From contig CAKPIG010000004.1 of the NCBI GenBank assembly GCA_934162255.1, positions 23,050 to 87,049 on the forward strand: a DNA stretch of 64,000 nt, given 5' to 3'. Numbering within the stretch: the stretch's first letter is position 1; each line of letters begins with the position of its first letter. Under the pieces are notes generated by a model. The model did not search any database and had not been told where the DNA came from. It saw only the letters and a list, made by a program, of their open reading frames with translations. Shown here one piece after another: positions 1 through 64,000 of this stretch. Made by a program: the position numbers and the translations under genes. Source of the DNA: an uncultured Clostridia bacterium (lineage in GTDB: Bacteria; Bacillota; Clostridia; TANB77; CAG-508).

Positions 1-1
1 G

Positions 2-1261
2 GGAAAAATAGCATTACAAAATATAAAAAATCTAGAAAACACTATTTTTTTAGGAGAACTTTCTCTTGACGGTAAAATTAATAGAATAAATGGAATTCTA
101 CCAATGTGTATGGAAGCAAAATCTTTAGGAATAAAAAGAGTAATATTATCTAAGTATAATGCAAATGAAGCAGCAATAATAGAAGAAATAGATATTGTTG
201 CAGTATCGAATTTACAAGAATTAATTGAATATTTAAATGGTAAAAAAATTATAGAAAAAACTATATCTAATAGTAAACTTGCAAATGAAAAATATATGAT
301 GGATTTTTCTGAAGTAAAAGGACAAGAATATGTAAAAAGAGCACTAGAAATTGCGGCAGCAGGAAATCATAATTGTCTTTTAATAGGTCCACCAGGATCA
401 GGAAAAACTATGCTTGTCAAAAGACTAAATACAATTATGCCAGATTTAACATTAGATGAAGCAATAGAAATTACTAAAATACATAGTATAGCAGGAGAAC
501 TAAAAAATGATGGAATTATAACAATAAGACCATTTAGAATGCCACATCATTCTGTAACAATAAATACAATAATAGGAGGAGGGAGAAATCCTAAACCTGG
601 GGAAATTAGTTTGGCTCATAAAGGAATACTATTTTTTGATGAAATGCCAGAATTTAATAAAAGTATTTTGGAATCTTTAAGAGAACCATTAGAAAATAAA
701 GAAATTTTTATAAACAGATTAAATGGTAATTATAAATTTCCATGTGATTTTATATTTATAGCAAGCATGAATCCATGTCCATGTGGAAATTATGGTGATA
801 CTATAAAAGAATGCAAATGTACAACAACAGAAATACGCAGATATGTGAATAAAATAAGTGAACCATTATTAGATAGAATAGATATTCATATTAATGTAAG
901 AAGGGCAGAATATGAGAAAATCAACTCAAAATTAAAATCTGAAAGTTCCGCAAAAATAAAAGAAAGAGTAAATATTGCAAAAAATATACAAAGAAATAGA
1001 TATAAGAAATATTTTATAAGCTCAAATTCTGAGTTATCGCCAGCGTTAATTGAAAAGTTTTGTAATATAGATGAAAAAGGTGAAAGGCTTTTAAAAAGTG
1101 CTTTTGTAAAACTAAAATTAAGTGCAAGAGCGTATCAAACAGTGTTGAAAATTGCAAGAACAATTGCAGATTTAGAAATGAAAGAAAATATAGAATATAC
1201 GCATATTGCAGAAGCAATACAATATAGGAGTTTAGATGGAAAATTTAATAATAGAATATAG
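2..1261 (+). CDS. comM: YifB/ComM family Mg-chelatase-like AAA+ ATPase. It is 5' partial: the reading frame is open from the window start.
   Basis: Frame 2 is open from nt 2. Walker A GPPGSGKT is present, with a Cys cluster CPCGNYG...C typical of the YifB/ComM C-terminal part. Confidence 0.9.
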   Translation, partial: GKIALQNIKNLENTIFLGELSLDGKINRINGILPMCMEAKSLGIKRVILSKYNANEAAIIEEIDIVAVSNLQELIEYLNGKKIIEKTISNSKLANEKYMMDFSEVKGQEYVKRALEIAAAGNHNCLLIGPPGSGKTMLVKRLNTIMPDLTLDEAIEITKIHSIAGELKNDGIITIRPFRMPHHSVTINTIIGGGRNPKPGEISLAHKGILFFDEMPEFNKSILESLREPLENKEIFINRLNGNYKFPCDFIFIASMNPCPCGNYGDTIKECKCTTTEIRRYVNKISEPLLDRIDIHINVRRAEYEKINSKLKSESSAKIKERVNIAKNIQRNRYKKYFISSNSELSPALIEKFCNIDEKGERLLKSAFVKLKLSARAYQTVLKIARTIADLEMKENIEYTHIAEAIQYRSLDGKFNNRI

Positions 1262-2114
1262 CAGCAGACATTATCCACCCAATTTAAGAAAAATAGATAA
1301 ACCTCCAAAGAGGTTATATATACAAGGAAATTTAGAAATATTAGAAAATCATGGAATTGCAGTTGTAGGCTCAAGAACTAACACACAATATGGTGAGAAA
1401 ATGTGTAAAATATTTACAAAAGAACTTGTAAAATATGATTTTAATATTATAAGTGGATTGGCCAAAGGAATAGATACAATTGCACATACAACTGCAATAA
1501 AAAATGGAGGAAAAACAATAGCAGTACTTCCATGTGGAATAAAAAATATATATCCAAAGGAAAATATTTCATTAGCAAAATCTATATTAGAAAATGGAGG
1601 ATTATTAGTAAGCGAATATGAAAATAATGAAAAAGCTGATTCAAATAAATTTCGAGAAAGAAATAGAATTGTTGCAGGACTTGGAATTGGAACATTAGTA
1701 ATAGAAGCTGGAGAAAAAAGTGGAACAAATATTACTGCAAGACATACAATTTTACAACAAAAAACACTATTTGCAATACCAAGCAGTCTAGAAAATAAAA
1801 AAGGAATAACAGCTAATAATTTAATAAAAAAAGGAGCAAATCTGGTTACAAAAATTGAGGACATATTAAATAAATATCCAGAAATTAATTTCAAGGTAAA
1901 AGATATAGATGAAAAAGATATATACATTGATATTCCAAAAGATTTAATAGAAATATATAAAACTATAAATGATGAACCTAAAACAATAGATGAAATCATA
2001 ATTAAAACTGGATTATCAGTAAATGAAGTGAGTTCTAAAATAACATTATTAGAAATTGAAGAAAAAATAATACAACTTTCAAATGGAAAATATGTAAGAA
2101 AGAATGATGAGTAA
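1236..2114 (+). CDS. dprA: DNA processing protein DprA (Smf), full Rossmann domain plus C-terminal winged-helix domain
   Basis: Motifs VVGSRTNTQYG, GLAKGIDTIAHTTA and NRIVAGL...GEKSGTNITA are present, with a C-terminal DML1-like tail. AGGAG lies 8 nt upstream of ATG. The gene overlaps the comM stop. Confidence 0.9.
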   Translation: MENLIIEYSSRHYPPNLRKIDKPPKRLYIQGNLEILENHGIAVVGSRTNTQYGEKMCKIFTKELVKYDFNIISGLAKGIDTIAHTTAIKNGGKTIAVLPCGIKNIYPKENISLAKSILENGGLLVSEYENNEKADSNKFRERNRIVAGLGIGTLVIEAGEKSGTNITARHTILQQKTLFAIPSSLENKKGITANNLIKKGANLVTKIEDILNKYPEINFKVKDIDEKDIYIDIPKDLIEIYKTINDEPKTIDEIIIKTGLSVNEVSSKITLLEIEEKIIQLSNGKYVRKNDE

Positions 2115-2470
2115 TGAAAAAGAATAAGAGACAATTTGGAAAAGAAGGAGAAGAAATTGCTGAAAAATATTTGAAAAAACAAAGATATAAAATTATATGT
2201 AAAAATTTTTATACTAGAAAAGGTGAAATCGACATAATTGCTAAAAAAGAAAAATTAATAGTTTTTATAGAAGTAAAAACAAGAACTAATTTTAAATATG
2301 GAACACCTGCAATGGCTGTAAATAGTACCAAGATTAGGCATATGAAAACAGCTGCAAAAATTTTTTTGATGTTAAATAAATTTACAAAATGTTCAATAAG
2401 GTTTGATGTAATAGAAATTTATAAGACAGAAAATGACTACAAAATAAATCATATACAGCAAATAATATAA
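2114..2470 (+). CDS. yraN: YraN/UPF0102 family endonuclease-like protein
   Basis: 118 aa with GEIDIIA...IVFIEVKTR, a PD-(D/E)XK-like core typical of UPF0102. The start overlaps the dprA stop (TAATGA). Confidence 0.8.
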   Translation: MKKNKRQFGKEGEEIAEKYLKKQRYKIICKNFYTRKGEIDIIAKKEKLIVFIEVKTRTNFKYGTPAMAVNSTKIRHMKTAAKIFLMLNKFTKCSIRFDVIEIYKTENDYKINHIQQII

Positions 2471-2533
2471 AAGCTTGAAAAAATAGGAAAAACAAAGTAT
2501 AATATATTGGAATAAAAAAGAAAGGTTATCAAT

Positions 2534-3394
2534 ATGAACAATATATTAGAAGAAACAAAACTTATAATGAAAAAATATAATATAAAAGCAAATAAAGACT
2601 TAGGACAAAACTTTTTAATAAGTAACGAAGTTGTAGAAAATATAATTAATTGTAGCCAAATAGAAGATGATGACATGATAATAGAGATAGGACCAGGTTT
2701 AGGAGTATTAACAAAATATCTATTGCAAAAGGCTAAAAAAGTAATATGTATAGAATTAGACTATAAAATGATAAGAATATTAAAAGATAGATTTGAAAGT
2801 CAGACAAATCTAGAAATAATCAATGGGGATGTTCTAAAGGTTAATCTGAAAGAAATAATAGACAATAATAAAAAAGAACTTGGAATAAAAAAAGTAAAAG
2901 TAGTAGCTAATTTGCCTTATTATATAACAACACCAATAATAATGAAACTATTAGAAGAAAAGTTAGATATAGATAGTATAACTGTAATGATTCAAAAAGA
3001 AGTTGCTGATAGATTAATAGAAACTCCTGGTGGAAAAAATACAGGAGCAATAACATATACAGTATATTATTATTGTAAGTCAGAAAAAATAATGGAAGTA
3101 CCTAATAATTCATTCATACCTGAACCAGAAGTAACATCTGAAGTAATAAGAATGAATTTAAGAAAAAAGCCAGCAGTTGATATTGAAAATGCCAAAGTAA
3201 TGTTCATGATAATAAAAAGTGCTTTTATGCAAAGAAGAAAAACACTTTTAAATGCATTAACAAATACAAAAGTATTTATTAACAAAAATGAAGGAATGGA
3301 AATATTGAAAAAACTAAATCTAGATGAAAATATTAGAGCGGAAAACTTAACATTACAGGATTTTGCCAATATTGCAAATGAAATAATAAAATAA
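2534..3394 (+). CDS. rsmA: 16S rRNA (adenine1518/1519-N6)-dimethyltransferase RsmA/KsgA
   Basis: GQNFLIS near the N-terminus, the SAM motif IEIGPGLGVLT and the NLPYYITTPII motif. Confidence 0.93.
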   Translation: MNNILEETKLIMKKYNIKANKDLGQNFLISNEVVENIINCSQIEDDDMIIEIGPGLGVLTKYLLQKAKKVICIELDYKMIRILKDRFESQTNLEIINGDVLKVNLKEIIDNNKKELGIKKVKVVANLPYYITTPIIMKLLEEKLDIDSITVMIQKEVADRLIETPGGKNTGAITYTVYYYCKSEKIMEVPNNSFIPEPEVTSEVIRMNLRKKPAVDIENAKVMFMIIKSAFMQRRKTLLNALTNTKVFINKNEGMEILKKLNLDENIRAENLTLQDFANIANEIIK

Positions 3395-3407
3395 GGAGAG
3401 AAAAACA

Positions 3408-4352
3408 ATGAAAATTGTATTTATGGGAACCCCCGATTTTGCAAAAGACTCATTAGAAGCAATTTATAATGCAGGACATACAATCTTAGGAGTTGTAACA
3501 AATCCCGATAAGCCGAAAGGAAGAGGAATGCAAATGATTGCATCTCCTGTAAAAGAATATGCATTAGAAAAAAATCTTATGATATATCAACCTGAAAAAA
3601 TAAAAAATAATATTGAATTTATTGAAAATATAAAACAGCTAAATCCTGATGTTATATGTGTAGTGGCATATGGAAAAATATTACCTGAAGAAATATTAAA
3701 AATTCCTAAAAAAGGATGTATAAATGTACATGGCTCATTACTACCACAATATAGAGGAGCTGCGCCAATACAATGGGCTGTATTAAATGGAGATAAAACT
3801 ACAGGAATAACAACAATGTATATGGACGTAGGAATGGATACAGGAGATATGATATTAAGAAAAGAGGTTCAAATAGGAAATGATGAAACAACAGGAGAAC
3901 TATGGGAAAGGCTCTCAAAAATAGGTGCAGAATTATTAGTAGAAACATTAGAAAAGATAGAAAATGGAAGTGCACCAAGAATACCGCAGGGAAATGATTT
4001 TTCAATAGCTCCAATGTTAAATAAAGAAATATCAAAAATAAAATGGAATGAAAAAAATTCAGAACAAGTAAAAAATCTAGTAAGAGGACTTAATCCAATA
4101 TTAGGAACATATTCTTATATGAATGGTAAGAAAATAAAATTTTGGAAAGTAGAATCATTATCAGATGATGAAAAAAGTGTTGATAAAATTCCTGGAACAG
4201 TAGTAAAATCGGACAGTAAAGATGGACTATATATAAAATGCAAGAATGGAATAGTAAAAGTAATTGAAATTCAAGGAGAAAATGCAAAGAAAATGAATAT
4301 TAAAGATTTCTTAAGAGGAAATAAAATAGAAGAAGGAAGCAAATTTGAATAA
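3408..4352 (+). CDS. fmt: methionyl-tRNA formyltransferase
   Basis: MKIVFMGTPDFA, the NVHGSLLPQYRGAAPIQWA catalytic motif and a C-terminal Fmt domain. RBS AAGGAG. Confidence 0.95.
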   Translation: MKIVFMGTPDFAKDSLEAIYNAGHTILGVVTNPDKPKGRGMQMIASPVKEYALEKNLMIYQPEKIKNNIEFIENIKQLNPDVICVVAYGKILPEEILKIPKKGCINVHGSLLPQYRGAAPIQWAVLNGDKTTGITTMYMDVGMDTGDMILRKEVQIGNDETTGELWERLSKIGAELLVETLEKIENGSAPRIPQGNDFSIAPMLNKEISKIKWNEKNSEQVKNLVRGLNPILGTYSYMNGKKIKFWKVESLSDDEKSVDKIPGTVVKSDSKDGLYIKCKNGIVKVIEIQGENAKKMNIKDFLRGNKIEEGSKFE

Positions 4353-4398
4353 AAAAAGACAATAATGAACATAATGTATCTGAAAGAGAGGTGCGATT

Positions 4399-4836
4399 AT
4401 GAAAGAAAATATAAAAAAACTAAATGAGCTTCTAAGTAATTTAGAGGTATATAATGTAAAATTACAAAATTATCACTGGAATGTTACTGGAAAAGGTTTC
4501 TTTACAACACATGAGAAACTAGAAGAATATTATGAAGAGGCAAGAACACAAATTGACGAAATAGCAGAACATATACTAGCAATGGGATATCAACCATTAG
4601 GCACAATGAAAAGCTTTTTAGAAAGTTCAGAAATAAAAGAAGCTCAAAATGATAAAATAAAAACACTTGATATAGTAGAAAAAGTAAAAGAAGATATAGA
4701 AATTTTAATGAAAAAAGTAATACAAATAAAACAAAATGCAGAAAAAGATTTAGATTATGGAACATCAAGCCTTATGGATGAATATATAAAATCATATGCA
4801 AAAAAATTATGGATGCTAAAAGAATGTGAAAAATAA
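4399..4836 (+). CDS. dps: Dps family DNA-binding ferritin-like protein
   Basis: 145 aa with NYHWNVTGKGFFTTHEKLEEYYEE, the ferroxidase-site pattern of Dps. Confidence 0.85.
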   Translation: MKENIKKLNELLSNLEVYNVKLQNYHWNVTGKGFFTTHEKLEEYYEEARTQIDEIAEHILAMGYQPLGTMKSFLESSEIKEAQNDKIKTLDIVEKVKEDIEILMKKVIQIKQNAEKDLDYGTSSLMDEYIKSYAKKLWMLKECEK

Positions 4837-4958
4837 TTCAAAAGATATTGAAAAAAACATAGAAATATGTTATACCTAAAGAAGATAGATTAAAAAAAAA
4901 CCGAATTTTTCGGAATAATATTTTTTAATCTATTTTTTTTATTTTAGGAGGTAGTAGA

Positions 4959-6563
4959 ATGAACACAAAATACGTATTTGTAACAGGTGGAGTTGTTTCA
5001 GGTTTAGGAAAGGGAATAACAGCAGCATCAATAGGAAGATTATTAAAAAATAGAGGATATAAAGTAACAATACAAAAATTTGACCCATATATAAATGTAG
5101 ATCCAGGGACTATGAGTCCGTATGAACATGGAGAAGTATTTGTAACAGATGATGGAGCTGAAACGGATTTAGATTTAGGACATTATGAGAGATTTATTGA
5201 TGAAAATTTAACTAAAAACTCTAGTGTTACTATGGGAAAAATATATTCAAGTGTAATAGAAAAAGAAAGAAGAGGAGATTATCTTGGAAAAACAGTTCAA
5301 GTAATTCCACATATAACGAATGAAATAAAAGAAAAAATATATAGTTTTGAAAATACTAATATAGATATAGTAATAACTGAAATTGGAGGAACAGTTGGAG
5401 ACATAGAAGGGCTTTCAATAATAGAAGCAATAAGACAAATTGGACTTGAAAAAAATCCAGAGGATGTTATATATGTTCATGTAACATTATTGCCATATAT
5501 TTTGGGCTCAAATGAAATAAAATCAAAACCAACTCAACATTCTGTAAAAGAACTACAAAGTCATGGAATAATGCCTAATATATTGGTTTGTAGAACAGAA
5601 AGAGACATACCAGATAATATAAGAGAAAAATTAGCTTTATTCTGCAATGTAAGAAAAACAAGTGTAATCCAAAATAAAACAGCAGATAATTTATATGCTG
5701 TACCACTTATGTTAGAAGAAGAAGGGCTTGCAAGAGAAATATGTAATCATTTAAGATTAGACAAATATGTACCAGATAATAGCAATTGGAAAGAAATGAT
5801 TGATAATGTAAAAAAAATAGGAAATGAAGAAGTAACAATAGCAATAGTTGGTAAATACGTAAAATTAGAAGATTCATATTTATCTGTAATAGAAAGTCTT
5901 CACCATGCAGGATTTAAAAATCAAGTTAAAGTAGATATAAAACTAATCGATAGTGAGAATATAAATAAAGAAAATGCAAAAGAAAAATTGAAGAATATAC
6001 AAGGAATAATTGTACCTGGAGGATTCGGAAAAAGAGGAATTGAAGGGATGATAGAAACAATAGAATATGCAAGAGAAAACAAAATTCCTTTTCTAGGAAT
6101 ATGTTTAGGAATGCAAATGTCAGTTATCGAATTTGCAAGGAATGTTTTAAAATTAAAAGATGCAAATTCAGAAGAATTTGATGAAAAAACTAAAAATCCT
6201 GTAATCCATATAATGAAAGAGCAAATAGGAATAGACAAAAAAGGTGGAACCATGAGACTTGGGGCATATCCATGTATATTAAAAGAAAAAAGTTTAGCAA
6301 AAGAATTATATGACAAAGAAAAGATATCAGAAAGGCATAGACATAGATATGAATATAATAATGAATATAGAGAAAGATTAGAAGAAGCTGGATTAATATG
6401 CTCAGGAATATCACCAGATGGAAAACTAGTAGAAATAGTTGAATTACAAAATCATCCATACTTTATAGCAAGTCAGTTTCATCCTGAATTAAAATCAAGA
6501 CCTAATAATCCTGCACCATTATTTTTAGGATTAGTAGAAGCAGCAAAAAAAATAAAATTTTAG
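4959..6563 (+). CDS. pyrG: CTP synthase
   Basis: Begins [20 protein letters not shown]. The glutamine amidotransferase motif GICLGMQ is present in a 534-aa product. Confidence 0.96.
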
Positions 6564-6632
6564 TTCTTATTTACATAGAAATGAATAAAATAAAGATGAA
6601 TGTGAACTTTATGTGAAAAATAAATAAAAGTA

Positions 6633-6661
6633 TTGACATTATGAAAAAATGGGTATATATT
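6633..6661 (+). promoter_or_regulatory. sigmaA-type promoter of groESL (TTGACA, 17 nt spacer, TATATT)
   Basis: TTGACA at 6633-6638, a 17-nt spacer, TATATT at 6656-6661. Confidence 0.7.
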
Positions 6662-6662
6662 A

Positions 6663-6993
<331 letters not shown>

Positions 6994-7006
6994 AAAGGAA
7001 GGATGA

Positions 7007-8647
<1,641 letters not shown>

Positions 8648-8655
8648 ATAGATAA

Positions 8656-8682
8656 AGAGTAGGATAAAAAATCCTACTCTTT
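8656..8682. terminator. bidirectional rho-independent terminator between groEL and the convergent minus-strand gene
   Basis: AGAGTAGGAT aaaaa ATCCTACTCT, a 10-bp perfect stem, followed by T residues. Confidence 0.8.
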
Positions 8683-8690
8683 GCGTGTTA

Positions 8691-9038
8691 TTAAATACAA
8701 AATGAAATTAACTCAGCTCTAAGAGCTAAAGCTTCATCAACAAGTACTACCTGATTTAAAAGTTCTTGTTGAAACTGCAACATGCCGTTTAAGTCCAGGC
8801 TAACAAAAGTTCTAAGGTCAATGCTAACCCTAAGAGTTGACTTGGAAACTGAACCAGAAACCTTAGAAATAGTATCTAAATAAGCCATTAAAGAGTCATA
8901 GTCTGACTCTTTCATCCATTTGTCAACCTGCTTAAATGGAATAGCAGCTAAAATGCCCTGTTGAGTAAACTTTTTTGCCCAACTTAAAAACCGAAGATTC
9001 CAGTCATTTTCTTTTAACATTTCTTCACTTAATAACAT
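8691..9038 (-). CDS. hypothetical protein, 115 aa, acidic, no TM segment, no recognisable family
   Basis: Clean ORF convergent with groEL. It has its own AT-rich upstream region and terminator. Its GC is above the genome background. Confidence 0.6.
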   Translation of the reverse strand: MLLSEEMLKENDWNLRFLSWAKKFTQQGILAAIPFKQVDKWMKESDYDSLMAYLDTISKVSGSVSKSTLRVSIDLRTFVSLDLNGMLQFQQELLNQVVLVDEALALRAELISFCI

Positions 9039-9239
9039 AATACAGTCTCCTCCTTTATAGATATAAAAGAAAAATAAATTATAATAATATCTTGATTATA
9101 TAGTATATTATGTCAAAAGTCAAATTATGCATATAAAAAACTATATATATAAAATTTTGCATAGTATGTATACATAAATTGTAAAAAATAATAAAAAGTG
9201 ATATAATATAAATTACAATATATATTTGGAGGTAAAAAA

Positions 9240-9422
9240 ATGAATGCAGTGAAGAAGGATCAGAAGGAATTGTGGGAACTCCCTGGTTGGGAGAAGAACA
9301 AAATTGAAACCTCTGCAATGTCATTTGCAGAGGTATGGGACAATTTAAGACTTGGATTAAGAGCCTGGATACAAAAAGATGAGTTTGGAGAAATCCAAAT
9401 CATGTCACTGAAAATCATTTGA
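9240..9422 (+). other. small gene of uncertain nature: 60-codon ORF, or structured small RNA, with its own promoter and terminator
   Basis: An extended -10 TGaTATAAT sits at 9199-9207. GGAGGT lies 8 nt before ATG 9240. A 60-codon ORF is rich in host-atypical codons (AAG, CAG, CTG, CTC, CCC). A perfect internal hairpin CCTCTGCAA...TTGCAGAGG is present. A terminator follows at 9433-9458. Confidence 0.5.
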
Positions 9423-9432
9423 ATCCTAAAAT

Positions 9433-9458
9433 AGAGCACCAAATGGTGCTCTGTTTTT
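9433..9458 (+). terminator. rho-independent terminator
   Basis: AGAGCACC aaat GGTGCTCT followed by GTTTTT. Confidence 0.8.
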
Positions 9459-9478
9459 ATCAAAAACATTAAAAAAAC

Positions 9479-9507
9479 TTGATTTTACTATAGAAATGCA
9501 GTATAAT
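9479..9507 (+). promoter_or_regulatory. sigmaA-type promoter of alaS (TTGATT, 17 nt spacer, TATAAT)
   Basis: TTGATT at 9479-9484, an exact 17-nt spacer, TATAAT at 9502-9507. It lies downstream of the 9433-9458 terminator and about 34 nt upstream of the alaS ATG. Confidence 0.65.
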
Positions 9508-9540
9508 CATATACGAATTTATAGAAAAGGGAGATCAACT

Positions 9541-11292
9541 ATGAAAGCAATAGAAATAAGAAATAAATACTTAAATTTTTTTAAAAAGCATGGACATGCA
9601 ATAATTCCATCAGCACCAATAATACCAGAAAATGATCCATCTGTATTATTTACAACAGCAGGAATGCAACCATTAGTACCTTATTTATTAGGGGAAAAAC
9701 ATCCTGCAGGAACAAGACTTACAGACTATCAGAAATGTGTAAGAACAAATGATATAGATGAAGTTGGAGATAATAGACATCTAACATATTTTGAAATGCT
9801 TGGAAATTGGTCATTAGGGGATTACTTCAAAGAAGAATCTATACAAATGAGTTATGACTTTTTGACACAAGAGCTAGGAATACCGGCAGAAAAAATATCA
9901 GTAACATGTTTTGCAGGTGATGAAGATTGCCCTAGAGATACAGTTACTGCCGAATGCTGGAAAAAAGCAGGAATTCCTGAAGAAAGAATATACTATTTTG
10001 GAAAAGATGATAACTGGTGGATAGCTGGAGAAGAAGGACCATGTGGACCAGACACAGAAATGTTCTATGATACAGGAAAACCAAAATGTTCAGATAAATG
10101 TGATCCATCATGTGGATGTGGTAAATATGTAGAAATATGGAATAATGTATTTATGGAATTCTTGAAAAAAGATGGGAAATATACAAAACTATCACAACAT
10201 AATGTAGATACAGGACTTGGATTAGAAAGAATGGCAATGTTACTACAAGGAAAAGAAACACCATTTGAAACTGAATTATTTGCACCAATAATGGACAAAC
10301 TAGAAGAATTACAAAAAGTTGACAATATAGCAAGTAGAAGAATTGTAGCAGAGCATTTACGTTCAAGCATGATGATAATATGTGATGGAGGAAGACCAAG
10401 TAATGTAGATAGAGGATATATCTTGAGAAGACTTATTCGTAGAATGGTAAGACATATGAATAAACTACAAATAGCTTTGGATGAATTATCAACATTAATA
10501 TATATAAATGTTGATAACTTAAAAGAAATGTATCCTGCATTAGAAAAAAATAAAGATATAATAAAATCAGTAATATTAGAGGAAAAAGATAAATTTGTAA
10601 AAACACTTGAAAAAGGAGAGAAAGAATTTTCAAAAGAAATAGAAGAAGTAAAATTAAAAGGAAATGATACAGTACCAGGAAAAATGGTATTTAGACTATA
10701 TGATACATATGGTTTTCCACCAGAAGTAACTGAAGAATTAGCTGCAGAAAATGGAATGAAAATAGACAAAGAAGAATTCAATAAATTATTTAAAGAACAC
10801 CAAGAAAAATCAAGAGCAGGAGCAGAACAAAAATTTAAAGGTGGATTGGCATCAACAGGAGAAATGGAAACAAAATATCATACGGCAACACATCTTTTAA
10901 ATGCAGCATTAAAGATTGTACTTGGACCTCATGTACATCAAAGAGGAAGTAATATTACAGCAGAAAGAATGAGATTTGACTTTTCACATCCAACAAAAAT
11001 GACAGATGAGGAGAAACAAAAAACAGAAGACTTAGTAAATGAATGGATAAAAGAAGCAATTCCAGTAGAACATAAAGAAATGAAAAAAGAAGAGGCTATA
11101 AAGTTAGGTGCAGAAGCAATGTTCATTGAAAAATATGGAGATATTGTATCTGTATATAAAATAGGAGATAAATCACTAGAAGTTTGTGGAGGACCTCATG
11201 TATCAAATACATCAGAGCTAGGTCATTTTAAAATAAAGAAAGAAGAATCAAGCTCTTCAGGAGTTAGAAGAATTAAAGCTATATTAGATTAA
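9541..11292 (+). CDS. alaS: alanine--tRNA ligase, short form (catalytic, tRNA-recognition and editing domains; no C-Ala domain)
   Basis: RBS AAGGGAG before ATG 9541, which is more likely than the ORF-track start at 9496. Class II AlaS motifs are present: FTTAGMQP, DYQKCVRTNDIDEVGDNRHLTYFEMLGNWSLGDYFK, GPCGPDTEMFYD and VDTGLGLERM. The editing-site motifs HTATHLLNAALKIVLGPHVHQRGS and CGGPHV are present. The protein ends about 20 aa after CGGPHV. Confidence 0.85.
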   Translation: MKAIEIRNKYLNFFKKHGHAIIPSAPIIPENDPSVLFTTAGMQPLVPYLLGEKHPAGTRLTDYQKCVRTNDIDEVGDNRHLTYFEMLGNWSLGDYFKEESIQMSYDFLTQELGIPAEKISVTCFAGDEDCPRDTVTAECWKKAGIPEERIYYFGKDDNWWIAGEEGPCGPDTEMFYDTGKPKCSDKCDPSCGCGKYVEIWNNVFMEFLKKDGKYTKLSQHNVDTGLGLERMAMLLQGKETPFETELFAPIMDKLEELQKVDNIASRRIVAEHLRSSMMIICDGGRPSNVDRGYILRRLIRRMVRHMNKLQIALDELSTLIYINVDNLKEMYPALEKNKDIIKSVILEEKDKFVKTLEKGEKEFSKEIEEVKLKGNDTVPGKMVFRLYDTYGFPPEVTEELAAENGMKIDKEEFNKLFKEHQEKSRAGAEQKFKGGLASTGEMETKYHTATHLLNAALKIVLGPHVHQRGSNITAERMRFDFSHPTKMTDEEKQKTEDLVNEWIKEAIPVEHKEMKKEEAIKLGAEAMFIEKYGDIVSVYKIGDKSLEVCGGPHVSNTSELGHFKIKKEESSSSGVRRIKAILD

Positions 11293-11308
11293 CTAAGGAG
11301 GAATGATT

Positions 11309-11656
11309 ATGGATAATAATTGTTTATTTTGTAGAATTATAAAAGGAGAAATACCATCAAATAAAGTCTATGAGGATGAAGAAGTTTTAGCATTCAATGA
11401 TATAAATCCAGCTGCACCAATACATGTATTGGTAATTCCCAAAAAACATATAACATCACTTGCAACAATGGAAGATGGTGAAGAAAATGTTATTAGTCAT
11501 ATTTACAAAGTAATAAATGAAATTGCTGAAAAGCAAGGATTTAAAGAAAAAGGATATAGAGTAATTGTAAATTGTGGTAAAGATGGAGGACAGGAAGTAG
11601 GACATTTACATTTTCATCTATTAGCAGGAACACAATTAGGCGAAAAAATTGTTTAA
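11309..11656 (+). CDS. HIT family (histidine triad) protein
   Basis: HLHFHLL histidine-triad motif. N-terminal CLFCRII. RBS AAGGAGG. Confidence 0.9.
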   Translation: MDNNCLFCRIIKGEIPSNKVYEDEEVLAFNDINPAAPIHVLVIPKKHITSLATMEDGEENVISHIYKVINEIAEKQGFKEKGYRVIVNCGKDGGQEVGHLHFHLLAGTQLGEKIV

Positions 11657-11721
11657 AAGCTACCAATTTATTAAAATATATGATATAATATATGTATATG
11701 TTTAATAGTTGGAGGTAATAT

Positions 11722-12393
11722 ATGAATAGTAAATATAGTAATTTATTAACAGTTTTATTAGTACTAGTTATAATAGCAATAGTAGGAATAATATCATTCC
11801 TAGGATTCAAAATGTATCAGAGTAATAAACTAAAAGATACAGCTGAAGATTTTGTAGATTCATTTATAAGTGATGAAAATAAAGATGACAACAACAATAA
11901 TACTGATGATGAAATATCAAATGATATATTTGATGGAATAGAAAATGGTTCAACTAATAATGGAAGTTCTTCAGGAAAAGTAAAAAAATTTAATGGGTAT
12001 ACAATAGCAGGAACAATAGAAATACCTTCTACAAAAATAAAATTACCAATAATTGCACAATCTGATTATTCTAAAACAGCATTAGAAACGTCTGTATGCG
12101 AATATCCAGGAGTAGGATTAAATCAAGTAGGAAATAGCACAATAGCAGGACATAATTATAGAAATGGGAAATTTTTCTCAAACAATAAAAAATTAAATAT
12201 TGGAGATAAAATTTATATAACAGATTTAACAGGAAAAAGAGTAGCATATACAATATATAATAAATATGAAACTACCGAAAATGATGCAGAATATATGTAT
12301 AGAGACACTCAAGGTGCAGTAGAAGTATCTTTAACAACATGTACAGATGACAGTAAAGCAAGATTAGTAATTTGGGCAAAAGCAGATTCATAA
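11722..12393 (+). CDS. sortase family transpeptidase (class B/D-like), membrane-anchored
   Basis: N-terminal TM segment, then an Asn/Asp-rich linker. Catalytic His in IAGHNY, the TLxTC-type motif SLTTC and a downstream Arg (KARLVIWA). Confidence 0.85.
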   Translation: MNSKYSNLLTVLLVLVIIAIVGIISFLGFKMYQSNKLKDTAEDFVDSFISDENKDDNNNNTDDEISNDIFDGIENGSTNNGSSSGKVKKFNGYTIAGTIEIPSTKIKLPIIAQSDYSKTALETSVCEYPGVGLNQVGNSTIAGHNYRNGKFFSNNKKLNIGDKIYITDLTGKRVAYTIYNKYETTENDAEYMYRDTQGAVEVSLTTCTDDSKARLVIWAKADS

Positions 12394-12446
12394 AAGATAA
12401 AAACACCCCATAATGAGAAATCTCATCATGGGGTGAAATTGTATAA

Positions 12447-14459
<2,013 letters not shown>

Positions 14460-14469
14460 GGAGAAAAAT

Positions 14470-15192
14470 ATGGGAGCAGAAGAAAAGATTGAAGAATTAA
14501 AAAAAGACATAGGAAGAAGTATAGAAAATTGCAAAAGCACAGAGCAAATAGTGAGTGTAGTAAATAATTCATTTGAAAAACTTGAAAGATTTCTAATGGA
14601 AATTAATAATATATCAAGTATAAGTAGTATGATTGATGCTAAGAAAATAGAGATTCAACATATAATAGAAGAAAGAGAAAATAATAAAAGCGATAATAGA
14701 AAAAGAAATACAAACAGTGAATTAGATAATGTGGATATAAACAATGAAAATAGCAAAGAATATACAAGAACACAGATAGTAAATATCCTATCTGAAGAAG
14801 ATAATTCTAGAGAAACAGCTAATTTAGAAGGCCTTATAGATTCTGAAATGACAGATGTTTTAAATAAATCAATGGAACCATTGTTAAATATTAGAATGAT
14901 GATGGAAATAGGAGAAAGAGGATTAAGAAGCGGAAACGATTTAATTAGAAAATTATCAAGAGACGATGCAATGGAAATATATCAAATATTACAACATTCT
15001 GATGAAAAAGTAGTAGATAGGGTATTAGAAAAATACGATGAAGCAGTAGGAATAGATCATTTTAAAATGGGATTAAAACAAGGTGTTCCAACTCAAGAAG
15101 AACAAAAAAGAAATGTTGAAGAATTTTTGCAACAAACAGATGCCAAACAAGAAAAAAGTTCAATTGAGCTAAATCCAAATTGCTTAGAATAA
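14470..15192 (+). CDS. hypothetical protein, 240 aa, acidic, soluble
   Basis: Clean ORF with a GGAGAAAA RBS. No recognisable motifs. Confidence 0.6.
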   Translation: MGAEEKIEELKKDIGRSIENCKSTEQIVSVVNNSFEKLERFLMEINNISSISSMIDAKKIEIQHIIEERENNKSDNRKRNTNSELDNVDINNENSKEYTRTQIVNILSEEDNSRETANLEGLIDSEMTDVLNKSMEPLLNIRMMMEIGERGLRSGNDLIRKLSRDDAMEIYQILQHSDEKVVDRVLEKYDEAVGIDHFKMGLKQGVPTQEEQKRNVEEFLQQTDAKQEKSSIELNPNCLE

Positions 15193-15203
15193 AAGGAGAA
15201 AAT

Positions 15204-15437
15204 ATGGAAAACTATACATTTGAAGATATGTGGGTAGATTTGAAAAATGGATATCAAATATATTATACTTATGTAAGAAATAGATATGTATTATTTAAAA
15301 CAGCTAAAAACTGTTATACACAAAAATTATTATCAGATGACCCTAAAAATCCACAACCAAAGATGACAATGCTAACATTAAAAAGGGTAAAAGAGATATT
15401 CCCACACATGGAGGAAATTGAATATAAAATAATGTAG
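15204..15437 (+). CDS. hypothetical small protein, about 78 aa
   Basis: ATG at 15204 preceded by AAGGAGAAAAT. It sits 12 nt after the previous stop, so the two may be translationally coupled. Confidence 0.55.
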   Translation: MENYTFEDMWVDLKNGYQIYYTYVRNRYVLFKTAKNCYTQKLLSDDPKNPQPKMTMLTLKRVKEIFPHMEEIEYKIM

Positions 15438-15453
15438 CAAGGAGAAATACCAA

Positions 15454-16305
15454 ATGGAGATAATTGATGGAAAAAAAGTTGCGAGTAAAATAAGAGAAAA
15501 TTTAAAATATGAATGTGAAAATTTAAAAAAACAGGGAATACAACCAAAACTTGCAGTAATCATGGTAGGAGAAAATAAAGCATCACAAATATATGTAAGA
15601 AATAAAAGTAAAGCATGTGAAGAAATAGGAATAGAATTTGAAGAATTTTTATTAGATGAAAAAATAAAACAAGAAGAATTAATAGATTTAATAAAAAAAT
15701 TAAATGAAGATGAAAAAACACATGGAATACTCTTACAAAGTCCAATTCCATCACATTTAGATATAAATGAGGCAATACAAACTATATTACCAGAAAAAGA
15801 CGTTGATGGATTTAATCCAGTAAATGTAGGAAAATTAACATTAAATCAAAACACATTTGTATCATGTACTCCATATGGAATAATGAAATTATTTGAAGAA
15901 TATAAAATAGAATTAGAGGGGAAAAATATAGTAATAGTAGGGAGAAGCAATATTGTAGGAAAACCACTAATTCAATGTTGTTTAAACAAAAATGCAACAG
16001 TAACAATATGTCATTCAAAAACTAAAAATTTAAAACAATTTACACAAAATGCGGATATATTAATTGTTGCAATAGGAAAATCTAAATTTATAACTGAAGA
16101 TATGATAAAAAAAGATGCAGTTGTAATAGATGTAGGAATTAACCGAGGGGAAGATGGAAAAATAACAGGTGATGTAGATTTCGAAAATGCAAGTAAAAAA
16201 GCAAGCTATATAACACCAGTTCCAGGAGGAGTTGGACCAATGACAATAGCTATGTTAATGAATAATGTAATAAAAGCAGTAAAAGAAAAATATGAGGGGG
16301 CTTAA
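15454..16305 (+). CDS. folD: bifunctional methylenetetrahydrofolate dehydrogenase/cyclohydrolase FolD
   Basis: 283 aa with YVRNKSKACEEIGI, the GRSNIVGKP NAD(P)-binding loop and PVPGGVGPMT. Confidence 0.95.
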   Translation: MEIIDGKKVASKIRENLKYECENLKKQGIQPKLAVIMVGENKASQIYVRNKSKACEEIGIEFEEFLLDEKIKQEELIDLIKKLNEDEKTHGILLQSPIPSHLDINEAIQTILPEKDVDGFNPVNVGKLTLNQNTFVSCTPYGIMKLFEEYKIELEGKNIVIVGRSNIVGKPLIQCCLNKNATVTICHSKTKNLKQFTQNADILIVAIGKSKFITEDMIKKDAVVIDVGINRGEDGKITGDVDFENASKKASYITPVPGGVGPMTIAMLMNNVIKAVKEKYEGA

Positions 16306-16344
16306 TGCAAATAGCATTAGGTCCTATTTTTTGAAAGGAGTAAA

Positions 16345-17004
16345 ATGGAAATACAAGAAATAAAAATAAATTCAGAAAAATATCCAGATAAATTAAAAAA
16401 TATATATGATCCACCACAAGTATTATATGCAATAGGAAATATTGAAATCCTTAATCAACAAATAATTGCAATTGTAGGAACAAGAAAGGCAACTGAATAT
16501 GGTAAAAAAACAGCATTAGAATTATCAAAACAATTATCTCAAAAAGGAGTAAATATAATAAGTGGACTTGCTATAGGAATTGATTCATATGCTCATATGG
16601 GTACTATTTTTTCTAAACAAGGAAAAACAATTGCTATATTAGGTAGTCCGATAGAAAATATTTACCCTAAACAAAATATAAAACTTGCTAGAGAAATATT
16701 AAAAAAAGGTGGCTGTATAATAACTGAATATAAAAAAGGAATTCCAATAAAAAAGAAAAACTTTCCACAAAGAAATAGAATAATAAGTGGATTATCAGAT
16801 GGAATATTAGTAGTAGAAGCAACAGAAAAAAGTGGAGCATTAATAACAGCAGAATTTGGGTTAGAACAAGGGAAAGAAATATTTGCTATTCCAGGAGATA
16901 TAAATAAAGCTCAAAGTAGAGGTTGTAATTTATTAATAAAAGATGGAGCTAAAATAGTACTTTCAGCACAAGAAATATTGGAGGAAATTGAAATAAAAAC
17001 TTGA
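16345..17004 (+). CDS. DprA-like Rossmann-domain protein: second, truncated DprA paralogue lacking the N-terminal SAM and C-terminal winged-helix domains
   Basis: 219 aa with IVGTRKATEYG, GLAIGIDSYAH and NRIISGL...TEKSGALITA, which align motif-for-motif with the dprA at 1236-2114. Confidence 0.8.
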   Translation: MEIQEIKINSEKYPDKLKNIYDPPQVLYAIGNIEILNQQIIAIVGTRKATEYGKKTALELSKQLSQKGVNIISGLAIGIDSYAHMGTIFSKQGKTIAILGSPIENIYPKQNIKLAREILKKGGCIITEYKKGIPIKKKNFPQRNRIISGLSDGILVVEATEKSGALITAEFGLEQGKEIFAIPGDINKAQSRGCNLLIKDGAKIVLSAQEILEEIEIKT

Positions 17005-17067
17005 ATTTAAATATAAATATGTGTATACTAAGTATGAGTTCATAGGCATAACTCAAAAAGCCTAAAT

Positions 17068-18888
17068 GTGAAAACAAGGAATGATATTTATATGGATAAT
17101 GAAAAAAAATTATTAGATTTAATAAAAAAGATTAAAGTAACAAAAGAAAATGAACAAGAAATTACTAAAATGAAAAAATTAGTAAAAGAAGGAAATTATA
17201 CAGAAGTACTAAAAATCTTACAAAAAATAAATGATGAGAAAAAAAATAAAACAAAAAGTACTGAAAATGAAGAAGTAAAATTTGGAGAGGAACAAGACAT
17301 TGATGAAGAAGAACTTCAATTTTATAGAAAATATAAAACAAAAAAAGTAGTAAACAAGGAAAGCTTGTATCCACCAGAACTTATAGATAATGAACTAGAA
17401 GAAGATTATATAAGCTTATTATTGAATAATCCAAAAGCAATATCAATGTACTATATATTAGCAAAAGATAACTACTTTGATAATCCAAAAGTATTAAACT
17501 TGTATAAAATTGTACTATTCACAGAGGGAGAATCTTATGCACCACAAATAGCAAAAGATGACTATAACTTCGCAAAAGAAGGACCTGAAACATATGATGA
17601 AAAGAAAATGTACAAAGAAAGAGGTAAAGATTTAAAACTTGATTTTGAAGAAGTATATACAAGATTAAGGAAATTATTTGAAATAAGAAAATACTATTTG
17701 AAAACACCTATAAAAGAAATGCAAGATGAAATTATAGACATATTAAATTATGAATTATATGATAAAATGACAATTCAAGAAGTTGACGATGCAATAGAAC
17801 AAATAACAGCAACTGCAAAATTTAAAAAGTCAGTATTAAGCAAAGGAGTAACAGATTTCTTAATCGCAGGAGATAATAACCTTACAACAGGACTATCATT
17901 ACCATTTCCTATACTAAGTAGTGTATTTAAAGGAGTTAGAAAAGGAGAAACAATGTCATATGCAATGCCATCTAACTCAGGAAAAAGTAGGTTTACAATA
18001 AATCTAGCATCATATTTAGCATTTATACACAAGAAAAAAGTATTAATAATTTCAAACGAAATGTCAGACGAAAAAATGAGACTTTGTTTAATAACAACAG
18101 CAATAAATAATAAAGAAATACAAAAACTTCATGGAAAACACTTGACTAAAACAGAAGGAGAATTGCTTGAATTCAAATTTAGACCAGACAAAGGAGTAGA
18201 TGCTGAATTAGATGAAGATGGATTTGTTTTAAAGAAAGAAAATGAAAGTCAAAAAGCATTTGCAAAAAGATTGAATGAGATATCAACAGAATTTAGAGAT
18301 ACAATAGAAGTAACAAACTGGCTAGGACGTCAAGTAAACAATTCTATATATTTTGTAAATATAACAAACCATACAAATGACGAATTGGAAAAAATTATAT
18401 TAAACTATTATTATAAAGAAAAAATAGAATATGTATTTTATGATACTTTAAAAACAGATACAGAAAATATAGGAAATGCAGAAGAATTAAAGAAAACAGC
18501 AACAATACTTTCAAACCTAGCACAAAATTTAAACATATTCATAGCATCATCATTACAATTAACAGAAAGCAAAACATCACCATTAAATCTAGATATAAAT
18601 GATTTAGCGGTTAGTAGAACTGTAAAAGAAGTATTAGATACATTGTGCTTAATAAAACAAATACATAATGAAGATTTGGATGACTACGAATACTCACATG
18701 AAGAAGTAGATACAAAATTTTATGAATTAGAAAAATTTAAAGACCCAGATGTAAGATATTATGCTTGTGTTGTAGATAAAAACAGAGCTGGTGCTAAACC
18801 AAAGGTATTATTCAGACTAAATTTAGCATATAATATGTGGGAAGAATTAGGATATCTAAGACTAAAATCAGCAGCTGAAGAGGAATAA
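17068..18888 (+). CDS. divergent DnaB-family helicase-like protein with an extra N-terminal Lys/Glu-rich extension of about 95 aa
   Basis: A DnaB N-domain-like segment (EEDYISLLLNNPKAISMYY...FDNPKVLNLYKIV). Walker A AMPSNSGKSRF (compare ARPSMGKTAF). An SQL-type motif IASSLQLTES. A C-terminal KNRAGAKPKVLFRLNLAYNMWEEL (compare KQRNG...FENL). The start is GTG 17068 or ATG 17092, with AAGGA 11 nt upstream of the latter. Confidence 0.7.
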   Translation: MKTRNDIYMDNEKKLLDLIKKIKVTKENEQEITKMKKLVKEGNYTEVLKILQKINDEKKNKTKSTENEEVKFGEEQDIDEEELQFYRKYKTKKVVNKESLYPPELIDNELEEDYISLLLNNPKAISMYYILAKDNYFDNPKVLNLYKIVLFTEGESYAPQIAKDDYNFAKEGPETYDEKKMYKERGKDLKLDFEEVYTRLRKLFEIRKYYLKTPIKEMQDEIIDILNYELYDKMTIQEVDDAIEQITATAKFKKSVLSKGVTDFLIAGDNNLTTGLSLPFPILSSVFKGVRKGETMSYAMPSNSGKSRFTINLASYLAFIHKKKVLIISNEMSDEKMRLCLITTAINNKEIQKLHGKHLTKTEGELLEFKFRPDKGVDAELDEDGFVLKKENESQKAFAKRLNEISTEFRDTIEVTNWLGRQVNNSIYFVNITNHTNDELEKIILNYYYKEKIEYVFYDTLKTDTENIGNAEELKKTATILSNLAQNLNIFIASSLQLTESKTSPLNLDINDLAVSRTVKEVLDTLCLIKQIHNEDLDDYEYSHEEVDTKFYELEKFKDPDVRYYACVVDKNRAGAKPKVLFRLNLAYNMWEELGYLRLKSAAEEE

Positions 18889-18973
18889 GAATTAATAATT
18901 GGAAAAGTTCTAATAACCCCTGACTTAGAATACAATTAAACAAAAGTATTCTAAAGTTGGGGGTTAGACTTTT

Positions 18974-19237
18974 ATGAGAAACATAACAATAGAAGAGCGT
19001 GCAACAGAACTAGCACACTATATTATAGATTCAAAAGATACAGTTAGAGGAGCAGCTAAAAAATTTGGTATAAGTAAAAGTACAGTACACAAAGATGTAA
19101 CTGAAAGACTATCAAAGATTAACTCTAACTTAGCACATGAAGTGAGAAAAATCTTAGAAGAAAATAAATCTGAAAGACATATAAGAGGAGGAATGGCAAC
19201 AAAATTAAAATATATGAAAAAGAACAATCAAAAATAA
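18974..19237 (+). CDS. spoIIID: stage III sporulation protein D (SpoIIID transcriptional regulator)
   Basis: 87 aa with ERA.ELAHYII.SKDTVRGAAKKFGISKSTVHKDVTERL...RHIRGGMATKLKY, nearly collinear with B. subtilis SpoIIID. Confidence 0.92.
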   Translation: MRNITIEERATELAHYIIDSKDTVRGAAKKFGISKSTVHKDVTERLSKINSNLAHEVRKILEENKSERHIRGGMATKLKYMKKNNQK

Positions 19238-19301
19238 ATTTCAAGAGGTATTGCAATTATTATCCAAATATAATACAATTGTATTAATTGGAGGTAGAAA
19301 A

Positions 19302-20153
19302 ATGAATGATATATTAAAAGAAGATAATGGAAAAATGAGTACAAAGCTAAAAATATTTTATGGAATAATAATAACAATTTGCATATTAGCATTAATAGGA
19401 GCGCTTGGATTACAAATAAAAGCAAACAATGATAAAAAACAAAAAGAAATGCCACAAGTTAGTCAAACAGACTACATGAAAAACCTTGAAAAATTCAACA
19501 GATTATTTGATAATGAAGTAAATTATATGAGTGACAATAACTACAAAGTAACAAAACTAGATGAAAGCAAGGAAATAATATATATTGGATATCAAAAAAT
19601 AGATAAAAAATTAAATGATTATGATTTAAATATAAATATACCATATATAAATATAAAAGATGATACTATTGAAAAATTTAATAATGAAATTCAATCAACA
19701 TTTGAAAAAAAGGCAAAAAGTGTACTGAATATAAAAAATAATGATATCATATATGAAGTAGACTATTCAGCATATATAACAAACAATATATTATCATTAG
19801 TTATAAAATCTACTCTAAAAGAGGGAAACAGCCCACAAAGAGAAATAGTTCAGACTTATAATTACAATCTGACTAGCCATAAAGAATGTACAATTCAAGA
19901 CTTATTAGAACTAAGAAATATAACAAAACAACAAGCAAATCAACAAATAAGAGAAGTAATAAAAGAAGTTGAACAAAAAGTAGAAGCTTATAACAAAATG
20001 GGATACAATATATATTCAAGAAATATAGATGATGATAAATATACAATAAATAATGTAACAGAATATTTTATAGGAGAAGATAATAAAATATATGTAATAT
20101 TTGCATATGGAAATGAAAGTAATACAACAGAAACAGATGTAGTAATAATATAA
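19302..20153 (+). CDS. membrane-anchored protein, possibly RsiV-like (DUF4163/DUF3298-type)
   Basis: GGAGGT RBS before ATG 19302, which is more likely than the ORF-track start at 19251. A single N-terminal TM segment and an extracytoplasmic domain of about 240 aa. The family assignment is tentative. Confidence 0.55.
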   Translation: MNDILKEDNGKMSTKLKIFYGIIITICILALIGALGLQIKANNDKKQKEMPQVSQTDYMKNLEKFNRLFDNEVNYMSDNNYKVTKLDESKEIIYIGYQKIDKKLNDYDLNINIPYINIKDDTIEKFNNEIQSTFEKKAKSVLNIKNNDIIYEVDYSAYITNNILSLVIKSTLKEGNSPQREIVQTYNYNLTSHKECTIQDLLELRNITKQQANQQIREVIKEVEQKVEAYNKMGYNIYSRNIDDDKYTINNVTEYFIGEDNKIYVIFAYGNESNTTETDVVII

Positions 20154-20165
20154 ATAGAATAAGTA

Positions 20166-20198
20166 AAAGAAGCTTGATATGATTTCAAGCTTCTTTTT
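20166..20198. terminator. bidirectional rho-independent terminator
   Basis: AAGAAGCTTGA tatgatt TCAAGCTTCTT flanked by A/T runs. It lies between convergent genes. Confidence 0.8.
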
Positions 20199-20314
20199 GA
20201 AAATAAAAGGGGATGTTTGTTTTTAATCAGTTCTCAATTACTGATTTATATATAATATAACAGTTAAATTTGTTCATTTTGTGAACTAATAGTGAAAAAT
20301 TCTTAAATAAATTA

Positions 20315-21571
20315 TTAAGGTGTTTCTGCAAGTGTAACTGTAATATCTTTTTCTTGTCCATTTCTATTAATTTTTAATGTCATTGAATCACCAATATTGT
20401 GAGTATTTTTCAAATCATCTAATTCTTTCATAGTAGTTATTTCTTTACCATCAGCTTTAAGAATTACATCACCTACTTGTAAACCGGCTTTTTCAGCAGG
20501 AGAGAAATCTTGAACTGCTTTAACATAAATTCCTACAGCTAAGTTATATTTTTTTGCTGTCGCTTCATCAAGAGTTATTCCTGTTATACCAATATAAGGT
20601 CTTAAAACCTTGTTATATGTTATAAGGTCTTTTGTGATACTAAGTGTAGAATTTATAGGAATAGCAAAACCAATTCCTTCAACTCCTGTACCAGAAAGTT
20701 TTAAAGTATTTATACCAATAACTTTACCATCACTATTTACAAGTGCACCACCACTATTACCAGAGTTTATAGCAGCATCTGTTTGAATACAAGTATATGT
20801 TGTACCTTCATCAGATTCGACTTCTCTATTAACAGCACTAATTATACCACAAGTAACAGTAGTATCTAATCCTAGAGGACTACCAACAGCCATAGCAAAC
20901 TCTCCAACAACAACTTCATCTGAATTAGCAAATTCAGCAGGAGTTAAACCTGATTTTTCAATTTTTAAAACAGCTAAATCAGTTTTTGAATCTTTTCCAA
21001 CAATTTTTGCATCAAAAGTAGAATCATTTCCATAAGTACCACTATTTAACTTTACTTTTATTGATGTTGCTTCTGAAATATCATAATATGAATATGAAGA
21101 TGATGAAGAACTACTATCAACAACATGATTATTTGTTAAAATATATCCATCTTCACTTATAATAATACCAGAACCAGTAGCTTGAGCTGTAGATGTAGCT
21201 GATTGACCAAAATTGAAAAATGAGTTTGATTTTACATTGTAGGTTATTTCAATACCAACAATTGATGGTAAAATCTTATTTGCTGCAAATACGGCTGTAT
21301 TTGAATAATTTGATAATGATATTAAATTTGTTGTAGTTCCAGATGCTGTAGAAGTTGGAACTGTAGATGTAGTAACTGAACTACCAACTAATTTGTTCTT
21401 TATTGAAGGAACTCCAAAACAAGTACCAATTACTAAAGAACATCCAACAACACCACTTAAAAATGGAACTAAAATTGTTTTACCTAATTCACTATGATTT
21501 TTCTTCTTTTTAAAATCTGCATTTGAAGTTTTACTAGAAATTACTTCAAATCTATTTTCATTTTCATCCAT
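20315..21571 (-). CDS. HtrA/DegP-family trypsin-like serine protease with a C-terminal PDZ domain, membrane-anchored
   Basis: Catalytic triad context TNNHVV (His), DLAVLKI (Asp) and GNSGGALVN (Ser). A PDZ-like C-terminus. An N-terminal TM segment. Confidence 0.9.
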   Translation of the reverse strand: MDENENRFEVISSKTSNADFKKKKNHSELGKTILVPFLSGVVGCSLVIGTCFGVPSIKNKLVGSSVTTSTVPTSTASGTTTNLISLSNYSNTAVFAANKILPSIVGIEITYNVKSNSFFNFGQSATSTAQATGSGIIISEDGYILTNNHVVDSSSSSSSYSYYDISEATSIKVKLNSGTYGNDSTFDAKIVGKDSKTDLAVLKIEKSGLTPAEFANSDEVVVGEFAMAVGSPLGLDTTVTCGIISAVNREVESDEGTTYTCIQTDAAINSGNSGGALVNSDGKVIGINTLKLSGTGVEGIGFAIPINSTLSITKDLITYNKVLRPYIGITGITLDEATAKKYNLAVGIYVKAVQDFSPAEKAGLQVGDVILKADGKEITTMKELDDLKNTHNIGDSMTLKINRNGQEKDITVTLAETP

Positions 21572-21732
21572 AATTTTGCCTCCTAAATATCTTATTACAG
21601 TTTATAGGATACAATAAATTTGTGAAGAATTTGTGAAAAAAATGTAAAAAACAATAAATAAATTTTAAACTTTTACTTGAAAATAAATTGTGGTATAGAT
21701 ATAATAGAATAGAATTGGAGGAGATTAGTTAT

Positions 21733-22236
21733 ATGAATAAACAAAATGGAATAACATTAATAGCATTAACGGTTACAATAGTAGTAATGATGATAATTGC
21801 AGGAATAACAATAAATATAGGACAAAATCTAATACAAGAAGCCAAAATACAGGACTTAAGAACAAATATGTTATTAATACAAGCAGAAGCAAAAAAAGAT
21901 CTTGAAGAAGTTAATTTTCAAAAAATAGCAACAATAAATGATGCTAAAGCTAAAAATCAATTAATAGGAGAACAAGTGCAGGAAATGACAGATGAGACGG
22001 CTAAGAATGCAATACAAGATGTTGTCGTAAATAAATTGAAAAAAGAGCTTGATGAAACATATTTTTATATAAATCCAGATGTATTAAATTCATTAGGAAT
22101 AAAAGACTTAAATACAGAGGATTATGGATATTTTGTAGTGCAATATAATTTAAGTGATACAAAAGTAGAAGTAATAAATACAAATGGATATCAAGGATAT
22201 TACACATTAACAGCAATAAATAATGAAAATATATAG
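21733..22236 (+). CDS. type IV pilin-like protein (class III signal peptide-like N-terminus lacking Glu5; GspK/minor-pilin-like)
   Basis: RBS GGAGGAG before ATG 21733. N-terminus MNKQNG|ITLIALTVTIVVMMIIAGI. 167 aa. The promoter has TTGAAA, a 17-nt spacer and TATAAT. Confidence 0.6.
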   Translation: MNKQNGITLIALTVTIVVMMIIAGITINIGQNLIQEAKIQDLRTNMLLIQAEAKKDLEEVNFQKIATINDAKAKNQLIGEQVQEMTDETAKNAIQDVVVNKLKKELDETYFYINPDVLNSLGIKDLNTEDYGYFVVQYNLSDTKVEVINTNGYQGYYTLTAINNENI

Positions 22237-22246
22237 AAGGAAAAAT

Positions 22247-22879
22247 ATGAAAGAAAAAGAAGAACAAAGATTAATAGAATTAAAAAAACAAGAAAAAGAG
22301 TTAAGAAATAAAGGATTTAAATATATATGTGGAATAGATGAAGCAGGAAGAGGACCATTGGCTGGTCCTGTTGTTGTTGCAAGTGTTATTATGCCAGAAA
22401 ATTCAATGATTGAAGGTGTAAATGATTCAAAAAAGATTTCAGAAAAAAAGAGAGAAAAACTTTATAATCAAATAATAGAAGAAGCTATATGCTATGGAGT
22501 TGGAATAATAGGTCAGGATGAAATTGATGAAATAAACATATTAAATGCAACAAAAAAAGGTTTAACAATGTCTTTAAAAGAATTAACAACAAAACCAGAC
22601 TTGATAATAGTTGATGCTTTAACACATATAGATACAATGGGAATTCCATATGAATCAATTATTAAAGGTGATGCAAAATGCTATTCAATAGCAGCTGCTT
22701 CAATAATTGCAAAAGTTACAAGGGATAGAATAATGAGAGAATGGGATAAAGTATATCCTGAATATGGTTTTGAAAGACATAAAGGATATGGAACTGCAGC
22801 ACATATAGCTGCAATAAAAGAATATGGACCATGTCCAATACATAGAGAAACATTTATAAAACATTTCATAAAAAAATAA
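22247..22879 (+). CDS. rnhB: ribonuclease HII
   Basis: GIDEAGRGPLAGPVV, DSK and DAL motifs. The start was chosen at 22247 after the AGGAAAAAT RBS. Confidence 0.93.
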   Translation: MKEKEEQRLIELKKQEKELRNKGFKYICGIDEAGRGPLAGPVVVASVIMPENSMIEGVNDSKKISEKKREKLYNQIIEEAICYGVGIIGQDEIDEINILNATKKGLTMSLKELTTKPDLIIVDALTHIDTMGIPYESIIKGDAKCYSIAAASIIAKVTRDRIMREWDKVYPEYGFERHKGYGTAAHIAAIKEYGPCPIHRETFIKHFIKK

Positions 22880-22889
22880 GGAGTTACAA

Positions 22890-24191
22890 ATGAATATTTT
22901 AGATATAATATCCAAAAAAAGAGACAGTAAGGAGTTAACAGAAGAAGAAATAAAATATTTTGTAAAAGAATATACAAATGGAAACATAAAAGACTATCAA
23001 GCAGCTGCACTTATTATGGCAATATATATAAATGGAATGAATGATAGAGAAATAACAGATCTTACTCTAGCAATGGCACATTCAGGTGAAATATTAGATT
23101 TATCAAAATTAGGAGCAAATATAGTTGATAAACATAGTACAGGAGGGGTTGGAGATAAGGTATCAATAATATTATTGCCAATAATTGCGTCTTTAGGAGT
23201 GCCTGTTGCAAAAATGTCTGGAAGAGGACTAGGATTTACAGGAGGTACTGTAGATAAATTAGAATCTATACCAGGATATAAAACAAATATAGAAATAGAA
23301 ACATTTATAAAAAGTGTTGAAAATATTGGGATAAGTATGATTGGTCAAACAATGAACTTGGCACCAGCAGACAAAAAAATATATGCTCTAAGAGATGTAA
23401 TAAGTTGTGTTGAAAATATACCATTAATAGCATCAAGTATTATGAGTAAAAAAATTGCAAGTGGAGCAAATAAAATAGTAATAGATGTAACAATAGGAAA
23501 AGGAGCATTTATGAAAACTAAAAAGGATGGAGAAATGCTTGCAGAGGAAATGATAAAAATAGGAAAGCTTGCAAATAAAGAAGTCAAATGTGTACTAACT
23601 GCAATGGATGAACCATTAGGGTTTTCAATAGGAAATTCACTAGAAATTATAGAAGCAGTGAATTTCTTAAAAGGTGATATGCCAGAAGACTTAAAAACAG
23701 TAGTATTGGAACTTGGTGCTCAGATGATAAAACTTGCTGGAAAAGGTCAAGACATTGAGAAAAATAAAGAAAATATGCTAAAAAATATAGAAAATCAAAA
23801 GGCATATAATAAGTTTTTGGAATTAGTAAAAAATCAAGGAGGAGATACTGGTTATATTGAAGATACAACAAAATTTCCTCAAGCTAAATATATAACAGCA
23901 ATTTCATCAAATAAAAATGGCTATGTTCAAGAAATAAATGCTGAAGAAATAGGAAAATTAGCATGTTATTTAGGAGCTGGAAGAACAAGAAAAGAAGATG
24001 AAATTCTACAAGATGTAGGAATAATACTAAATAAAAAAGTAGGAGATAAAGTAGAACAAGAAGATTTCTTAGCATATATATGTGCTGATGATGAAATAAA
24101 AAGCGAAGAAGCAGAAAAAAGAATATTAGAAATAATAAAAATAGAAGAACAAAAAATAGAAAAAAATCCAGTAATAATTGAAATAATATAA
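22890..24191 (+). CDS. pdp: pyrimidine-nucleoside (thymidine) phosphorylase
   Basis: 433 aa with HSTGGVGDK and SGRGLGFTGGT. Confidence 0.93.
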   Translation: MNILDIISKKRDSKELTEEEIKYFVKEYTNGNIKDYQAAALIMAIYINGMNDREITDLTLAMAHSGEILDLSKLGANIVDKHSTGGVGDKVSIILLPIIASLGVPVAKMSGRGLGFTGGTVDKLESIPGYKTNIEIETFIKSVENIGISMIGQTMNLAPADKKIYALRDVISCVENIPLIASSIMSKKIASGANKIVIDVTIGKGAFMKTKKDGEMLAEEMIKIGKLANKEVKCVLTAMDEPLGFSIGNSLEIIEAVNFLKGDMPEDLKTVVLELGAQMIKLAGKGQDIEKNKENMLKNIENQKAYNKFLELVKNQGGDTGYIEDTTKFPQAKYITAISSNKNGYVQEINAEEIGKLACYLGAGRTRKEDEILQDVGIILNKKVGDKVEQEDFLAYICADDEIKSEEAEKRILEIIKIEEQKIEKNPVIIEII

Positions 24192-24262
24192 ATTAATATA
24201 CATAATGTATTGAAAAAAATAATAAATATTGGTATAATAAAGAAGTAATGCAAGATGAAAGG

Positions 24263-24412
24263 ATGAAAAAAATGAAAAAAGAAGAAAAAATAAAAATTAA
24301 AGTAGATAAAAAGCAAATATTTGGAAAAGTAATGGCTGCAATCTTATTAGCAGCAATGCTTGTAGCATCATGCTCAACATGTATATATTACCTAGTATCA
24401 AATATAAAATAA
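24263..24412 (+). CDS. small hydrophobic Cys-containing peptide (about 47-50 aa) not in the ORF track
   Basis: ORF MKKMKKEEKIKIKVDKKQIFGKVMAAILLAAMLVASCSTCIYYLVSNIK. AAAGGA RBS. A promoter (TTGAAA, 17 nt, TATAAT) is shared with cdaA immediately downstream. Confidence 0.4.
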   Translation: MKKMKKEEKIKIKVDKKQIFGKVMAAILLAAMLVASCSTCIYYLVSNIK

Positions 24413-24427
24413 AAGGAGATGCATAGT

Positions 24428-25345
24428 ATGAATAATATATGGACTATGTTTAAAAACTTTTATGAAAATAATATATTATCACAAATACAATTATGGCAGG
24501 AATATCCAATAAAATTAATTACAGTAATATTAGACTTAACAATAGTTATTTTTTTGGCATATGAATTAATAAAAATAGTAAAAGATTCAAGGGCATGGCA
24601 ACTAGCAAAAGGAATAATATTCTTAATAGTTGCAACAGCACTAAGTAAAATATTAAATTTTACAATATTAAATTACATATTGTCAGCTGTAATGGACTGG
24701 GGAGTAATATTAATATTTATAGTATTTCAACCAGAAATAAGAAGGACGCTAGAACAGCTTGGTGGAAAAAATAGATTTACTAGGTTTTTTGGATTCGATA
24801 AAGACATTATAACAAGGACTAAAGAAGATATCTATAAAATTGTAATAGCAGTATATGAACTTGCAAAAAATAAAACAGGAGCATTAATTGTAATTGAAAG
24901 AGATATAGAAATAAAAGATATAGTAGCAACAGGAATACCTTTAAATGCAGAAGTATCACCTCAACTACTAGTAAACATATTTGTACCAAATACACCTTTA
25001 CATGATGGAGCTGTAGTAATAAGTAATAATAAAATTGTAGCTGCAGCATGTATGTTACCATTAGCAAGTGACCAAGATATTGCAAAAGAATTAGGAACCA
25101 GACATAGAGCAGGAATTGGAATTTCAAAAGAATCTGACAGTATTGCAGTAATAGTATCAGAAGAAACAGGAAAAGTATCTGTTGCAAAAGATGGAACATT
25201 AATTGCAGATGTAAGAGAAGATGCATTGAAAAAAATATTAATAAGCAATATAGTAACAAAAAGGTTAAATGAGGCTAGTGAAAATAAAAAAGTAAAAATA
25301 AAACAAAAAGTAAAAAATATATTTGTAAAACAAAATAAAGAATAA
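24428..25345 (+). CDS. cdaA: diadenylate cyclase CdaA (DisA_N domain, membrane-anchored)
   Basis: Three N-terminal TM helices. DAC motifs TGALIVIERD, DGAVVISNNKIVAAAC and GTRHRAGIGISKESDSIAVIVSEETG. No cdaR/glmM follows. Confidence 0.92.
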   Translation: MNNIWTMFKNFYENNILSQIQLWQEYPIKLITVILDLTIVIFLAYELIKIVKDSRAWQLAKGIIFLIVATALSKILNFTILNYILSAVMDWGVILIFIVFQPEIRRTLEQLGGKNRFTRFFGFDKDIITRTKEDIYKIVIAVYELAKNKTGALIVIERDIEIKDIVATGIPLNAEVSPQLLVNIFVPNTPLHDGAVVISNNKIVAAACMLPLASDQDIAKELGTRHRAGIGISKESDSIAVIVSEETGKVSVAKDGTLIADVREDALKKILISNIVTKRLNEASENKKVKIKQKVKNIFVKQNKE

Positions 25346-25367
25346 AACTAAAGACCGTTTAACCAAG

Positions 25368-25397
25368 AAGCGGTCTTTTATCTACAAGATTTAGAGA
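25368..25397 (+). terminator. rho-independent terminator after cdaA
   Basis: AAGACCG tttaaccaagaag CGGTCTT then TTTAT. Confidence 0.7.
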
Positions 25398-25413
25398 AAG
25401 AATGAGATTAAAT

Positions 25414-26151
25414 ATGAGAAATATAAAATTAACAATAGAATATGATGGAAAAGATTTTAATGGATGGCAAAAACAGCCCAATAAATTGAACATTCAAGGA
25501 ACAATAGAACAGGCAATAAAACAAATAACAGGAGAAGAAGTTGAGTTAAATGCATCAGGAAGGACAGATGCAGGAGTTCATGCACTTGGACAAGTTGCAA
25601 ACTTTAAGACAAATTCAAATATTCCAATAGAAAAAATAGCAATAGCAATAAATTCAAAATTAAAAAGATCAATTGTAATAAAAAGTGCTGAAGAAGTTGA
25701 TGAAAGATTTCATAGTAGACTTAATTGCAAGAAAAAAACATATAGATACATTATAAATAATAGTAAAGAGGGAAGTGCAATATATAGAAATTTAGAAACG
25801 CATATTCCTCAAAAATTAAATGTTGAAAAAATGAAACAAGCAATAAAATATTTTGAAGGAGAACATGATTTTAAAGCTTTTAAAGCAAGTGGAACAAGTA
25901 GCAAAAGCAGTGTAAGAAAAATTTATAATGCAGAAATTTATGAAAAAGATGATAGAATATATATAGAACTAACAGGAAATGGTTTTTTATATAATATGGT
26001 AAGAATAATTACAGGATCATTAGTGGAAGTAGGAATTGGAAAAATTTCGCCTGAAGAAATTCCTGAGATAATAAAACAAGGAAAAAGAGAAAATGCAGGA
26101 AAAACATTGCCGCCTAATGGATTATATTTAGTAAAGGTAATGTATGAGTAA
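25414..26151 (+). CDS. truA: tRNA pseudouridine(38-40) synthase TruA
   Basis: N-terminus MRNIKLTIEYDGKDFNGWQKQ. Catalytic GRTDAGVHA. The alternative upstream ATG is at 25402. Confidence 0.93.
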   Translation: MRNIKLTIEYDGKDFNGWQKQPNKLNIQGTIEQAIKQITGEEVELNASGRTDAGVHALGQVANFKTNSNIPIEKIAIAINSKLKRSIVIKSAEEVDERFHSRLNCKKKTYRYIINNSKEGSAIYRNLETHIPQKLNVEKMKQAIKYFEGEHDFKAFKASGTSSKSSVRKIYNAEIYEKDDRIYIELTGNGFLYNMVRIITGSLVEVGIGKISPEEIPEIIKQGKRENAGKTLPPNGLYLVKVMYE

Positions 26152-26205
26152 CAAAAATATAAGTAAAGTCATAAAATATAGCAAAAACATAGAAGGAGAT
26201 GAATT

Positions 26206-26592
26206 ATGACTTTACTTATATTTTTTTCGTTAACATTAACAGTAATATTTACATCAATTTTACTTAATAGACTTGTAAGATGTTCAATACTTGTAGCACT
26301 TACAACATTTTCAGCAATATTATTAGCTGCAACAATTCTTTCAAACACAACATTAATCATAGCTGCAGTAATACTTGGAATAATAGCATTTTTGGCAGCA
26401 TTTTTAGATTGTGTATTTATGAATTGTAAAATATTTGATAATAATAAATGTCTAACATGTAATAATCCTTTTGAAGATAATAGTGTAATAACAACAAATG
26501 ATACATTAACAATAATAAATAGTAATGGAGAAGTTGTAGGCAGAATTAATAATAATAATTCATGTGGATGTTGTAACAGAAGTTCAAGATAG
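26206..26592 (+). CDS. small membrane protein (3 predicted TM helices) with a Cys-rich soluble tail
   Basis: AGGAG RBS 7 nt before ATG. The C-terminal tail contains CLTCNNP and CGCCNRSS. It is followed by a hairpin terminator shared with the convergent tRNA. Confidence 0.6.
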   Translation: MTLLIFFSLTLTVIFTSILLNRLVRCSILVALTTFSAILLAATILSNTTLIIAAVILGIIAFLAAFLDCVFMNCKIFDNNKCLTCNNPFEDNSVITTNDTLTIINSNGEVVGRINNNNSCGCCNRSSR

Positions 26593-26647
26593 TAAAATAA
26601 AAAATAGTCTTTTTCGAGATTTTGAAAAAGGCTATTTTTATTTATTT

Positions 26648-26724
26648 TGGTAGCGAAGGGTGGATTCGAACCGCCGACCTGCCGGGTATGAACCGGATGC
26701 TCTAGCCAACTGAGCTACTTCGCC
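26648..26724 (-). tRNA. tRNA-Met (anticodon CAU; elongator-like loop TTCATAC), CCA encoded
   Basis: The reverse complement folds as a cloverleaf: acceptor GGCGAAG/CTTCGCT (G1-U72), D-arm GCTC/GAGC, anticodon stem CCGG/CCGG with loop UUCAUAC, T-loop TTCGAAT (C51-A63 mismatch), discriminator A and CCA. A consensus TTGACA-17-TATAAT promoter lies at 26743-26771 on the minus strand. Confidence 0.85.
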
Positions 26725-26742
26725 ATAAATATGACAATAACT

Positions 26743-26771
26743 ATTATAAAGGGTAAAATAATTTTTGTCAA
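26743..26771 (-). promoter_or_regulatory. consensus sigmaA promoter driving the tRNA-Met gene
   Basis: The minus strand reads TTGACA, a 17-nt spacer, then TATAAT. The -10 ends about 18 nt upstream of tRNA nt 1. Confidence 0.8.
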
Positions 26772-26872
26772 GAGATATTCTAAAAAAATCAAAAAATAGA
26801 TGTTTTATTCTTGATATTTTTTCATTTGCATAGTAAAATATAAATGAAAAATAGATGAAGGGAGAAAATATT

Positions 26873-29176
26873 TTGAAAAAGGAAAACATAGAGCAAGAAA
26901 TAAAACAAAAAGCGGAATATATAGGATTAGATTTAGAGCAAATACCTGAAACATTAAAACTAGTAGAAGACCTAAAATTTAAACCACCAGTTGGGCTAGA
27001 TGAAAAAAAATATAGACAATATAGATATATATCTCCAAAAGAAATAGAAATATTATTATCTCCTACAAATAGATTAGAAGATGTTAAAGAAAAGTACTCG
27101 CAAGCAAAACCATTGATAGCATATTTATTAAGAGACAATGAAGAAAATATAGAAAGAAACAATGTTTTCTTAAACATGTTAAAAGAAATTCAAATTGAAG
27201 ATATAGAAAAAATAGAAAAAGAACAACAAATATTAAATAAAAAAATTCCATTTAAAGTTAGATATCCAGGAAATTACTTATGGCAAATATATTATTCACA
27301 AGCATCAGACAAATATTTTATGATAGTTCCAACTGAAGATAAAGATTATTCAACATTTTTCTATGTGCTAAAAAAACAAGTTGAAAAGAAAAAAGCAGGG
27401 AAAATATTTGTGCCAATTAATAATGCAGATTATACTAAAGAATTATTGAATAAAACAGAAATACAAAGTTTAGAAAATTATTTATGGCTATTTACAAAAG
27501 ATTGGCCATCAATATATGAAGTATATGATAAAACTGAAAAAATAAGTCTACATATTGTTGGACAAACAGAAGTATATGGAAAAATAAAATCAGAATATAA
27601 AGTTAAATTAACAACAAAAATAGAAGCAACAAAATTCTTCAAACTAGTAAAAGCTTTATTCATATTAGAATCAGAATTACCAATGTACTATAAATTTGAA
27701 ACACAAATAGATAAACAAGGAAGTATAGAATTTTATTATCAGAATAAAAAAATAGAATATGATGAACTAAGTGATTGGGTAAATGAGCAATATAAAAGAT
27801 TACTAGAAATACAATCTGAATCAATAAAAGAAAATGCAAAATACAAAGAAAGATTACAAAAACTAAAACAACAATCAGAACAATTAGAAGCAGAATATAT
27901 ATCAAAAGAAAAACAAATATCAACATTTTTAGAATGCAAAAAAACATTTTTTGGAAAGGTAAAATATTTTTTCAAATATAGTGGCAAAAAGTCAAAAAAG
28001 AAAGAAGAAATCATAATAAACAAAAAAGAAATATTTAAAGAAGAATCAGAAAAAGTTGAAGATGAAGCAATAAAAAGACAATATACACTAGATGAGTTAC
28101 TAGAAAAAGGGAAAATAGCAAATGAAAAAGAAACTAATTTAAAAAATACAAAAATGGATATAAATGCACTAAAATTAAAAAATGTAAATCTAGTCAAAAA
28201 AATTGAAAATGCAACATCATTTATAAATGAAATAGATAGTCATAAAAAAAGTATATTTGAATTTTGGAAATATAGTAATAAAGATGAAGTACAAGCATTG
28301 GAAGAAGGAGAAGAAGAACCAATAAATGTAAAACCACATTCAAAAGTTTTCAATTATGAAGATGATTTTGAAGAATTTGGAAATACAATGGATAAAATTC
28401 AAAGAGAGATTTTTAATAAAGAAGAACTTGATAGTATTTATTTAGCAACAACAGAACAAGTAAAAATAATGAATAAATTGAAAACAAACACATTAGAACC
28501 AAAAGAACTTGAAAAATGGTTAAAACAAATAAAAAATGATTTGAAAAATGAAAAAGATCTAACAGAAGAAGATGTTTTAGACATATTTGGAGGACTATCA
28601 GAAGATACACAAAAAGTTGCTAAATTAGCAAATAAAACACATAGAGAACAACCAAAAAATAAATATTCAATATTAAGAATATCTAAAGCAACTCAAGCAG
28701 TTGATTATAAAGTTGCTTTAAATAATGCGACAAGAATAATAAATGATATAATTACAAAAAATAAAATATCACAAGAAATATTAGCATATATGTGTACAAT
28801 AGATGATGAAAATATAGATGTTAATGCAATAAATGTATTTAATTTGAATTCTGAAAGAGAACTAGAAAAAGCTCTAAAAGAAGAGGAAAGTTTAAAATTA
28901 AACTTATACAAAATGAATCTACAAAAAGGAACAAATATAATTGCATTCACAAATAGTATATATTATGATAATCAAAACAAAACATTACCATTAGGAATGG
29001 ATAGAGACACAAGAATAATTGTAAAATTAGCAGATATGGATTTACAATTAAATAATAAGAAAACAATTAGAATAGGAATGCTAGAAGATGAAGAAGATGC
29101 AGCTGCTAAGCTAATTATAAAAACAATAAACATAATAGAATATACAATAAAAGAAATAGAAAAAATAGCAGAATAA
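26873..29176 (+). CDS. large hypothetical coiled-coil protein (about 767 aa), cytoplasmic, no recognisable catalytic motif
   Basis: Probable TTG start at 26873 after the AAGGGAG RBS; the ORF-track start is 26855. Long Lys/Glu-rich heptad-like stretches in the middle. It lies directly upstream of era. Confidence 0.6.
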   Translation: MKKENIEQEIKQKAEYIGLDLEQIPETLKLVEDLKFKPPVGLDEKKYRQYRYISPKEIEILLSPTNRLEDVKEKYSQAKPLIAYLLRDNEENIERNNVFLNMLKEIQIEDIEKIEKEQQILNKKIPFKVRYPGNYLWQIYYSQASDKYFMIVPTEDKDYSTFFYVLKKQVEKKKAGKIFVPINNADYTKELLNKTEIQSLENYLWLFTKDWPSIYEVYDKTEKISLHIVGQTEVYGKIKSEYKVKLTTKIEATKFFKLVKALFILESELPMYYKFETQIDKQGSIEFYYQNKKIEYDELSDWVNEQYKRLLEIQSESIKENAKYKERLQKLKQQSEQLEAEYISKEKQISTFLECKKTFFGKVKYFFKYSGKKSKKKEEIIINKKEIFKEESEKVEDEAIKRQYTLDELLEKGKIANEKETNLKNTKMDINALKLKNVNLVKKIENATSFINEIDSHKKSIFEFWKYSNKDEVQALEEGEEEPINVKPHSKVFNYEDDFEEFGNTMDKIQREIFNKEELDSIYLATTEQVKIMNKLKTNTLEPKELEKWLKQIKNDLKNEKDLTEEDVLDIFGGLSEDTQKVAKLANKTHREQPKNKYSILRISKATQAVDYKVALNNATRIINDIITKNKISQEILAYMCTIDDENIDVNAINVFNLNSERELEKALKEEESLKLNLYKMNLQKGTNIIAFTNSIYYDNQNKTLPLGMDRDTRIIVKLADMDLQLNNKKTIRIGMLEDEEDAAAKLIIKTINIIEYTIKEIEKIAE

Positions 29177-29186
29177 TGGAGGAAAA

Positions 29187-30089
29187 ATGTCAGAATTTAA
29201 ATCAGGATTTGTAGCAATATTAGGAAGAACTAATGTGGGAAAATCTACATTAGTAAATCTACTAGTAGGAGAAAAGGTTGCTGCAACGGCAAATAAAGTG
29301 CAAACAACAAGAACTGCGATAAAAGGAATAGTTAATAGAGAAAATTCACAAATAATATTTATAGATACACCAGGAATACATAAACCAAAAACAAAATTAA
29401 ATGAAACAATGGTAGAAACATCTTTTGGAGTTATAAATGATATAGACTTAATTTTATTTGTAATAGAGGCGACAAGTGATGAAATAGGCAGAGGAGATAT
29501 GAGAATACTAGAAAAGATTAGAGAATCACACAAAAAAGCAATATTAATCATAAATAAAATTGATTTAGTAAAAAAAGAAAAATTATTAAATCTAATTGAT
29601 ATATATCAAAAAGAATATAATTTCGAAGCGGTAATACCAATATCTTCGCTAAAGGAAAAATATAAAGACATAATATTAGACGAAATAGAAAAGAACTTAA
29701 AACCAGGTCCAGCATATTATAGTAAAGAAGAATATACTGACCAAACAATGAGGCAACTTGCAGAAGAAACAATAAGAGAAAAAGCATTAATGCTTTTACA
29801 AGACGAAGTACCACATGGAATATATGTAGAAGTAGAAAAAATGAAATTCAGAAAAAATAAAAACAAAGAAGAAATTTATGATATTGAAGCTACTATATAC
29901 TGCTTAAGAAATTCTCATAAAGGAATAATAATAGGAAAAGATGGTGCAATGCTAAAGAAAATAGGAAGCCTAGCAAGAATAGAAATGGAACAAATCTTTG
30001 GAACAAAAGTAAACTTAAAAACATGGGTAAAAGTAAAAGAAGATTGGCAAGATGATAGCTCTATTGTTAAGCGTTTCAAGTTACAGTAG
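29187..30089 (+). CDS. era: GTPase Era
   Basis: G1 GRTNVGKST, G3 DTPG and G4 NKID, with a C-terminal KH domain. 300 aa. Confidence 0.96.
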   Translation: MSEFKSGFVAILGRTNVGKSTLVNLLVGEKVAATANKVQTTRTAIKGIVNRENSQIIFIDTPGIHKPKTKLNETMVETSFGVINDIDLILFVIEATSDEIGRGDMRILEKIRESHKKAILIINKIDLVKKEKLLNLIDIYQKEYNFEAVIPISSLKEKYKDIILDEIEKNLKPGPAYYSKEEYTDQTMRQLAEETIREKALMLLQDEVPHGIYVEVEKMKFRKNKNKEEIYDIEATIYCLRNSHKGIIIGKDGAMLKKIGSLARIEMEQIFGTKVNLKTWVKVKEDWQDDSSIVKRFKLQ

Positions 30090-30143
30090 ATTTCTGAATA
30101 GAATATAAAAAATTGCAAATGATAGAGATGAGGAAGTGAGTTT

Positions 30144-30299
30144 ATGATAAAAAAGATAGCATGGGATACCTTTAAAAATACAGGAGATGTTAACACATAT
30201 TTAGAACTTAAACAAATACAAAATGTAGAAGAACAAATACAAGAACAAAAGGTGAAACAAAATGGGGACAATAAAAACAAATGGAATAATAATTTCTGA
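30144..30299 (+). CDS. yqzL: YqzL-like small protein (51 aa) between era and recO; not in the ORF track
   Basis: MIKKIAWDTFKNTGDVNTYLELKQ... matches the YqzL signature W..F..TG..DTYL..KE. The era-yqzL-recO synteny is conserved in Firmicutes. Its 3' end overlaps the recO start. Confidence 0.6.
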   Translation: MIKKIAWDTFKNTGDVNTYLELKQIQNVEEQIQEQKVKQNGDNKNKWNNNF

Positions 30300-30972
30300 A
30301 AATAATTTAGGGGATTACGATAAAATGTTAACAATGTTAACACCAGGATTAGGCAAAATATCATGTGTAGCAAAGGGCGCTCGAAGGCAGAGAAGCGCCT
30401 TACTTGCAGGCACACAGTTTTTGTGCTTCGGAGAATACCTAATGTACAAAGGAGCAAATACATACAACATAAACTCATGTGAAACAATAGAAATTTTTTA
30501 TAACTTAAGAACAGACTTAGACAAACTAAATTATGCCGTAGAAACAACTAAAATAATAAGAGATGTAACTGATGAAAATCAAAATAGTTACAAAATATTA
30601 CAATTATATTTAAATACATTATATACATTGTCAGAAACAGACAAAAATCCAGAATTAGTAATAAGCATATTCAAACTAAAATTACTATGTTTTCTAGGAT
30701 TTATGCCGCAAGTACAAGAGTGTGTAGATTGCAAACAAAAAGAAAATTTAAGAAGTTTCAGTTTAAAAGACAATGGATTCAAATGTGAGGCTTGTGCAAG
30801 ACAAGATAAAAGTGCATTAACAATGTCTGAAAGCACAGCAAATGCTATAAAATATATAGTTATGGCACCAGCAAAAAAATTATTTTCATTTAAGTTAAAA
30901 GATGAATCTTTAAATGAATTAAAACTAATAACAAAATTATACTTCGAAGAAAAAGTAGAAAAAAACTATTAG
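30262..30972 (+). CDS. recO: DNA repair protein RecO
   Basis: An N-terminal OB-fold region and a Zn-finger CVDC...CEAC. 236 aa. Confidence 0.9.
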   Translation: MGTIKTNGIIISENNLGDYDKMLTMLTPGLGKISCVAKGARRQRSALLAGTQFLCFGEYLMYKGANTYNINSCETIEIFYNLRTDLDKLNYAVETTKIIRDVTDENQNSYKILQLYLNTLYTLSETDKNPELVISIFKLKLLCFLGFMPQVQECVDCKQKENLRSFSLKDNGFKCEACARQDKSALTMSESTANAIKYIVMAPAKKLFSFKLKDESLNELKLITKLYFEEKVEKNY

Positions 30973-31008
30973 ATATGGTAAAATTATTCTCAAAGGTAGG
31001 AGATAAAA

Positions 31009-31985
31009 TGGACGAGTTAGTTGATATATTAGTCACAACATATAATACAAATGAAAAATATTTAAAAAAGCAAATAGAAAGTATATTAAAACAAACATAT
31101 AAAAATATAAAAGTATATATAAGTGATGACAATTCCACTGACCCTAAGATTGCTGAAATATTAAAAAAATATAAAGAACAAGATAAAAGAATAGAATTAT
31201 ATATTCAACCTAAAAATTTAGGATATAATAAAAATTTTGAATTTTTACTAAAACAATCACAAGCAAACTACATAATGTTTTCAGACCATGATGATATATG
31301 GAATAAAGATAAAGTAGGAAAAAGTTTGAAAAGACTAAAAGAAAAAGATGTTGACATGGTATATTGTAATTGTAGGCAAATTGATGAAGATGGAATTGTT
31401 CTACATGATGACTATTTTAAATATAAAAATGTACCATTAGTTGAAGGAAAAAGCAAATTAGCTATTTCAAGATGTGTAGGGATTGGGTGTTCACAAATAA
31501 TAACTAAAAAAATAAAAGACAAAATGATTCCATTCAAAAACAATTTTATTGCACATGATTGGCTTTCTGCATTTATTGCAAATGAAGAAAATGGAATAAG
31601 TTACATTAAAGAACCTCTTTTTGATTATAGATTACATGCTACTAATGTTTTTGGAGGAAGAAGTTTAAATCAGAATCTAAGTAGATGGAAGCAAGAACAT
31701 GGACAAGACTATAAATCATTTGTAGAATATAGAAAAGATGCAATAAATAGAGCATATCTTGGAGGAATAAAGATGTGCAAGGAATATGTACATATAAAAA
31801 GTGATGAAGAGTTTATAAAAGAAGCGGAAAGATATTATAATAATCTTTTAGAGTCCACAAAAATTAATTGGAATTTGAAAGAGTTTTTTAAAATTTTATC
31901 AGGGAAAAATCAAGGTAAAAAGATGATTAGAGAAATAGTACTATTTCATTTCCCAATTTTAGGTTATTTAAAATTTAAAATATAA
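31009..31985 (+). CDS. family 2 glycosyltransferase
   Basis: DILVTTYNTNEKYLKKQIESILKQTYKNIKVYISDDNSTD (GT2 N-terminal signature) and a DxD-type FSDHDD. The start is at 31009 after AGGAGATAAA. Confidence 0.85.
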
Positions 31986-32039
31986 TAAAAAAATGAAACT
32001 TTTTTAAAATGGAGTTGTTTAATAAAAGGGGAGAGAAAT

Positions 32040-34793
32040 ATGAAGAATAAAAATCTTTTGGATAAAGTACTAGTTGCTGTAATTATTACAATGATAGTAT
32101 TATTTAAAAATACTATTATAAATAATAAAGTAAAAGCAATTTCAACTGAAGCAAATGAACATGTAAGAGTATTTATAGAAGAGAGTGTAGATGAAAAAAC
32201 ATATTATAGTAATACAAACAAAATTAATATATCAGGATGGAGAATGGCAGATTTTTCTAACAATCAAATAAAGGCTTATGTTGATGAAAAAGAATTAAGT
32301 AATGAACAAATTATTAATTATGAAAGAAAAGATGTAATTGCAGTAATAAAGAATTGTGGAACAGCAGAACAAAATCCAACACCAGGATTTGTTGTTAATA
32401 TGAATATAGAAAATTTATCAGAAGGAAAACATACATTAAAGGTTGATTTTATAACAGAAAAAGAACAAGTTATTGAAACATATGAAAGTAATTTTTATAT
32501 AGATAGACAATTATATGTAGAATATGAAGGACATGTTCAAAATGTAGGATGGCAAAATTATGTAAAAAATGGTCAAACTGCTGGAACAGAAGGACATAGT
32601 TTAAGGTTAGAAGCTTTTAAAGCAAAATTAGTGAATGCACCAAATGGAGTAAAAATTAAATATAGAGCAGTTACAGAAAATGGCAATTGGGGAGATTGGC
32701 AAGAAGATGGGCAAATATCAGGTACAGTAGGAAAAAGCTTAAAACTAGAGGCAATACAGATTAAGCTAGAAGGAACAGAAGAGTATTCAATATCATATAG
32801 AGCACATATACAAAATTTAGGATGGCAAGAGTGGAAAAAAGATGCTGAAACAGCAGGTTTTGAGGATAGAAGAATAGAAGCTATACAAATAAAAATAGTA
32901 AATAAAGAAAAACATGTAAGAATGTTTATTGAAACCACAGCTCAAAATAAAACGTATTATAGTGATACAAAAGAAGTTAGTATATCAGGATGGAGAATGG
33001 CAGACTTTTCGGGCAGTCAAATAAAAGCTTATTTGGATGATAAAGAAATAGAAAGTAAAAATATTACAAATTACGAAAGAAAAGATGTAATAGCAGTAAT
33101 AAAAAATTGTGGAACAGCAAAACAAAATCCAAAACCGGGTTTTTCAGTTAATGTTAATATAGAAGATTTGAAACAGGGGAAACATACTATAAAATTAAAT
33201 ATAGTAACTCAAACCAAAAATGAGGTTATTTCTACATATATGTGTGAATTTTATGTAGATAGAAAATTACATATAGCATATTCTGGACATGTTCAAAATG
33301 TAGGATGGCAAGATTCAGTTTATGATGGACAAATTGCAGGAATAGAAAATAGTGGGTTAAGATTAGAAGCTCTTAAGATTGATATAATAAACTCAGATCA
33401 AAATGCTAAAATAAAATATAAAACATATGTAGAAGGAAAAGGTTGGGAGGATTGGAAAAACGATGGAGAAATAGCAGGGACAGTAGGCAAAAAATTAAAA
33501 ACAGAAGCTATTAAAATAATACTAGAAAATACAAATGAATATAGTGTGGAATATCAGACATTTATAGAAGGTATAGGATGGCAAGAGTGGGCAAATGATG
33601 GAGAAACGTCTGGTAAAATAGATCAAAGAATAGAAGCAATAAAAATAAGAATAATACCTAAAATAACAGAAAAAACATGGATATATTTAGATACTCAAGT
33701 TTCATCTAAGGTTGGGAATGAACCACTTAAAATGATTGGGTGGAACATGACAAATGTAGAAAACTCAAAACTTCAAGTACTTGTTAATGGAAAAGTGGTT
33801 GACACTGATATAAAAAGAACTAAAAGAGATGATGTAATACAAGCAATAAAAGGTTATGGAGGAGAAGAAAAAAATCCTAATCCTGGATTTGAATTTACAA
33901 TCAATTTTGAAAATATGGAACTAGGAAATAAAAATATAAAAATTCAGTGTATCAATTCTAATAACAAAGTAATAGGTGAAAGTGAAATAAATGTTAATGT
34001 AGTACAAAAAATGGAATATTCAGAAGGAGTTTATGGTGCAACTGGATTAAGACTTGATGGAAGAGGAGGCAGTGATTTAACATATTTAAAATATGGAAAT
34101 GGAGAAAATGTATTTTTTGCTACATTTGCAATACATGGATATGAAGATAAATGGGCAAAAGATGGATATGAATTAGTGGATATAGCAAAACAATTTTACA
34201 ATAGATTGTTATCAGACAAAGATTATGACTTGGCAGAAAAATGGACTATATATATTTTCCCTGGAGTTAATATGGATGGTTTAACAAATGGATGGACTAA
34301 TAATGGACCAGGAAGAACTACAGTTTATAGTTTTGCACCTGGAAATAAAGGGGTAGACATGAATAGATGTTGGCAAGTAGGAAACTCATATCAAAGATTT
34401 ACTGATGATAGAAACTATAATGGAACATCTGGCTTTCAAGCATATGAGGCACGTTATTTAATGAATTTTATGCTAGAACATAAATCTAAAAAAGGTCAAA
34501 CATTAGTAGTGGATTTACATGGATGGACTCAGCAATTAATAGGAGACGAAAATATATGTTCATATTATGAAAAACAATTTCCAGAAAATAATAAATCATC
34601 TGTTGGAAGATATGGAAATGGTTATATGATAAATTGGGCTAGAAGTTATTTGGGATCAGCAGGAAGACCAGCAAAATCAGCATTAATAGAATTGCCAAAG
34701 CAAAATGTTACAGGACATCAATCTGTAGTTAACATGAAATTTGCAGATAGATATATAACATCAACTTTAGAAATGTTAAAAACAATTATTTAA
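32040..34793 (+). CDS. secreted cell-wall protein: signal peptide, three copies of an Ig-like module, two triplets of ChW (clostridial hydrophobic W) repeats and a C-terminal M14 zinc-carboxypeptidase-like domain
   Basis: N-terminal signal/TM. ChW consensus GHVQNVGWQ.W...G..AGT.G...RLEA.KI.L repeated six times. The C-terminal domain has HGYE (H-x-x-E) and DLHGW zinc-ligand motifs like gamma-D-Glu-DAP peptidase I / M14. Confidence 0.8.
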   Translation: MKNKNLLDKVLVAVIITMIVLFKNTIINNKVKAISTEANEHVRVFIEESVDEKTYYSNTNKINISGWRMADFSNNQIKAYVDEKELSNEQIINYERKDVIAVIKNCGTAEQNPTPGFVVNMNIENLSEGKHTLKVDFITEKEQVIETYESNFYIDRQLYVEYEGHVQNVGWQNYVKNGQTAGTEGHSLRLEAFKAKLVNAPNGVKIKYRAVTENGNWGDWQEDGQISGTVGKSLKLEAIQIKLEGTEEYSISYRAHIQNLGWQEWKKDAETAGFEDRRIEAIQIKIVNKEKHVRMFIETTAQNKTYYSDTKEVSISGWRMADFSGSQIKAYLDDKEIESKNITNYERKDVIAVIKNCGTAKQNPKPGFSVNVNIEDLKQGKHTIKLNIVTQTKNEVISTYMCEFYVDRKLHIAYSGHVQNVGWQDSVYDGQIAGIENSGLRLEALKIDIINSDQNAKIKYKTYVEGKGWEDWKNDGEIAGTVGKKLKTEAIKIILENTNEYSVEYQTFIEGIGWQEWANDGETSGKIDQRIEAIKIRIIPKITEKTWIYLDTQVSSKVGNEPLKMIGWNMTNVENSKLQVLVNGKVVDTDIKRTKRDDVIQAIKGYGGEEKNPNPGFEFTINFENMELGNKNIKIQCINSNNKVIGESEINVNVVQKMEYSEGVYGATGLRLDGRGGSDLTYLKYGNGENVFFATFAIHGYEDKWAKDGYELVDIAKQFYNRLLSDKDYDLAEKWTIYIFPGVNMDGLTNGWTNNGPGRTTVYSFAPGNKGVDMNRCWQVGNSYQRFTDDRNYNGTSGFQAYEARYLMNFMLEHKSKKGQTLVVDLHGWTQQLIGDENICSYYEKQFPENNKSSVGRYGNGYMINWARSYLGSAGRPAKSALIELPKQNVTGHQSVVNMKFADRYITSTLEMLKTII
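32190..33650 (+). repeat. internal tandem duplication (about 750 bp, about 80% nt identity) of the Ig-like plus 3xChW module inside the wall-protein gene; a third partial copy of the Ig-like module lies at about 33660-33960
   Basis: Segments beginning near 32205 and 32950 align nearly base for base. Both carry ATATCAGGATGGAGAATGGCAGA and GTAATAAA-AATTGTGGAACAGCA-AACAAAATCCA. Confidence 0.8.
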
Positions 34794-34804
34794 AAGAAAG
34801 GATA

Positions 34805-34830
34805 AAGGGTTATATATGTAACCCTTTTAT
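34805..34830 (+). terminator. rho-independent terminator after the ChW/M14 gene
   Basis: AAGGGTTA tatatg TAACCCTT then TTAT. Confidence 0.75.
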
Positions 34831-34838
34831 TTATAGTT

Positions 34839-35582
34839 ATGAAGAATAAAATTAAATTAATAAGTTTAATTGCAACTATAATCGTTGCAATTTTAGTACT
34901 TACTATAGTAGTAGTAAGTAAAAAAAGTGAAAAACCAGTATCAAATGAAGGATATGAAGAAAATATAAATACTGAGGAAGAAAAAACAAAAGAAACAGAA
35001 GTTGAAGATGTAGAAGAATTAAAGGAGCAAACTGGAAAGACTGGTGCAGCAGAATTATATGAAATACAAAATGGATATGGAGATGTAAAAGTTGCAACAA
35101 TAAAATCTAGTATAAAATATAAAGTTGCATTTTCTGGAATGATAAAAGGAAGTAAACCAGAAATAGAGGAATTAGATAATATTATAGAAAAGGAACATCC
35201 TAAAAATAACGGGATATGGATATTTGAAAAAGACAGAAATACAGTACTAGACTATTTAAAAAGTGTGACATTATCACAATATTCAGTTAATCAAGATGGA
35301 TATTTAAAAATAGATAATAAAGAACAACAAAATGATTATGATAAGAAAATCGAAAAAGCAATAAATAGTGATAAATTGTATGTTTTAAATGTATCTAGTA
35401 AGTATTATATTGTAGATGAAATAACAGGAGAGATATTAGATTATTCATTTGAAGATATGGACGAATATCAAACATATGAGTATTCTGAGGATAATAATAA
35501 ATTGATTATTTTTATAACAGAAAACAAGAAAAATCAATTAAATAAAGAGACAATTATTAAGAGTGTTGTAGATTTATTTTAA
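34839..35582 (+). CDS. membrane-anchored hypothetical protein (N-terminal TM, extracytoplasmic domain of about 210 aa)
   Basis: Clean ORF with a hydrophobic N-terminus LISLIATIIVAILVLTIVVV. It lies inside the glycan locus. Confidence 0.6.
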   Translation: MKNKIKLISLIATIIVAILVLTIVVVSKKSEKPVSNEGYEENINTEEEKTKETEVEDVEELKEQTGKTGAAELYEIQNGYGDVKVATIKSSIKYKVAFSGMIKGSKPEIEELDNIIEKEHPKNNGIWIFEKDRNTVLDYLKSVTLSQYSVNQDGYLKIDNKEQQNDYDKKIEKAINSDKLYVLNVSSKYYIVDEITGEILDYSFEDMDEYQTYEYSEDNNKLIIFITENKKNQLNKETIIKSVVDLF

Positions 35583-35594
35583 ATGGCAAATTTA

Positions 35595-35623
35595 TTGACA
35601 AAATATAAAAATAAATGTAGAAT
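35595..35623 (+). promoter_or_regulatory. sigmaA-type promoter of the ABC-transporter/glycosyltransferase operon (TTGACA, 17 nt, TAGAAT)
   Basis: TTGACA at 35595-35600, a 17-nt spacer, TAGAAT at 35618-35623. Confidence 0.65.
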
Positions 35624-35656
35624 ATAAAGGAATATCGAGAGGAGAGAGCATAAACA

Positions 35657-36451
35657 ATGGAATTTATAAAAACGCTATGGAAAAATAAAAGATTAGCATG
35701 GCAACTAGGAAAAAATGATTTTAAAAATAGATTTGCAAATACAAGTTTAGGAAGTATATGGGGATTTCTACAACCATTTGTATTTATGATGATGTATATA
35801 ATTGTATTTCAATATATATTTAAACAGACAGGACCAGAAGGAGCACCATATGTTGTATGGTTTATGCCAGGAATGGCTATGTGGATGACAATAAACGATG
35901 GAATTGTAGGGGCGAGTAATGCAATAAGAGGATACAGTTATTTAGTAAAAAAAGTAGTATTTCCTGTTGATATAATACCAGTAATATCATTATTAGCGAA
36001 TTCATTTGTTTCATTATTTTTAATTACAATAGCAACAATAGTTTGTATTATTTTTAAATTTATACCAAATGTTTTTAAACTAATATACATGATTTTTGCA
36101 GTATATATTTTCTTGATTTCTATTACTAGGTTTACCTCGGCATTAGCAACATTAGTACCTGACTTTTCTAATCTTTTAGGAATTATAATGCAAATAGGAA
36201 TGTGGCTTACACCAGTAGTTTGGGATTTGAGTATGATTGCAGAACATCATACAATATCAAGAGTTATGAAATGTTTGCCTTTCACATATTTAGTAACAGG
36301 ATTTAGAGAGAGTTTTATGGATACAGGAAACATAGTAACAGGAAGCCATGGGATCTACACACTAATATTTTGGGTAATAACAATAGTAATATTCATATGG
36401 GGAAACTATATATTTAAAAAAAGCAAAAAAGATTTTGCGGATGTATTATAA
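35657..36451 (+). CDS. ABC-2 type polysaccharide/teichoic-acid export permease (Wzm/TagG-like)
   Basis: 264 aa with six predicted TM helices. ABC-2 family features. Paired with an ATPase 1 kb downstream. Confidence 0.85.
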   Translation: MEFIKTLWKNKRLAWQLGKNDFKNRFANTSLGSIWGFLQPFVFMMMYIIVFQYIFKQTGPEGAPYVVWFMPGMAMWMTINDGIVGASNAIRGYSYLVKKVVFPVDIIPVISLLANSFVSLFLITIATIVCIIFKFIPNVFKLIYMIFAVYIFLISITRFTSALATLVPDFSNLLGIIMQIGMWLTPVVWDLSMIAEHHTISRVMKCLPFTYLVTGFRESFMDTGNIVTGSHGIYTLIFWVITIVIFIWGNYIFKKSKKDFADVL

Positions 36452-36465
36452 AGTGAGGAAAGAAA

Positions 36466-37461
36466 ATGAATAATGAAACTATAGATATATTACTTCCAAC
36501 ATACAATGGTGAAAAATATTTAAAAGAACAATTGGATAGTATATTAAACCAAACATATAAAAATATTAGATTAATAATCTCAGATGATTGCTCAAAAGAT
36601 ACTACACCGCAAATATTAGAAGAATATAAAAATAAAGATAGTAGAATAGAAGTATATTTTCAAAAAGAAAATATGGGAGTAGTAAAAGGAATAGAATTTC
36701 TTTTAAAAAAAGTAGAAAGCAATTATTATATGTTAGCAGACCAAGATGATGTATGGTTACCAATAAAAGTTGAAAAATCAATAGAAACTTTAAAAAATGA
36801 AAATGCTGATTTAGTATTTGGTGATTTAGAAGTTGTAGATGAAAATTTGAAAACTATATATCCATCATTTGGGGACTTTATGCTATTAAATAAAAAAATA
36901 CATAAATATATAAAAAGTTATAAAATGAACTATTTGTATAATTGTGTAACTGGCTGCACAATATTATCAAAAAAAGAATTTATTGAAAAAATATTACCAA
37001 TACCAAAAACTTCTAAATATTTAATACATGACCACTGGATAAGCCTTATAACATCGTTAAATGGAAAACTTGTATATATGCCAGAAAAATATATAAAATA
37101 TAGACAACATGGAAATAACCAAATAGGAACAGAAAAAATATCACATGGATTTAAAGAATTAGAACAAGTAAGAGAATTATTCATAAATGTGAAATTGGGA
37201 GTTTTTGGAACATATGTAAATAATAAAGAAAAATTTCCAAAGAAATTACAAAAGCAAAATCAAGAAGCATTTAATTATTTTAATGATATAAAAAATAAAA
37301 AAAACTTTAATTTTAAAGGATGGAGAATATTTCATCAATTATATAAAACAGAAAATGGATTATATTATATAGAAAATTTTGTTATTATGAATATGCCATT
37401 TATAGGGAGAGTTTTATTTAAAATAAGATATAGAGTATTAAAATTGCTAAAAAGGAGATAA
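36466..37461 (+). CDS. family 2 glycosyltransferase
   Basis: IDILLPTYNGEKYLKEQLDSILNQTYKNIRLIISDDCSKD and a DxD-type ADQDD. Confidence 0.85.
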   Translation: MNNETIDILLPTYNGEKYLKEQLDSILNQTYKNIRLIISDDCSKDTTPQILEEYKNKDSRIEVYFQKENMGVVKGIEFLLKKVESNYYMLADQDDVWLPIKVEKSIETLKNENADLVFGDLEVVDENLKTIYPSFGDFMLLNKKIHKYIKSYKMNYLYNCVTGCTILSKKEFIEKILPIPKTSKYLIHDHWISLITSLNGKLVYMPEKYIKYRQHGNNQIGTEKISHGFKELEQVRELFINVKLGVFGTYVNNKEKFPKKLQKQNQEAFNYFNDIKNKKNFNFKGWRIFHQLYKTENGLYYIENFVIMNMPFIGRVLFKIRYRVLKLLKRR

Positions 37462-37469
37462 AACAAAAT

Positions 37470-38831
37470 ATGGAGAAAAAAACAGCAAATTCATCAGAAG
37501 TAGTATTAAAAATAGAAGGACTTTCAAAGGGATATAAGATGTTTGCTAGGAAGAAGGATAGAATAATAGAAACATTATTTCCAATGGTAGAAAGACATGG
37601 GATTTTTGAAGCTATGCATGATTTTAATTTAGAAGTAAAAAAGGGAGAAGTATTAGGAGTACTAGGAAAAAACGGAGCTGGAAAATCTACATTACTAAAG
37701 ATGATTACAGGTGTTGTTACTCCAACTTCAGGAACAATTGAATCAAAAGGAAAAATTAGTTCTTTACTTGAATTAGGAACAGCATTTAACCAAGAACTAA
37801 CAGGCTATGAAAATATTTATCAGCATGGACAAGTCATGGGATTGACAAATGAAGAAATAAAAAGTAGGGAAAAAGAAATTATAGAATTTGCAGATATTGG
37901 AGAGCACTTATATCAACCTGTAAAAACATATTCATCAGGTATGTTTGCAAGACTTGCATTTGCATGTGCAATTAATGTTGATCCAGATATATTAATTGTT
38001 GATGAAGTATTATCTGTCGGAGATATGTCATTTCAATTAAAATGTTTTAAAAAATTTCAACAATTTAAAGAAAGCGGAAAAACAATACTATTTGTAACTC
38101 ATAGTATAACAGATGTTTTAAGAAATTGTACTAGAACAATAATAATAGATGCAGGTAGAAAAATATTTGATGGAGATGTAAAAGAAGGTGTAGAAAAATA
38201 TAAAAAAATAATAGTAGGTTTAGACGAAAAGCAAAGCAAAACAGGACTTCAAACAGATAAACAAATACTTGAAGAAAATCCTAATTATCAAAGTAATGTA
38301 GAAGTAGAAGGAGAAGAATGGAAAAAGCATTTTAATGAAAATCCAAACTTGATTGATTATGGAAATGGGGCAGCACAGGTTATTGATTATGGAATGTTTG
38401 ATGAAAAAGGTAATTATATTTCTGTATTAGAAAACGACAAAACAGTAATTTTAAAATCGAAGATATTATTCAAACAAGACGTAAAAGACCCCATATTTAC
38501 AATGACAGTAAAAGATTTTAAAGGTTTAGAAATGGCAGGGACAAATACACTTATAGAAAAAGTTGCAACAGGAGAATATAAAAAAGGAGATGTTGTAACA
38601 GCTGAATTTAAACAAATAATAAATGTAGCTCCAGGAAAGTACACACTATCATTTAGTTGTACGCATTTTAATCATAAAGGAGAACTAGAAGTATTAAACA
38701 GAAAATATGATGCATTATTAATAGAAGTACTATCTACAAAAGATACAGTAGGATTAATGAGATTAGACTCTAAAATAAAAATAGAAAAAATAAATAGAGG
38801 CAAAGATGAAAAAGAAAAAAATAATATATAG
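37470..38831 (+). CDS. ABC transporter ATP-binding protein (Wzt/TagH-like) with a C-terminal glycan-terminus-binding beta-sandwich domain of about 200 aa
   Basis: Walker A GKNGAGKST, signature SSGMFARLAF, Walker B ILIVDE. 453 aa, about 200 aa longer than a bare NBD. The extra region is predicted beta-rich, like the Wzt C-terminal CBD. Confidence 0.85.
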   Translation: MEKKTANSSEVVLKIEGLSKGYKMFARKKDRIIETLFPMVERHGIFEAMHDFNLEVKKGEVLGVLGKNGAGKSTLLKMITGVVTPTSGTIESKGKISSLLELGTAFNQELTGYENIYQHGQVMGLTNEEIKSREKEIIEFADIGEHLYQPVKTYSSGMFARLAFACAINVDPDILIVDEVLSVGDMSFQLKCFKKFQQFKESGKTILFVTHSITDVLRNCTRTIIIDAGRKIFDGDVKEGVEKYKKIIVGLDEKQSKTGLQTDKQILEENPNYQSNVEVEGEEWKKHFNENPNLIDYGNGAAQVIDYGMFDEKGNYISVLENDKTVILKSKILFKQDVKDPIFTMTVKDFKGLEMAGTNTLIEKVATGEYKKGDVVTAEFKQIINVAPGKYTLSFSCTHFNHKGELEVLNRKYDALLIEVLSTKDTVGLMRLDSKIKIEKINRGKDEKEKNNI

Positions 38832-39705
38832 TGGTTTAATAATTATAATAATACTTTTTATAATAACATTTATATATAATTATAATATAAAAAATAAAAT
38901 GAACACAACTCTAGAACAACTACAAAATAATGGAAAAAGTCAAATGATGGGATACATTATAAAAACAGACAACAATAAAGTTATAGTTATAGATGGAGGA
39001 ACATCAGATGATACAACAAATTTGGTAAATAAAATAAACGAATATACTGGAAGAGTTGATTATTGGTTTATTACACATCCACATAGAGACCATGCTACAT
39101 GCTTTATAGACATTGTAAATAACTATAATATAGATATAGGAAAAGTATATGTAACAGTTAATGATGAAGAATGGTATAAAGAACATGGAGAAGGAAGAGA
39201 TGAGGAATGTATTAGATTTTTAAATACATTAAAAGAAGAAAAAATCGCTAATAAAGTAGAAGAAGTATATCTAAATGAAGAAATACAAATAGATAATATA
39301 AAATGTGAGATATTAGGAATTAAAAATCCAGAAATAACTATTAACTCAGTAAATAATTCAAGTATGGTAATAAAAATGACAACTAAGAACAACAGTATAT
39401 TATTTTTAGGGGATACTGGTGCTGAAAGTGGAAGTAAACTATTAGAAAATCAATCAGAGAAATTAAAAGTAAATATACTACAAATGGCACATCATGGACA
39501 AAAGGGTGTTACCAAAGAAGTATATAACTTTATAAAACCTCAAATTTGTTTATGGCCAACACCAGATTGGTTATGGATAAATGACGCTGGTAATGGAGAA
39601 GATTCAGGTCCATGGAAAACAAAAGAAACAAGACAATGGATAGAGGAATTAAATGTAAAAAACAATATTATAGAAAAAGATGGTAATATAAAAATTTCAA
39701 TTTAA
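38806..39705 (+). CDS. membrane-anchored MBL-fold metallo-hydrolase
   Basis: N-terminal TM. The HxHxDH motif ITHPHRDHA and a downstream MAHHGQ. Confidence 0.8.
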   Translation: MKKKKIIYSGLIIIIILFIITFIYNYNIKNKMNTTLEQLQNNGKSQMMGYIIKTDNNKVIVIDGGTSDDTTNLVNKINEYTGRVDYWFITHPHRDHATCFIDIVNNYNIDIGKVYVTVNDEEWYKEHGEGRDEECIRFLNTLKEEKIANKVEEVYLNEEIQIDNIKCEILGIKNPEITINSVNNSSMVIKMTTKNNSILFLGDTGAESGSKLLENQSEKLKVNILQMAHHGQKGVTKEVYNFIKPQICLWPTPDWLWINDAGNGEDSGPWKTKETRQWIEELNVKNNIIEKDGNIKISI

Positions 39706-39717
39706 GGAGGGAAAAAA

Positions 39718-41337
39718 ATGAAAATAGTTCAAAGTGCTAATATATTGAATTGGTATCCTTTCAAGGAAAATCAAAAAGTACTAAATATTGGAGAACAATT
39801 AGAAGAACTTACTAGATTGTTGGCTAATAAATGTTCTAGAGTTCAAAATGTTAACCAAATATCTGAAATTGACAATATAAATGAAAGATTTGACATAATA
39901 ACATTAATAGGCATAAATGAATATGAGAGAATTAACTTGAAATATGTAATCAAAAAATTAGAAAATAGTCTAGATGTTAATGGAAAGATATTAATGGCAA
40001 TAGATAATAAATTTGGGCTAAAATTTTGGGCAGGAAATCCCGAAAAAATATTAGACAAAAAATTTATTAGCCTAATTGGATATAATAATGAACCCGAAAA
40101 AATTGAAACATACACTAAAAAATATATCGAAAAAGTATTACAAGAGATGGGATATAATACAAGGTTTTATTATCCATTGCCAGATTATAAAGTACCTAAT
40201 GTAATATTTACAGATGAGCAATTACCAAAATATAATAGTATTGACAAATATAATCCTTATTATTCAGAAAAATCAGATATATTATTTAATGAAATTGATG
40301 TATTTAGAGAAATATTAAAAACGGATAAAGAAATGTTTGCATTTTTTACTAATTCATTTTTAGTAGAAATTACAAAAGGAGAATGTGACAAAACATATAA
40401 ATATATATCATTTAATAATATGAGAAAGCCCGAGTACCAATTAATAACAAAAATTGCAGATACTTATGTTGAAAAACAAATAGTAAATGAAAATGCTCAA
40501 AAACATTATGAAGACATTAAAAATAATATAATATATTTACAAAAAAATGGAGTAAATCTTGTAGATTATATAGATGGAAAAAACATAAAAAGTAAATATA
40601 TAGAACAAAAGTATTTATTAAACAATGTACTTACAGAAAAACTAGAACAAAATAAAATAGACGAATTTGAGAAAATTATTGAAAAATATATAAATGAAAT
40701 TAGTATAAATACATTTAAAATTGAAAACTATGAAGATACAGTTTTTGGAAAATATAATATAGAAACAGAAAATAAAGACATTATAAATAATTTGCACTTT
40801 ATGAAAAATGGTTTATGGGATATGACATTTAAAAACTGTTTTTTAATAGAAAATGAATTGTATTTTTTTGACCAAGAATGGAATGCAGAAAATCTACCTG
40901 TGGAATATATACTATATAGAGCAATATTCTATACAATTTCATTAAGAAGATTTATATCAATAGAAAAATTATTTGATAAATATAATTTAACAGCATATAT
41001 AGAATTATTTAAAAGGTTAGATGATAAAATACAAGCTGAGATTAGAGATGATGAGAGATGGAAATTTTATTCTCAAAATTATAATTTTAATATTGATGAA
41101 ACAAAACAAGAATTAAAAAATATACAACTAAGAAGTGATGAACAGCAAACAGAAATAAATAATTTAAATAAAAGATTTGAAGCACAACAACTTGAAAACA
41201 ATAATTTAAAAGAAGAAAATAAGCAATTAAAAGAAAAAATAAATAGTATAAATAAAGAAAAAGATAAACTTCAAACAGAAATAAACAGTACATTTTTCAA
41301 TAAGGTAAAAAGAAAAATAAAAAGAATTATAAAATAG
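39718..41337 (+). CDS. WbdD-like chain-terminator candidate: N-terminal class I methyltransferase-like domain, central protein-kinase-like/APH-like motifs, C-terminal coiled coil
   Basis: A motif I-like VLNIGEQLEELTRLLA. Kinase catalytic-loop-like NGLWDMTFKNCFLIENELYFFDQEW (D...N...D). A 90-aa C-terminal heptad-rich segment (NNLNKRFEAQQLENNNLKEENKQLKEKINSINKEKDKLQTEIN). Confidence 0.6.
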   Translation: MKIVQSANILNWYPFKENQKVLNIGEQLEELTRLLANKCSRVQNVNQISEIDNINERFDIITLIGINEYERINLKYVIKKLENSLDVNGKILMAIDNKFGLKFWAGNPEKILDKKFISLIGYNNEPEKIETYTKKYIEKVLQEMGYNTRFYYPLPDYKVPNVIFTDEQLPKYNSIDKYNPYYSEKSDILFNEIDVFREILKTDKEMFAFFTNSFLVEITKGECDKTYKYISFNNMRKPEYQLITKIADTYVEKQIVNENAQKHYEDIKNNIIYLQKNGVNLVDYIDGKNIKSKYIEQKYLLNNVLTEKLEQNKIDEFEKIIEKYINEISINTFKIENYEDTVFGKYNIETENKDIINNLHFMKNGLWDMTFKNCFLIENELYFFDQEWNAENLPVEYILYRAIFYTISLRRFISIEKLFDKYNLTAYIELFKRLDDKIQAEIRDDERWKFYSQNYNFNIDETKQELKNIQLRSDEQQTEINNLNKRFEAQQLENNNLKEENKQLKEKINSINKEKDKLQTEINSTFFNKVKRKIKRIIK

Positions 41338-41352
41338 AAAGGATGTTTATAT

Positions 41353-43467
41353 ATGAGTAAGAAAATTGATATATATAAGAATCAAAAGAAAAAATTAAAT
41401 ATAGAAAACCCTAAAAAGGTAAGTGTTATAATTCCTAATTATAATTATGCTAATTATATTATAGAGAGAATAGATTCAATATTAATGCAAACTTACCCAA
41501 TATATGAATTAATAATATTAGACGATTGCTCTACAGATAATAGTGTACAAGTTATAAATGAAAAAATAAAAAAAATAAAAAATGAACATCCTGAAATAAA
41601 AGTAAAATTTATTGTTAATGAGAAAAATAGTGGGGGATGTGTATTTAAACAATGGAAAAAAGGATTTGATATTGCAACTGGAGATTATGTATGGATTGCA
41701 GAAGCAGATGATTCAGCAGAGAATGATTTTGTTGAAGAGTTAATAAAACCATTTGATGATCCAGAAATGGCATTATCATATTGTGAATCTGCTAAAATTG
41801 ATGGAGAAAATAACCTTATTCGCTCAAGATGCGATGATTGGTATGATATGTGTAGAACTGGTGAATGGAATAAATCTTATATTTGGACAGGAAAAGAAGA
41901 AATAATAAATCATTTAAGTGTAACAAATACTATATTAAATGTATCAAGTGTAATGTGGAAAAAACAAGATTATTCAGAGATATTTGAAAAAGCAGGGGAA
42001 TTTAGAGTAGCTGGAGATTGGTATATTTATTATAATGTATTAAGAAACGGAAAAATAAGTTGGAATACTAAAGCATTAAACTATTATAGAAAACATGGAA
42101 GTTCCGTATGTACTGACATAAAAGCAGAAATAGAATATGGAGAAATTTGCAGAATACAAGATGAAATATCAAGTTTATATGAATTGCCAGAAGAAATTAA
42201 GAAAAAACAGCAAATGAGAAGAGACTTAATGCAAGCATCATTACCACCAAAAGATAATGGAAAGAAAAAAATAGCTTGGGTAATACCACACCCCGGTAAA
42301 GGTTCAGGAGGGCATAGAACAATTATACAAAATGTAAATGCCTTAATAAGAGCAGGTTATGAATGTGATTTATTTTTTGAAGAAGATGGTGTTTCAACAT
42401 CTGAAATAGTAAGACAAAAAATAAATGACTGGTATGAACCATGTACTGCAGGAGTGTATGTGGGATTTGATATGAAAAAAGATTATGATTTGTTATTTGC
42501 TACAGGATGGCAGACTATAGAATTTGTAAGAAAATTATCAGCAAAGAAAAAAGCATATTTTATACAAGACTATGAGCCATGGTTTTTTCCAATGGGAGAC
42601 CAATATCTAATTACAGAAAATTCATATAGATATGGATTTTTACCTGTAACAATTGGAAAATGGTTATCTCATAAAATGAAAGCAGAATTTAACCAACCAG
42701 CAGAATATTTTCCATTTGGGGCTGATTTAAATACATATAAACCACTAAAAAATGTAAAAAAGGAAAATGCAGTATGCTATGTATATCAACCAGAAAAACC
42801 AAGAAGATGTGATTATATAGGATTAAAAGCATTAAAAATATTAAAAGCAATGAAGCCTGATATACAAATATATTTATATGGTTCAAATATACCAGCATCT
42901 TTTGAATTTGAATGCAAAAACTTAAATATAATTCCAATCAAGCAATGTAATGAATTATATAATAAGTGTAAAGTTGGATTATGTATGAGTGCATCAAATC
43001 CATCAAGAATACCATTTGAAATGATGGCAGCAGGACTACCAGTGGTAGAATTATATAAAGAAAACAATATATATGACTTACCAGATGAAGGTGTATTATT
43101 AGCACAACCAACACCAGAAGCAATAGCAAGTGCAATGTCATATATAATTGACAATCCAGATGTTGCAAAAAAAATGTCTGAGTTTGGCAAAGAATTTATG
43201 AAATCATACCCATTAGAAGAAGGATATAACTATTTCTTAAAAGCTGTAAAAGATATGTTAGAAACAGATTATAATAATTTACCAGAAATAGAAAAATTAT
43301 ATAAAAAAGAAGCTTTTTTAGCAAGTGAAGAAGCAATAAAAATTTCACAAGAATTAGCTCAAACACAGCCTATATATAAAGACGAACATGGAAAAATTTA
43401 CAGATTTTTAAGAAGAGGAAAAAGAAAAATAAAAAGTGTATTAGAAAAAATGGGGATAAAGAAGTAA
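41353..43467 (+). CDS. two-domain glycosyltransferase (N-terminal GT2 plus C-terminal GT4/GT1-like), WbdA-type polymerising enzyme candidate
   Basis: VSVIIPNYNYANYIIERIDSILMQTYPIYELIILDDCSTDNS (GT2) with the DxD-type AEADD. The C-terminal half has a GT-B-like E-x7-E region (FEMMAAGLPVVE). 704 aa. Confidence 0.8.
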   Translation: MSKKIDIYKNQKKKLNIENPKKVSVIIPNYNYANYIIERIDSILMQTYPIYELIILDDCSTDNSVQVINEKIKKIKNEHPEIKVKFIVNEKNSGGCVFKQWKKGFDIATGDYVWIAEADDSAENDFVEELIKPFDDPEMALSYCESAKIDGENNLIRSRCDDWYDMCRTGEWNKSYIWTGKEEIINHLSVTNTILNVSSVMWKKQDYSEIFEKAGEFRVAGDWYIYYNVLRNGKISWNTKALNYYRKHGSSVCTDIKAEIEYGEICRIQDEISSLYELPEEIKKKQQMRRDLMQASLPPKDNGKKKIAWVIPHPGKGSGGHRTIIQNVNALIRAGYECDLFFEEDGVSTSEIVRQKINDWYEPCTAGVYVGFDMKKDYDLLFATGWQTIEFVRKLSAKKKAYFIQDYEPWFFPMGDQYLITENSYRYGFLPVTIGKWLSHKMKAEFNQPAEYFPFGADLNTYKPLKNVKKENAVCYVYQPEKPRRCDYIGLKALKILKAMKPDIQIYLYGSNIPASFEFECKNLNIIPIKQCNELYNKCKVGLCMSASNPSRIPFEMMAAGLPVVELYKENNIYDLPDEGVLLAQPTPEAIASAMSYIIDNPDVAKKMSEFGKEFMKSYPLEEGYNYFLKAVKDMLETDYNNLPEIEKLYKKEAFLASEEAIKISQELAQTQPIYKDEHGKIYRFLRRGKRKIKSVLEKMGIKK

Positions 43468-43486
43468 TAAAGAAAGAGGATAAACA

Positions 43487-45181
43487 ATGGAATCTCTAAT
43501 AAGGAAGATGAAAAAGGTTTTAAAGGCAATAAACATTTCAAATATAAAGTCTGTATTAAGATATATAAAAAATAATGGATTTAATGGATTATATTCAACT
43601 TGTATTAATAAAATAAGATTTGGAAAAATCATTTTAGATGAATATGCAACTTGGATAGCAAACAATGAGCCAAGTAATGAAGAGCTAGAAAGGCAAAAAG
43701 AATATAAATCATGCCAAAATTTGAAGTTTGAAATTATATGTAATGATAATGAAAAGCTTATAAAAAGTATAGAAGAACAAACATATAAAAATTATCAAAT
43801 TTCTGTATTAGAAAAAGATAATATTCAAAATATTGTTGAAAAATCTAAGAGTGACTATATTGTACTTATAGGACAAGATATTGAATTAATGCCATTCACA
43901 TTATACGAACTTGTAAAATCAATTGAATATAGAGATAGTATATTAATATATTCAGATAATGATAAATTAATAAACGGCAAAAGGATAGAACCACATTTTA
44001 AACCTGGATTTGCTAGAGATACAATAGTTTCTCAAAATTATATTGAAGGTTTTATTGCAGTAAAAACTACATTTTTAAAAGTGCATAATGAAATTTTAGA
44101 AAATTTAAATAAAAATATAATATATGATATCGTATTACAAATTAGTGAAAAAACGAGAAAAATAGAACATATACAAAAAGTTCTATATCATAAGACTACA
44201 GAACAGATAAATATAGATACTAGTGATGAAAAAAATATAATAGAAAAACATTTGCAAAGAATGAATTTAGAATATGATAGCATACAAGATGGTATGTTTA
44301 AAGGACAGTATAAAATTAATTATAAAATACAAGGGAATCCCTTAATTTCACTAGTAATACCTAATATGGACCATGTGGACGATTTGGATAAATTACTAAA
44401 CTCTTTGAAAAAATCTACATATTCAAATTATGAGGTAATAATTGTAGAAAATAATAGTAAAAACAAAGAAACCTTTGAATATTATGAGAAAATAACAAAT
44501 GAAGATAAAAGAATAAAAGTAGTAAAATTTGAAATAAATTATTTTAATTATTCTGCAATCGTAAATTATGGAGTAGAATGTGCAAATGGCGAATATATAG
44601 TAATGTTAAATAATGACATAGAGTTTATAACTGCAGATTGGATGGAGCAAATGCTTATGTATGTTCAAAGACCAGATGTTGGAATATGTGGTGCAAAATT
44701 ATATTTCCCAGATAAAACAATACAACATGCAGGAGTAACAATAGGAACAAGAGGATTAGCAGGACATAGAAATAGAGAAATTTCTGAAAAAGACTTTAAA
44801 AAAGATGATTATATAAATATAGTGCAAGATCTAAGTGCTGTAACAGCGGCATGTTTTATGGTAAGAAAGCAATTATACATAGATATGTTAGGATTTGACG
44901 AAAAATTAGCAGTAGCATTTAATGATGTTGATTTTTGTTTAAAAGTTAGAACAGCAAAATATTTAATAGTATACAATCCATTTGTAGAGGCATATCATTA
45001 TGAATCTAAATCTAGAGGGGAAGACACAGAAAACGAAGAAAAGCAAAAAAGATTTGCAAAAGAATATGAACTATTTGTAAAAAGATGGGCTAAAGTAATT
45101 GCAAAAGGAGACCCTTATTATAATAAAAATTACAGATTAGATACCGATTTACCGAAGATTAATTATAATAAGATAAATTAA
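43487..45181 (+). CDS. glycosyltransferase with a C-terminal GT2 domain and an N-terminal accessory domain
   Basis: ISLVIPNMDHVDDLDKLLNSLKKSTYSNYEVIIVENNS and MLNNDIEF (DxD-like). 564 aa. Confidence 0.8.
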   Translation: MESLIRKMKKVLKAINISNIKSVLRYIKNNGFNGLYSTCINKIRFGKIILDEYATWIANNEPSNEELERQKEYKSCQNLKFEIICNDNEKLIKSIEEQTYKNYQISVLEKDNIQNIVEKSKSDYIVLIGQDIELMPFTLYELVKSIEYRDSILIYSDNDKLINGKRIEPHFKPGFARDTIVSQNYIEGFIAVKTTFLKVHNEILENLNKNIIYDIVLQISEKTRKIEHIQKVLYHKTTEQINIDTSDEKNIIEKHLQRMNLEYDSIQDGMFKGQYKINYKIQGNPLISLVIPNMDHVDDLDKLLNSLKKSTYSNYEVIIVENNSKNKETFEYYEKITNEDKRIKVVKFEINYFNYSAIVNYGVECANGEYIVMLNNDIEFITADWMEQMLMYVQRPDVGICGAKLYFPDKTIQHAGVTIGTRGLAGHRNREISEKDFKKDDYINIVQDLSAVTAACFMVRKQLYIDMLGFDEKLAVAFNDVDFCLKVRTAKYLIVYNPFVEAYHYESKSRGEDTENEEKQKRFAKEYELFVKRWAKVIAKGDPYYNKNYRLDTDLPKINYNKIN

Positions 45182-45207
45182 AATAAAAGGAGAATTTTTA
45201 TTAAACA

Positions 45208-46788
45208 ATGGAACAAAAATCAAATGAGATGATAGAAATAAAAAGCATAGCAAAAAAAATAAAGGATATATATAATAAAATAAAATATCCAGTTGAATTT
45301 ATAATTATTCTTATATTCTTTATATGTGTATATAATTTGATTACAACAAAGGCATATGAAGGATATTGGTCAAAAAAAATATTGATACAAACAATAGTAC
45401 CAACAATTTTAGCATTTGCATCATTAATATATAATTGTATACAAGACAAACACAAAATAGAGAATATGTTCTTAAATTTTGCTATACCTGTTGGGATATC
45501 ATTTATAGTATTTATGATACCAACTTACACACCAGATGCAAGCTCACATTTATGGAGAGCCTATGAAATTTCTGAAGGCACATTAATAACAAAAATAGAT
45601 GAAAATGGAGAGGCAAAAACGACAGTACCAGAAATAATGTCAATAAATAGAGAAACAGTATTAACAAAATATAATGTTTTAAATGAATTGTTAGACTCTG
45701 AAGAAGCTAAAGACTATAATAAAACAACACAAGTTGACTCACCATCAAAAGGATATGCTTTTGTATTTTTTATAGGATATGCAATAGGATTATTTGCAGC
45801 AAGACTACTATCTTTAAATATATTTGTAGGATTATTGTTAGCAAGGTTGGTAAACTTTATAATTGTTTTAATATTAGGATATTATGCAATAAAAAAGATT
45901 CCATTTGGAAAAATATTATTAACAACATATCTTATGATACCTATGATGATGCAACAAGCAACAGCTTTTTCTGCAGATAGTTTAATGAATGCAACAATTA
46001 TTTTATTTATTTCATATGCATTATATTTAGCATTTAAGAAAGAAGAGATATTAAAATATGAAAAAATTATATTTTTAATATTATCTGCATTTGTAGGATT
46101 GTCTAAAATTACATATCTTCCTTTAATAGGAATAGCATTAATAATTCCAAAACACAAAAAAGAAATGCCCAAAAAAGAAATAATAATTTTGGCAGTATTA
46201 ACACTAGTTATTTGTTGTGGAAGCATGTTAGTGTTAAATATATGTACTAGAGGATATACAAATGAAAGTGCTGAGAAATATTTAGAAAGTGCCGGAGTAA
46301 ATTCAAGCGAACAATTATCAGGAATAATATCCAATCCATTAAATTACTTAAAAGTATTAGATAATGATTTTAAAGTAAATGGAGAATTTTATACATTTAA
46401 TTTTATTGGACAATATATGGGATGGCTATCTATAACAGTACCAGTAGGCTATATAATTTTATATATAATAATATTATTAGCATCAATATTTATAGAGAAT
46501 AATAAACAGGTATTAGACTGGAAAGAAAAAACTTGGATGGTAGTATTGGCATTAGGAATGGATATATTAGTTGTAACTGGTTTATATTTGGAATGGACAG
46601 GAGTTGGAAAAATGTCGGTTGCAGGTGTGCAGGGAAGATATTTTTTACCAACGACAATATTATTACTATTAAGTATATGCAAAAAAGAAAATTATGTTAA
46701 AATAAAATGCCCTAATGTCGTTGTACCAGCAGTTTCACTATGTGTAAATATGATGTTTATAAATAAAGTTATATTATTCTTTATATAG
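45208..46788 (+). CDS. polytopic integral membrane protein, GT-C-like (ArnT/PMT/YfhO-type) putative extracytoplasmic glycosyltransferase or polymerase
   Basis: 526 aa with about 12 predicted TM helices and large extracytoplasmic loops. It is adjacent to the GT2 plus DUF2304 pair. Confidence 0.6.
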   Translation: MEQKSNEMIEIKSIAKKIKDIYNKIKYPVEFIIILIFFICVYNLITTKAYEGYWSKKILIQTIVPTILAFASLIYNCIQDKHKIENMFLNFAIPVGISFIVFMIPTYTPDASSHLWRAYEISEGTLITKIDENGEAKTTVPEIMSINRETVLTKYNVLNELLDSEEAKDYNKTTQVDSPSKGYAFVFFIGYAIGLFAARLLSLNIFVGLLLARLVNFIIVLILGYYAIKKIPFGKILLTTYLMIPMMMQQATAFSADSLMNATIILFISYALYLAFKKEEILKYEKIIFLILSAFVGLSKITYLPLIGIALIIPKHKKEMPKKEIIILAVLTLVICCGSMLVLNICTRGYTNESAEKYLESAGVNSSEQLSGIISNPLNYLKVLDNDFKVNGEFYTFNFIGQYMGWLSITVPVGYIILYIIILLASIFIENNKQVLDWKEKTWMVVLALGMDILVVTGLYLEWTGVGKMSVAGVQGRYFLPTTILLLLSICKKENYVKIKCPNVVVPAVSLCVNMMFINKVILFFI

Positions 46789-46811
46789 GGAAAAAATAAA
46801 AATAGGAGAAA

Positions 46812-47531
46812 ATGATGAAAATATTATTAATATTACCAGCTTATAATGAACAAGAGAATATATTGCAAACAGTAAATAAAATAAAAGAGTATAGCAATGA
46901 ATTAGAGTATATTGTTATAAATGATGGTTCGACCGATAATACAGAACAAATATTAGCACAAAACAATATAAATCATATAAAATTAGTAAACAATTTAGGG
47001 ATAGGAGGAGCTGTACAAACAGGCTATAAATATGCCTATGAAAATAATTATGATATTGCAATTCAATTTGATGGAGATGGACAGCATGATGTAACATTTG
47101 TGCCTAAAATATGTCAGCCATTAATAGATGGACAAGCAGATATGTGTATAGGAACAAGATATTTAGATAAGTCATCAAGTGAATTTCAATCAACATTTAT
47201 GAGAAGACTTGGAGCAAATATAATTTCAGTATTCATAAAATTAATGACTAGAACAAAAATAACAGACCCAACGTCAGGTTTTAGAGCTGCAAATAAGAAA
47301 GTAATTGAAGAATTTGCACAAAACTATCCTACAGAATATCCAGAGCCAGAATCAACAGTATCTTTACTTGTAAATGGTTATAAAGTAAAAGAAGAACCTG
47401 TAAGCATGAATGAAAGAAAAGGTGGAGTATCTTCTATAAGATTGTGGAAGACAATAGATTATATGGTAAAAGTAGTATTATCAATTATTATAGATAGTAT
47501 TAGTTTTAGAAGAAAAAGGAGGAAAAAATAG
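46812..47531 (+). CDS. polyprenol-phosphate glycosyltransferase (GT2, DPM1/GtrB-like) lacking the C-terminal TM region
   Basis: ILLILPAYNEQENILQTVNKIKEYSNELEYIVINDGSTDNT and FDGDGQHD (DxD). Confidence 0.85.
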   Translation: MMKILLILPAYNEQENILQTVNKIKEYSNELEYIVINDGSTDNTEQILAQNNINHIKLVNNLGIGGAVQTGYKYAYENNYDIAIQFDGDGQHDVTFVPKICQPLIDGQADMCIGTRYLDKSSSEFQSTFMRRLGANIISVFIKLMTRTKITDPTSGFRAANKKVIEEFAQNYPTEYPEPESTVSLLVNGYKVKEEPVSMNERKGGVSSIRLWKTIDYMVKVVLSIIIDSISFRRKRRKK

Positions 47532-47899
47532 TGCAAATATCATTAAAAATAGCATTGGTTGTAATATTATTAATATATTTATTTTGTATTACAAAGTCAG
47601 TAAAAAGAAAAAATATGAGAATAGGATATTTAATATTTTGGATTATTATTGGAATTGTTTTGATGATTGCATTACTAATTCCTAATTTAGTCGAAACTTG
47701 TTCTTCTTTGCTTGGATTTGAAATGCCAATAAACATGATTTTTAGTATAGCAATATTTATAATATTATATCTGATTTATAATTTAACTATATTAATTTCT
47801 AAAGAAGAAAATAAAAACACATTATTAATACAAGAAATATCAATTCTTAAGAAAAGAGTAGAAGAATTAGAAAAGAGTTGTGGAGAAAATGGAAAATAG
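47531..47899 (+). CDS. DUF2304-like small membrane protein partnering the DPM1-like GT2
   Basis: GTG start after the AAGGAGGA RBS. 122 aa with 3-4 TM helices and a C-terminal amphipathic helix. Typically encoded directly after GtrB-like GT2 genes. Confidence 0.65.
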   Translation: MQISLKIALVVILLIYLFCITKSVKRKNMRIGYLIFWIIIGIVLMIALLIPNLVETCSSLLGFEMPINMIFSIAIFIILYLIYNLTILISKEENKNTLLIQEISILKKRVEELEKSCGENGK

Positions 47900-48932
47900 T
47901 AAAATAAAACTTTCAATAGTTGTAGCTGTATATAATTTAGAAGAATATTTGCCAAGATGTTTAGAGGCATTAACAAACCAAACACTCAAAGAAATAGAAA
48001 TTCTATGTGTAGATGATGGTTCAAAAGATTCAGCACCACAAATAATAGATGAATATGCACAAAAATATCCAGATAAAGTAAAAGCATTTCATAAAGAAAA
48101 TGGTGGAGAATTTACATCAAGGAATTATGGATTGGAAAGAGCAAGAGGAGAATATGTAACATTTGTGGACACAGATGATTATGTTGAAAATAATTGGGCA
48201 GAAAAGTTATATAATGCTGCCAAACAAAGTGATGCTGATTTAGCTGTATGCGGTTTTGAGAGAATAGATTTAAAAACTAACAAAGTTGTAGCCACTAATA
48301 TGACTAATTTTGGAAATATAGTAAAAGAAATAAAAAATGATGATGATTTTGTTTTATTTATAAATCCAGCACCATGGAATAAAGTATACAAAAGAGAAAA
48401 AATAAAAGATTTAAGATTTTTACCATTTAGAGGATTTAATGATACAATGTTTTTGGCAAGTTGTTTTACAAAAATGAATAAAATAGCATTTATTCCAGAT
48501 GTGTTGTACCATTATTACTTAAGATATGATTCACAAATACATACAGTAAATGAACAGGACGTAGAAAATTTGAAAAAATATCTTTTAGAAGTTAAACAAC
48601 TATATATAAATACAAATAAATATGAAGAAATGAAATATATTTTAGATACTTTTGCTTTTTTACATTTAGGAACATCAGTAATGTATAGAGTATCATATGA
48701 TAAAAATGTAAATATGAAAAAGATGTTAAAAGAAACAATAAAATATCTAGATAAGAATTTTAATAATTGGAGGAAATCACCATTTTTAAAATTAGGGTAC
48801 TCATTAAAAAAAGGTGTAAAACATGTAGCTTTTTGGGGAGTTGCATTGTTTTATAAATTAGGGCTACCAATGGTATATATTAAAATATATAGATTTTTAG
48901 TAGATAAATTGAAATTAGATATTAAATTCTAG
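47889..48932 (+). CDS. family 2 glycosyltransferase
   Basis: KLSIVVAVYNLEEYLPRCLEALTNQTLKEIEILCVDDGSKDS and FVDTDD (DxD). Confidence 0.85.
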   Translation: MENSKIKLSIVVAVYNLEEYLPRCLEALTNQTLKEIEILCVDDGSKDSAPQIIDEYAQKYPDKVKAFHKENGGEFTSRNYGLERARGEYVTFVDTDDYVENNWAEKLYNAAKQSDADLAVCGFERIDLKTNKVVATNMTNFGNIVKEIKNDDDFVLFINPAPWNKVYKREKIKDLRFLPFRGFNDTMFLASCFTKMNKIAFIPDVLYHYYLRYDSQIHTVNEQDVENLKKYLLEVKQLYINTNKYEEMKYILDTFAFLHLGTSVMYRVSYDKNVNMKKMLKETIKYLDKNFNNWRKSPFLKLGYSLKKGVKHVAFWGVALFYKLGLPMVYIKIYRFLVDKLKLDIKF

Positions 48933-48945
48933 AAAGGGCTAAGAA

Positions 48946-49392
48946 ATGGATAAGATAAAAACTATATATCTAAAATATAAAGAGATAATAAATTATTTAA
49001 TATTTGGAGTATTAGCAACAATAATATCATTAGTGACATATTATGTTTGTGTTTATACAATTTTAAACCCTGAAAATGCAGTACAATTACAAATTGCTAA
49101 TATGATTTCATGGATTGCAAGTGTAATATTTGCATATTTTACTAATAGAAAGTTTGTATTTGAAAGCAAAGAAAAAAATAAATTAAAAGAGGCAAGCAAA
49201 TTTGTAACAGCAAGAATAGTAACACTATTAATAGATATGTTGGTAATGTTTTTAGGAGTAACAATATTAAAACTTAATGATAAATTTATAAAAGTAATAT
49301 CACAAATAGTAGTTATTGTGTCAAATTATTTATTGAGTAAGATAATTGTATTCAATGGGAGAGAAAATGGAAAAAGAAAACGTACAATTTAG
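48946..49392 (+). CDS. GtrA family membrane protein (lipid-linked sugar translocase component)
   Basis: 148 aa with 4 TM helices. GtrA-like N-terminal YLIFGVLATIISL. Confidence 0.8.
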   Translation: MDKIKTIYLKYKEIINYLIFGVLATIISLVTYYVCVYTILNPENAVQLQIANMISWIASVIFAYFTNRKFVFESKEKNKLKEASKFVTARIVTLLIDMLVMFLGVTILKLNDKFIKVISQIVVIVSNYLLSKIIVFNGRENGKRKRTI

Positions 49393-50638
49393 AAAAAATT
49401 TTATATGGAATATAATAGGAACAGGATTTAGTGCATTCAATTCTTTATTTTTTATGATAGTAGTAACAAGAATAAATGGAGTTAATGAAGCAGGAATATT
49501 TACACTTGCATTTTCAACAGCATGTATATTATATATGATAGGTATATATGCTGGTAGAGTATATCAAGTAACAGAAAATGATTCAGAAATAAGTAATAAA
49601 GATTATATTATAAATAGATTTATAACATGTGGTTTAACTTTAATATTGGTAATTACATTTACTTTAATTAGACAATATGACATATACAAATCTAGTATAT
49701 TTATAATTCTAGCTATTTATAAGTCGCTGGAAGCTTTTAGTGAAGTATTGTATGGAATCTTACAAAAAAATAATATGTTAGAAAAAGTAGGAAAATCGGC
49801 TTTTTTTAAAGCAATAATTGGAATTATTATTTTTGTAGTGATAGATATTATAACCAAAAAAATGTTAATTTCATGTATTTCATTAGTAGTAGTTAATTTA
49901 ATTATAATACTATTTTATGATACTTTTAATATCAAACAATTTATAAGTAAAGATGAAACTATAAATAAAAAAAGTATTTTAAGAATATTTAGAAATGGCT
50001 TTTTTACATTTGCAATAGCTTTTTTAGGAGTTTATTTAACAAATGCTCAAAAGTATGCTATTGATAATTTTCTAACAGAAAATATACAAGCAATATTTGG
50101 AATAATAATAATGCCAGCAACAGTTATGGGATTACTAGCCCAATTTATAATACATCCATTTTTAAACCAATTATTTAATAACTACAATAATAAAGAATAT
50201 GAAGAAATTAAAAAAATGATATTTAAAATAATGATATTTGTGATAGGAGTAGGAGGAATATGTTGTATTTTAGGATATTTATTAGGAACACCAGTATTAG
50301 GACTTTTATACAATATAGATTTACACGAATATAAATTAGCTTTATTAATAATATTAATGGGAGCAACATTATATACAATTGCTAATATAATATCATCAAT
50401 TTTAGTAACAATGAGATATACATTTATACAGTTTATATTAAGTTTAATAGTAGTTTTAATAGAATATATAATATCTAGTTTGCTAGTACAAAAATTTGAA
50501 ATTATGGGAGCTACATATGCTTATTTAATAACAATGATAGTATATTGCATTACATATGTTATTATGGTATTTTTATTAATAAATAAAAAAATAAAAGAAG
50601 GAGAAAACAAAAATGAACATATTGTACACTCTAAATGA
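49364..50638 (+). CDS. MOP-superfamily polysaccharide flippase (Wzx-like)
   Basis: About 424 aa with 12-14 TM helices. The start is at 49364 after GGGAGAGAAA. Confidence 0.75.
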   Translation, partial: KMEKENVQFRKNFIWNIIGTGFSAFNSLFFMIVVTRINGVNEAGIFTLAFSTACILYMIGIYAGRVYQVTENDSEISNKDYIINRFITCGLTLILVITFTLIRQYDIYKSSIFIILAIYKSLEAFSEVLYGILQKNNMLEKVGKSAFFKAIIGIIIFVVIDIITKKMLISCISLVVVNLIIILFYDTFNIKQFISKDETINKKSILRIFRNGFFTFAIAFLGVYLTNAQKYAIDNFLTENIQAIFGIIIMPATVMGLLAQFIIHPFLNQLFNNYNNKEYEEIKKMIFKIMIFVIGVGGICCILGYLLGTPVLGLLYNIDLHEYKLALLIILMGATLYTIANIISSILVTMRYTFIQFILSLIVVLIEYIISSLLVQKFEIMGATYAYLITMIVYCITYVIMVFLLINKKIKEGENKNEHIVHSK

Positions 50639-51605
50639 TAAATTTGTGCCACAAGTTGCAGCTGGTATTTGTTCTATATGTGAGAATAATAAAAATGCTG
50701 ATGAAATAGTATTTTATTTAATTTCAGATGGGATCACTCCAGAAAATAAAGATAAACTAAATAAATTTGTCGAAAAATATAACAGAAAATTAGTTATAAA
50801 AGAATTAGGAAAGATAAATGATTATATAGATTTTGAATTTGATACTACAGGATGGAATTCTATTGTTTTAGCAAGACTAATATTAGATAAGTTTTTGCCA
50901 GAAGAGGTTGAAAAAGTTTTATACATTGATGGTGATACAATAGTAAGAGGAAATATAGAAGAACTATGGAATACAGACTTAAGTAAGAATGTTATTGCAG
51001 CTAGCATTGAACCAACTGTTGATAGGACAAGAAAGAAAAATTTAGGATTAGAAAAAGAGCCATACTATAATGCAGGAGTATTATTAATTAATTTGAGTTT
51101 ATGGAGAAAAGAAGATACAGGAAAAAAGATTTTGGACTATTATAAAGCTAATAATGGAAAATTATTTGCTAATGACCAAGATGCAATAAATGGAGCATTG
51201 GCAGGGAAGATTTTTACTTTATCATGTACATATAATTTTTATAATATATTTTATCAATATAATTATAAATTTTTACAAAAATTGATGAAGCCAGTAGAAT
51301 ATATTCCACAAAATATATACGACGAAGCAGTAAAAAATCCTAAAATAATTCATTACTTAGGAGAAGAGAGACCATGGAGAATTGGAAATCATCATAAATA
51401 TAGAGATGACTATATTAAATACTTAAATATGACACCTTGGGCTGGTATGAATATGGAAAATGGATGGAAAATGTATTTTGTTTGTTGGAATATATTTAAT
51501 GTAATAACAAAACCATTTCCAAATTTAAGATATAATATAATAAATTCATTAATACCTGTATTTATGAAAAAACGTGCAAAAGACATAAAAAAAACCAAGA
51601 CATAA
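50613..51605 (+). CDS. family 8 glycosyltransferase (LPS glucosyl/galactosyltransferase-like, GspA-like)
   Basis: YIDGDTIV (DxD), NAGVLLINL and DQDAINGAL are typical GT8 motifs. Confidence 0.85.
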   Translation: MNILYTLNDKFVPQVAAGICSICENNKNADEIVFYLISDGITPENKDKLNKFVEKYNRKLVIKELGKINDYIDFEFDTTGWNSIVLARLILDKFLPEEVEKVLYIDGDTIVRGNIEELWNTDLSKNVIAASIEPTVDRTRKKNLGLEKEPYYNAGVLLINLSLWRKEDTGKKILDYYKANNGKLFANDQDAINGALAGKIFTLSCTYNFYNIFYQYNYKFLQKLMKPVEYIPQNIYDEAVKNPKIIHYLGEERPWRIGNHHKYRDDYIKYLNMTPWAGMNMENGWKMYFVCWNIFNVITKPFPNLRYNIINSLIPVFMKKRAKDIKKTKT

Positions 51606-51622
51606 GTGTCTTGGCTTTTTTT
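51595..51622 (+). terminator. rho-independent terminator ending the glycosyltransferase operon
   Basis: CCAAGACA taagt GTCTTGG then CTTTTTTT. Confidence 0.8.
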
Positions 51623-51631
51623 GAATTTCTA

Positions 51632-51660
51632 TTGAAATTATCGGCTTTTAATGGTACAAT
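51632..51660 (+). promoter_or_regulatory. sigmaA-type promoter of galE (TTGAAA, 17 nt, TACAAT)
   Basis: TTGAAA at 51632-51637, a 17-nt spacer, TACAAT at 51655-51660. Confidence 0.6.
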
Positions 51661-51711
51661 ACAAATGTTAAAATCTATAATAGAAAATGTAAAAAGAAAG
51701 AAGGAAAAGAT

Positions 51712-52713
51712 ATGTCAATATTAGTAACAGGTGGAGCTGGTTATATAGGAAGTCATACAGCAGTAGAATTATTAAAGGCTGGAAGAGAAATAGTAATTGT
51801 AGATAATTTCTCAAATAGTAAACCAGAAGTATTAGAGAAAATAAAAAAAATAACAGGAAAAGAATTTAAATTTTATGAATTAAATTATTTAGATAGAGAA
51901 GCACTAGAAAAAGTATTCCAAGAGAATAATATTGAGGCAGTATTAAACTTTGCAGGATATAAGGCAGTAGGGGAATCAGTACAAAAACCATTAGAATATT
52001 ATGAAAATAATATTTCAGGAGCAATAGTATTACTAAAAGTAATGAAAAAATATAATGTAAAAAAATTTATCTTTAGTTCATCTGCAACAGTATATGGAGA
52101 ACCAGAAAGAATACCTCTTACAGAAGAATGTAAAATAGGAGGAACAACAAATCCATATGGAACAACAAAATTATTTATAGAACAAATACTACAAGATTTA
52201 TATAAATCTGATAATACATGGGATATAGCAATATTAAGATATTTTAATCCTGTAGGAGCACATGAAAGTGGATTAATAGGAGAAGAACCTCAAGGCATAC
52301 CAAACAATTTAATGCCATATGTTGTAAGAGTCGCATCTGGTCAATTAGAACAATTATCAGTATTTGGAAATGATTATGATACACCAGATGGAACAGGAGT
52401 AAGAGACTATATACATGTTGTAGATTTAGCTAAAGGACATATAAAAGCATTAGAAAAGTTAGAAAAAGAAGAAACAGGAATTTATATATACAATTTAGGA
52501 ACAGGAATAGGATATAGTGTTTTAGATATGGTAAAGGCATTTGAAAAAGCAACAGGAAAGACTGTAAAATATAAAATAGCACTAAGAAGAGCAGGAGATA
52601 TAGCAACATGTTACTCTAATCCAGAAAAAGCAATGAAGGAATTAGAGTGGAAGGCTGAAAAAACATTAGAAGATATGTGTAAAGATTCATGGAATTATAT
52701 AAAAAATAAATAG
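51712..52713 (+). CDS. galE: UDP-glucose 4-epimerase
   Basis: GGAGYIGSH, the YxxxK in the SDR fold (YGTTKLFIE) and a C-terminal GalE domain. 333 aa. Confidence 0.93.
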
Positions 52714-52733
52714 ACTAAAAACAGGAGCAAAAT

Positions 52734-54218
52734 ATGAAGAAAAGAAAAAGTGTAGTATGTATACTAATCATATTATTTCTTTTAATAGCATTTGGAATTG
52801 AATGGGCATATGACACTTTTGGACATTTATCAATAGATGAAGTAATATTTCATTTAAAAGTACCAATGAAAGGAACTAATACAGATTTAATATGGACATT
52901 TGCTAAACAATGTTTATGGAAAGTTATTGCTCCAACAATAATAATATCATTTGTTCTAATATACCCAATGGTAAAAGATTTAAAAATAATAGAAGATAAA
53001 ATACATACTTCTGAAAAAAGAAGAACAATCGTAATAAATTTAAGTATTGCAATATTAATACTTATAGCTAATGTTACAAAAGTAATAAGAACAAGCGATA
53101 TAAGTGAATATATTTCAAATCAAATGAATAATTCAACATTTATTGAAAAAGAATATGTGGAACCATCAAAAGTAGATATATCATTTGATAGGCAAAAAAG
53201 AAATTTAATATATATTTATTTAGAATCTATGGAATCAACATATTATTCTAAAGAAGATGGAGGATTAGCTGATCAAGATTTAATACCAGAAATAAGTAAA
53301 TTAGCTAAGCAAAATACTAATTTTACAAATACAGAAAATATTGGTGGGGCATATACATTATATGGAACAACTTGGACTGTTGGAGCAATGACAGCTCAAA
53401 CATCAGGTATTCCTTTAAAAATAGGCGTAGATGGAAATTCATTAAGTGAATATAGTAGTTTTTTAAAAGGAGCATATTCTTTAGGTGATGTATTAGAAAA
53501 AAATGATTATCATAATTATTTATTATTAGGATCTGATGCAACATTTGGAGGAAGAAGCAATCTCTTTAAACAACACGGAAATTATGAAATATATGATTTT
53601 GAAACAGCAGTTAGCGAAAATAAAGTATCGGAAAAAATATGGTGGGGATATACTGATGCTACATTATTTAAATATGCAAAAGAAAAAATAGGTGAATTGG
53701 CAAAAGAGGATAGACCTTTTAATTTTACAATGTTAACAGCAGATACACATTTTCCAGATGGATATGTATGCGATAATTGTATTGAACAATGGGATAAACA
53801 ATATAAAAATGTTATATCTTGTTCTAGTAGAAGAGTAGGAGAATTAGTACAATGGATACAAAAACAAGACTTTTATGATAATACAACAATAGTAATTGTA
53901 GGAGATCATTTAACAATGCAGACAGACTTTTTTCCAATAGAAGAAGGACAAGATTATGAAAAAAAAGTTGTAAGTTTAATAATAAATCCAGCAGAAGAAG
54001 CAAAAAACACAAAAAACAGAATATATTCAACAATGGATTTATATCCAACTACACTTACTGCAATAGGTGCAAAAATTGAAGGAAATAGATTAGCGTTAGG
54101 AACAAATCTATTTTCAGATGAACAAACTTTACTTGAAAAGTATGGAGTAGAATATATTAATGATGAATTAAAGAAAACTTCGAAATTTTATGATAGACAC
54201 ATATTACAAAAAAGATAA
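52734..54218 (+). CDS. LTA-synthase/sulfatase-family (alkaline-phosphatase superfamily) membrane protein
   Basis: N-terminal TM helices followed by an extracytoplasmic sulfatase-like domain (ESMEST, DTHFPDGY, GDHL). Confidence 0.75.
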   Translation: MKKRKSVVCILIILFLLIAFGIEWAYDTFGHLSIDEVIFHLKVPMKGTNTDLIWTFAKQCLWKVIAPTIIISFVLIYPMVKDLKIIEDKIHTSEKRRTIVINLSIAILILIANVTKVIRTSDISEYISNQMNNSTFIEKEYVEPSKVDISFDRQKRNLIYIYLESMESTYYSKEDGGLADQDLIPEISKLAKQNTNFTNTENIGGAYTLYGTTWTVGAMTAQTSGIPLKIGVDGNSLSEYSSFLKGAYSLGDVLEKNDYHNYLLLGSDATFGGRSNLFKQHGNYEIYDFETAVSENKVSEKIWWGYTDATLFKYAKEKIGELAKEDRPFNFTMLTADTHFPDGYVCDNCIEQWDKQYKNVISCSSRRVGELVQWIQKQDFYDNTTIVIVGDHLTMQTDFFPIEEGQDYEKKVVSLIINPAEEAKNTKNRIYSTMDLYPTTLTAIGAKIEGNRLALGTNLFSDEQTLLEKYGVEYINDELKKTSKFYDRHILQKR

Positions 54219-54228
54219 GGAGGAGCAG

Positions 54229-55170
54229 ATGGAAAAAATTTCAGTAATAGTATCTTGTTATAATGAAGAAAAAGCATTACCATTATTTTATGAAGAAATG
54301 GAAAGAGTGAGAAAACAAGATTTTAAAGGAATTGTTGACTTTGAATATATTTTTGTCAATGATGGTTCAAAAGACAGAACACTAGAAGTAATTAAAGAAT
54401 TAAGAAAAAAAGATAATAAAATAAGATATATATCATTTTCTAGAAACTTTGGAAAAGAAAGTGCAATGTTTGCAGGATTGGAAGCTTCAATAGGAGAATA
54501 TGTAACATTTATGGATGCAGACTTGCAAGACCCACCAGCAATGCTAAAAAAGATGTTTGAAGCAATAAAAAATGAAGGATATGACCAAGTTGGAACAAGA
54601 AGAGTTACAAGAAAAGGTGAACCTCCAATAAGAAGTTTTTTTGCAAGACTATTTTATAAAATAATAAATAAAATGTCAGATGTAAAGATGGTTGATGGTG
54701 CAAGAGATTATAGATTAATGACGAGAAAAGTAGCTGATAGTATAATTGAATTGAAAGAATATAATAGATATTCAAAAGGACTATTTAGTTTTGTGGGATT
54801 TAAAACAAAATGGCTTGAATATGAAAATGTAAAAAGAGTAGCAGGAGAAACAAAATGGTCATTCTGGAAACTATTTAAATATGCTATAGAAGGAATAACA
54901 GCATTTTCAACAACACCATTAATATTTGCATCTGTACTAGGTTTAATATTTTGTGTTGTAGCATTTATTGCAATCATATTTATAATTGTAAAAACATTGA
55001 CTTTTGGTGATCCAACATCAGGCTGGCCATCACTTGCATGCATAATAGTTTTTGTAAGTGGAATTCAGCTATTTTCAATGGGGGTAATTGGTCAATATCT
55101 ATCAAAAATGTATTTGGAAGTAAAACATAGGCCAATATATATAGTAGAAGAAACGGAAAAAGATAATTAA
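54229..55170 (+). CDS. polyprenol-phosphate glycosyltransferase GtrB/CsbB-like (GT2 with two C-terminal TM helices)
   Basis: The start is at 54229 after AAGGAGGAG. ISVIVSCYNEEKALP, VNDGSKDRT and FMDADLQD are present. The C-terminal TM pair is typical of GtrB. Confidence 0.85.
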   Translation: MEKISVIVSCYNEEKALPLFYEEMERVRKQDFKGIVDFEYIFVNDGSKDRTLEVIKELRKKDNKIRYISFSRNFGKESAMFAGLEASIGEYVTFMDADLQDPPAMLKKMFEAIKNEGYDQVGTRRVTRKGEPPIRSFFARLFYKIINKMSDVKMVDGARDYRLMTRKVADSIIELKEYNRYSKGLFSFVGFKTKWLEYENVKRVAGETKWSFWKLFKYAIEGITAFSTTPLIFASVLGLIFCVVAFIAIIFIIVKTLTFGDPTSGWPSLACIIVFVSGIQLFSMGVIGQYLSKMYLEVKHRPIYIVEETEKDN

Positions 55171-55245
55171 AAAATTACCAAAGAGAGGAATAAAAATGTA
55201 AATAAGGAGAAAAATATTTAATAAAATGAAAGGAATGAAACAAAA

Positions 55246-56244
55246 ATGTTTAAATTAGGTTTAGGTCAAGATATAGGAATAGACTTAGGAACAGCAACAG
55301 TAATAGCCTATGTAAAAGGTAAAGGTGTAGTATTAAGAGAACCATCTGTTGTTGCTGTAGATAGTAATACAAAAGAAGTACTTGCAGTTGGCCAAGAAGC
55401 TAGAAGAATGCTTGGAAGAACACCAGGAAATATAGTAGCAACAAGACCATTAAGAGAAGGTGTAATTTCAGATTATACAGTAACAGAAAAAATGTTAAAA
55501 TATTTTATCAATAAAGTAAATGGAAAGACACTGTTTTCACCAAGAACTATGATATGTATTCCCTCAAGAGTAACAGAAGTTGAAAAAAAAGCAGTTGTAG
55601 ATGCCGCAACACAAGCTGGAGCTAGAAAAGTATTTTTGATTGAAGAACCAATTGCTGCTGCAATTGGTGCAGGATTAGATATAGCAAAACCTAGTGGAAA
55701 CATGGTTGTTGATATTGGAGGAGGAACAACAGACATTGCAGTAATTTCATTAGGGGGTTCTGTAGAAAGTACATCACTTAAAGTTGCAGGAGATAAATTT
55801 GATGAATATATAGTAAAATATATAAAGAAAAAACATAATGTAATGATAGGTGAAAGAACTGCAGAAGATTTGAAAATAAATATTGGATGTGTATATCCAA
55901 AAATTCAAGACACAGAGATGGAGATAAGAGGAAGAGATTTGGCTACAGGCTTGCCAAAAACAATAACAGTGTATTCAAGTGAAATGTTAGAAGCACTTAT
56001 AGAACCTGCAATGATGATTGTAGAAGCAGTACATTCTGTACTTGAAAAAACTCCGCCAGAACTTGCGGCAGACATAAGTGATAAAGGAATTTATATGACA
56101 GGAGGAGGATGTCTAGTTGATGGACTAGATAGACTATTACAAGAAAAAACAGGAATAAATGTAATGATAGCAAATGATGCTGTATCATGTGTTGCATTAG
56201 GAACAGGAAAGGCCTTAGATAACTTAGATGCATTAGATAAATAA
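55246..56244 (+). CDS. mreB: rod-shape determining actin homologue MreB/Mbl
   Basis: Begins MFKLGLGQDIGIDLGTATV. Actin-fold phosphate motifs. 332 aa. Confidence 0.95.
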   Translation: MFKLGLGQDIGIDLGTATVIAYVKGKGVVLREPSVVAVDSNTKEVLAVGQEARRMLGRTPGNIVATRPLREGVISDYTVTEKMLKYFINKVNGKTLFSPRTMICIPSRVTEVEKKAVVDAATQAGARKVFLIEEPIAAAIGAGLDIAKPSGNMVVDIGGGTTDIAVISLGGSVESTSLKVAGDKFDEYIVKYIKKKHNVMIGERTAEDLKINIGCVYPKIQDTEMEIRGRDLATGLPKTITVYSSEMLEALIEPAMMIVEAVHSVLEKTPPELAADISDKGIYMTGGGCLVDGLDRLLQEKTGINVMIANDAVSCVALGTGKALDNLDALDK

Positions 56245-56249
56245 AAAAG

Positions 56250-56283
56250 ACTTCAGTACGAATTTTGTACTGAAGTTTTTTTA
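56250..56283. terminator. bidirectional rho-independent terminator between mreB and the convergent vWA gene
   Basis: ACTTCAGTAC gaatttt GTACTGAAGT with A-run/T-run flanks. Confidence 0.85.
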
Positions 56284-57645
56284 CTATTTTATTTTTCTAG
56301 ATTTTATTCCAAAGAATATAGTTACACTTATTAATGATATAATTCCAGCAATAGCAATTAATGGAGAACCAGCTTTTGGAAGAGGTTCAGGAGCTACTGT
56401 AGGATCTTCGGGAGCAAGTAATCTTATTTTAGGTGTAACATCAGAAGTTTTTGTCTTTGTTGTTCCATCAAAATCTTTATAATTAATATCAATTTTTTGG
56501 TTAGTATCTAAAATCTTACTAATTATTGTTTCATCAAATTTTTCTTTTAATTTTAGCTTATATTGAACAATTGCTGTTTGACCTGGTGCAAGTTCTTCTA
56601 GATTCCAAGTAATACTATTTGTAGAAGTATCAATATTTGCAGATATTTTTGAAGTATCTATACCATCAACATAAGTCATTTCAAAATTATCAACTATATA
56701 TTGAGGAAAATAATCTACAACAATAATATCTTTTAAAGACATTGGAATAGGAACTAAGTCATTATAAATAGTATCTGTAATAGTTTCTTCTATTTTTCTA
56801 TCACTTATGTTATAAAATTTTCCGATTGTAGGTTTTTCTTCTGTACCAAATACAGCATTTATTACATCTCCATATGTATATGTATCTCCATTTGTATTAG
56901 TCTTTAAAATAGCATCTAAATTATTAATACCTGTTAACATTGTTATAACATTAACATCTTGTAAAGAACTTAAAGTTGATTTTGTAGCATTTATTACATT
57001 TGTTAAACCATCATAAGATACTAAGTCATTATAACCAATTGCAATATTAGGTAAACCATCTGTTAAAACAATTATATATTTATTTGTTGCTTCTTCAGAA
57101 AAAGATTGTTTCGCTAATTGTAAACCTGAATCTAAATCAGTGAATTGACCAGTACCTTCTATTGATGAAATTTTAGACTTTAAAGTAGATAAATCATTTG
57201 TGAAATCACAAACTTTTTGCGCATCTTCAATAGTTCCTGTATCTGTTGCACTTTTAGTTGAAAATGAAACAACACCTATTTTTAAATCAGAGCTATTTAC
57301 TTTTAATAAGTTTTCAACTAAAGAATTAGCAGAATTTAAAACTAAGTCTTTTCTTGTTGTATTCTCAGAAACTAAATCATTCATACTAGAAGAGCTATCA
57401 ATAACGAGCATTAATTCTCCAGATGGAATAATTTGTTTTGCATTATTTGATATCTTTAATTGTAATGTAACTTCATGTTCAGTTAAGTTTGTACTAATAA
57501 GTTTTTTTTCAAATGAAGAAGAATCATTTAATTCAATTGTACAAACATTATCTTCAACAACTTCCATTGTAGTTGTTACAGCAAAAACACTATTTGCCAT
57601 TAAAATAATTAACAAAAATATTGTTAAAATAATACTTTTTTTCAT
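56284..57645 (-). CDS. secreted vWA-domain surface protein with a C-terminal LPxxG cell-wall sorting signal (sortase substrate; adhesin or pilus-tip-like)
   Basis: GAGGTG RBS before ATG 57645, which is more likely than the ORF-track start at 57741. Signal peptide MKKSIILTIFLLIILMANSVFA. MIDAS-like DSSSS in LVIDSSSSMND. C-terminal LPKAG, then a hydrophobic stretch, then KSRKIK. Confidence 0.8.
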   Translation of the reverse strand: MKKSIILTIFLLIILMANSVFAVTTTMEVVEDNVCTIELNDSSSFEKKLISTNLTEHEVTLQLKISNNAKQIIPSGELMLVIDSSSSMNDLVSENTTRKDLVLNSANSLVENLLKVNSSDLKIGVVSFSTKSATDTGTIEDAQKVCDFTNDLSTLKSKISSIEGTGQFTDLDSGLQLAKQSFSEEATNKYIIVLTDGLPNIAIGYNDLVSYDGLTNVINATKSTLSSLQDVNVITMLTGINNLDAILKTNTNGDTYTYGDVINAVFGTEEKPTIGKFYNISDRKIEETITDTIYNDLVPIPMSLKDIIVVDYFPQYIVDNFEMTYVDGIDTSKISANIDTSTNSITWNLEELAPGQTAIVQYKLKLKEKFDETIISKILDTNQKIDINYKDFDGTTKTKTSDVTPKIRLLAPEDPTVAPEPLPKAGSPLIAIAGIISLISVTIFFGIKSRKIK

Positions 57646-57772
57646 AATTAAACACCTCAAATGTATTGTAATATAAATATGAAAAAAATGCAACAATTTA
57701 TACGACAAAATACTTGAAAATAATTTAAAACTATAATACAATAAATTTAATAGTACAAAAGCGGAGGTAAAT

Positions 57773-60382
57773 ATGAAAAGAGAAAATGGGATTACTTTGA
57801 TTGTATTAGTAGTAACGATCGTTGTTTTACTAATTATATCTGGAGTAGCTATAAGTGTAATAAAAGATGATGGCTTATTTAGTGAAGTAGGAAAAACAAG
57901 TGAAAATGCAACGAAAGATGAAGAAAGAAAAGTAATAAGATTAGCTTATACTGAAATGCAAATGAATAAAGGTATAAAATATAGTAATGAACTAATTATT
58001 GGAATGAATAAGGAATCTTTGGGTGTATTTTTACAAAAGTATGCAAATGATAATAGTATAAAAGTAGAAGAGGCTACAGAAAGTGATAAAGAAAACTTAG
58101 AAACAGTTATAAAAGTTAAAAATCAAGATGATTCAAACAAAAATATTAGTACTATTAAAATCACTTTTAATAGTACTAATAATAGCTACCTAGTAGAGAT
58201 AGATTTAAATGAAAATTCTGGAGGAAACTCAAGTGAAGATCCTGGAACTAATCCAGGTGGAGGCAAAGAAACTGTTCTTGAATATGAGGTAACATATAAC
58301 GAAAATGGTGGAGTGAAAAAAGTACAAACACCAACATATATAAAGAAGAGTAATGAAAAGCTTGAATTATTATTCAATATAGATGAATATATTTATAGAA
58401 ATGGATATAATTTTAAAGGATGGTCGGAAAATGCAACTGATACAGAACCTTTATATGTAAATGATGAAGAAAATAAATATTATACAAAAAATGAAAACAA
58501 AGAACTATATGCTGTATGGAAAGATGAAGAAGCACCAATTATAACTATATTAAATATAAAATCAGATAGTATAGAATTTAAAGTGACAGATGAAGGCAGT
58601 GGAGTATATAGCTATATATTAAAAGATAGTGCTACAGTACCAACTGCAAGTGATTTCCAAAAGAAAGAAACAGAAGGACAAAAAGAGGTAAAAGATTCTA
58701 TAACAGGATTGAAACAAGAAACAACATATTATATATTTGCAATGGATGTTGCAGGAAATATAAGTAAAGTAGCTTCTGCTACAACTTTAAAAGTGCCAGA
58801 TAAAACAAATATATCACTTTCAGGCTCACCATCTACATGGACCAATAAAAATGTAACAGTAACAGCAACAGTAAAACCAGAAATATTAAATAATGGTTAT
58901 ACAATACAAATGAGCTTAGATGGAACAAATTATGAAAATAAAAGTTCAATAGAACGTACTAAAAATGGATTGGTATATGCAAGATTAATAGATAAAAGTG
59001 GAAATGTTGGAAGTGATGCAACATATAATGTAAATAATATAGATAAAGATGAACCAACAGCAAGTGTGACAGCATCTGTATCATCAATAATAGCAACAAG
59101 TGCAACAATAAATTCAATAACTGCGGCAGATACTGGTGGAAGTGGAATATCAAAAGTAGTTTGGTACTATAAAAACTCAAAAGATTCATCATATACATAT
59201 TTAGATCAGCAAGCAGGAAATTCATCTAATTCGGTATCAGTAAGTTCAAAGCCATTAAATTTAGAAGACTCAAAAACTTATAATATATTAGTTGAAGTAT
59301 ATGATGTTGCTGGAAATAGAGGAACAGCTACAACTACAATAACAACAAAACCTGCAATAGCAGAATATGCGTCAGTAAAATATACTAGCATAACAAATGC
59401 TATAAGTAAAGTGTCAGGAACTGGAACAGTAACAATGCTAAAAAACACAACAGAAAACTTCTCTGTACCATCAAATAAATCAATAACTCTTAATTTAAAC
59501 GATAAAACAGTAACAGTAGGCTCAGGAACAATTAGTAATGCAGGTACTTTAACTGTAAATGGTAATGGATCTATTGTTGGAGTTTCAGTAGGAAATCATG
59601 CAGTATCAAATAGTGGAAAGCTGAATTTGCAAAATGCAAAAATAGTTTCAAATACAAGAGGAGCAATATATAATATAGGAACATTTAATATGGCAGCAAC
59701 AGGAACTGTTGAATATTATGGATCTGATACAAATTGGGCTGCAGTAGATAGTAGAGGAACATCAAATATATTGAATATAAAAGGTGGAACAATAAAAGCA
59801 ACAGGTTCAGGAAGGGCAATATTTATGGAGAATGGCTCAGGACAACACTATATTGCTAATGCAACAATTACTGGAAATGCAGGATGGGCAATTTATGCAG
59901 TAAGTGGTGCAAAAGCTACAATAGAAAAATGTAACATAAGTGGACCATATGGAATATATCAACAATACTACAGTGGAAACATCTCATTGGGAAATGCAAA
60001 CACAGGATATGCTGGAGCTGAACAATTATATGTGTATAATTGTAGTATAAGTGATAGTTCTAGAATTAGGGGACATGTTATAGAAACATTTGGAATTGGA
60101 AATGGAGGATATCAAGTAAGATTCTATGATGCTAAAGATAGTACTCCATCTGCAAAGTTTTATACATGGACAAGTAATAATGGACAAGATGATATGACAA
60201 CATATATGGGCTCAAAGTATACATTACATGATTCTGTGGCATTTTGTTGTAATGCATATAAATCACAACATAACAATGAATCTGGATTATATTATACTCA
60301 TATATATACAGAAGATCAGAATCCATCAGGAGGAGGAGCAGGAAATTACTATTTTGTAGGCGGAATATCATATACACTATAA
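57773..60382 (+). CDS. giant pilin-like protein: class III signal-peptide-like N-terminus, two Fn3/Ig-like domains and a C-terminal right-handed parallel beta-helix domain
   Basis: The N-terminus MKRENG|ITLIVLVVTIVVLLIISGV is almost identical in pattern to the ORF at 21733. Fn3-like blocks with GSG...Y and DVAGN. Repetitive G-x-Ile/Val-x-N/S-x-G beta-helix turns (NISGPYGIY, NCSISDSS). 869 aa. Confidence 0.75.
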   Translation: MKRENGITLIVLVVTIVVLLIISGVAISVIKDDGLFSEVGKTSENATKDEERKVIRLAYTEMQMNKGIKYSNELIIGMNKESLGVFLQKYANDNSIKVEEATESDKENLETVIKVKNQDDSNKNISTIKITFNSTNNSYLVEIDLNENSGGNSSEDPGTNPGGGKETVLEYEVTYNENGGVKKVQTPTYIKKSNEKLELLFNIDEYIYRNGYNFKGWSENATDTEPLYVNDEENKYYTKNENKELYAVWKDEEAPIITILNIKSDSIEFKVTDEGSGVYSYILKDSATVPTASDFQKKETEGQKEVKDSITGLKQETTYYIFAMDVAGNISKVASATTLKVPDKTNISLSGSPSTWTNKNVTVTATVKPEILNNGYTIQMSLDGTNYENKSSIERTKNGLVYARLIDKSGNVGSDATYNVNNIDKDEPTASVTASVSSIIATSATINSITAADTGGSGISKVVWYYKNSKDSSYTYLDQQAGNSSNSVSVSSKPLNLEDSKTYNILVEVYDVAGNRGTATTTITTKPAIAEYASVKYTSITNAISKVSGTGTVTMLKNTTENFSVPSNKSITLNLNDKTVTVGSGTISNAGTLTVNGNGSIVGVSVGNHAVSNSGKLNLQNAKIVSNTRGAIYNIGTFNMAATGTVEYYGSDTNWAAVDSRGTSNILNIKGGTIKATGSGRAIFMENGSGQHYIANATITGNAGWAIYAVSGAKATIEKCNISGPYGIYQQYYSGNISLGNANTGYAGAEQLYVYNCSISDSSRIRGHVIETFGIGNGGYQVRFYDAKDSTPSAKFYTWTSNNGQDDMTTYMGSKYTLHDSVAFCCNAYKSQHNNESGLYYTHIYTEDQNPSGGGAGNYYFVGGISYTL

Positions 60383-60703
60383 TTATATAAACAAAATTTG
60401 AGGTTACTTTTTAGTAGCCTTAAATTTTGCCTTTTTAAACAAAATGTAAAAAACTGTCAAAAAGTATTTACAAAAGTAAAAAAATGTGATATAACAAAGA
60501 CATTCTATCAAGCACATAGTGCTATAAAATAAAAATTAAAAATCAAATTAAATTCAAAGAAAATTTAAATCAAAAATTTTATCAAAAGTTTTAATCGATA
60601 AAATCCAAAAAAAGAAAAGAGAAAAATAAAAAAAGGATGGAGGTGAAACTGTGTCTAAAATAGTATATGTACTTGAAGAAAATAAATAAGAGAAAGGAGA
60701 AGT

Positions 60704-61720
60704 ATGACTGAAGAAGAAAAGAAAAAAGCAATGCTACCAACAAATGATTATGTATTTAAAAGAATATTTGGATACGAAGGAAAAGAAGAAATAACAAAAG
60801 ATTTTATAGAAGCAGTAACGAAGTATGAGATAGAAGAGATAGACGTAGGAAGAAGTACAATACTAGAGAAAGATTTGATAAGAGATAAAATAGGAGTACT
60901 AGATGTAAGAGCAGTAATAAATAATAATGTGCAAGTAGATATAGAGATGCAAGTAATGAATCAAGATAATGTAGAAGAGAGAATATTGTTTTATTGGAGT
61001 AAATTATATAATCAAAGCATAAGAGAAGGAGAGAGGTATAAGCAACTAAGGAAGACAATAGTAATATTAGTTACGAATTTCAAGGTAGAGAAGTTAAAAG
61101 AGATAGAGAAATATCATACAGAGTTCAAGATAAGGGAGAGAGAGTATAGTCAAGTAATATTAACAGAGGCACTAGAGATACATATAGTAGAATTACCAAA
61201 GGTAAAAGAGGAGATAGAGAGAAAGAAGGATAGAGAAAAAGAAGAAGAAAGTGAGTTATTAGTATGGGCAAAATTCTTGATAGATCCGGAAAAGATGGGG
61301 GAAGAGGAAATGAATAAGCATGAAAGAGTAAAAGAAGCAAGAGAAATAATTAAATATTTGAAAAAAGATGAGAAAGAAAGAGAATTGGCAGAGCAAAGAT
61401 TAATGTATATAATGGATCAAAATGCAATAGAGAGTTATGGATATAGACATGGAAGAGAAGCAGGGTACAAAGAGGGAAAAGAGACTGGATACAAAGAAGG
61501 AAAAGAGACTGGATACAAAGAAGGAAAAGAATCAGGATATAAGGATGGAAAAGAAAAAGGAAGAGAAGAAGGAAGAAAAGAAGGAAGAGAAGAAGGAATG
61601 CAACAAGGAGCAAAAGAAAATAGTAAAAAAATTGCAAAAACAATGAAAGAAAAAGGTCTAGGCATAAAACTTATACAAGATATAACAAAATTAACGGAAA
61701 AAGAAATTAAAGAAATATAA
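60704..61720 (+). CDS. Rpn family recombination-promoting nuclease / putative transposase (YhgA-like, PDDEXK_7)
   Basis: An N-terminal LPTNDYVFKRIFG motif and a PD-(D/E)XK-type core (GVLDVR...VDIEMQ). A C-terminal Gly/Lys/Glu-rich repeat tail. Confidence 0.8.
   Translation: MTEEEKKKAMLPTNDYVFKRIFGYEGKEEITKDFIEAVTKYEIEEIDVGRSTILEKDLIRDKIGVLDVRAVINNNVQVDIEMQVMNQDNVEERILFYWSKLYNQSIREGERYKQLRKTIVILVTNFKVEKLKEIEKYHTEFKIREREYSQVILTEALEIHIVELPKVKEEIERKKDREKEEESELLVWAKFLIDPEKMGEEEMNKHERVKEAREIIKYLKKDEKERELAEQRLMYIMDQNAIESYGYRHGREAGYKEGKETGYKEGKETGYKEGKESGYKDGKEKGREEGRKEGREEGMQQGAKENSKKIAKTMKEKGLGIKLIQDITKLTEKEIKEI
61463..61535 (+). repeat. 24-bp tandem repeat (about 3-4 copies) encoding (T/S)GYKEGKE units in the Rpn C-terminus
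   Basis: ACTGGATACAAAGAAGGAAAAGAG repeated with small variations. Confidence 0.8.
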
Positions 61721-61721
61721 A

Positions 61722-61750
61722 AAGAAGACTCCCTTAGGGGTCTTCTTTAT
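61722..61750. terminator. bidirectional terminator between the rpn gene and the convergent small Cys-rich gene
   Basis: AAGAAGACTCCC ttag GGGGTCTTCTT with T/A flanks. Confidence 0.75.
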
Positions 61751-61763
61751 ATGTCTTAGAAGA

Positions 61764-61883
61764 TTAGCAACATCCTCCTCTGTTACCACCGCAACAGCAG
61801 CAAATTAAAAGTATAAGGATGATTATCCAGCAGCAATCATCACCAAATCCGAAACCACATCCACAACCTCTGTTCTCTGGCAT
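61764..61883 (-). CDS. tiny (39 aa) Cys/Gly-rich hydrophobic peptide, YjcZ-like sporulation-peptide candidate; not in the ORF track
   Basis: Minus-strand ORF MPENRGCGCGFGFGDDCCWIIILILLICCCCGGNRGGCC. A strong RBS AAAGGGGGG lies 6 nt before ATG. A shared terminator follows. Confidence 0.55.
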   Translation of the reverse strand: MPENRGCGCGFGFGDDCCWIIILILLICCCCGGNRGGCC

Positions 61884-62079
61884 ATAAAACCCCCCTTTCA
61901 GAATTAAATTTTTAATTAAAGAATAATAAGTAAATTCTTTAAAATTTTTCTTTTGATAATATATAATATGGTAAATTAAAAAAAGTGTTACAAAAATACT
62001 TGATAATAAAAAACATAAATGATAAAATACAATATAAATTAAGAAGCGAAAGAAAAAACGGAAGGAACGATGATAGTAT

Positions 62080-64000
62080 ATGGGAAATATAGTCTTATTA
62101 GATGATTTGACAATAAATAAAATTGCAGCAGGAGAAGTAATAGAAAGACCAGCTTCAGTTGTAAAAGAAATGGTAGAAAATTCAATAGATGCAGGAGCTA
62201 CTAATATAACTGTAGAAATAAAAAATGGAGGAATATCTTATATCAGAGTAACAGATAATGGAAAAGGGATACCTGAAGATGACTTGGAAATTGCATTTGA
62301 AAGACATGCAACAAGCAAAATAAGAAGTGCAGATGATTTAAATACAGTAACATCTATGGGGTTTAGGGGAGAAGCATTAGCAAGTATTGCAGCAATAGCA
62401 AGAGTTGAGATGACTTCAAAAACTGCAAACCAAATTAATGGATATAAAGTAGTTGTTGAAGGGGGAAATATATTAGAAAAAACAGAAACAGGATGTGCGA
62501 TAGGAACATCAATAGTTGTTACAAATTTATTTTATAATACACCTGTAAGATACAAGTTTTTAAAAAAAGACTATACTGAAGCAGGGTATATAGAAGATAC
62601 AATATCAAGAATTGCATTGGTACATCCAGAAATAGCAATAAAACTAATAAATTCAGATAAAACAATAATACAAACTAATGGAAATGGAGATATAAAAACA
62701 GTAATATATAGTATATATGGAAAAGATGTGGCAAGTGCTTTGATAAAAACAGATTACACATATGAAGGAATGCATATATATGGAGTAATAGGAAAACCTG
62801 AAATAGCACGTTCAAACAGAGCAAACCAGATATTTTTTGTAAATAAAAGATATATAAAAGATAAATCATTATCATCAGCTGCAGAGAGAGCATATAAGGG
62901 AATGATACCAATTGGAAAATTTAGTTTTTTAGTTTTAAATATTGATATGAATCCTAATAAAGTTGATGTAAATGTACATCCTGCAAAATTAGAAGTAAGA
63001 TTTGAAGAGGAAAACTTAGTATTTAAAGCAGTGTATCATGCAATAAGAAATTCATTATTAGAGGCTGAATTAGTAGCTGATACAGATAGAAAAACAAGTG
63101 AAACAAGAGCAGAGAGTGGATTATTTGGAAGTAGAAGTAATAATATTCAAAGTCCAGAAACTATAGTAGAACAAATATATAAGGCAAGACAAGAAAATAA
63201 TAATTTTAAAATACAAACTATGAATCAAGAAGAAAACAAAGAGATGTCTGAAATTGAAAAGAGTCAAGAAGTTTTAAGAAAATTACAAGAAATTAAGGAA
63301 AATTTGATAAAAGAAACTCCAAATATAAAACCAAAAATAGATGAACCAATAAAAAGTGAGCAAGCAATAAATAAAATAATAACAGATGAACCTACAAAAC
63401 TAGAAGAACCACAAACAGAGTATAAATTACAAGAAAATAAAATTCAAGAACAACCTGAAATAAAAAAAGTAGAATTACCAGAACACAAAGTAGATTTACT
63501 AGAAGAAATTGCAAAAGCAAGTAAGCAACCACAAAATTTAAAAGAACAAATTCAAATGGCAACAGAAAAAATAAAACCAGAAGAAGAAACAAAGAATATT
63601 CAAAAAGAAAATCTAAGTACAGGAGAATATACAAAAGAATTTGAGGAAATGTATCTAAAATTATTTGGTACTAAACCTGTTAGAGAAACAGATTTAGAAT
63701 ATGCAAAACCAAATGAAGATATTGCAACACTCGGAAATGTATCAATGTTTGAAAATATAGAAGAATATAAAAAGCCTACATATAAATTTATAGGTATTGT
63801 ATTTAAAACATATATAATAATAGAAATAGATCAAGAAATGTATATAATAGACCAGCATGCAGCACATGAAAGAATTTTATATGAAAAAGTTAAGAAAAAT
63901 TATTATAGTGAAGAAGAAAAAGATTCTCAGTTAATGTTATTACCAGACATAATAACATTAACACATAAAGAAATGGATGTTGTAAGAGAAAATATGAAAA
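62080..64000 (+). CDS. mutL: DNA mismatch repair protein MutL (3' partial: runs off the window end)
   Basis: GHKL ATPase motifs: KIAAGEVIERPASVVKEMVENSIDAG, DNGKGI and GFRGEAL. The C-terminal-domain motif IIDQHAAHERILYE appears near the window end. No stop codon occurs in frame before nt 64000. Confidence 0.92.
   Translation, partial: MGNIVLLDDLTINKIAAGEVIERPASVVKEMVENSIDAGATNITVEIKNGGISYIRVTDNGKGIPEDDLEIAFERHATSKIRSADDLNTVTSMGFRGEALASIAAIARVEMTSKTANQINGYKVVVEGGNILEKTETGCAIGTSIVVTNLFYNTPVRYKFLKKDYTEAGYIEDTISRIALVHPEIAIKLINSDKTIIQTNGNGDIKTVIYSIYGKDVASALIKTDYTYEGMHIYGVIGKPEIARSNRANQIFFVNKRYIKDKSLSSAAERAYKGMIPIGKFSFLVLNIDMNPNKVDVNVHPAKLEVRFEEENLVFKAVYHAIRNSLLEAELVADTDRKTSETRAESGLFGSRSNNIQSPETIVEQIYKARQENNNFKIQTMNQEENKEMSEIEKSQEVLRKLQEIKENLIKETPNIKPKIDEPIKSEQAINKIITDEPTKLEEPQTEYKLQENKIQEQPEIKKVELPEHKVDLLEEIAKASKQPQNLKEQIQMATEKIKPEEETKNIQKENLSTGEYTKEFEEMYLKLFGTKPVRETDLEYAKPNEDIATLGNVSMFENIEEYKKPTYKFIGIVFKTYIIIEIDQEMYIIDQHAAHERILYEKVKKNYYSEEEKDSQLMLLPDIITLTHKEMDVVRENMK

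Follow-up and report, generated by a model that had tools for sequence, protein, structure and literature searches.

A phage-derived DnaB-family helicase of gut Clostridia and its short DprA neighbour: probably a clade-specific gene order rather than a two-protein machine

Introduction

In a 64,000-nucleotide stretch of DNA from an uncultured Clostridia bacterium (the window), a gene for a short DprA paralogue stands directly upstream of one for a DnaB-family helicase. On balance the two are best regarded as separate chromosomal genes, whose adjacency is the gene order of one clade and not the mark of a two-protein machine, with the helicase as a phage-derived, vertically inherited, second fork-associated helicase; this reading is favoured with moderate confidence. 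The ancestry of the helicase is firmer: its forebears are the replicative helicases of large gut phages, and it became established in the common ancestor of a large lineage of uncultured low-GC gut Clostridia, from which it has passed down vertically as one stand-alone gene.

DprA loads RecA on single-stranded DNA, and DnaB-family helicases need dedicated loaders. With this background an earlier note on the same DNA proposed that the DprA-like protein might load, or otherwise partner, the helicase. A DprA-like loader for a DnaB-like helicase would, if true, represent a new helicase-loading principle, but the comparative evidence is against it. What the locus presents instead is a phage replicative helicase that was taken over, acquired a new N-terminal module and has remained under purifying selection in apparently hundreds of small-genome gut species. 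Do these bacteria operate two DnaB-family helicases, or has the core motor of their replisome been swapped for a viral one? Whichever holds, it matters for how replisome components pass between phage and host, something documented so far for helicase loaders only.

The locus and its transcription signals

The setting is chromosomal, as the earlier note had argued, with housekeeping flanks, a uniform GC content of about 26% and no recognisable mobile element within the window. The features of the locus are collected in Table 1, in which the promoter and the terminators are predicted from consensus matches and folding energies.

Table 1 Features of the locus and its context (positions in the window; amino-acid numbers refer to the 598-aa helicase)
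Feature	Position	Strand	Comment
dprA-long	1236..2114	+	292 aa; Rossmann fold and C-terminal winged helix, no SAM domain; directly after comM; context only, outside the locus
Intrinsic-terminator-like hairpin and U-tract	16297..16325	+	after folD; separates folD from dprA-short
dprA-short	16345..17004	+	219-aa DprA paralogue with the Rossmann fold only
Sigma-A-type promoter-like element, TTGAAT-17 nt-TATACT	17001..17029	+	in the spacer; overlaps the dprA-short stop codon
Phage-type DnaB-family helicase	17092..18888	+	598 aa from ATG; frame open from GTG 17068
Lineage-specific N-terminal module	17095..17355	+	bundle of three helices (aa 2-49) followed by a disordered linker rich in Lys, Glu and Asp (aa ~51-88)
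DnaB-type N-terminal helical domain (helical hairpin and linker helix)	17374..17826	+	aa ~95-245; pLDDT 81-96
RecA-type ATPase domain	17899..18885	+	aa ~270-598; Pfam DnaB_C, invariant columns in three alignments; pLDDT mostly >90
Long hairpin, helicase-spoIIID interval	18903..18973	+	probably a transcription terminator or boundary

The hairpin after folD has a predicted energy of -17.3 kcal/mol (z = -3.97) and the long hairpin downstream of the helicase one of -29.2 kcal/mol (z = -6.25), and in neither case was any of 200 shuffled sequences as stable. The promoter-like element between the two genes recurs in relatives as TTGAAA-17-(ATGTG)TATACT. It scores at least 10/12 in 22 of 30 dprA-linked loci, is also present in four loci without dprA (L025, L028, L029 and L032), and is found in 37 of 82 loci overall against a mean of 2.2 in shuffles. 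In the window the helicase thus probably forms a transcription unit of its own, with a sigma-A-type promoter in front and a hairpin at its end. One group of loci differs, as in L033-L038 the gap between the two genes is only 23-49 nt and no promoter can be detected in five of the six loci, L037 scoring 9/12; the pair may therefore be co-transcribed there, and a functional link is possible in that part of the lineage. Among 82 regions upstream of the helicase no Cheo/LexA box was found, and DnaA-box-like 9-mers occur in five.

Two DprA genes

The window holds two DprA genes, as described earlier, and both open reading frames are confirmed. The longer gene follows comM, again as the note had it, and its product combines a Rossmann fold (Pfam DNA_processg_A, 4.9e-70; TIGR00732, 230 bits) with a DprA_WH domain (3.8e-06); the SAM domain is absent from this copy too. 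The short copy, which is preceded by the Shine-Dalgarno sequence GAAAGGAG at 16333-16340, is 46% identical to the long one. It matches DNA_processg_A (PF02481) at 1.1e-80 and 270 bits (cut-off 29.6) over positions 7-211 of the 212 in the profile, and with 265 bits for TIGR00732 it lies above the DprA equivalog cut-off of 191. That the protein keeps the Rossmann core alone is borne out, since neither the SAM domain nor the winged helix (PF17782) was detected and there are no residues outside the Rossmann fold. It aligns with residues 76-282 of Streptococcus pneumoniae DprA (3UQZ), which is all but the SAM domain, and so represents a complete DprA Rossmann-fold domain. Because the SAM and winged-helix domains vary within the family, its membership of DprA/Smf stands.

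The short protein is conserved as a stable protein of about 217 aa, the 120 listed homologues measuring 212-236 aa (mostly 216-218) and being 63-74% identical outside this species. With the DprA/Smf mediators (PF02481; 3UQZ and the Helicobacter pylori structure 4LJK) it shares the complete Rossmann fold; it differs from them in having neither SAM domain nor C-terminal winged helix, and in being a second copy, beside the comM-linked dprA, that is confined to one sub-lineage. It would be expected to act as a paralogue of the mediators, binding single-stranded DNA and loading RecA, and may have arisen or arrived in that one sub-lineage, landing between folD and the helicase gene.

A divergent but complete DnaB-family helicase

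The helicase had been described as a 606-aa open reading frame 63 nt from dprA-short. The frame itself, 17068-18888 from a GTG, is real, but the most likely true start is the ATG at 17092: the Shine-Dalgarno sequence AAGGAA (17076-17081) lies 10 nt upstream of it, homologues begin at the matching position, and P0001 has 598 aa. With this start the gene spacing is 87 nt and not 63.

At the level of sequence profiles the matches to DnaB are weak. Pfam DnaB_C (PF03796) is matched with 33.5 bits against a cut-off of 27, covering just 81 of 255 profile positions, TIGR00665 gives 24 bits against a cut-off of 385, and the Pfam search did not detect PF00772. The phage family phrog_19 (DnaB-like replicative helicase), on the other hand, matches the protein full-length (7e-27, residues 17-595). 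The Walker A motif PSNSGKS (aa 293-299, nt 17968-17988 in the 598-aa numbering), Walker B FYDTLKTD, SLQL and the arginine-finger region DKNRAG are invariant among homologues, and G297, K298, D451, Q489, K563 and R565 are invariant over 63 sequences. The N-terminal domain is traceable through the phage relatives, one of which has a faint PF00772 match (6-102 of 103 positions), while their N-terminal halves are detected by Bacillus subtilis DnaC.

The fold is clearer than the sequence. A first AlphaFold2 model built with 16 close homologues reached a pLDDT of 61 and was too poor, and a second model was used. This has a pLDDT of 85.6 and displays the full two-tier DnaB fold of N-terminal helical domain, linker helix and RecA-type domain. 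Its full-length Foldseek matches are DnaB from four bacteria, T4 gp41 and 3BGW (E from 3e-18 to about 1e-13), with alignments of about 520 columns that span both tiers (4ESV, 4NMN, 7T22, 8DTP and 3BGW). The last of these, entitled 'DnaB-like replicative helicase and its interactions with primase', we take to be SPP1 G40P. The earlier view of a DnaB-like protein with recognisable motifs is thus upheld, with DnaB_C above its cut-off, invariant ATPase motifs and a DnaB fold in the model, although the sequence matches are weak. The helicase genuinely belongs to the DnaB family: it has a collar domain at the N-terminus, a linker helix and a RecA-type ATPase whose catalytic motifs are intact, and it presumably works as a ring-shaped, ATP-driven 5'-to-3' DNA helicase.

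In comparison with DnaB itself (B. subtilis DnaC; TIGR00665, PF00772 and PF03796), whose structures provide the best matches, the protein shares the two-tier architecture, Walker A and B, the SxQL motif and the K/R-N-R-x-G arginine-finger region. It differs in being only 13-17% identical, in carrying an extra N-terminal module of about 90 aa and in not being linked to rplI. The Lys/Glu-rich N-terminal extension noted earlier does exist, yet it is not unique, as it consists of a three-helix module of about 50 aa and a variable acidic linker that are common to the cellular clade. In the second model the helices 2-12, 21-33 and 36-49 have pLDDT values of 75-94 and residues 51-88 fall below 50. 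The length of the acidic linker differs between species, and in the relatives P0122-P0124 acidic expansions of the N-terminus bring the protein to 691-889 aa. No Pfam family matches the module. Gained in the cellular lineage, it may serve as an adaptor that links the phage motor to host partners.

Distribution and phage ancestry

The helicase family is small and very divergent. An exhaustive phmmer search with the helicase gave 426 matches at E <= 1e-3 among 1.84 billion (1.84e9) representatives and did not retrieve ordinary DnaB proteins, and at least 469 matches were confirmed among GTDB species genomes. The 80 species loci examined all come from metagenome-assembled genomes of uncultured Clostridia; the gene thus occurs in 80 or more species of these low-GC gut bacteria, and probably in several hundred. 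Across the deepest split the helicase is about 60% identical and UvrB 77-80%. Local synteny is stable inside the sub-clades, and the genomic position of the gene varies widely between genera.

The nearest relatives outside this group lie on viral contigs of 128-198 kb, where they are named 'replicative helicase [Caudoviricetes sp.]' by their sources. On one side they are bordered by SSB-like and Sak4-like genes, and on the other by genes for primase, a RecJ-like protein and Pol III alpha/DNA polymerase. One of them (P0130) matches phrog_19 at 1.8e-39. These phage DnaB-like helicases (PHROG 19) are the closest sequence relatives of the cellular protein, at 26-42% identity, and share with it the Walker A form '(M)LSNxGK[ST]RF', the motif 'DKNRxGxK' and the full-length phrog_19 match. 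In contrast to them, the members of the cellular clade are chromosomal genes passed on vertically, have their own three-helix module and acidic linker, and lack the primase, RecJ-like and polymerase neighbours. In the window and in 84 lineage loci, all of them chromosomal, there is no primase, RecJ-like or SSB-like relic near the helicase; the search for phage-module relics gave matches to Pol III alpha alone, which in L026 is a full-length host-type DnaE about 2 kb from the helicase and in L032 a weak partial match.

Neighbours or partners?

The proposal of a dedicated partnership can be limited to the folD clade, where the short DprA would be a loader or regulator that binds the RecA-type domain of the helicase, in the way that DprA binds RecA, and places it on single-stranded DNA. 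RecA, the natural client of DprA, shares its fold with the ATPase domain of DnaB, which lends the idea some appeal, as do the retention of the short DprA as a stable protein of about 217 aa, the adjacency kept in 26 species with gaps mostly of 23-180 nt, and the probable co-transcription of the pair in the sub-clade L033-L038. There is also a precedent in RqlI, a DprA-like protein that binds and controls the adjacently encoded helicase RqlH (PMC4670107). However, the short gene is upstream of the helicase in just those 26 of 77 evaluable GTDB species, and in the other 51 the helicase stands without it. In the helicase tree the linked species fall into what is essentially a single clade, and even within it five members have lost the linkage, their helicase lying elsewhere without DprA. 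The orthologue in L015 looks frameshifted and that in L036 carries an insertion, while the adjacent helicases are intact, and the short DprA is the least conserved protein of the block, with 57-72% identity where the helicase reaches 62-78% and LigA 79-84%. The two genes are separated by a conserved promoter, the N-terminal module of the helicase is alike with or without the short DprA, and the phage relatives have no DprA near their helicase, the 305-aa protein encoded upstream of it, in the loader position, being without similarity to DprA. Nor does any recurrent alternative partner gene appear across more than 12 helicase contexts. As the helicase is usually without a short DprA, the pairing looks like local gene order and not like a loader-helicase module, and a dedicated partnership must be considered improbable. 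Co-conservation across Clostridia, which the earlier note had named as a check, holds within one clade and fails elsewhere; because of that one clade, it is not strictly the case that the pair is never co-conserved.

The position of the short DprA is nonetheless that of a loader. Phage and some bacterial loaders are encoded just upstream of DnaB-type helicases, and unrelated proteins have taken the place of a loader on repeated occasions (PMC5509034, PMC11087808). The short DprA shares this location with helicase loaders (DnaC/DnaI, DciA, lambda P, DopE and SPP1 G39P), but it has no similarity to any loader family and co-occurs with the helicase in one clade only. Any cooperation between the two would more plausibly be indirect, with DprA loading RecA and RecA recruiting the DnaB-type helicase, as in the DprA-RecA-RadA pathway; in B. 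subtilis transformation RecA, acting after DprA, is what loads a helicase of the DnaB type (PMC6755099). Such cooperation would be dispensable, since most species run the helicase without the short DprA. The likeness to RadA/Sms is one of function, in that DprA, RecA and a DnaB-type helicase stand in one pathway (PMC6755099), and the window helicase differs from RadA/Sms in having no detected zinc finger, KNRFG motif or Lon-like domain, its architecture being that of DnaB.

Defence module, remnant or replicative helicase?

The pair also resembles the RqlH-RqlI/PsyrTA and ShosTA systems, where a DprA homologue adjoins a helicase that is often found without its DprA-like partner (PMC4670107), and it could be a toxin-antitoxin-like or anti-phage module whose DprA-like protein neutralises a genotoxic helicase. 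RqlI/PsyrA does so with an adjacent RecQ-like helicase, rqlH often occurring without rqlI (PMC4670107), and the short DprA matches the PADLOC models for ShosA (4.5e-66) and PsyrA (8.1e-32). These matches reflect generic DprA homology, as the ordinary resident paralogue outscores the short copy on both (235.5 against 221.2 bits for ShosA, 112.3 against 108.8 for PsyrA), and with this control a defence or toxin-antitoxin identity was rejected. Furthermore, the helicase has no PADLOC match and no PRTase domain, the toxic part of RqlH and ShosT: whereas RqlH/PsyrT is RecQ-like with the toxicity-causing PRTase domain, the window helicase has DnaB_C alone in Pfam. The gene order of RqlHI is reversed relative to the window pair, RqlI is a protein of 400 aa with extra N-terminal and HTH regions, most species keep the helicase without any 'antitoxin', and there is stable vertical inheritance with no defence-island context. 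A defence function is thus highly improbable. Scarcely better placed, and very unlikely, is the notion that the helicase is a decaying remnant of a prophage or integrative and conjugative element with no host function. The earlier note had counted a mobile-replicon remnant among its options, and this is right as to phage replisome ancestry but not as to the window, which now contains no recognisable mobile element. In species without the short DprA the neighbours are sometimes of phage type (RusA, ORF6N, HTH_36/DnaD_N-like), and three viral-flagged contigs hold the helicase at their edge; a place at the contig boundary is, though, what is expected for host flank. Against decay, all 85 sequences are full-length with intact motifs and strong conservation over about 500 aa, and no other phage replisome piece lies nearby save the Pol III alpha matches already mentioned.

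A weightier alternative is that these small genomes (about 1.5-1.7 Mb) encode no DnaB-family helicase besides the phage-type one, which would have replaced the ancestral DnaB lineage-wide, with the N-terminal module adapting it to the host initiator, loader or primase. An order-level lineage of human and animal gut Clostridia would then have lost DnaB and would replicate its chromosome with a domesticated phage helicase bearing a new N-terminal adaptor. Phage helicases such as SPP1 G40P work with host primase and polymerase, and the phage relatives here are replicative helicases. None of the species loci retrieved (at least 80) lacks the gene, which probably occurs in hundreds of species; it is conserved in a housekeeping-like manner with intact motifs, and in the window has a sigma-A-type promoter, a leading-strand orientation and no mobile context; reduced genomes rarely keep redundant 600-aa genes. 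Canonical DnaB, sought with two validated probes, was found neither in the window and 10 kb of extra upstream flank nor in 1.47 Mb of lineage loci, but this sample is a small part of the genomes, biased to the helicase neighbourhood, so that the negative is weak evidence either way. The helicase does not lie beside rplI, ssb, dnaG or dnaI-like genes in any locus, and its shifting position between genera also tells against a replacement. Literature searches found nothing on the helicase of this lineage or on DnaB replacement, and hence no precedent, the reported losses of dnaB being in tiny endosymbiont genomes and the known phage replacements being of loaders. Such a replacement is judged unlikely. 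In genomes without an ordinary DnaB, however, the protein would be the replicative helicase, which would be notable as the first case in which this motor of bacterial replication, and not just its loader, had been exchanged for a non-orthologous protein. We favour a second, fork-associated helicase, which might act in restart or recombination-dependent replication and whose assignment assumes an ordinary DnaB elsewhere in the genome.

For this comparison six probes, namely DnaB of E. coli, DnaC of B. subtilis, L9, SsbA, DnaI and DnaG, were compared by tblastn with the window and 84 lineage loci and gave no match, so that the rplI-dnaB context (L9, Ssb, DnaI, DnaG) is likewise missing from them. 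The two DnaB probes were cross-validated (46% identity over 439 aa, with B. subtilis DnaC also detecting the phage helicases); the other four had no positive control. A metagenome scan for the DnaB motif D-[LI]-RESG-x-IEQDAD in AT-rich codons returned at least 120 canonical dnaB loci, many from marine samples. No contig of the lineage is among the matches listed, and the best flanking UvrB among them is 60% identical, against 77-80% within the lineage, so that the scan is silent on the absence of DnaB. On one unrelated low-GC contig (L120), a 151-aa open reading frame overlaps the start of a 448-aa canonical DnaB, in a putative rplI-dnaB arrangement.

The protein encoded between dprA-short and spoIIID

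The helicase belongs to a new, lineage-wide, phage-derived DnaB subfamily with a novel N-terminal module. The earlier note had read its gene as a 606-aa frame starting 63 nt after dprA-short, the gene for the shorter of two DprA paralogues in the window. The frame stands, but the start codon and spacing probably do not. Homologues begin at the residue matching M9 of the 606-aa frame, an AAGGAA Shine-Dalgarno sequence lies 10 nt ahead of ATG 17092, and a database protein 99% identical to the helicase has 598 aa; because these agree, the gene most likely starts at 17092, leaving a spacer of 87 nt. The observation itself, a short DprA gene followed by a DnaB-like one, is confirmed with this correction.

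Features of the region (window coordinates) and of the helicase model (residues)
Feature	Position	Strand	Remarks
second DprA gene	1236-2114		292 aa; directly after comM
240-aa ORF	14470-15192		between ligA and the 85-aa ORF
85-aa ORF	15180-15437		between ligA and folD
folD	15454-16305		upstream neighbour of dprA-short
terminator, canonical	after folD		-17.3 kcal/mol, z = -4.0
dprA-short	16345-17004	+	219 aa; ATG start; GAAAGGAG ahead of start (ORF list)
promoter-like TTGAAT-17-TATACT	17001-17029		spacer dprA-short/helicase
helicase ORF	17068-18888	+	606 aa counted from GTG
helicase gene, most likely extent	17092-18888	+	598 aa from ATG
strong hairpin	after helicase		-29.2 kcal/mol, z = -6.3
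spoIIID	18974-19237		downstream neighbour of helicase
era-yqzL-recO, then glycosyltransferase genes	29187-30972		
three-helix bundle	aa 2-49		helicase AlphaFold model
disordered charged linker	aa 51-88		helicase AlphaFold model
helical domain with hairpin, then linker helix	aa ~95-245 (helical domain)		helicase AlphaFold model
RecA-type domain	aa ~270-598		helicase AlphaFold model

Profile signals for DnaB are weak: Pfam DnaB_C gives 33.5 bits over one third of the profile and TIGR00665 24 bits against a cut-off of 385, while PHROG 19 ('DnaB-like replicative helicase') is matched end to end. Among close homologues about 500 residues are strongly conserved, and PSNSGKS, FYDTLKTD, SLQL and DKNRAG, which correspond to the Walker A, Walker B, sensor glutamine motif and arginine-finger region of DnaB, are invariant. 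An AlphaFold model built on 16 close sequences is poor; once distant relatives join the alignment the pLDDT is 85.6. Foldseek searches of the PDB with this model return the replicative DnaB of Geobacillus, Aquifex, E. coli and Vibrio, T4 gp41 and 3BGW ('DnaB-like replicative helicase and its interactions with primase'), in alignments of about 520 columns at 13-17% identity. On these matches and the modelled fold the protein is a bona fide two-tier helicase of the DnaB family that has diverged almost past sequence recognition.

The N-terminal extension, thought at first to be unique, is conserved throughout the clade of chromosomal helicases. Three members of that clade (P0122, P0123, P0124) carry Asp/Glu-rich, repeat-like N-terminal expansions, with total lengths of 691-889 aa; the linker that joins the three-helix module to the body of DnaB is therefore extremely elastic.

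Phage ancestry and vertical inheritance

An exhaustive phmmer search of 1.84 billion cluster representatives with the helicase as query returns 426 proteins at E <= 1e-3, with no ordinary DnaB among them. A close group shares at least 53% identity and has N-terminal acidic extensions of up to ~400 aa; a distant group, of ~500-620 aa and 26-42% identity, has in common an unusual Walker A, '(M)LSNxGK[ST]RF'. The distant group is viral: one member (P0130) is found on contigs of 128-198 kb in IMG/VR, and others are named 'replicative helicase [Caudoviricetes sp.]' at source. In phages the gene sits within a replisome module of SSB-like, Sak4-like, unknown 285-305-aa protein, helicase, primase, RecJ-like, polymerase (Pol III alpha or another DNA polymerase) and RecD2-like helicase genes. 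A phage relative gives faint but full-length matches to both PF00772 and PF03796, and its N-terminal half is detected by B. subtilis DnaC; the family is therefore bridged to DnaB. In one phage contig (L087:13425-17469) the DNA polymerase falls into two ORFs matching different parts of phrog_405, and an HNH/endonuclease gene between them suggests a gene split by a homing endonuclease.

How widespread, then, is the cellular form? When one genome is scanned for each GTDB species, at least 469 matches are confirmed, and all 80 loci kept come from MAGs of uncultured gut Clostridia, including Clostridium sp. CAG:245, 28_12 and 26_21; CAG:356 comes up in the protein search. These MAGs we take to be GTDB order TANB77, family CAG-508. 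Contigs of the lineage top out at 1.5-1.7 Mb, and the genomes are therefore small. The gene is intact in 85/85 sequences, its neighbour-joining tree is compatible with vertical descent, and members of sub-clades have local synteny in common. Identity across the deepest split is ~60%, against 77-80% for UvrB; for a member of the DnaB family this is presumably the rate of a housekeeping gene. No further phage replisome genes were found near the cellular helicase. A single species (L026:13751-17281) has a full-length DnaE of host type (Pol III alpha) ~2 kb downstream of the helicase, probably by coincidence, and upstream of it a gene resembling those for T4SS coupling proteins.

On three viral-flagged IMG/VR contigs (L214, L215, L216) a helicase of the cellular type, 58% identical, lies at the extreme edge. 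In L215, the one of the three whose gene listing underlies the reading, minus-strand genes come after the helicase, among them a 357-aa ORF of integrase size (judged by size), and then plus-strand genes, one of them weakly (35%) identical to an HTH_36/DnaD_N-like family. The edge position and this layout fit a host flank adjoining an integrated prophage, which is what the contigs look like.

The DprA paralogue and the meaning of the adjacency

As originally described, the window has two DprA genes, one after comM, and the second lies with the helicase between folD and spoIIID; all are present. DprA-short covers the entire Pfam DNA_processg_A profile (1.1e-80) and passes the TIGR00732 equivalog cut-off (265 against 191 bits). 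Pfam and TIGR profile searches detect neither a SAM domain nor a winged helix in it, again in keeping with the first description. Its alignment with DprA of S. pneumoniae (3UQZ) starts at residue 76 and reaches the C-terminus, so it corresponds to that protein minus its SAM domain. The 292-aa paralogue, a Rossmann fold plus winged helix by Pfam, is 46% identical to it.

The earlier note proposed that the DprA-like protein is the loader or partner of the helicase. By tblastn across loci, DprA-short lies directly upstream of the helicase in 26 of the 77 GTDB species whose loci extend far enough upstream, in 4/4 ENA loci and in the window, and the linked order is always folD, dprA-short, helicase. 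Co-conservation of the pair holds in one clade of the helicase tree; it fails in the sister group (L025, L029, L032) and on every deeper branch, and within the clade it has been lost in L017, L023, L026, L027 and L028. In the other 51 species the helicase occupies more than 12 different contexts (rnr/smpB with uvrB, or copA/PPIase with rusA/htpG, for instance); neither DprA nor folD lies within 10 kb there, and no other neighbour recurs. No DprA stands beside the phage helicases, where the loader position is taken by a gene with no relation to DprA. Within the block DprA-short is the least conserved protein: its identities are 57-72%, those of the helicase 62-78%, of FolD 69-83% and of LigA 79-84%. 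In two loci with an intact helicase dprA-short is disrupted, being broken over three reading frames (L015:9174-9823) or carrying a ~285-nt insertion (L036:8614-9522), which could be gene decay or MAG sequencing/assembly error.

Transcription signals bear on the same question. The spacer promoter is kept as TTGAAA-17-(ATGTG)TATACT in 22 of 30 linked loci, the same type precedes the helicase in loci without DprA (L025, L028, L029, L032), and it occurs in 37/82 helicase upstream regions against 2.2 expected from shuffles. In the window a separate transcript for the helicase is predicted. The sole departure is a sub-clade (L033-L038) with gaps of 23-49 nt and no detectable promoter in 5/6 (L037, 9/12), where the two genes may for these reasons be co-transcribed. 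LexA/Cheo boxes are found upstream of the helicase in 0/82 loci, and DnaA-box-like 9-mers in only 5/82. The adjacency arose once and broke repeatedly, and separate transcription of the helicase is the prediction for the window; inherited gene order is the best reading of the pairing. A loader or partner role, without support beyond one clade, is very improbable; the DprA paralogue lacking SAM and winged-helix domains is clade-specific.

DprA-short also matches the PADLOC models ShosA and PsyrA. A defence or toxin-antitoxin pair is rejected, since the ordinary paralogue outscores it on both models; the helicase has neither a PADLOC match nor a PRTase domain. In the closest precedent, RqlH-RqlI/PsyrTA, RqlI/PsyrA has a DprA-homology region and binds and neutralises the adjoining RecQ-like helicase RqlH, and rqlH often occurs without rqlI (PMC4670107); a structure of ShosA has been described (PMC11961720). 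Components and gene order of the window pair differ from these.

A second helicase or the sole replicative one

The working explanation is that the helicase came from phages and serves as a second member of the DnaB family, associated with the fork. That it might be the sole replicative helicase is unlikely. Validated probes detect no ordinary DnaB in the window, in 10 kb upstream or in 1.47 Mb of lineage loci, a small and biased share of the genomes. When metagenomes are scanned for the universal DnaB motif, written in AT-rich codons, at least 120 canonical dnaB genes match; among the matches listed many are on marine contigs and none is from the lineage, so the scan is silent on absence. No report of a DnaB replacement was found in the literature, where dnaB loss concerns only tiny endosymbiont genomes and phage-derived replacement only loaders. 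As for primase, we take era-yqzL-recO in B. subtilis to be followed by glyQS-dnaG-sigA; no dnaG follows these genes in the window, so the primase gene lies elsewhere.

Other observations in the neighbourhood

The 240-aa ORF matches nothing in Pfam, PHROG or PADLOC and, being absent from 84/84 related loci, looks like a strain-specific insertion. The 85-aa ORF matches no described family and, at 80-93% identity in 26 sequences (the window and 25 related loci), is a well-conserved small protein. In L071:11402-13700, and also L081, a 184-nt direct repeat (96% identity) surrounds a ~2.1-kb insert with an ORF6N-domain gene. The downstream copy is what decay has left of the helicase 3' end, with 32 aa deleted internally; an element has therefore inserted into the 3' region and left the gene intact.

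The stretch from the helicase to spoIIID/orf300 differs between species (L001-L003, L020, L024, L013, L014, L032, L044, L047, L048; in the first five at position ~9.9-13.6 kb). Some species have a restriction-modification-type N6_Mtase/Eco57I block there, and six have putative large serine recombinases (family read by eye) within 7 kb of the helicase; together these suggest an insertion hot spot. Finally, downstream of the helicase in a 1.565-Mb relative (L004:10047-15389), genes for cohesin, dockerin, SH3 and Big_2-domain proteins and a sortase hint that this gut lineage may build a cellulosome-like assembly on its surface.

Follow-up and report, generated by a model that had tools for sequence, protein, structure and literature searches.

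What polymer is made by an operon that carries O-antigen-style export genes in an uncultured gut Clostridia bacterium, and how would its chains be ended? The operon occupies ~35595-55170 of the window (the whole 64,000-nucleotide stretch of DNA that was analysed), with intergenic distances of -47 to +106 nt throughout. The wzm, wzt and 539-aa terminator genes all lie on the + strand at the coordinates given in the first-pass annotation, and Pfam confirms its reading of an ABC-transporter-dependent glycan operon, with Wzm and a Wzt possessing a Wzt_C domain. Its description of the host as a spore-former is not borne out, as zero sporulation genes are found among the window ORFs scanned. The closest relatives are uncultured Clostridia MAGs, among them one chromosome of 1.55 Mb.

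The ABC exporter

The features of the first part of the operon, and those immediately 5' of it, are as follows.

34804-34827: terminator-like hairpin
35595-35623, + strand: sigma-70-like promoter match (TTGACA-17-TAGAAT, 11/12), 34 nt 5' of wzm
35657-36451, + strand: Wzm, ABC-2 type permease, 264 aa (PF01061 ABC2_membrane, 51.7 bits, cut-off 26.9)
36466-37461, + strand: 331-aa GT2 glycosyltransferase, its gene separating wzm from wzt (PF00535, E 6.5e-31)
37470-38831, + strand: Wzt, 453-aa ABC ATPase whose C-terminus is a carbohydrate-binding module (ABC_tran and Wzt_C)
38355-38765, + strand: Wzt_C carbohydrate-binding module, Wzt residues 296-432 (PF14524, 109 bits, cut-off 30.4, E 2.5e-31)
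38806-39705, + strand: accessory metallo-beta-lactamase (MBL)-fold protein whose hydrophobic N-terminus is a membrane anchor (PF00753, E 1.4e-8)

The promoter match has the highest score within 29000-48900 and is only suggestive as the operon promoter, promoter-like sites being no commoner in this AT-rich DNA than in its shuffles. Residues 50-180 of Wzt form the ABC_tran domain (PF00005, 83.7 bits). The best solved matches to the full-length protein are those of Aquifex WzmWzt (8dku/7k2t, E 6e-71), and the ATPase also matches TagH/TarH (E 1e-54 to 1e-60). The long C-terminal extension of the ATPase, proposed earlier to be a carbohydrate-binding domain, is a genuine Wzt_C domain when checked against PF14524, and a solved structure concurs: with the C-terminal 184 aa as query, the E. 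coli O9a Wzt module comes first (2r5o, E 6e-11), its match covering residues 22-165 of this tail, and the Aquifex Wzt module second. Judged by its sequence, then, Wzt carries a binding module of the terminal-residue type. ATPase and module are homologous to those of E. coli O9a (2R5O) and Aquifex aeolicus (7K2T/8DKU), with the same PF14524 domain; a difference may lie in the ligand, which here is possibly a chain end that bears phosphate and not methylphosphate.

The pairing of wzm with wzt is conserved in related loci, and in most of these the GT2 gene occupies the same position between them. The MBL-fold gene overlaps wzt by 26 nt. Its product shows weak similarity to the ComEC-type MBL domain, and 25 of the 80 related loci encode a counterpart that is at least 45% identical. 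Neither the GT2 gene (36466-37461) nor the gene for this membrane-anchored MBL-fold protein (38806-39705) had been mentioned in the first-pass annotation of the span.

Architecture and family of the 539-aa protein

The 539-aa protein (39718-41337) combines a methyltransferase-like fold, a kinase fold, an 80-residue coiled coil and a basic amphipathic tail.

39718-40215, + strand: class I methyltransferase domain, probably vestigial, residues 1-166 (AlphaFold fold; S-adenosylmethionine (SAM) site degenerate)
40291-41082, + strand: kinase domain, residues 192-455 (APH/protein-kinase-like fold; catalytic K253, D368, N373 and D385)
41092-41292, + strand: coiled coil, residues 459-525 (~9.5 heptads in one register)
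41281-41334, + strand: basic amphipathic C-terminal tail, INSTFFNKVKRKIKRIIK, a putative membrane-binding helix

No significant Pfam catalytic domain is found in this protein, none even at E<=10, and its architecture was obtained from an AlphaFold model (pLDDT 80, pTM 0.71) with a Rossmann domain at ~1-166, an alpha/beta domain at 192-455 and a single long helix at 459-538. The C-terminal coiled coil noticed earlier is thereby upheld; register analysis shows that the heptad register is unbroken across 459-525, and the coil aligns with those of WbdD and of the ORF6-N orthologues described below. The 18-residue tail, with 7 Lys/Arg, 7 hydrophobic residues and a hydrophobic moment of up to 1.0, sits where the SxSW(K/R) motif stands in the terminator family and in WbdD, and is probably a membrane-binding helix.

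Profile comparison places the 539-aa protein in the Klebsiella pneumoniae O7 ORF6-N terminator family and not with WbdD. When 94 representatives of the 539-aa family were built into a profile and this was aligned (hhalign) with one of 50 real proteins, each ~46-53% identical to K. pneumoniae O7 ORF6-N, the match covered 558 columns with a probability of 100% and an E of 6e-55. The ORF6-N sequence itself, read by OCR from SI Fig. S9 of PMC11231755, scores 126.9 bits against the 539-aa family profile and 53.7 bits pairwise; of the controls on the same profile, WbdD reaches 19.5 bits and shuffled copies give no score at all. The ORF6 family was first characterised in K. pneumoniae O7 (Kelly et al., J Biol Chem 2024; PMC11231755), where ORF6 phosphorylates and then methylates the terminal rhamnose to give a methylphosphate cap, a D441A substitution abolishes both kinase activity and export, and recognition by the transporter needs prior termination. 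The orthologues given in that paper, which either stop after the coiled coil or bear GT2 modules, are only alpha-/gammaproteobacterial and cyanobacterial (PMC11231755).

The 539-aa protein and ORF6-N are laid out alike, an "unannotated" APH-like kinase following the methyltransferase fold and preceding the coiled coil and the C-terminal motif. Both keep the genomic company of a Wzt with a binding module, and stand-alone as well as GT2-fused forms occur here as in PMC11231755. They differ in that identity to ORF6-N is ~29% across the alignable part, the Ig-like domain between the ORF6-N kinase and coil is not seen here, the host is a Gram-positive Clostridia bacterium, and the predicted polymer is probably one with galactose (galE) in place of Rha/Ribf. 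A homologue of the terminator is found no more than 3.5 kb from a Wzt binding module in 66 of the 80 related genome loci, nearly all of them from Clostridia, a clear indication that the arrangement is not due to chance. A pair of GT2 modules is fused to the terminator in some loci (L035, 1191 aa), and other members of the family are found in glycan clusters of Lachnospiraceae that are without Wzm/Wzt (L071), so coupling to an ABC exporter is not universal within it.

Catalytic sites and the predicted cap

Asp368 of the terminator aligns with the catalytic D441 of ORF6. D368, N373, D385 and E387 are present in all 78 of the locus homologues and K253 in 77 of them; D368, N373 and D385 are invariant among the 94 family representatives, and the invariance of the kinase catalytic residues extends to ~170 sequences, down to 27% identity, every lineage that has lost the SAM site included. 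The kinase site thus appears to be kept. The domain is APH-like, unlike the eukaryotic-type kinase of WbdD, the folds nearest to it belong to kinases of sugars and small molecules with a wide range of specificities, and the Clostridial N-lobe has diverged too far from that of ORF6 to be aligned by HMMER only.

The methyltransferase half has fared differently. Its motif I reads NIGEQLE where EIGxGxG is expected, ORF6 residues E89, G93 and G95 being replaced by N23, Q27 and E29; the ribose-binding acid, E112 of ORF6, is an Asn followed by a 24-residue deletion after strand 2; and Y28 and Y66 of ORF6 belong to an N-terminal segment that is absent here (55-70 residues missing). Four of the six ORF6 SAM contacts (G91, G93, E112, Y28, Y66 and Y158) are therefore lost, with only G91 and Y158 retained. 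The site has decayed in the close relatives of the window organism as well, and in several relatives motif I is wholly deleted; others have intermediate forms ("EIGGNxG ... IEPN") that may or may not bind SAM. In the window protein this half of the enzyme is very probably inactive. Of the methyltransferase-like N-terminus and kinase-like motifs recognised earlier, both folds and the kinase residues stand, but the SAM site does not; this degeneracy makes capping by methylation, one of the two chemistries first put forward, unlikely, and phosphate is a better guess for the cap.

A methylphosphate cap could nevertheless persist if the Rossmann domain bound SAM in a non-canonical manner or if a methyltransferase encoded elsewhere acted in trans. 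The Rossmann fold is retained, and its DNKFG loop (N97) is invariant, even where motif I has been lost. Moreover, the Wzt modules of loci with a better-preserved methyltransferase motif are 78-80% identical to that of the window locus and, across the compared loci, no module positions were found that track methyltransferase status, so the cap recognised is maybe identical in both groups. Set against this are the lost SAM contacts, the deletion of a helix-strand segment and the complete absence of motif I from several relatives, and a Pfam/NCBIfam scan of the genes of the operon found no further methyltransferase. We consider persistence of the methyl group unlikely.

We regard as less probable again that the kinase is no terminator at all and targets internal residues, a lipid-linked primer or some other substrate, with the coil assembling a biosynthetic complex. 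The varied specificities of the nearest folds and the clusters without Wzm/Wzt would fit such a role, but the close association with a Wzt binding module, seen in 66 of the 80 loci, argues for termination, as do the observations that Wzt binding modules read terminal caps in the characterised systems (PMC11231755) and that the sole characterised member of the family is a terminator. A protein without activity in either catalytic half, serving only as a structural ruler or scaffold, fits the clear degeneracy of the methyltransferase half but is highly improbable given the kinase residues kept in ~170 sequences.

The terminator had been called WbdD-like, and in its layout it is. WbdD (E. coli O9a/K. 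pneumoniae O3; PDB 4AZS; PMC3482155) likewise consists of methyltransferase, kinase, coiled-coil ruler and membrane-binding C-terminus, and in the E. coli O9 order wzm-wzt-wbdD-wbdA it lies, as does the terminator here, after wzt and before the glycosyltransferases that polymerise the chain. In the catalytic domains, however, no homology was detected. Neither phmmer nor profile searches of the PDB give a WbdD match for the 539-aa protein; hhalign of its catalytic domains against a 50-sequence WbdD profile aligns motif I only (probability 21%) and nothing of the kinase, and the probability against a single WbdD sequence is 1%. Pfam Pkinase/APH matches, present in WbdD homologues, are absent from the 539-aa protein at E<=10. 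The sole region that aligns with the WbdD profile is the C-terminal coil with its motif (probability 90.8%, E 1.2e-6), where the family consensus NSxSWK matches SxSWR of WbdD; the window protein itself reads NSTFFNK. The coil is ~80 residues long here and ~130 or more in WbdD, the methyltransferase is predicted to be inactive, and the kinase is APH-like rather than eukaryotic-protein-kinase-like. An orthologue of WbdD that installs methylphosphate as in E. coli O9a/K. pneumoniae O3 is, despite the identical domain order and gene position and the aligned coil and motif, the least probable of the readings considered.

Downstream genes and the proposed pathway

Downstream of the terminator, the operon continues as follows.

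41353-43467, + strand: two-domain glycosyltransferase, GT2 and WsaF-like GT4, probable polymerase component (Pfam)
43487-45181, + strand: 564-aa protein with a C-terminal GT2 domain, probable polymerase component (Pfam)
45208-47899, + strand: DUF2142 membrane protein, 239-aa GT2 and DUF2304 protein (Pfam)
47880-55170, + strand: GT2, GtrA-like protein, Polysacc_synt-type flippase, GT8, GalE, sulfatase-family protein and GT2 (Pfam, NCBIfam)

The GT2 and WsaF-like glycosyltransferase comes after the terminator in the closer loci (L001-L033), its WsaF-like domain being a fold-level hint only (Pfam), and in most loci one to three paralogues of the 564-aa protein follow the terminator. The genes at 45208-47899 probably form a GacL/GacI/GacJ-like module for extracytoplasmic side-chain addition: the adjacent 239-aa GT2 and DUF2304 genes fit the GacI/GacJ pair, GacJ being a DUF2304 protein that activates GacI (10.1101/180810), and the DUF2142 protein shows family-level resemblance. 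The sulfatase-family protein scores 184 bits against the phosphoglycerol transferase model, below its cut-off of 574, and likewise resembles a GacH-like glycerol-phosphate transferase at family level only. GalE (TIGR01179, 447.9 bits) is the only sugar-nucleotide gene in the window, in which neither an initiating transferase nor a peptidoglycan ligase was found. With no S-layer glycosylation gene seen and downstream genes that resemble streptococcal wall polysaccharide side-chain machinery, the S-layer glycan entertained earlier as one product loses its footing. Streptococci, lactococci and enterococci have Rha-rich clusters for wall polysaccharides (RgpC/D transporter, GacI/GacJ/GacL/GacH side-chain machinery; PMC9574508, 10.1101/180810) that are also Gram-positive and ABC-transporter-dependent, and share a GT2 and DUF2304 pair, a candidate large membrane glycosyltransferase, a flippase and a downstream phosphoglycerol-transferase-like gene. 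They differ in their dTDP-rhamnose (rml) genes, which are absent from the window and in place of which there is galE, in their rhamnosyltransferases RgpA/B/F, and in being without a recognised kinase/methyltransferase terminator, termination (by RgpE) being merely hypothesised.

The genes present, their folds and families, and the conservation of residues and of synteny are what the data show. On this basis we consider it probable that the operon specifies a Wzm/Wzt-exported wall polysaccharide with a kinase terminator, probably a phosphate cap, and gating by the Wzt binding module; the kind of polymer, the substrate, the chemistry of the cap and the ruler and gating functions are what we infer from these data. 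The wall-associated polysaccharide would be assembled on the cytoplasmic side of the membrane, attached to a polyprenol carrier, and there the multidomain glycosyltransferases (41353-45181) would extend the chain until the 539-aa terminator stopped its growth, its APH-like kinase domain phosphorylating the last sugar at the non-reducing end. Together, coiled coil and basic tail would fix the distance of the catalytic head from the membrane and so set a modal chain length, and the Wzt binding module would let only capped chains into export through Wzm/Wzt. Since the SAM site has decayed in the window organism and its close relatives, the cap is probably plain phosphate and not methylphosphate, and we know of no characterised precedent for it. 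After export, the GacI/J/L-like module would add side chains, and the sulfatase-family transferase would possibly add glycerol phosphate. Of the length-controlled, end-capped wall polysaccharide originally proposed, the exporter, the Wzt_C domain and the domain order of the terminator speak in favour; a methylation cap has become unlikely.

We suggest tentatively, and as something rather short of likely, that a large clade of gut Clostridia has a kinase-only terminator of the ORF6 type, bare phosphate caps and a correspondingly retuned Wzt module, with the dead methyltransferase domain kept as a glycan-binding or structural module. The logic of the pathway is already known; what is new is its Gram-positive setting and the predicted kinase-only terminator. 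If the proposal is true, bare-phosphate termination would be a chemistry undescribed in any ABC-transporter-dependent system, and the operon would provide the first defined chain-length control of a Gram-positive wall polysaccharide.

Genomic setting and transporter of the glycan operon

The window is AT-rich (G+C ~26%), with almost every gene on the + strand. Its first part carries housekeeping genes, including groEL, alaS, ligA, era and recO, and is followed by a glycan operon at ~35.6-55.2 kb that is tightly packed, with an intergenic spacing of -47 to +106 nt. The top promoter match in the region is a candidate at 35595-35623, and such matches are not enriched in AT-rich DNA here.

Features of the operon and its surroundings
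11722-12393: sortase
32040-35582, + strand: 917-aa protein that combines six ChW repeats with an M14 carboxypeptidase domain, then a 247-aa membrane-anchored protein without a family match
35657-36451, + strand: Wzm permease
37470-38831, + strand: Wzt ATPase, 453 aa
38806-39705, + strand: metallo-beta-lactamase (MBL)-fold protein, membrane-anchored at its N-terminus; the first 26 nt of the gene overlap the end of wzt
39718-41337, + strand: 539-aa protein, the candidate terminator
45208-54218, + strand: downstream half of the operon, encoding a DUF2142 membrane protein, a 239-aa GT2 and DUF2304 pair, GtrA-like, Polysacc_synt, GT8 and GalE proteins and a sulfatase-family phosphoglycerol-transferase-like protein

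The Wzm, ATPase and 539-aa genes are all located where the first-pass annotation had placed them, and the permease is confirmed as an ABC-2 permease. Besides its ABC domain, the ATPase carries the proposed binding domain: its C-terminal extension is Wzt_C (residues 296-432, 109 bits against a cut-off of 30.4). The best solved match to the last 184 residues is the binding module of E. coli O9a Wzt (2r5o, E 6e-11), and the next is Aquifex Wzt.

The presence of a sortase and a ChW-repeat protein is consistent with a Gram-positive Clostridia bacterium, and the 917-aa ChW/M14 protein may be a wall-glycan-binding peptidoglycan hydrolase tied to the polymer of the operon. We found no initiating transferase, LCP ligase, rml genes or sporulation genes in the window, and the absence of the last leaves the earlier label 'spore-former' unsupported. 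The closest genome loci are from uncultured Clostridia MAGs, chiefly gut-sampled, and an identical 539-aa protein sequence is found on metagenome contigs.

Elsewhere in the 64-kb window there are two separate DprA-family (DNA_processg_A) genes, 1236-2114 and 16345-17004 (+), the second of which (219 aa) is without a winged-helix C-terminus, and a 773-aa ORF without a Pfam match (26855-29176, +) immediately upstream of era. At 56284-60382 the minus strand encodes a VWA-domain protein with a tip-pilin-like Ig domain and the plus strand an 869-aa repeat protein (Flg_new, GBS_Bsp-like); together with the sortase, these suggest sortase-dependent surface proteins or pili.

Family membership of the 539-aa protein

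No Pfam catalytic domain is found in the 539-aa protein, even at E<=10. Its AlphaFold model, based on 55 homologues (pLDDT 80), predicts in order a Rossmann domain, a disordered linker, an alpha/beta domain (192-455) and a single helix (459-538). Between the DQEW motif and the C-terminus there are 85-236 residues among 94 diverse representatives of the family. The search for coiled-coil lengths in multiples of seven gave no result, the anchor patterns fitting too few sequences.

The first-pass annotation had described this protein as a WbdD-like terminator. The WbdD used was that of E. coli HS (L081:17966-20092, minus strand), encoded there in the order wzm-wzt-wbdD-wbdA; by hhalign, first this one sequence and then a 50-sequence WbdD profile were compared with the 94 representatives. 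The profile alignment is limited to two C-terminal elements, the coiled coil and a short motif (NSxSWK / SxSWR; probability 90.8%), and when the domains are compared one by one the methyltransferase parts align at motif I only (probability 21%) and the kinase parts do not align. WbdD was not matched by phmmer or the family profile against all PDB sequences, and Pfam protein-kinase matches occur in WbdD relatives and in none of the 539-aa family. Because only the C-terminal coil and motif align and the catalytic domains do not, membership of the WbdD family is ruled out; the pathway logic of the earlier proposal is supported, its WbdD identity is not, and the protein belongs instead to the family of ORF6 from Klebsiella pneumoniae O7.

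According to a 2024 study of K. pneumoniae serotypes O4 and O7, ORF6 of the latter consists of an N-terminal methyltransferase, an 'unannotated' 223-residue domain with AmiN as its nearest fold, a coiled coil and two GT2 modules (PMC11231755). ORF6 adds first phosphate and then a methyl group to the terminal rhamnose, the D441A substitution abolishes kinase activity and prevents export, and the enzyme is stated to be distinct from WbdD in sequence and structure (PMC11231755). Its orthologues, some of which end after the coiled coil, come from alphaproteobacteria, gammaproteobacteria and cyanobacteria (PMC11231755).

Since the exact O7 ORF6 protein was not returned by our search, the family test rests on close orthologues (best match 53% identical) and on residues 1-442 of ORF6 rebuilt from the text of SI Fig. 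S9, a sequence that contains OCR errors. This rebuilt ORF6 scores 126.9 bits against the 539-aa family profile and 53.7 bits pairwise against the window protein (~29% identity over 229 aligned columns); of the controls, 20 shuffled copies give no score, and WbdD reaches 19.5 bits against the family profile. The proteins fetched with it are ~46-61% identical among the matches listed, and ~46-53% where coverage is near full; in the 50 that were aligned, the invariant residues include Y28, Y66, G91, G93, E112 and Y158, the SAM contacts named in PMC11231755, and the kinase signature D-x4-N ... D-K-E-W is likewise invariant. The orthologue profile aligns with the 539-aa family profile over 558 columns (hhalign probability 100%, E 6e-55), from the N-terminus to the C-terminal motif, with the two catalytic domains and the coil included. 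On these three sequence tests (the rebuilt ORF6 score, the orthologue alignment and hhalign), the 539-aa protein belongs, as a stand-alone form, to the ORF6-N terminator family, that of the methyltransferase-kinase part of ORF6. At 50% identity the family, whose kinase domain is without a Pfam model, comprises 3845 clusters (E<=0.001), 803 of them at E<=1e-30.

Conservation across loci and decay of the methyltransferase

Scanning 185,579 species genomes with a degenerate pattern gave 245 loci with a relative of the 539-aa protein, of which the best 80 were kept. Among these, 69 also encode a Wzt with a binding module, and in 66 of the 69 the module ends <=3.5 kb from the start of the homologue, the commonest order being wzm-(GT2)-wzt-(MBL)-terminator-glycosyltransferases. 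The linkage of Wzt and terminator persists to ~30% identity, so the neighbourhood is not due to chance. Some Clostridia loci encode a fusion of the terminator homologue with two GT2 modules (L035:9971-13546, 1191 aa; also L034, L039, L043, L049, L051, L053 and L062), an architecture identical to that of K. pneumoniae O7 ORF6; these fusions are 1165-1230 aa long and their methyltransferase motif is degenerate too. The 917-aa/247-aa pair also occurs upstream of wzm in several related loci (L001, L002, L015, L022, L033, L037, L067, L068 and L078).

In the window protein, the SAM-binding site has decayed. ORF6 E89-I-G91-A-G93-C-G95 aligns with N23-I-G25-E-Q27-L-E29, the ribose-binding E112 is replaced by Asn and the segment of 24 residues that follows, one helix and one strand, is deleted. 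Also missing is the N-terminal stretch of 55-70 residues with Y28 and Y66, and no upstream extension is possible because the start lies 12 nt past the stop of the preceding gene. Among 81 sequences, the window protein plus its homologues from the 80 loci, 9 have a canonical GxGxG and acid, 23 an intermediate G-x-(N/D/...)-x-G and 49 a degenerate or deleted motif. The putative kinase site, by contrast, is constant: D368, N373, D385 and E387 are present in 78/78 locus sequences covering the region and K253 in 77/78, and the first three are also invariant among the 94 representatives. From the decay of one site against the conservation of the other, and since no further methyltransferase is encoded in the operon, we infer an active kinase and an inactive methyltransferase; judged from its sequence, the methyltransferase half is vestigial. 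The DNKFG loop of this half (D96-G100, nt 40003-40017; ENQLG in ORF6 orthologues) is kept even in proteins in which the SAM-binding motif is lost or deleted, and its N97 is invariant in the 94 representatives, which suggests that the domain retains a role other than methyl transfer.

The Wzt binding module is 78-80% identical between the window locus and loci with better-preserved methyltransferase motifs. Under a crude classification of the motifs, no module position separates intact-motif from degenerate-motif loci. The canonical GxGxG homologues of L063, L066, L070, L071, L072, L075, L079 and L080, mostly Lachnospiraceae, lie in glycan clusters without Wzm/Wzt; the neighbours in L071 are GT-D, TPR, Glyphos_transf and a GT2-GT2-methyltransferase fusion. 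With canonical-motif members mostly in such clusters, the terminator family is not everywhere tied to ABC export and has a second context.

Putative decoration genes and a proposed model for chain termination

The MBL-fold protein is probably extracytoplasmic, given its N-terminal membrane anchor, and may act on the exported glycan or its cap by trimming or remodelling; its sole similarity is weak, to the ComEC-type MBL domain. The gene is found at >=45% identity in 25 of the best 80 loci and accompanies both states of the methyltransferase motif, with no clear correlation with decay. The genes at 45208-54218 resemble the extracytoplasmic side-chain machinery of the streptococcal group A carbohydrate, the GT2 and DUF2304 pair being GacI/GacJ-like and the phosphoglycerol-transferase-like protein GacH-like. 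The GtrA-like and Polysacc_synt proteins are flippase candidates. Galactose is a likely component of the glycan, since galE is the sole sugar-nucleotide gene present, rml genes being absent, and is linked to wzm in more distant loci too.

In the model that we propose, the chain would be assembled on a polyprenol carrier by the glycosyltransferases of 36466-37461 and 41353-45181. A basic tail would anchor the terminator while its coiled coil, an 80-residue helix at most ~12 nm long, would keep the catalytic head off the membrane. Phosphorylation of the terminal sugar by the terminator would stop growth, the Wzt binding module would recognize the cap and permit export via Wzm/Wzt, and proteins encoded downstream would decorate the chain once it is exported. 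The model takes its ruler, its gating step and its cap chemistry by analogy from characterized Gram-negative systems (PMC3482155, PMC11231755). The system is a Gram-positive, kinase-only variant of a known one.

The ORF6-type terminator family, described in 2024 from Proteobacteria and cyanobacteria, is now extended to another phylum, and decay of the methyltransferase in 49/81 proteins around a constant kinase site is a natural experiment that separates one capping step from the other, with a phosphate-only cap as the predicted outcome. The finding matters mainly because the control of chain length in Gram-positive wall polysaccharides is still undefined, including how those dependent on ABC transporters stop growing at a defined length; a 2022 review of rhamnose-rich wall polysaccharides states that the terminator proposed for them is without experimental evidence. 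With its terminator kinase, coiled coil and binding-module transporter, the operon provides a concrete and widely conserved candidate in gut Clostridia.

Follow-up and report, generated by a model that had tools for sequence, protein, structure and literature searches.

An open reading frame in the 64,000-nucleotide stretch of DNA that we analysed (the window) probably encodes a kinase-only, coiled-coil chain terminator. The terminator would serve a cell-wall polysaccharide pathway that depends on an ABC transporter, in a gut Clostridia bacterium of low GC content. The 539-aa protein consists of an apparently decayed methyltransferase (MTase)-like domain, a kinase-like domain, a coiled coil and a basic tail (Table 1). 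By sequence comparison it is homologous to the N-terminal methyltransferase-kinase terminator of Klebsiella pneumoniae O7 ORF6, its characterised relative. What is known of how chains are ended and their length controlled in glycan pathways that depend on ABC transporters comes almost wholly from Gram-negative O-antigens, and the locus carries this recently described O7-type terminator, whose kinase domain has neither a Pfam nor an NCBIfam model, into uncultured gut Clostridia.

The reading frame starts with ATG and is preceded by a strong ribosome-binding site (AGGAGGG, 8 nt 5' of the start codon). A longer N-terminus is impossible, as the stop codon of the upstream gene directly precedes the frame. 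A gene-call artefact was considered and rejected on the conservation of the protein and on its ribosome-binding site. When the protein was scanned with Pfam and NCBIfam, neither a methyltransferase nor a kinase was found, only weak coiled-coil-type matches at residues 453-531. The full-length protein was modelled with AF2 (pLDDT 80.8) and the central region was modelled separately (residues 186-458, pLDDT 86.6, mostly above 90 past about residue 235). The models and their Foldseek matches bear out the order MTase-like, kinase-like, coiled coil that the initial annotation had read from the letters. The sequence strings it quoted were all found in the protein (VLNIGEQLEELTRLLA at residues 21-36 and NGLWDMTFKNCFLIENELYFFDQEW at residues 364-388). 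Its three modules and heptad-rich C-terminus also stand; the C-terminal region measures about 80 residues rather than the 90 first given, AF2 placing a helix at 459-538.

Table 1. Features of the terminator gene and of its neighbours, with positions in the window
Feature	Residues	Position (nt)	Strand	Evidence
Whole terminator gene	539 aa	39718..41337	+	ORF, AF2 model, homologues
Class I methyltransferase-like Rossmann domain, SAM-binding half apparently decayed	1-175	39718..40242	+	Foldseek, phmmer, AF2
Motif I remnant VLNIGEQLEELTRLLA	21-36	39778..39825	+	Alignments; relatives read VLEIGxGxGxIT
Best-conserved stretch (DNKFGLxFxAGNPE, FYYPLPDY, NEIDVFREILK)	96-199	40003..40314	+	70-96% identity to relatives
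Protein-kinase-like (APH/RIO-type) domain, predicted glycan-terminus kinase	200-455	40315..41082	+	Domain model, Foldseek, hhalign
K253 in VEK, candidate ATP-binding lysine	253	40474..40476	+	Strand before long helix 258-276; K in 139/140, R in one
GLWDMTFKNCF, catalytic-loop-like D368-x4-N373	365-375	40810..40842	+	D368, N373 invariant
FFDQEW, predicted metal-binding Asp motif (D385)	383-388	40864..40881	+	Aligns with IDkEW of proteobacterial profile
Coiled-coil stalk	459-525	41092..41292	+	AF2 single helix 459-538; heptad register; weak Pfam coiled-coil matches
Basic amphipathic tail, NSTFFNKVKRKIKRIIK region, putative membrane anchor	526-539	41293..41334	+	TFxxKxKRKxK pattern conserved in relatives
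wzm, ABC-2 permease of glycan exporter		35657..36451	+	Pfam ABC2_membrane E = 1e-13; 66/80 related loci
GT2 glycosyltransferase between wzm and wzt		36466..37461	+	Pfam Glycos_transf_2 E = 6.5e-31; 65/80 related loci
wzt, ABC ATPase with C-terminal carbohydrate-binding module		37470..38831	+	Pfam ABC_tran E = 2.4e-23, Wzt_C E = 2.5e-31
Wzt_C carbohydrate-binding module	296-432 of Wzt	38355-38765	+	Homologue in 70/80 related loci
Membrane-anchored MBL-fold (ComEC-C-like) protein between wzt and terminator		38806..39705	+	Pfam Lactamase_B; 29/80 loci
Two-module glycosyltransferase (GT2 + WsaF-like GT-B), likely polymerase partner		41353..43467	+	Pfam Glycos_transf_2 E = 1e-27, WsaF_C, WsaF_N; 57/80 loci
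Second GT2 glycosyltransferase of conserved block		43487..45181	+	Pfam Glycos_transf_2 E = 9e-24; 68/80 loci

The published fragment of K. pneumoniae O7 ORF6, transcribed from SI Fig. 9 of PMC11231755, was compared with the window protein by BLASTP and gave 31% identity over 183 columns (E = 2e-18), the homology spanning the MTase-like domain and the linker. The same fragment matched a Pseudomonas asturiensis plasmid protein, L081, with 50% identity (E = 2e-97). L081 is a 1457-aa fusion encoded next to ABC transporter genes; it was linked to the window protein by BLASTP (E = 3e-20) and to the family profile by hhalign (98.7% probability). Searches with a single-profile HMM and hhalign against the lone L081 sequence aligned the first kinase strands only, and a profile built from 115 L081 relatives aligned the whole domain. 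With profiles on both sides, the kinase domains of the window family and of the ORF6-O7 type aligned over 228 columns (97% probability, E = 1.2e-10), placing D368-x4-N373 on D-x-i-P-Q-N and FFDQEW on IDkEW. Window D368 is thereby equivalent to D443 of L081 and to D441 of O7, the residue whose replacement (D441A) abolishes phosphorylation of a rhamnose-terminated acceptor (PMC11231755).

The window protein and the O7 ORF6 type share the motifs FDxITLIG, [DE]N[KQ][FL]GLK[YF][FW]AG, PxPDYKxP, ANSFL, D-x4-N and [IF]DxEW. Both consist of an MTase-like domain, a kinase domain that matches no known kinase in sequence and is similar in fold to the APH type, and then a coiled coil; both adjoin wzm/wzt and have GT2 or rhamnosyltransferase-type modules adjacent or fused. 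The two differ in size, the window protein being a stand-alone 539 aa while O7 ORF6 has 1414 residues with two GT2 modules, and the Ig-like carbohydrate-binding module (CBM) reported in ORF6-O7-N is absent from the window protein. Their hosts differ as well: the ORF6-O7 orthologues described so far come from alpha- and gammaproteobacteria and cyanobacteria (PMC11231755), whereas the window protein belongs to Gram-positive-type Clostridia.

We found a Rossmann, class I methyltransferase-like fold at residues 20-165. Foldseek with the full AF2 model returned only class I SAM methyltransferases for this fold from the PDB (E from 2e-6, probability 1.0), and phmmer against the PDB found a tRNA MTase (8k5l, E = 0.0017); single-sequence, full-length family-profile and kinase-only-profile searches of the PDB gave nothing beyond this marginal tRNA MTase match and chance matches. 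The modelled domain has six strands, not seven, with none between 41-45 and 58-63. Motif I reads GEQLE (in VLNIGEQLEE) and the G-x-G-x-G of relatives (VLEIGxGxG) is absent; the β2 region, RVQNVNQIS, carries no acidic residue where relatives read V..[VI]E. The β2-β4 spacing is 18 residues compared with 41 in canonical relatives, about 23 residues covering the β3 segment being missing, and the N-terminal extension of canonical relatives (about 50 residues) is missing too. Residues 20-95 are the least conserved region of the protein (25-58% identity to relatives, the closest relative excepted). Pfam MTase models match homologues of 55-60% identity and do not match the window protein. The initial annotation had guessed from motif I that the MTase half is inactive, and the guess is strengthened by the further loss of the β2 acid, the β3 segment and the extension. 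The SAM-binding half of the domain thus appears decayed.

The O7 enzyme offers a residue-by-residue comparison, as its SAM-binding site is made of an E/DxGxGxG loop and residues Y28, Y66, G91, G93, E112 and Y158 (PMC11231755). By sequence, only G91 (G25) and Y158 (Y69) have equivalents left in the window protein; in the G-loop, Q27 takes the place of G93 and E29 that of G95, and the E112 region and the Y28-bearing extension are missing. With the β2 acid, the β3 segment, the G-x-G-x-G loop and the N-terminal extension of O7 all missing, the window protein is predicted to be kinase-only. It is unlikely that the protein is still bifunctional, binding SAM in a non-canonical way and leaving a methyl-phosphate cap like those of K. 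pneumoniae O7 ORF6 and WbdD-O9a. Such an activity would fit the retained Rossmann fold, G25, D59, Y69 and the DNKFG and FYYPLPDY motifs. It would also fit the Wzt CBM of the window, which is 83-84% identical to CBMs of loci with MTase-competent-looking terminators (with the β3 segment and the N-terminal extension in place and motif I reading GG[ND]xG), an identity that would be unexpected if the caps differed between these loci. Bifunctionality is nevertheless opposed by the substituted G-loop, by the deletion of the ribose-binding acid (O7 E112) together with the β3 segment, by the absence of the extension carrying O7 Y28, by the fastest evolution in the protein falling on residues 20-95, and by the decay of the region, with unequal deletions, in several branches of the kinase-domain tree. 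Across loci, the degree to which the Wzt CBM diverges showed no clear relation to the state of the MTase. The cluster genes that were scanned include no separate methyltransferase; a methyltransferase gene may lie elsewhere in the genome.

Residues 96-199 comprise the C-terminal half of the MTase-like domain and the linker. Conserved positions in this stretch are N97, G100, Y152, P155, I163 and E192, and its motifs are also present in the ORF6-O7 orthologues. Judged from this conservation, the stretch probably serves as an acceptor- or partner-binding surface.

When the model of the central region was compared with the PDB, Foldseek returned almost only protein-kinase-like enzymes (APH(2''), APH(3'), RIO1/2, Bud32, choline kinase, JAK), with weak scores (E = 4e-4 to 2e-2, TM-scores 0.25-0.46 for the best 50 matches). 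Eukaryotic kinases (JAK, Wee1, EGFR) ranked below APH and RIO. At these scores, the fold prediction agrees with the kinase assignment made earlier. The D-x4-N...D segment singled out at that time proved to be the invariant core of the domain, D368-x4-N373...D385. Together with K253 these residues read K-D-N-D in 139 of 140 family representatives and R-D-N-D in the remaining one, and they are kept regardless of MTase state. D385, Q386 and E387 are invariant among 62 diverse relatives. The roles of K253, D368, N373 and D385 are assigned from spacing and secondary structure, K253 being the presumptive β3 lysine; ORF6-O7 orthologues keep a lysine on the preceding strand instead. On helix αC the residue is His263, where the usual residue is Glu. 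From its invariant residues and its modelled fold, the central domain is predicted to be an active kinase.

The best structural matches of the central domain were APH(2''), APH(3'), AmiN, choline kinase and the RIO/Bud32 atypical kinases. APH-type enzymes carry a D-x4-N catalytic loop followed 12 residues on by an hhD-x-E motif, as does the window protein. Unlike them, the window protein has His for Glu at the conserved helix position, and its kinase lies between an MTase-like domain and the coiled coil of one protein, in a context of glycan assembly, not antibiotic resistance. There was no sequence-profile similarity between the window protein and APH-type or small-molecule phosphotransferases, and PDB profile searches with the full-length profile and with a kinase-only profile of 62 diverse relatives reached no solved kinase at E <= 10. 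Identity as an antibiotic-resistance APH was rejected on genomic context and gene fusions.

The stalk that follows the kinase-like domain is about 67 residues long, or roughly 10 nm if helical throughout. One hydrophobic a/d heptad register runs unbroken over 456-525 and gives way to the basic tail FFNKVKRKIKRIIK. Among relatives, the length from TKQE to the C-terminus is 45-78 residues. The tail would anchor the protein in the membrane, by analogy with WbdD, whose C-terminus is a membrane-associated helix (PMC11231755, PMC5082667). The coiled coil may likewise act as a ruler, a short coil giving short chains. A coiled coil and a basic tail would suit a scaffold equally, and the coil is short against the roughly 20 nm of WbdD. 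We nevertheless regard it as quite improbable that the protein is a non-terminating glycan-modifying kinase, phosphorylating internal residues, or a scaffold organising a glycosyltransferase complex through its coiled coil: its sole characterised homologue is a terminator, and CBM-bearing Wzt proteins, which go with terminal-cap systems in the literature, are represented by Wzt_C in 70 of 80 related loci. A pure scaffold is further disfavoured because the K-D-N-D residues are invariant.

We compared the window protein, read here as a kinase-only terminator, with WbdD (E. coli O9a / K. pneumoniae O3; PDB 4AZS). Both have an MTase, a kinase, a coiled coil and a membrane-associated C-terminus, putative in the window protein. 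The boundaries are similar (MTase 1-210, kinase 211-459 and coiled coil from 460 in WbdD; 1-175, 200-455 and 459-539 in the window protein), and WbdD acts together with a Wzt CBM and with a polymerase that is a protein of its own, the same functional logic as proposed here. These likenesses would suit a true member of the WbdD family, a reading that we consider highly improbable. The relationship to WbdD implied by the comparison in the initial annotation did not hold up: phmmer and two profile searches run on all PDB sequences at E <= 10 recovered no WbdD chain, and neither model had WbdD among its 50 best Foldseek matches. While the WbdD kinase is Src-like and of eukaryotic type (PMC3482155), the best, though weak, matches of the window kinase are APH and RIO enzymes, with eukaryotic kinases lower in the list. 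The significant homology is to ORF6-O7-N, a protein unlike WbdD in sequence and predicted structure according to its authors (PMC11231755). The two proteins also differ in that the WbdD MTase is active whereas the MTase half of the window protein is decayed by sequence, and in that the WbdD coiled coil sets the head about 200 Å (about 20 nm) from the membrane (review figure), compared with an estimated 100 Å or so here. In E. coli O9a, phosphorylation alone is enough for chain termination (PMC3482155).

The genes around the terminator lie on one strand in the order wzm-GT2-wzt (with Wzt_C) on its 5' side and GT2-WsaF and GT2 on its 3' side, an arrangement kept in most related loci. They are closely packed, with ribosome-binding sites and stop codons overlapping. 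Homologues of wzt and Wzt_C were found in 70-71 of 80 species-level loci. The MBL-fold protein encoded immediately upstream of the terminator gave a partial match to NCBIfam ComEC_Rec2 and a match to PDB 9ic4. The terminator role suggested by the initial annotation fits this context, with Wzt and its Wzt_C module 5', the GT2-WsaF gene 3', and, in relatives, glycosyltransferases of this kind fused C-terminal to the coiled coil. A further parallel is the WsaE/WsaF system of the Geobacillus stearothermophilus S-layer glycan, which is Gram-positive and ABC-transporter-dependent, caps the non-reducing end and uses WsaF-type glycosyltransferases; the downstream gene of the window has both WsaF_N and WsaF_C domains. 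WsaE caps by direct O-methylation, made by an active MTase that is joined to rhamnosyltransferases in one protein; WsaE is not known to contain a kinase.

Taken together with the domain assignments, the locus suggests the following mechanism. The polymer would grow on a lipid carrier, on the cytoplasmic side of the membrane, probably through the action of the neighbouring GT2-WsaF and GT2 proteins. The terminator would be held at the membrane by its basic C-terminal tail and would probably oligomerise through its coiled coil of about 65-80 residues, positioning the N-terminal catalytic head about 10 nm off the membrane. A chain that has grown far enough to meet the head would be phosphorylated from ATP on its non-reducing terminal sugar by the kinase-like domain (K253, D368, N373, D385), with the conserved C-terminal half of the MTase-like domain probably binding the acceptor or a partner. 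Given the apparent decay of the SAM-binding half, the predicted cap is a phosphate, not a methyl-phosphate. The terminal phosphate would halt further extension, and the CBM of Wzt would recognise the capped end and license export. In this reading, the protein descends from terminators with both methyltransferase and kinase activity, of the kind seen in ORF6-N of K. pneumoniae O7.

Homologues at E <= 1e-3 numbered 628 among the candidates scored, and 3821 representatives in a 50%-identity library. Decay of the SAM half like that of the window protein was found in about a third of the family. In a neighbour-joining tree of the kinase domain, which is indicative only, decay with differently sized deletions fell in several separate branches, and MTase decay has apparently arisen several times independently. 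We tentatively suggest, as a possibility falling somewhat short of an even chance, that gut Clostridia bear a large unannotated branch of O7-type terminators in which the MTase has decayed repeatedly and independently while the kinase stayed intact. If this is true, the assembly of Gram-positive cell-wall glycans would commonly use kinase-only terminators, whose cap is a bare phosphate, and the surviving pseudo-methyltransferase half would have been repurposed as an acceptor- or polymerase-binding surface of the kinase.

Natural variants of this predicted kinase-only kind would make it possible to ask if a phosphate by itself suffices as the signal for stopping and export, and which function falls to the half of the MTase domain outside the SAM site. 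Once recognised, the kinase and the terminator role would better annotate many polysaccharide loci, given the number of representatives above. The named proteobacterial relatives are labelled just 'class I SAM-dependent methyltransferase' or 'UbiG-like'. Finally, relatives of 850-1850 aa were found to bear GT2, WsaF, RgpF or WbsX modules behind the coiled coil, and one of them (P0243) has GT2 and WsaF modules fused at this position, like those of the gene downstream of the terminator in the window.

Chain termination in an ABC-transporter-dependent glycan pathway is the most likely function of the 539-aa protein. Its short N-terminus is genuine, because the upstream gene's stop codon sits just 5' of a strong ribosome-binding site (AGGAGGG, 8 nt 5' of the ATG). 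We modelled the protein with AlphaFold2 using 55 homologues as input (pLDDT 80.8). The model comprised a Rossmann-like domain of six strands (residues 20-165), a well predicted central α/β domain (residues 200-455, pLDDT mostly >90) and a single unbroken helix (residues 459-538). [quoted passage not shown] When residues 186-458 were modelled separately (pLDDT 86.6), nearly all of the best 50 PDB matches were protein-kinase-like (APH(2''), APH(3'), RIO1/2, Bud32, choline kinase, MTR kinase, JAK), this fold match being weak (E = 4e-4 to 2e-2, TM-scores up to 0.46). The three modules described in the initial annotation were thus accurate, and both strings that it had quoted were located, VLNIGEQLEELTRLLA at residues 21-36 and NGLWDMTFKNCFLIENELYFFDQEW at residues 364-388. 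The heptad-rich C-terminus was also present, in one a/d hydrophobic register (456 to ~525) and closed by the basic tail FFNKVKRKIKRIIK, with a length of about 80 residues, not 90.

No methyltransferase or kinase model of Pfam or NCBIfam matched the protein, and the sole output of the two collections was weak coiled-coil-type matches at residues 453-531. As the kinase domain matched no model in either collection, standard annotation misses the terminator role. Proteobacterial relatives with source names were labelled only 'class I SAM-dependent methyltransferase', 'UbiG'/'UbiG-like' or 'glycosyltransferase' (family proteins P0271-P0390; L081, a Pseudomonas plasmid locus, 8650-13023); close Clostridia relatives had no source name at all. 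Among the candidates scored, 628 homologues were found at E <= 1e-3. A profile search of a 50%-identity library yielded 3821 representatives with E <= 1e-3, of which 803 reached E <= 1e-30, and most of the best 150 matches spanned nearly the full profile. K253/D368/N373/D385 read K-D-N-D in 139 of 140 representatives and R-D-N-D in the other. When 62 diverse relatives encoded in genomes were compared, invariance within the central domain was confined to N212, D368, N373, D385, Q386 and E387. Assignment of K253 as the ATP-binding lysine is uncertain: it is invariant in the window's family, and O7 ORF6 orthologues keep a lysine on the preceding strand instead. The conserved helix residue is His263, not Glu.

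A tblastn search of plasmids identified a 1457-aa 'glycosyltransferase' from Pseudomonas asturiensis (L081), encoded directly 3' of ABC-transporter permease and ATPase genes. Its N-terminus matched window residues 32-258 (BLASTP, E = 3e-20), and it matched the family profile with an hhalign probability of 98.7%. We transcribed the O7 row of SI Fig. 9 in PMC11231755, the N-terminal part of the Klebsiella pneumoniae O7 methyltransferase-kinase terminator ORF6, and compared it by BLASTP. This fragment shared 50% identity with the Pseudomonas protein (E = 2e-97). With the window protein it shared 31% over 183 columns (E = 2e-18), and that alignment directly displays the loss of an ALEGSxRRAxIAAxRxxDL segment. 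The kinase core was too diverged for single-sequence methods. A proteobacterial kinase profile built from 115 relatives of the Pseudomonas protein aligned with the window-family kinase profile over 228 columns (97% probability, E = 1.2e-10), setting G-x-x-D368-M-x-F-K-N373 on G-x-y-D-x-i-P-Q-N and FFD385QEW on xIDkEW. D368 is thus the counterpart of the catalytic Asp whose mutation abolished O7 kinase activity (PMC11231755). The true relative is the O7-type terminator, described in 2024; WbdD (E. coli O9a, K. pneumoniae O3), with which the protein was initially compared, is analogous and does not belong to the same family. What is new is a compact stand-alone form with a decayed methyltransferase domain in a Gram-positive-type Clostridia genome.

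Motif I was much less stable than the K-D-N-D residues: it was canonical (G-x-G-x-G) in 43 of the 140 representatives, G-x-x-x-G in 44 and unrecognisable in 53. Like the window protein, 28 of these 53 also lacked the ~50-residue N-terminal extension and had a shortened β2-β4 segment (18 residues in the window protein versus 41 in canonical members). In a kinase-domain neighbour-joining tree, which is indicative only, decayed forms adjoined better-preserved ones in several separate branches and deletion sizes differed, suggesting repeated, independent decay. Judged by alignment, the window protein has lost the bulk of the SAM-binding residues of O7 ORF6: G93 is replaced by Q27, the E112 counterpart and β3 segment are deleted and the extension bearing Y28 is absent, which leaves G91 (as G25) and Y158 (as Y69) as the sole residues with a counterpart. 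Within the window's clade, residues 20-95 were least conserved (25-59% identity, the closest relative, at 83%, excepted) and residues 96-199 most conserved (66-96%). The latter stretch, in which two loops have low AlphaFold2 confidence, probably forms an acceptor- or partner-binding surface, a speculative assignment.

The window is chromosomal, low in GC (~26%) and includes housekeeping genes; the closest relatives of the protein come from uncultured gut Clostridia MAGs. Its gene lies within a co-directional, tightly packed block (wzm to the PpgS/GtrB-like gene in the table).

Genes of the locus and its surroundings (window positions)
Feature	Position	Strand	Remarks
Alanyl-tRNA synthetase	9496-11292	+	598 aa
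Separate ORF	11722-12393	+	223 aa
ChW/M14 protein	32040-34793	+	917 aa; six ChW repeats, M14 carboxypeptidase domain
ORF without family match	34839-35582	+	247 aa
wzm	35657-36451	+	
GT2	36466-37461	+	
wzt	37470-38831	+	Wzt_C carbohydrate-binding module, E = 2.5e-31
MBL-fold protein	38806-39705	+	299 aa; N-terminal membrane anchor
Terminator	39718-41337	+	539 aa
Two-module glycosyltransferase	41353-43467	+	GT2 + WsaF-like
Second GT2	43487-45181	+	
DUF2142 membrane protein	45208-46788	+	polytopic
PpgS/GtrB-like GT2	46812-47531	+	polyprenyl-phosphate glycosyl synthase
'Polysacc_synt' flippase	49346-50638	+	weak Wzx-like match
GT8	50613-51605	+	
Sulfatase/LTA-synthase-like protein	52734-54218	+	

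Neighbour homologues recurred across 80 species-level loci (Wzt nucleotide-binding domain 71, Wzt_C 70, second GT2 68, Wzm 66, GT2-WsaF 57), mostly in the same order and strand. In the literature, the polymerase-terminator strategy is recognised by a coiled-coil protein with terminating activity together with a carbohydrate-binding module (CBM) on Wzt. The long members of the family, of 850-1850 aa, have GT2, WsaF, RgpF or WbsX modules C-terminal to the coil, so some genomes fuse the terminator to polymerase-type enzymes that in the window are encoded next to it. With O7-type homology and a Wzt_C locus, these fusions make the initially proposed terminator role reasonable and better supported.

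The basic tail and coiled coil would anchor and oligomerise the protein at the membrane, placing the catalytic head ~10 nm away (67-80 helical residues at ~1.5 Å each), whereas WbdD holds its head at ~20 nm. By homology and its invariant residues, the kinase domain would phosphorylate the non-reducing terminal sugar of an arriving chain; as in model systems, the cap would halt extension and then be recognised by the Wzt CBM. A phosphate-only cap is our best guess from sequence, because SAM-binding residues are mostly lost and none of the scanned cluster genes was identified as a second methyltransferase. It is feasible, since phosphorylation by itself terminates E. coli O9a chains (PMC3482155). 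The window CBM is 83-84% identical to those of loci with methyltransferase-competent-looking terminators, a poor fit to different caps, and a methyltransferase encoded elsewhere in the genome may act in trans. The kinase-only reading, which the initial annotation had put forward as a possibility, is reasonable and now better supported, with SAM residues lost and K-D-N-D kept.

Compared with the related loci L001, L002 and L007, the terminator (70-71% identity) diverges much faster than its neighbours (Wzt nucleotide-binding domain 95-96%, Wzt_C 92-94%, GT2-WsaF 93-94%). Residues 20-95, the SAM-binding half, were most divergent (~51-55%), and the kinase domain (~70%) was also well below the neighbouring genes.

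The MBL-fold protein, most similar to the ComEC C-terminal MBL domain, is encoded between wzt, whose end its start overlaps, and the terminator; a homologue occurred in 29 of the 80 loci, mostly in the same position. A role as an extracytoplasmic phosphoesterase with the cap as its substrate is purely speculative. The adjoining DUF2142 and PpgS/GtrB-like genes resemble systems for extracytoplasmic side-branch glycosylation such as those treated in PMC11127046. The ChW/M14 gene and the 247-aa ORF 3' of it, just 5' of wzm, co-occurred in 13-16 of the 80 loci. Envelope genes further 3' (putative flippase, GT8, sulfatase/LTA-synthase-like) may mean that the ABC-dependent pathway has a second glycan pathway, dependent on a flippase, as its neighbour. 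The short alanyl-tRNA synthetase ORF, followed by a separate ORF, may reflect a split or frameshifted gene or an assembly error.
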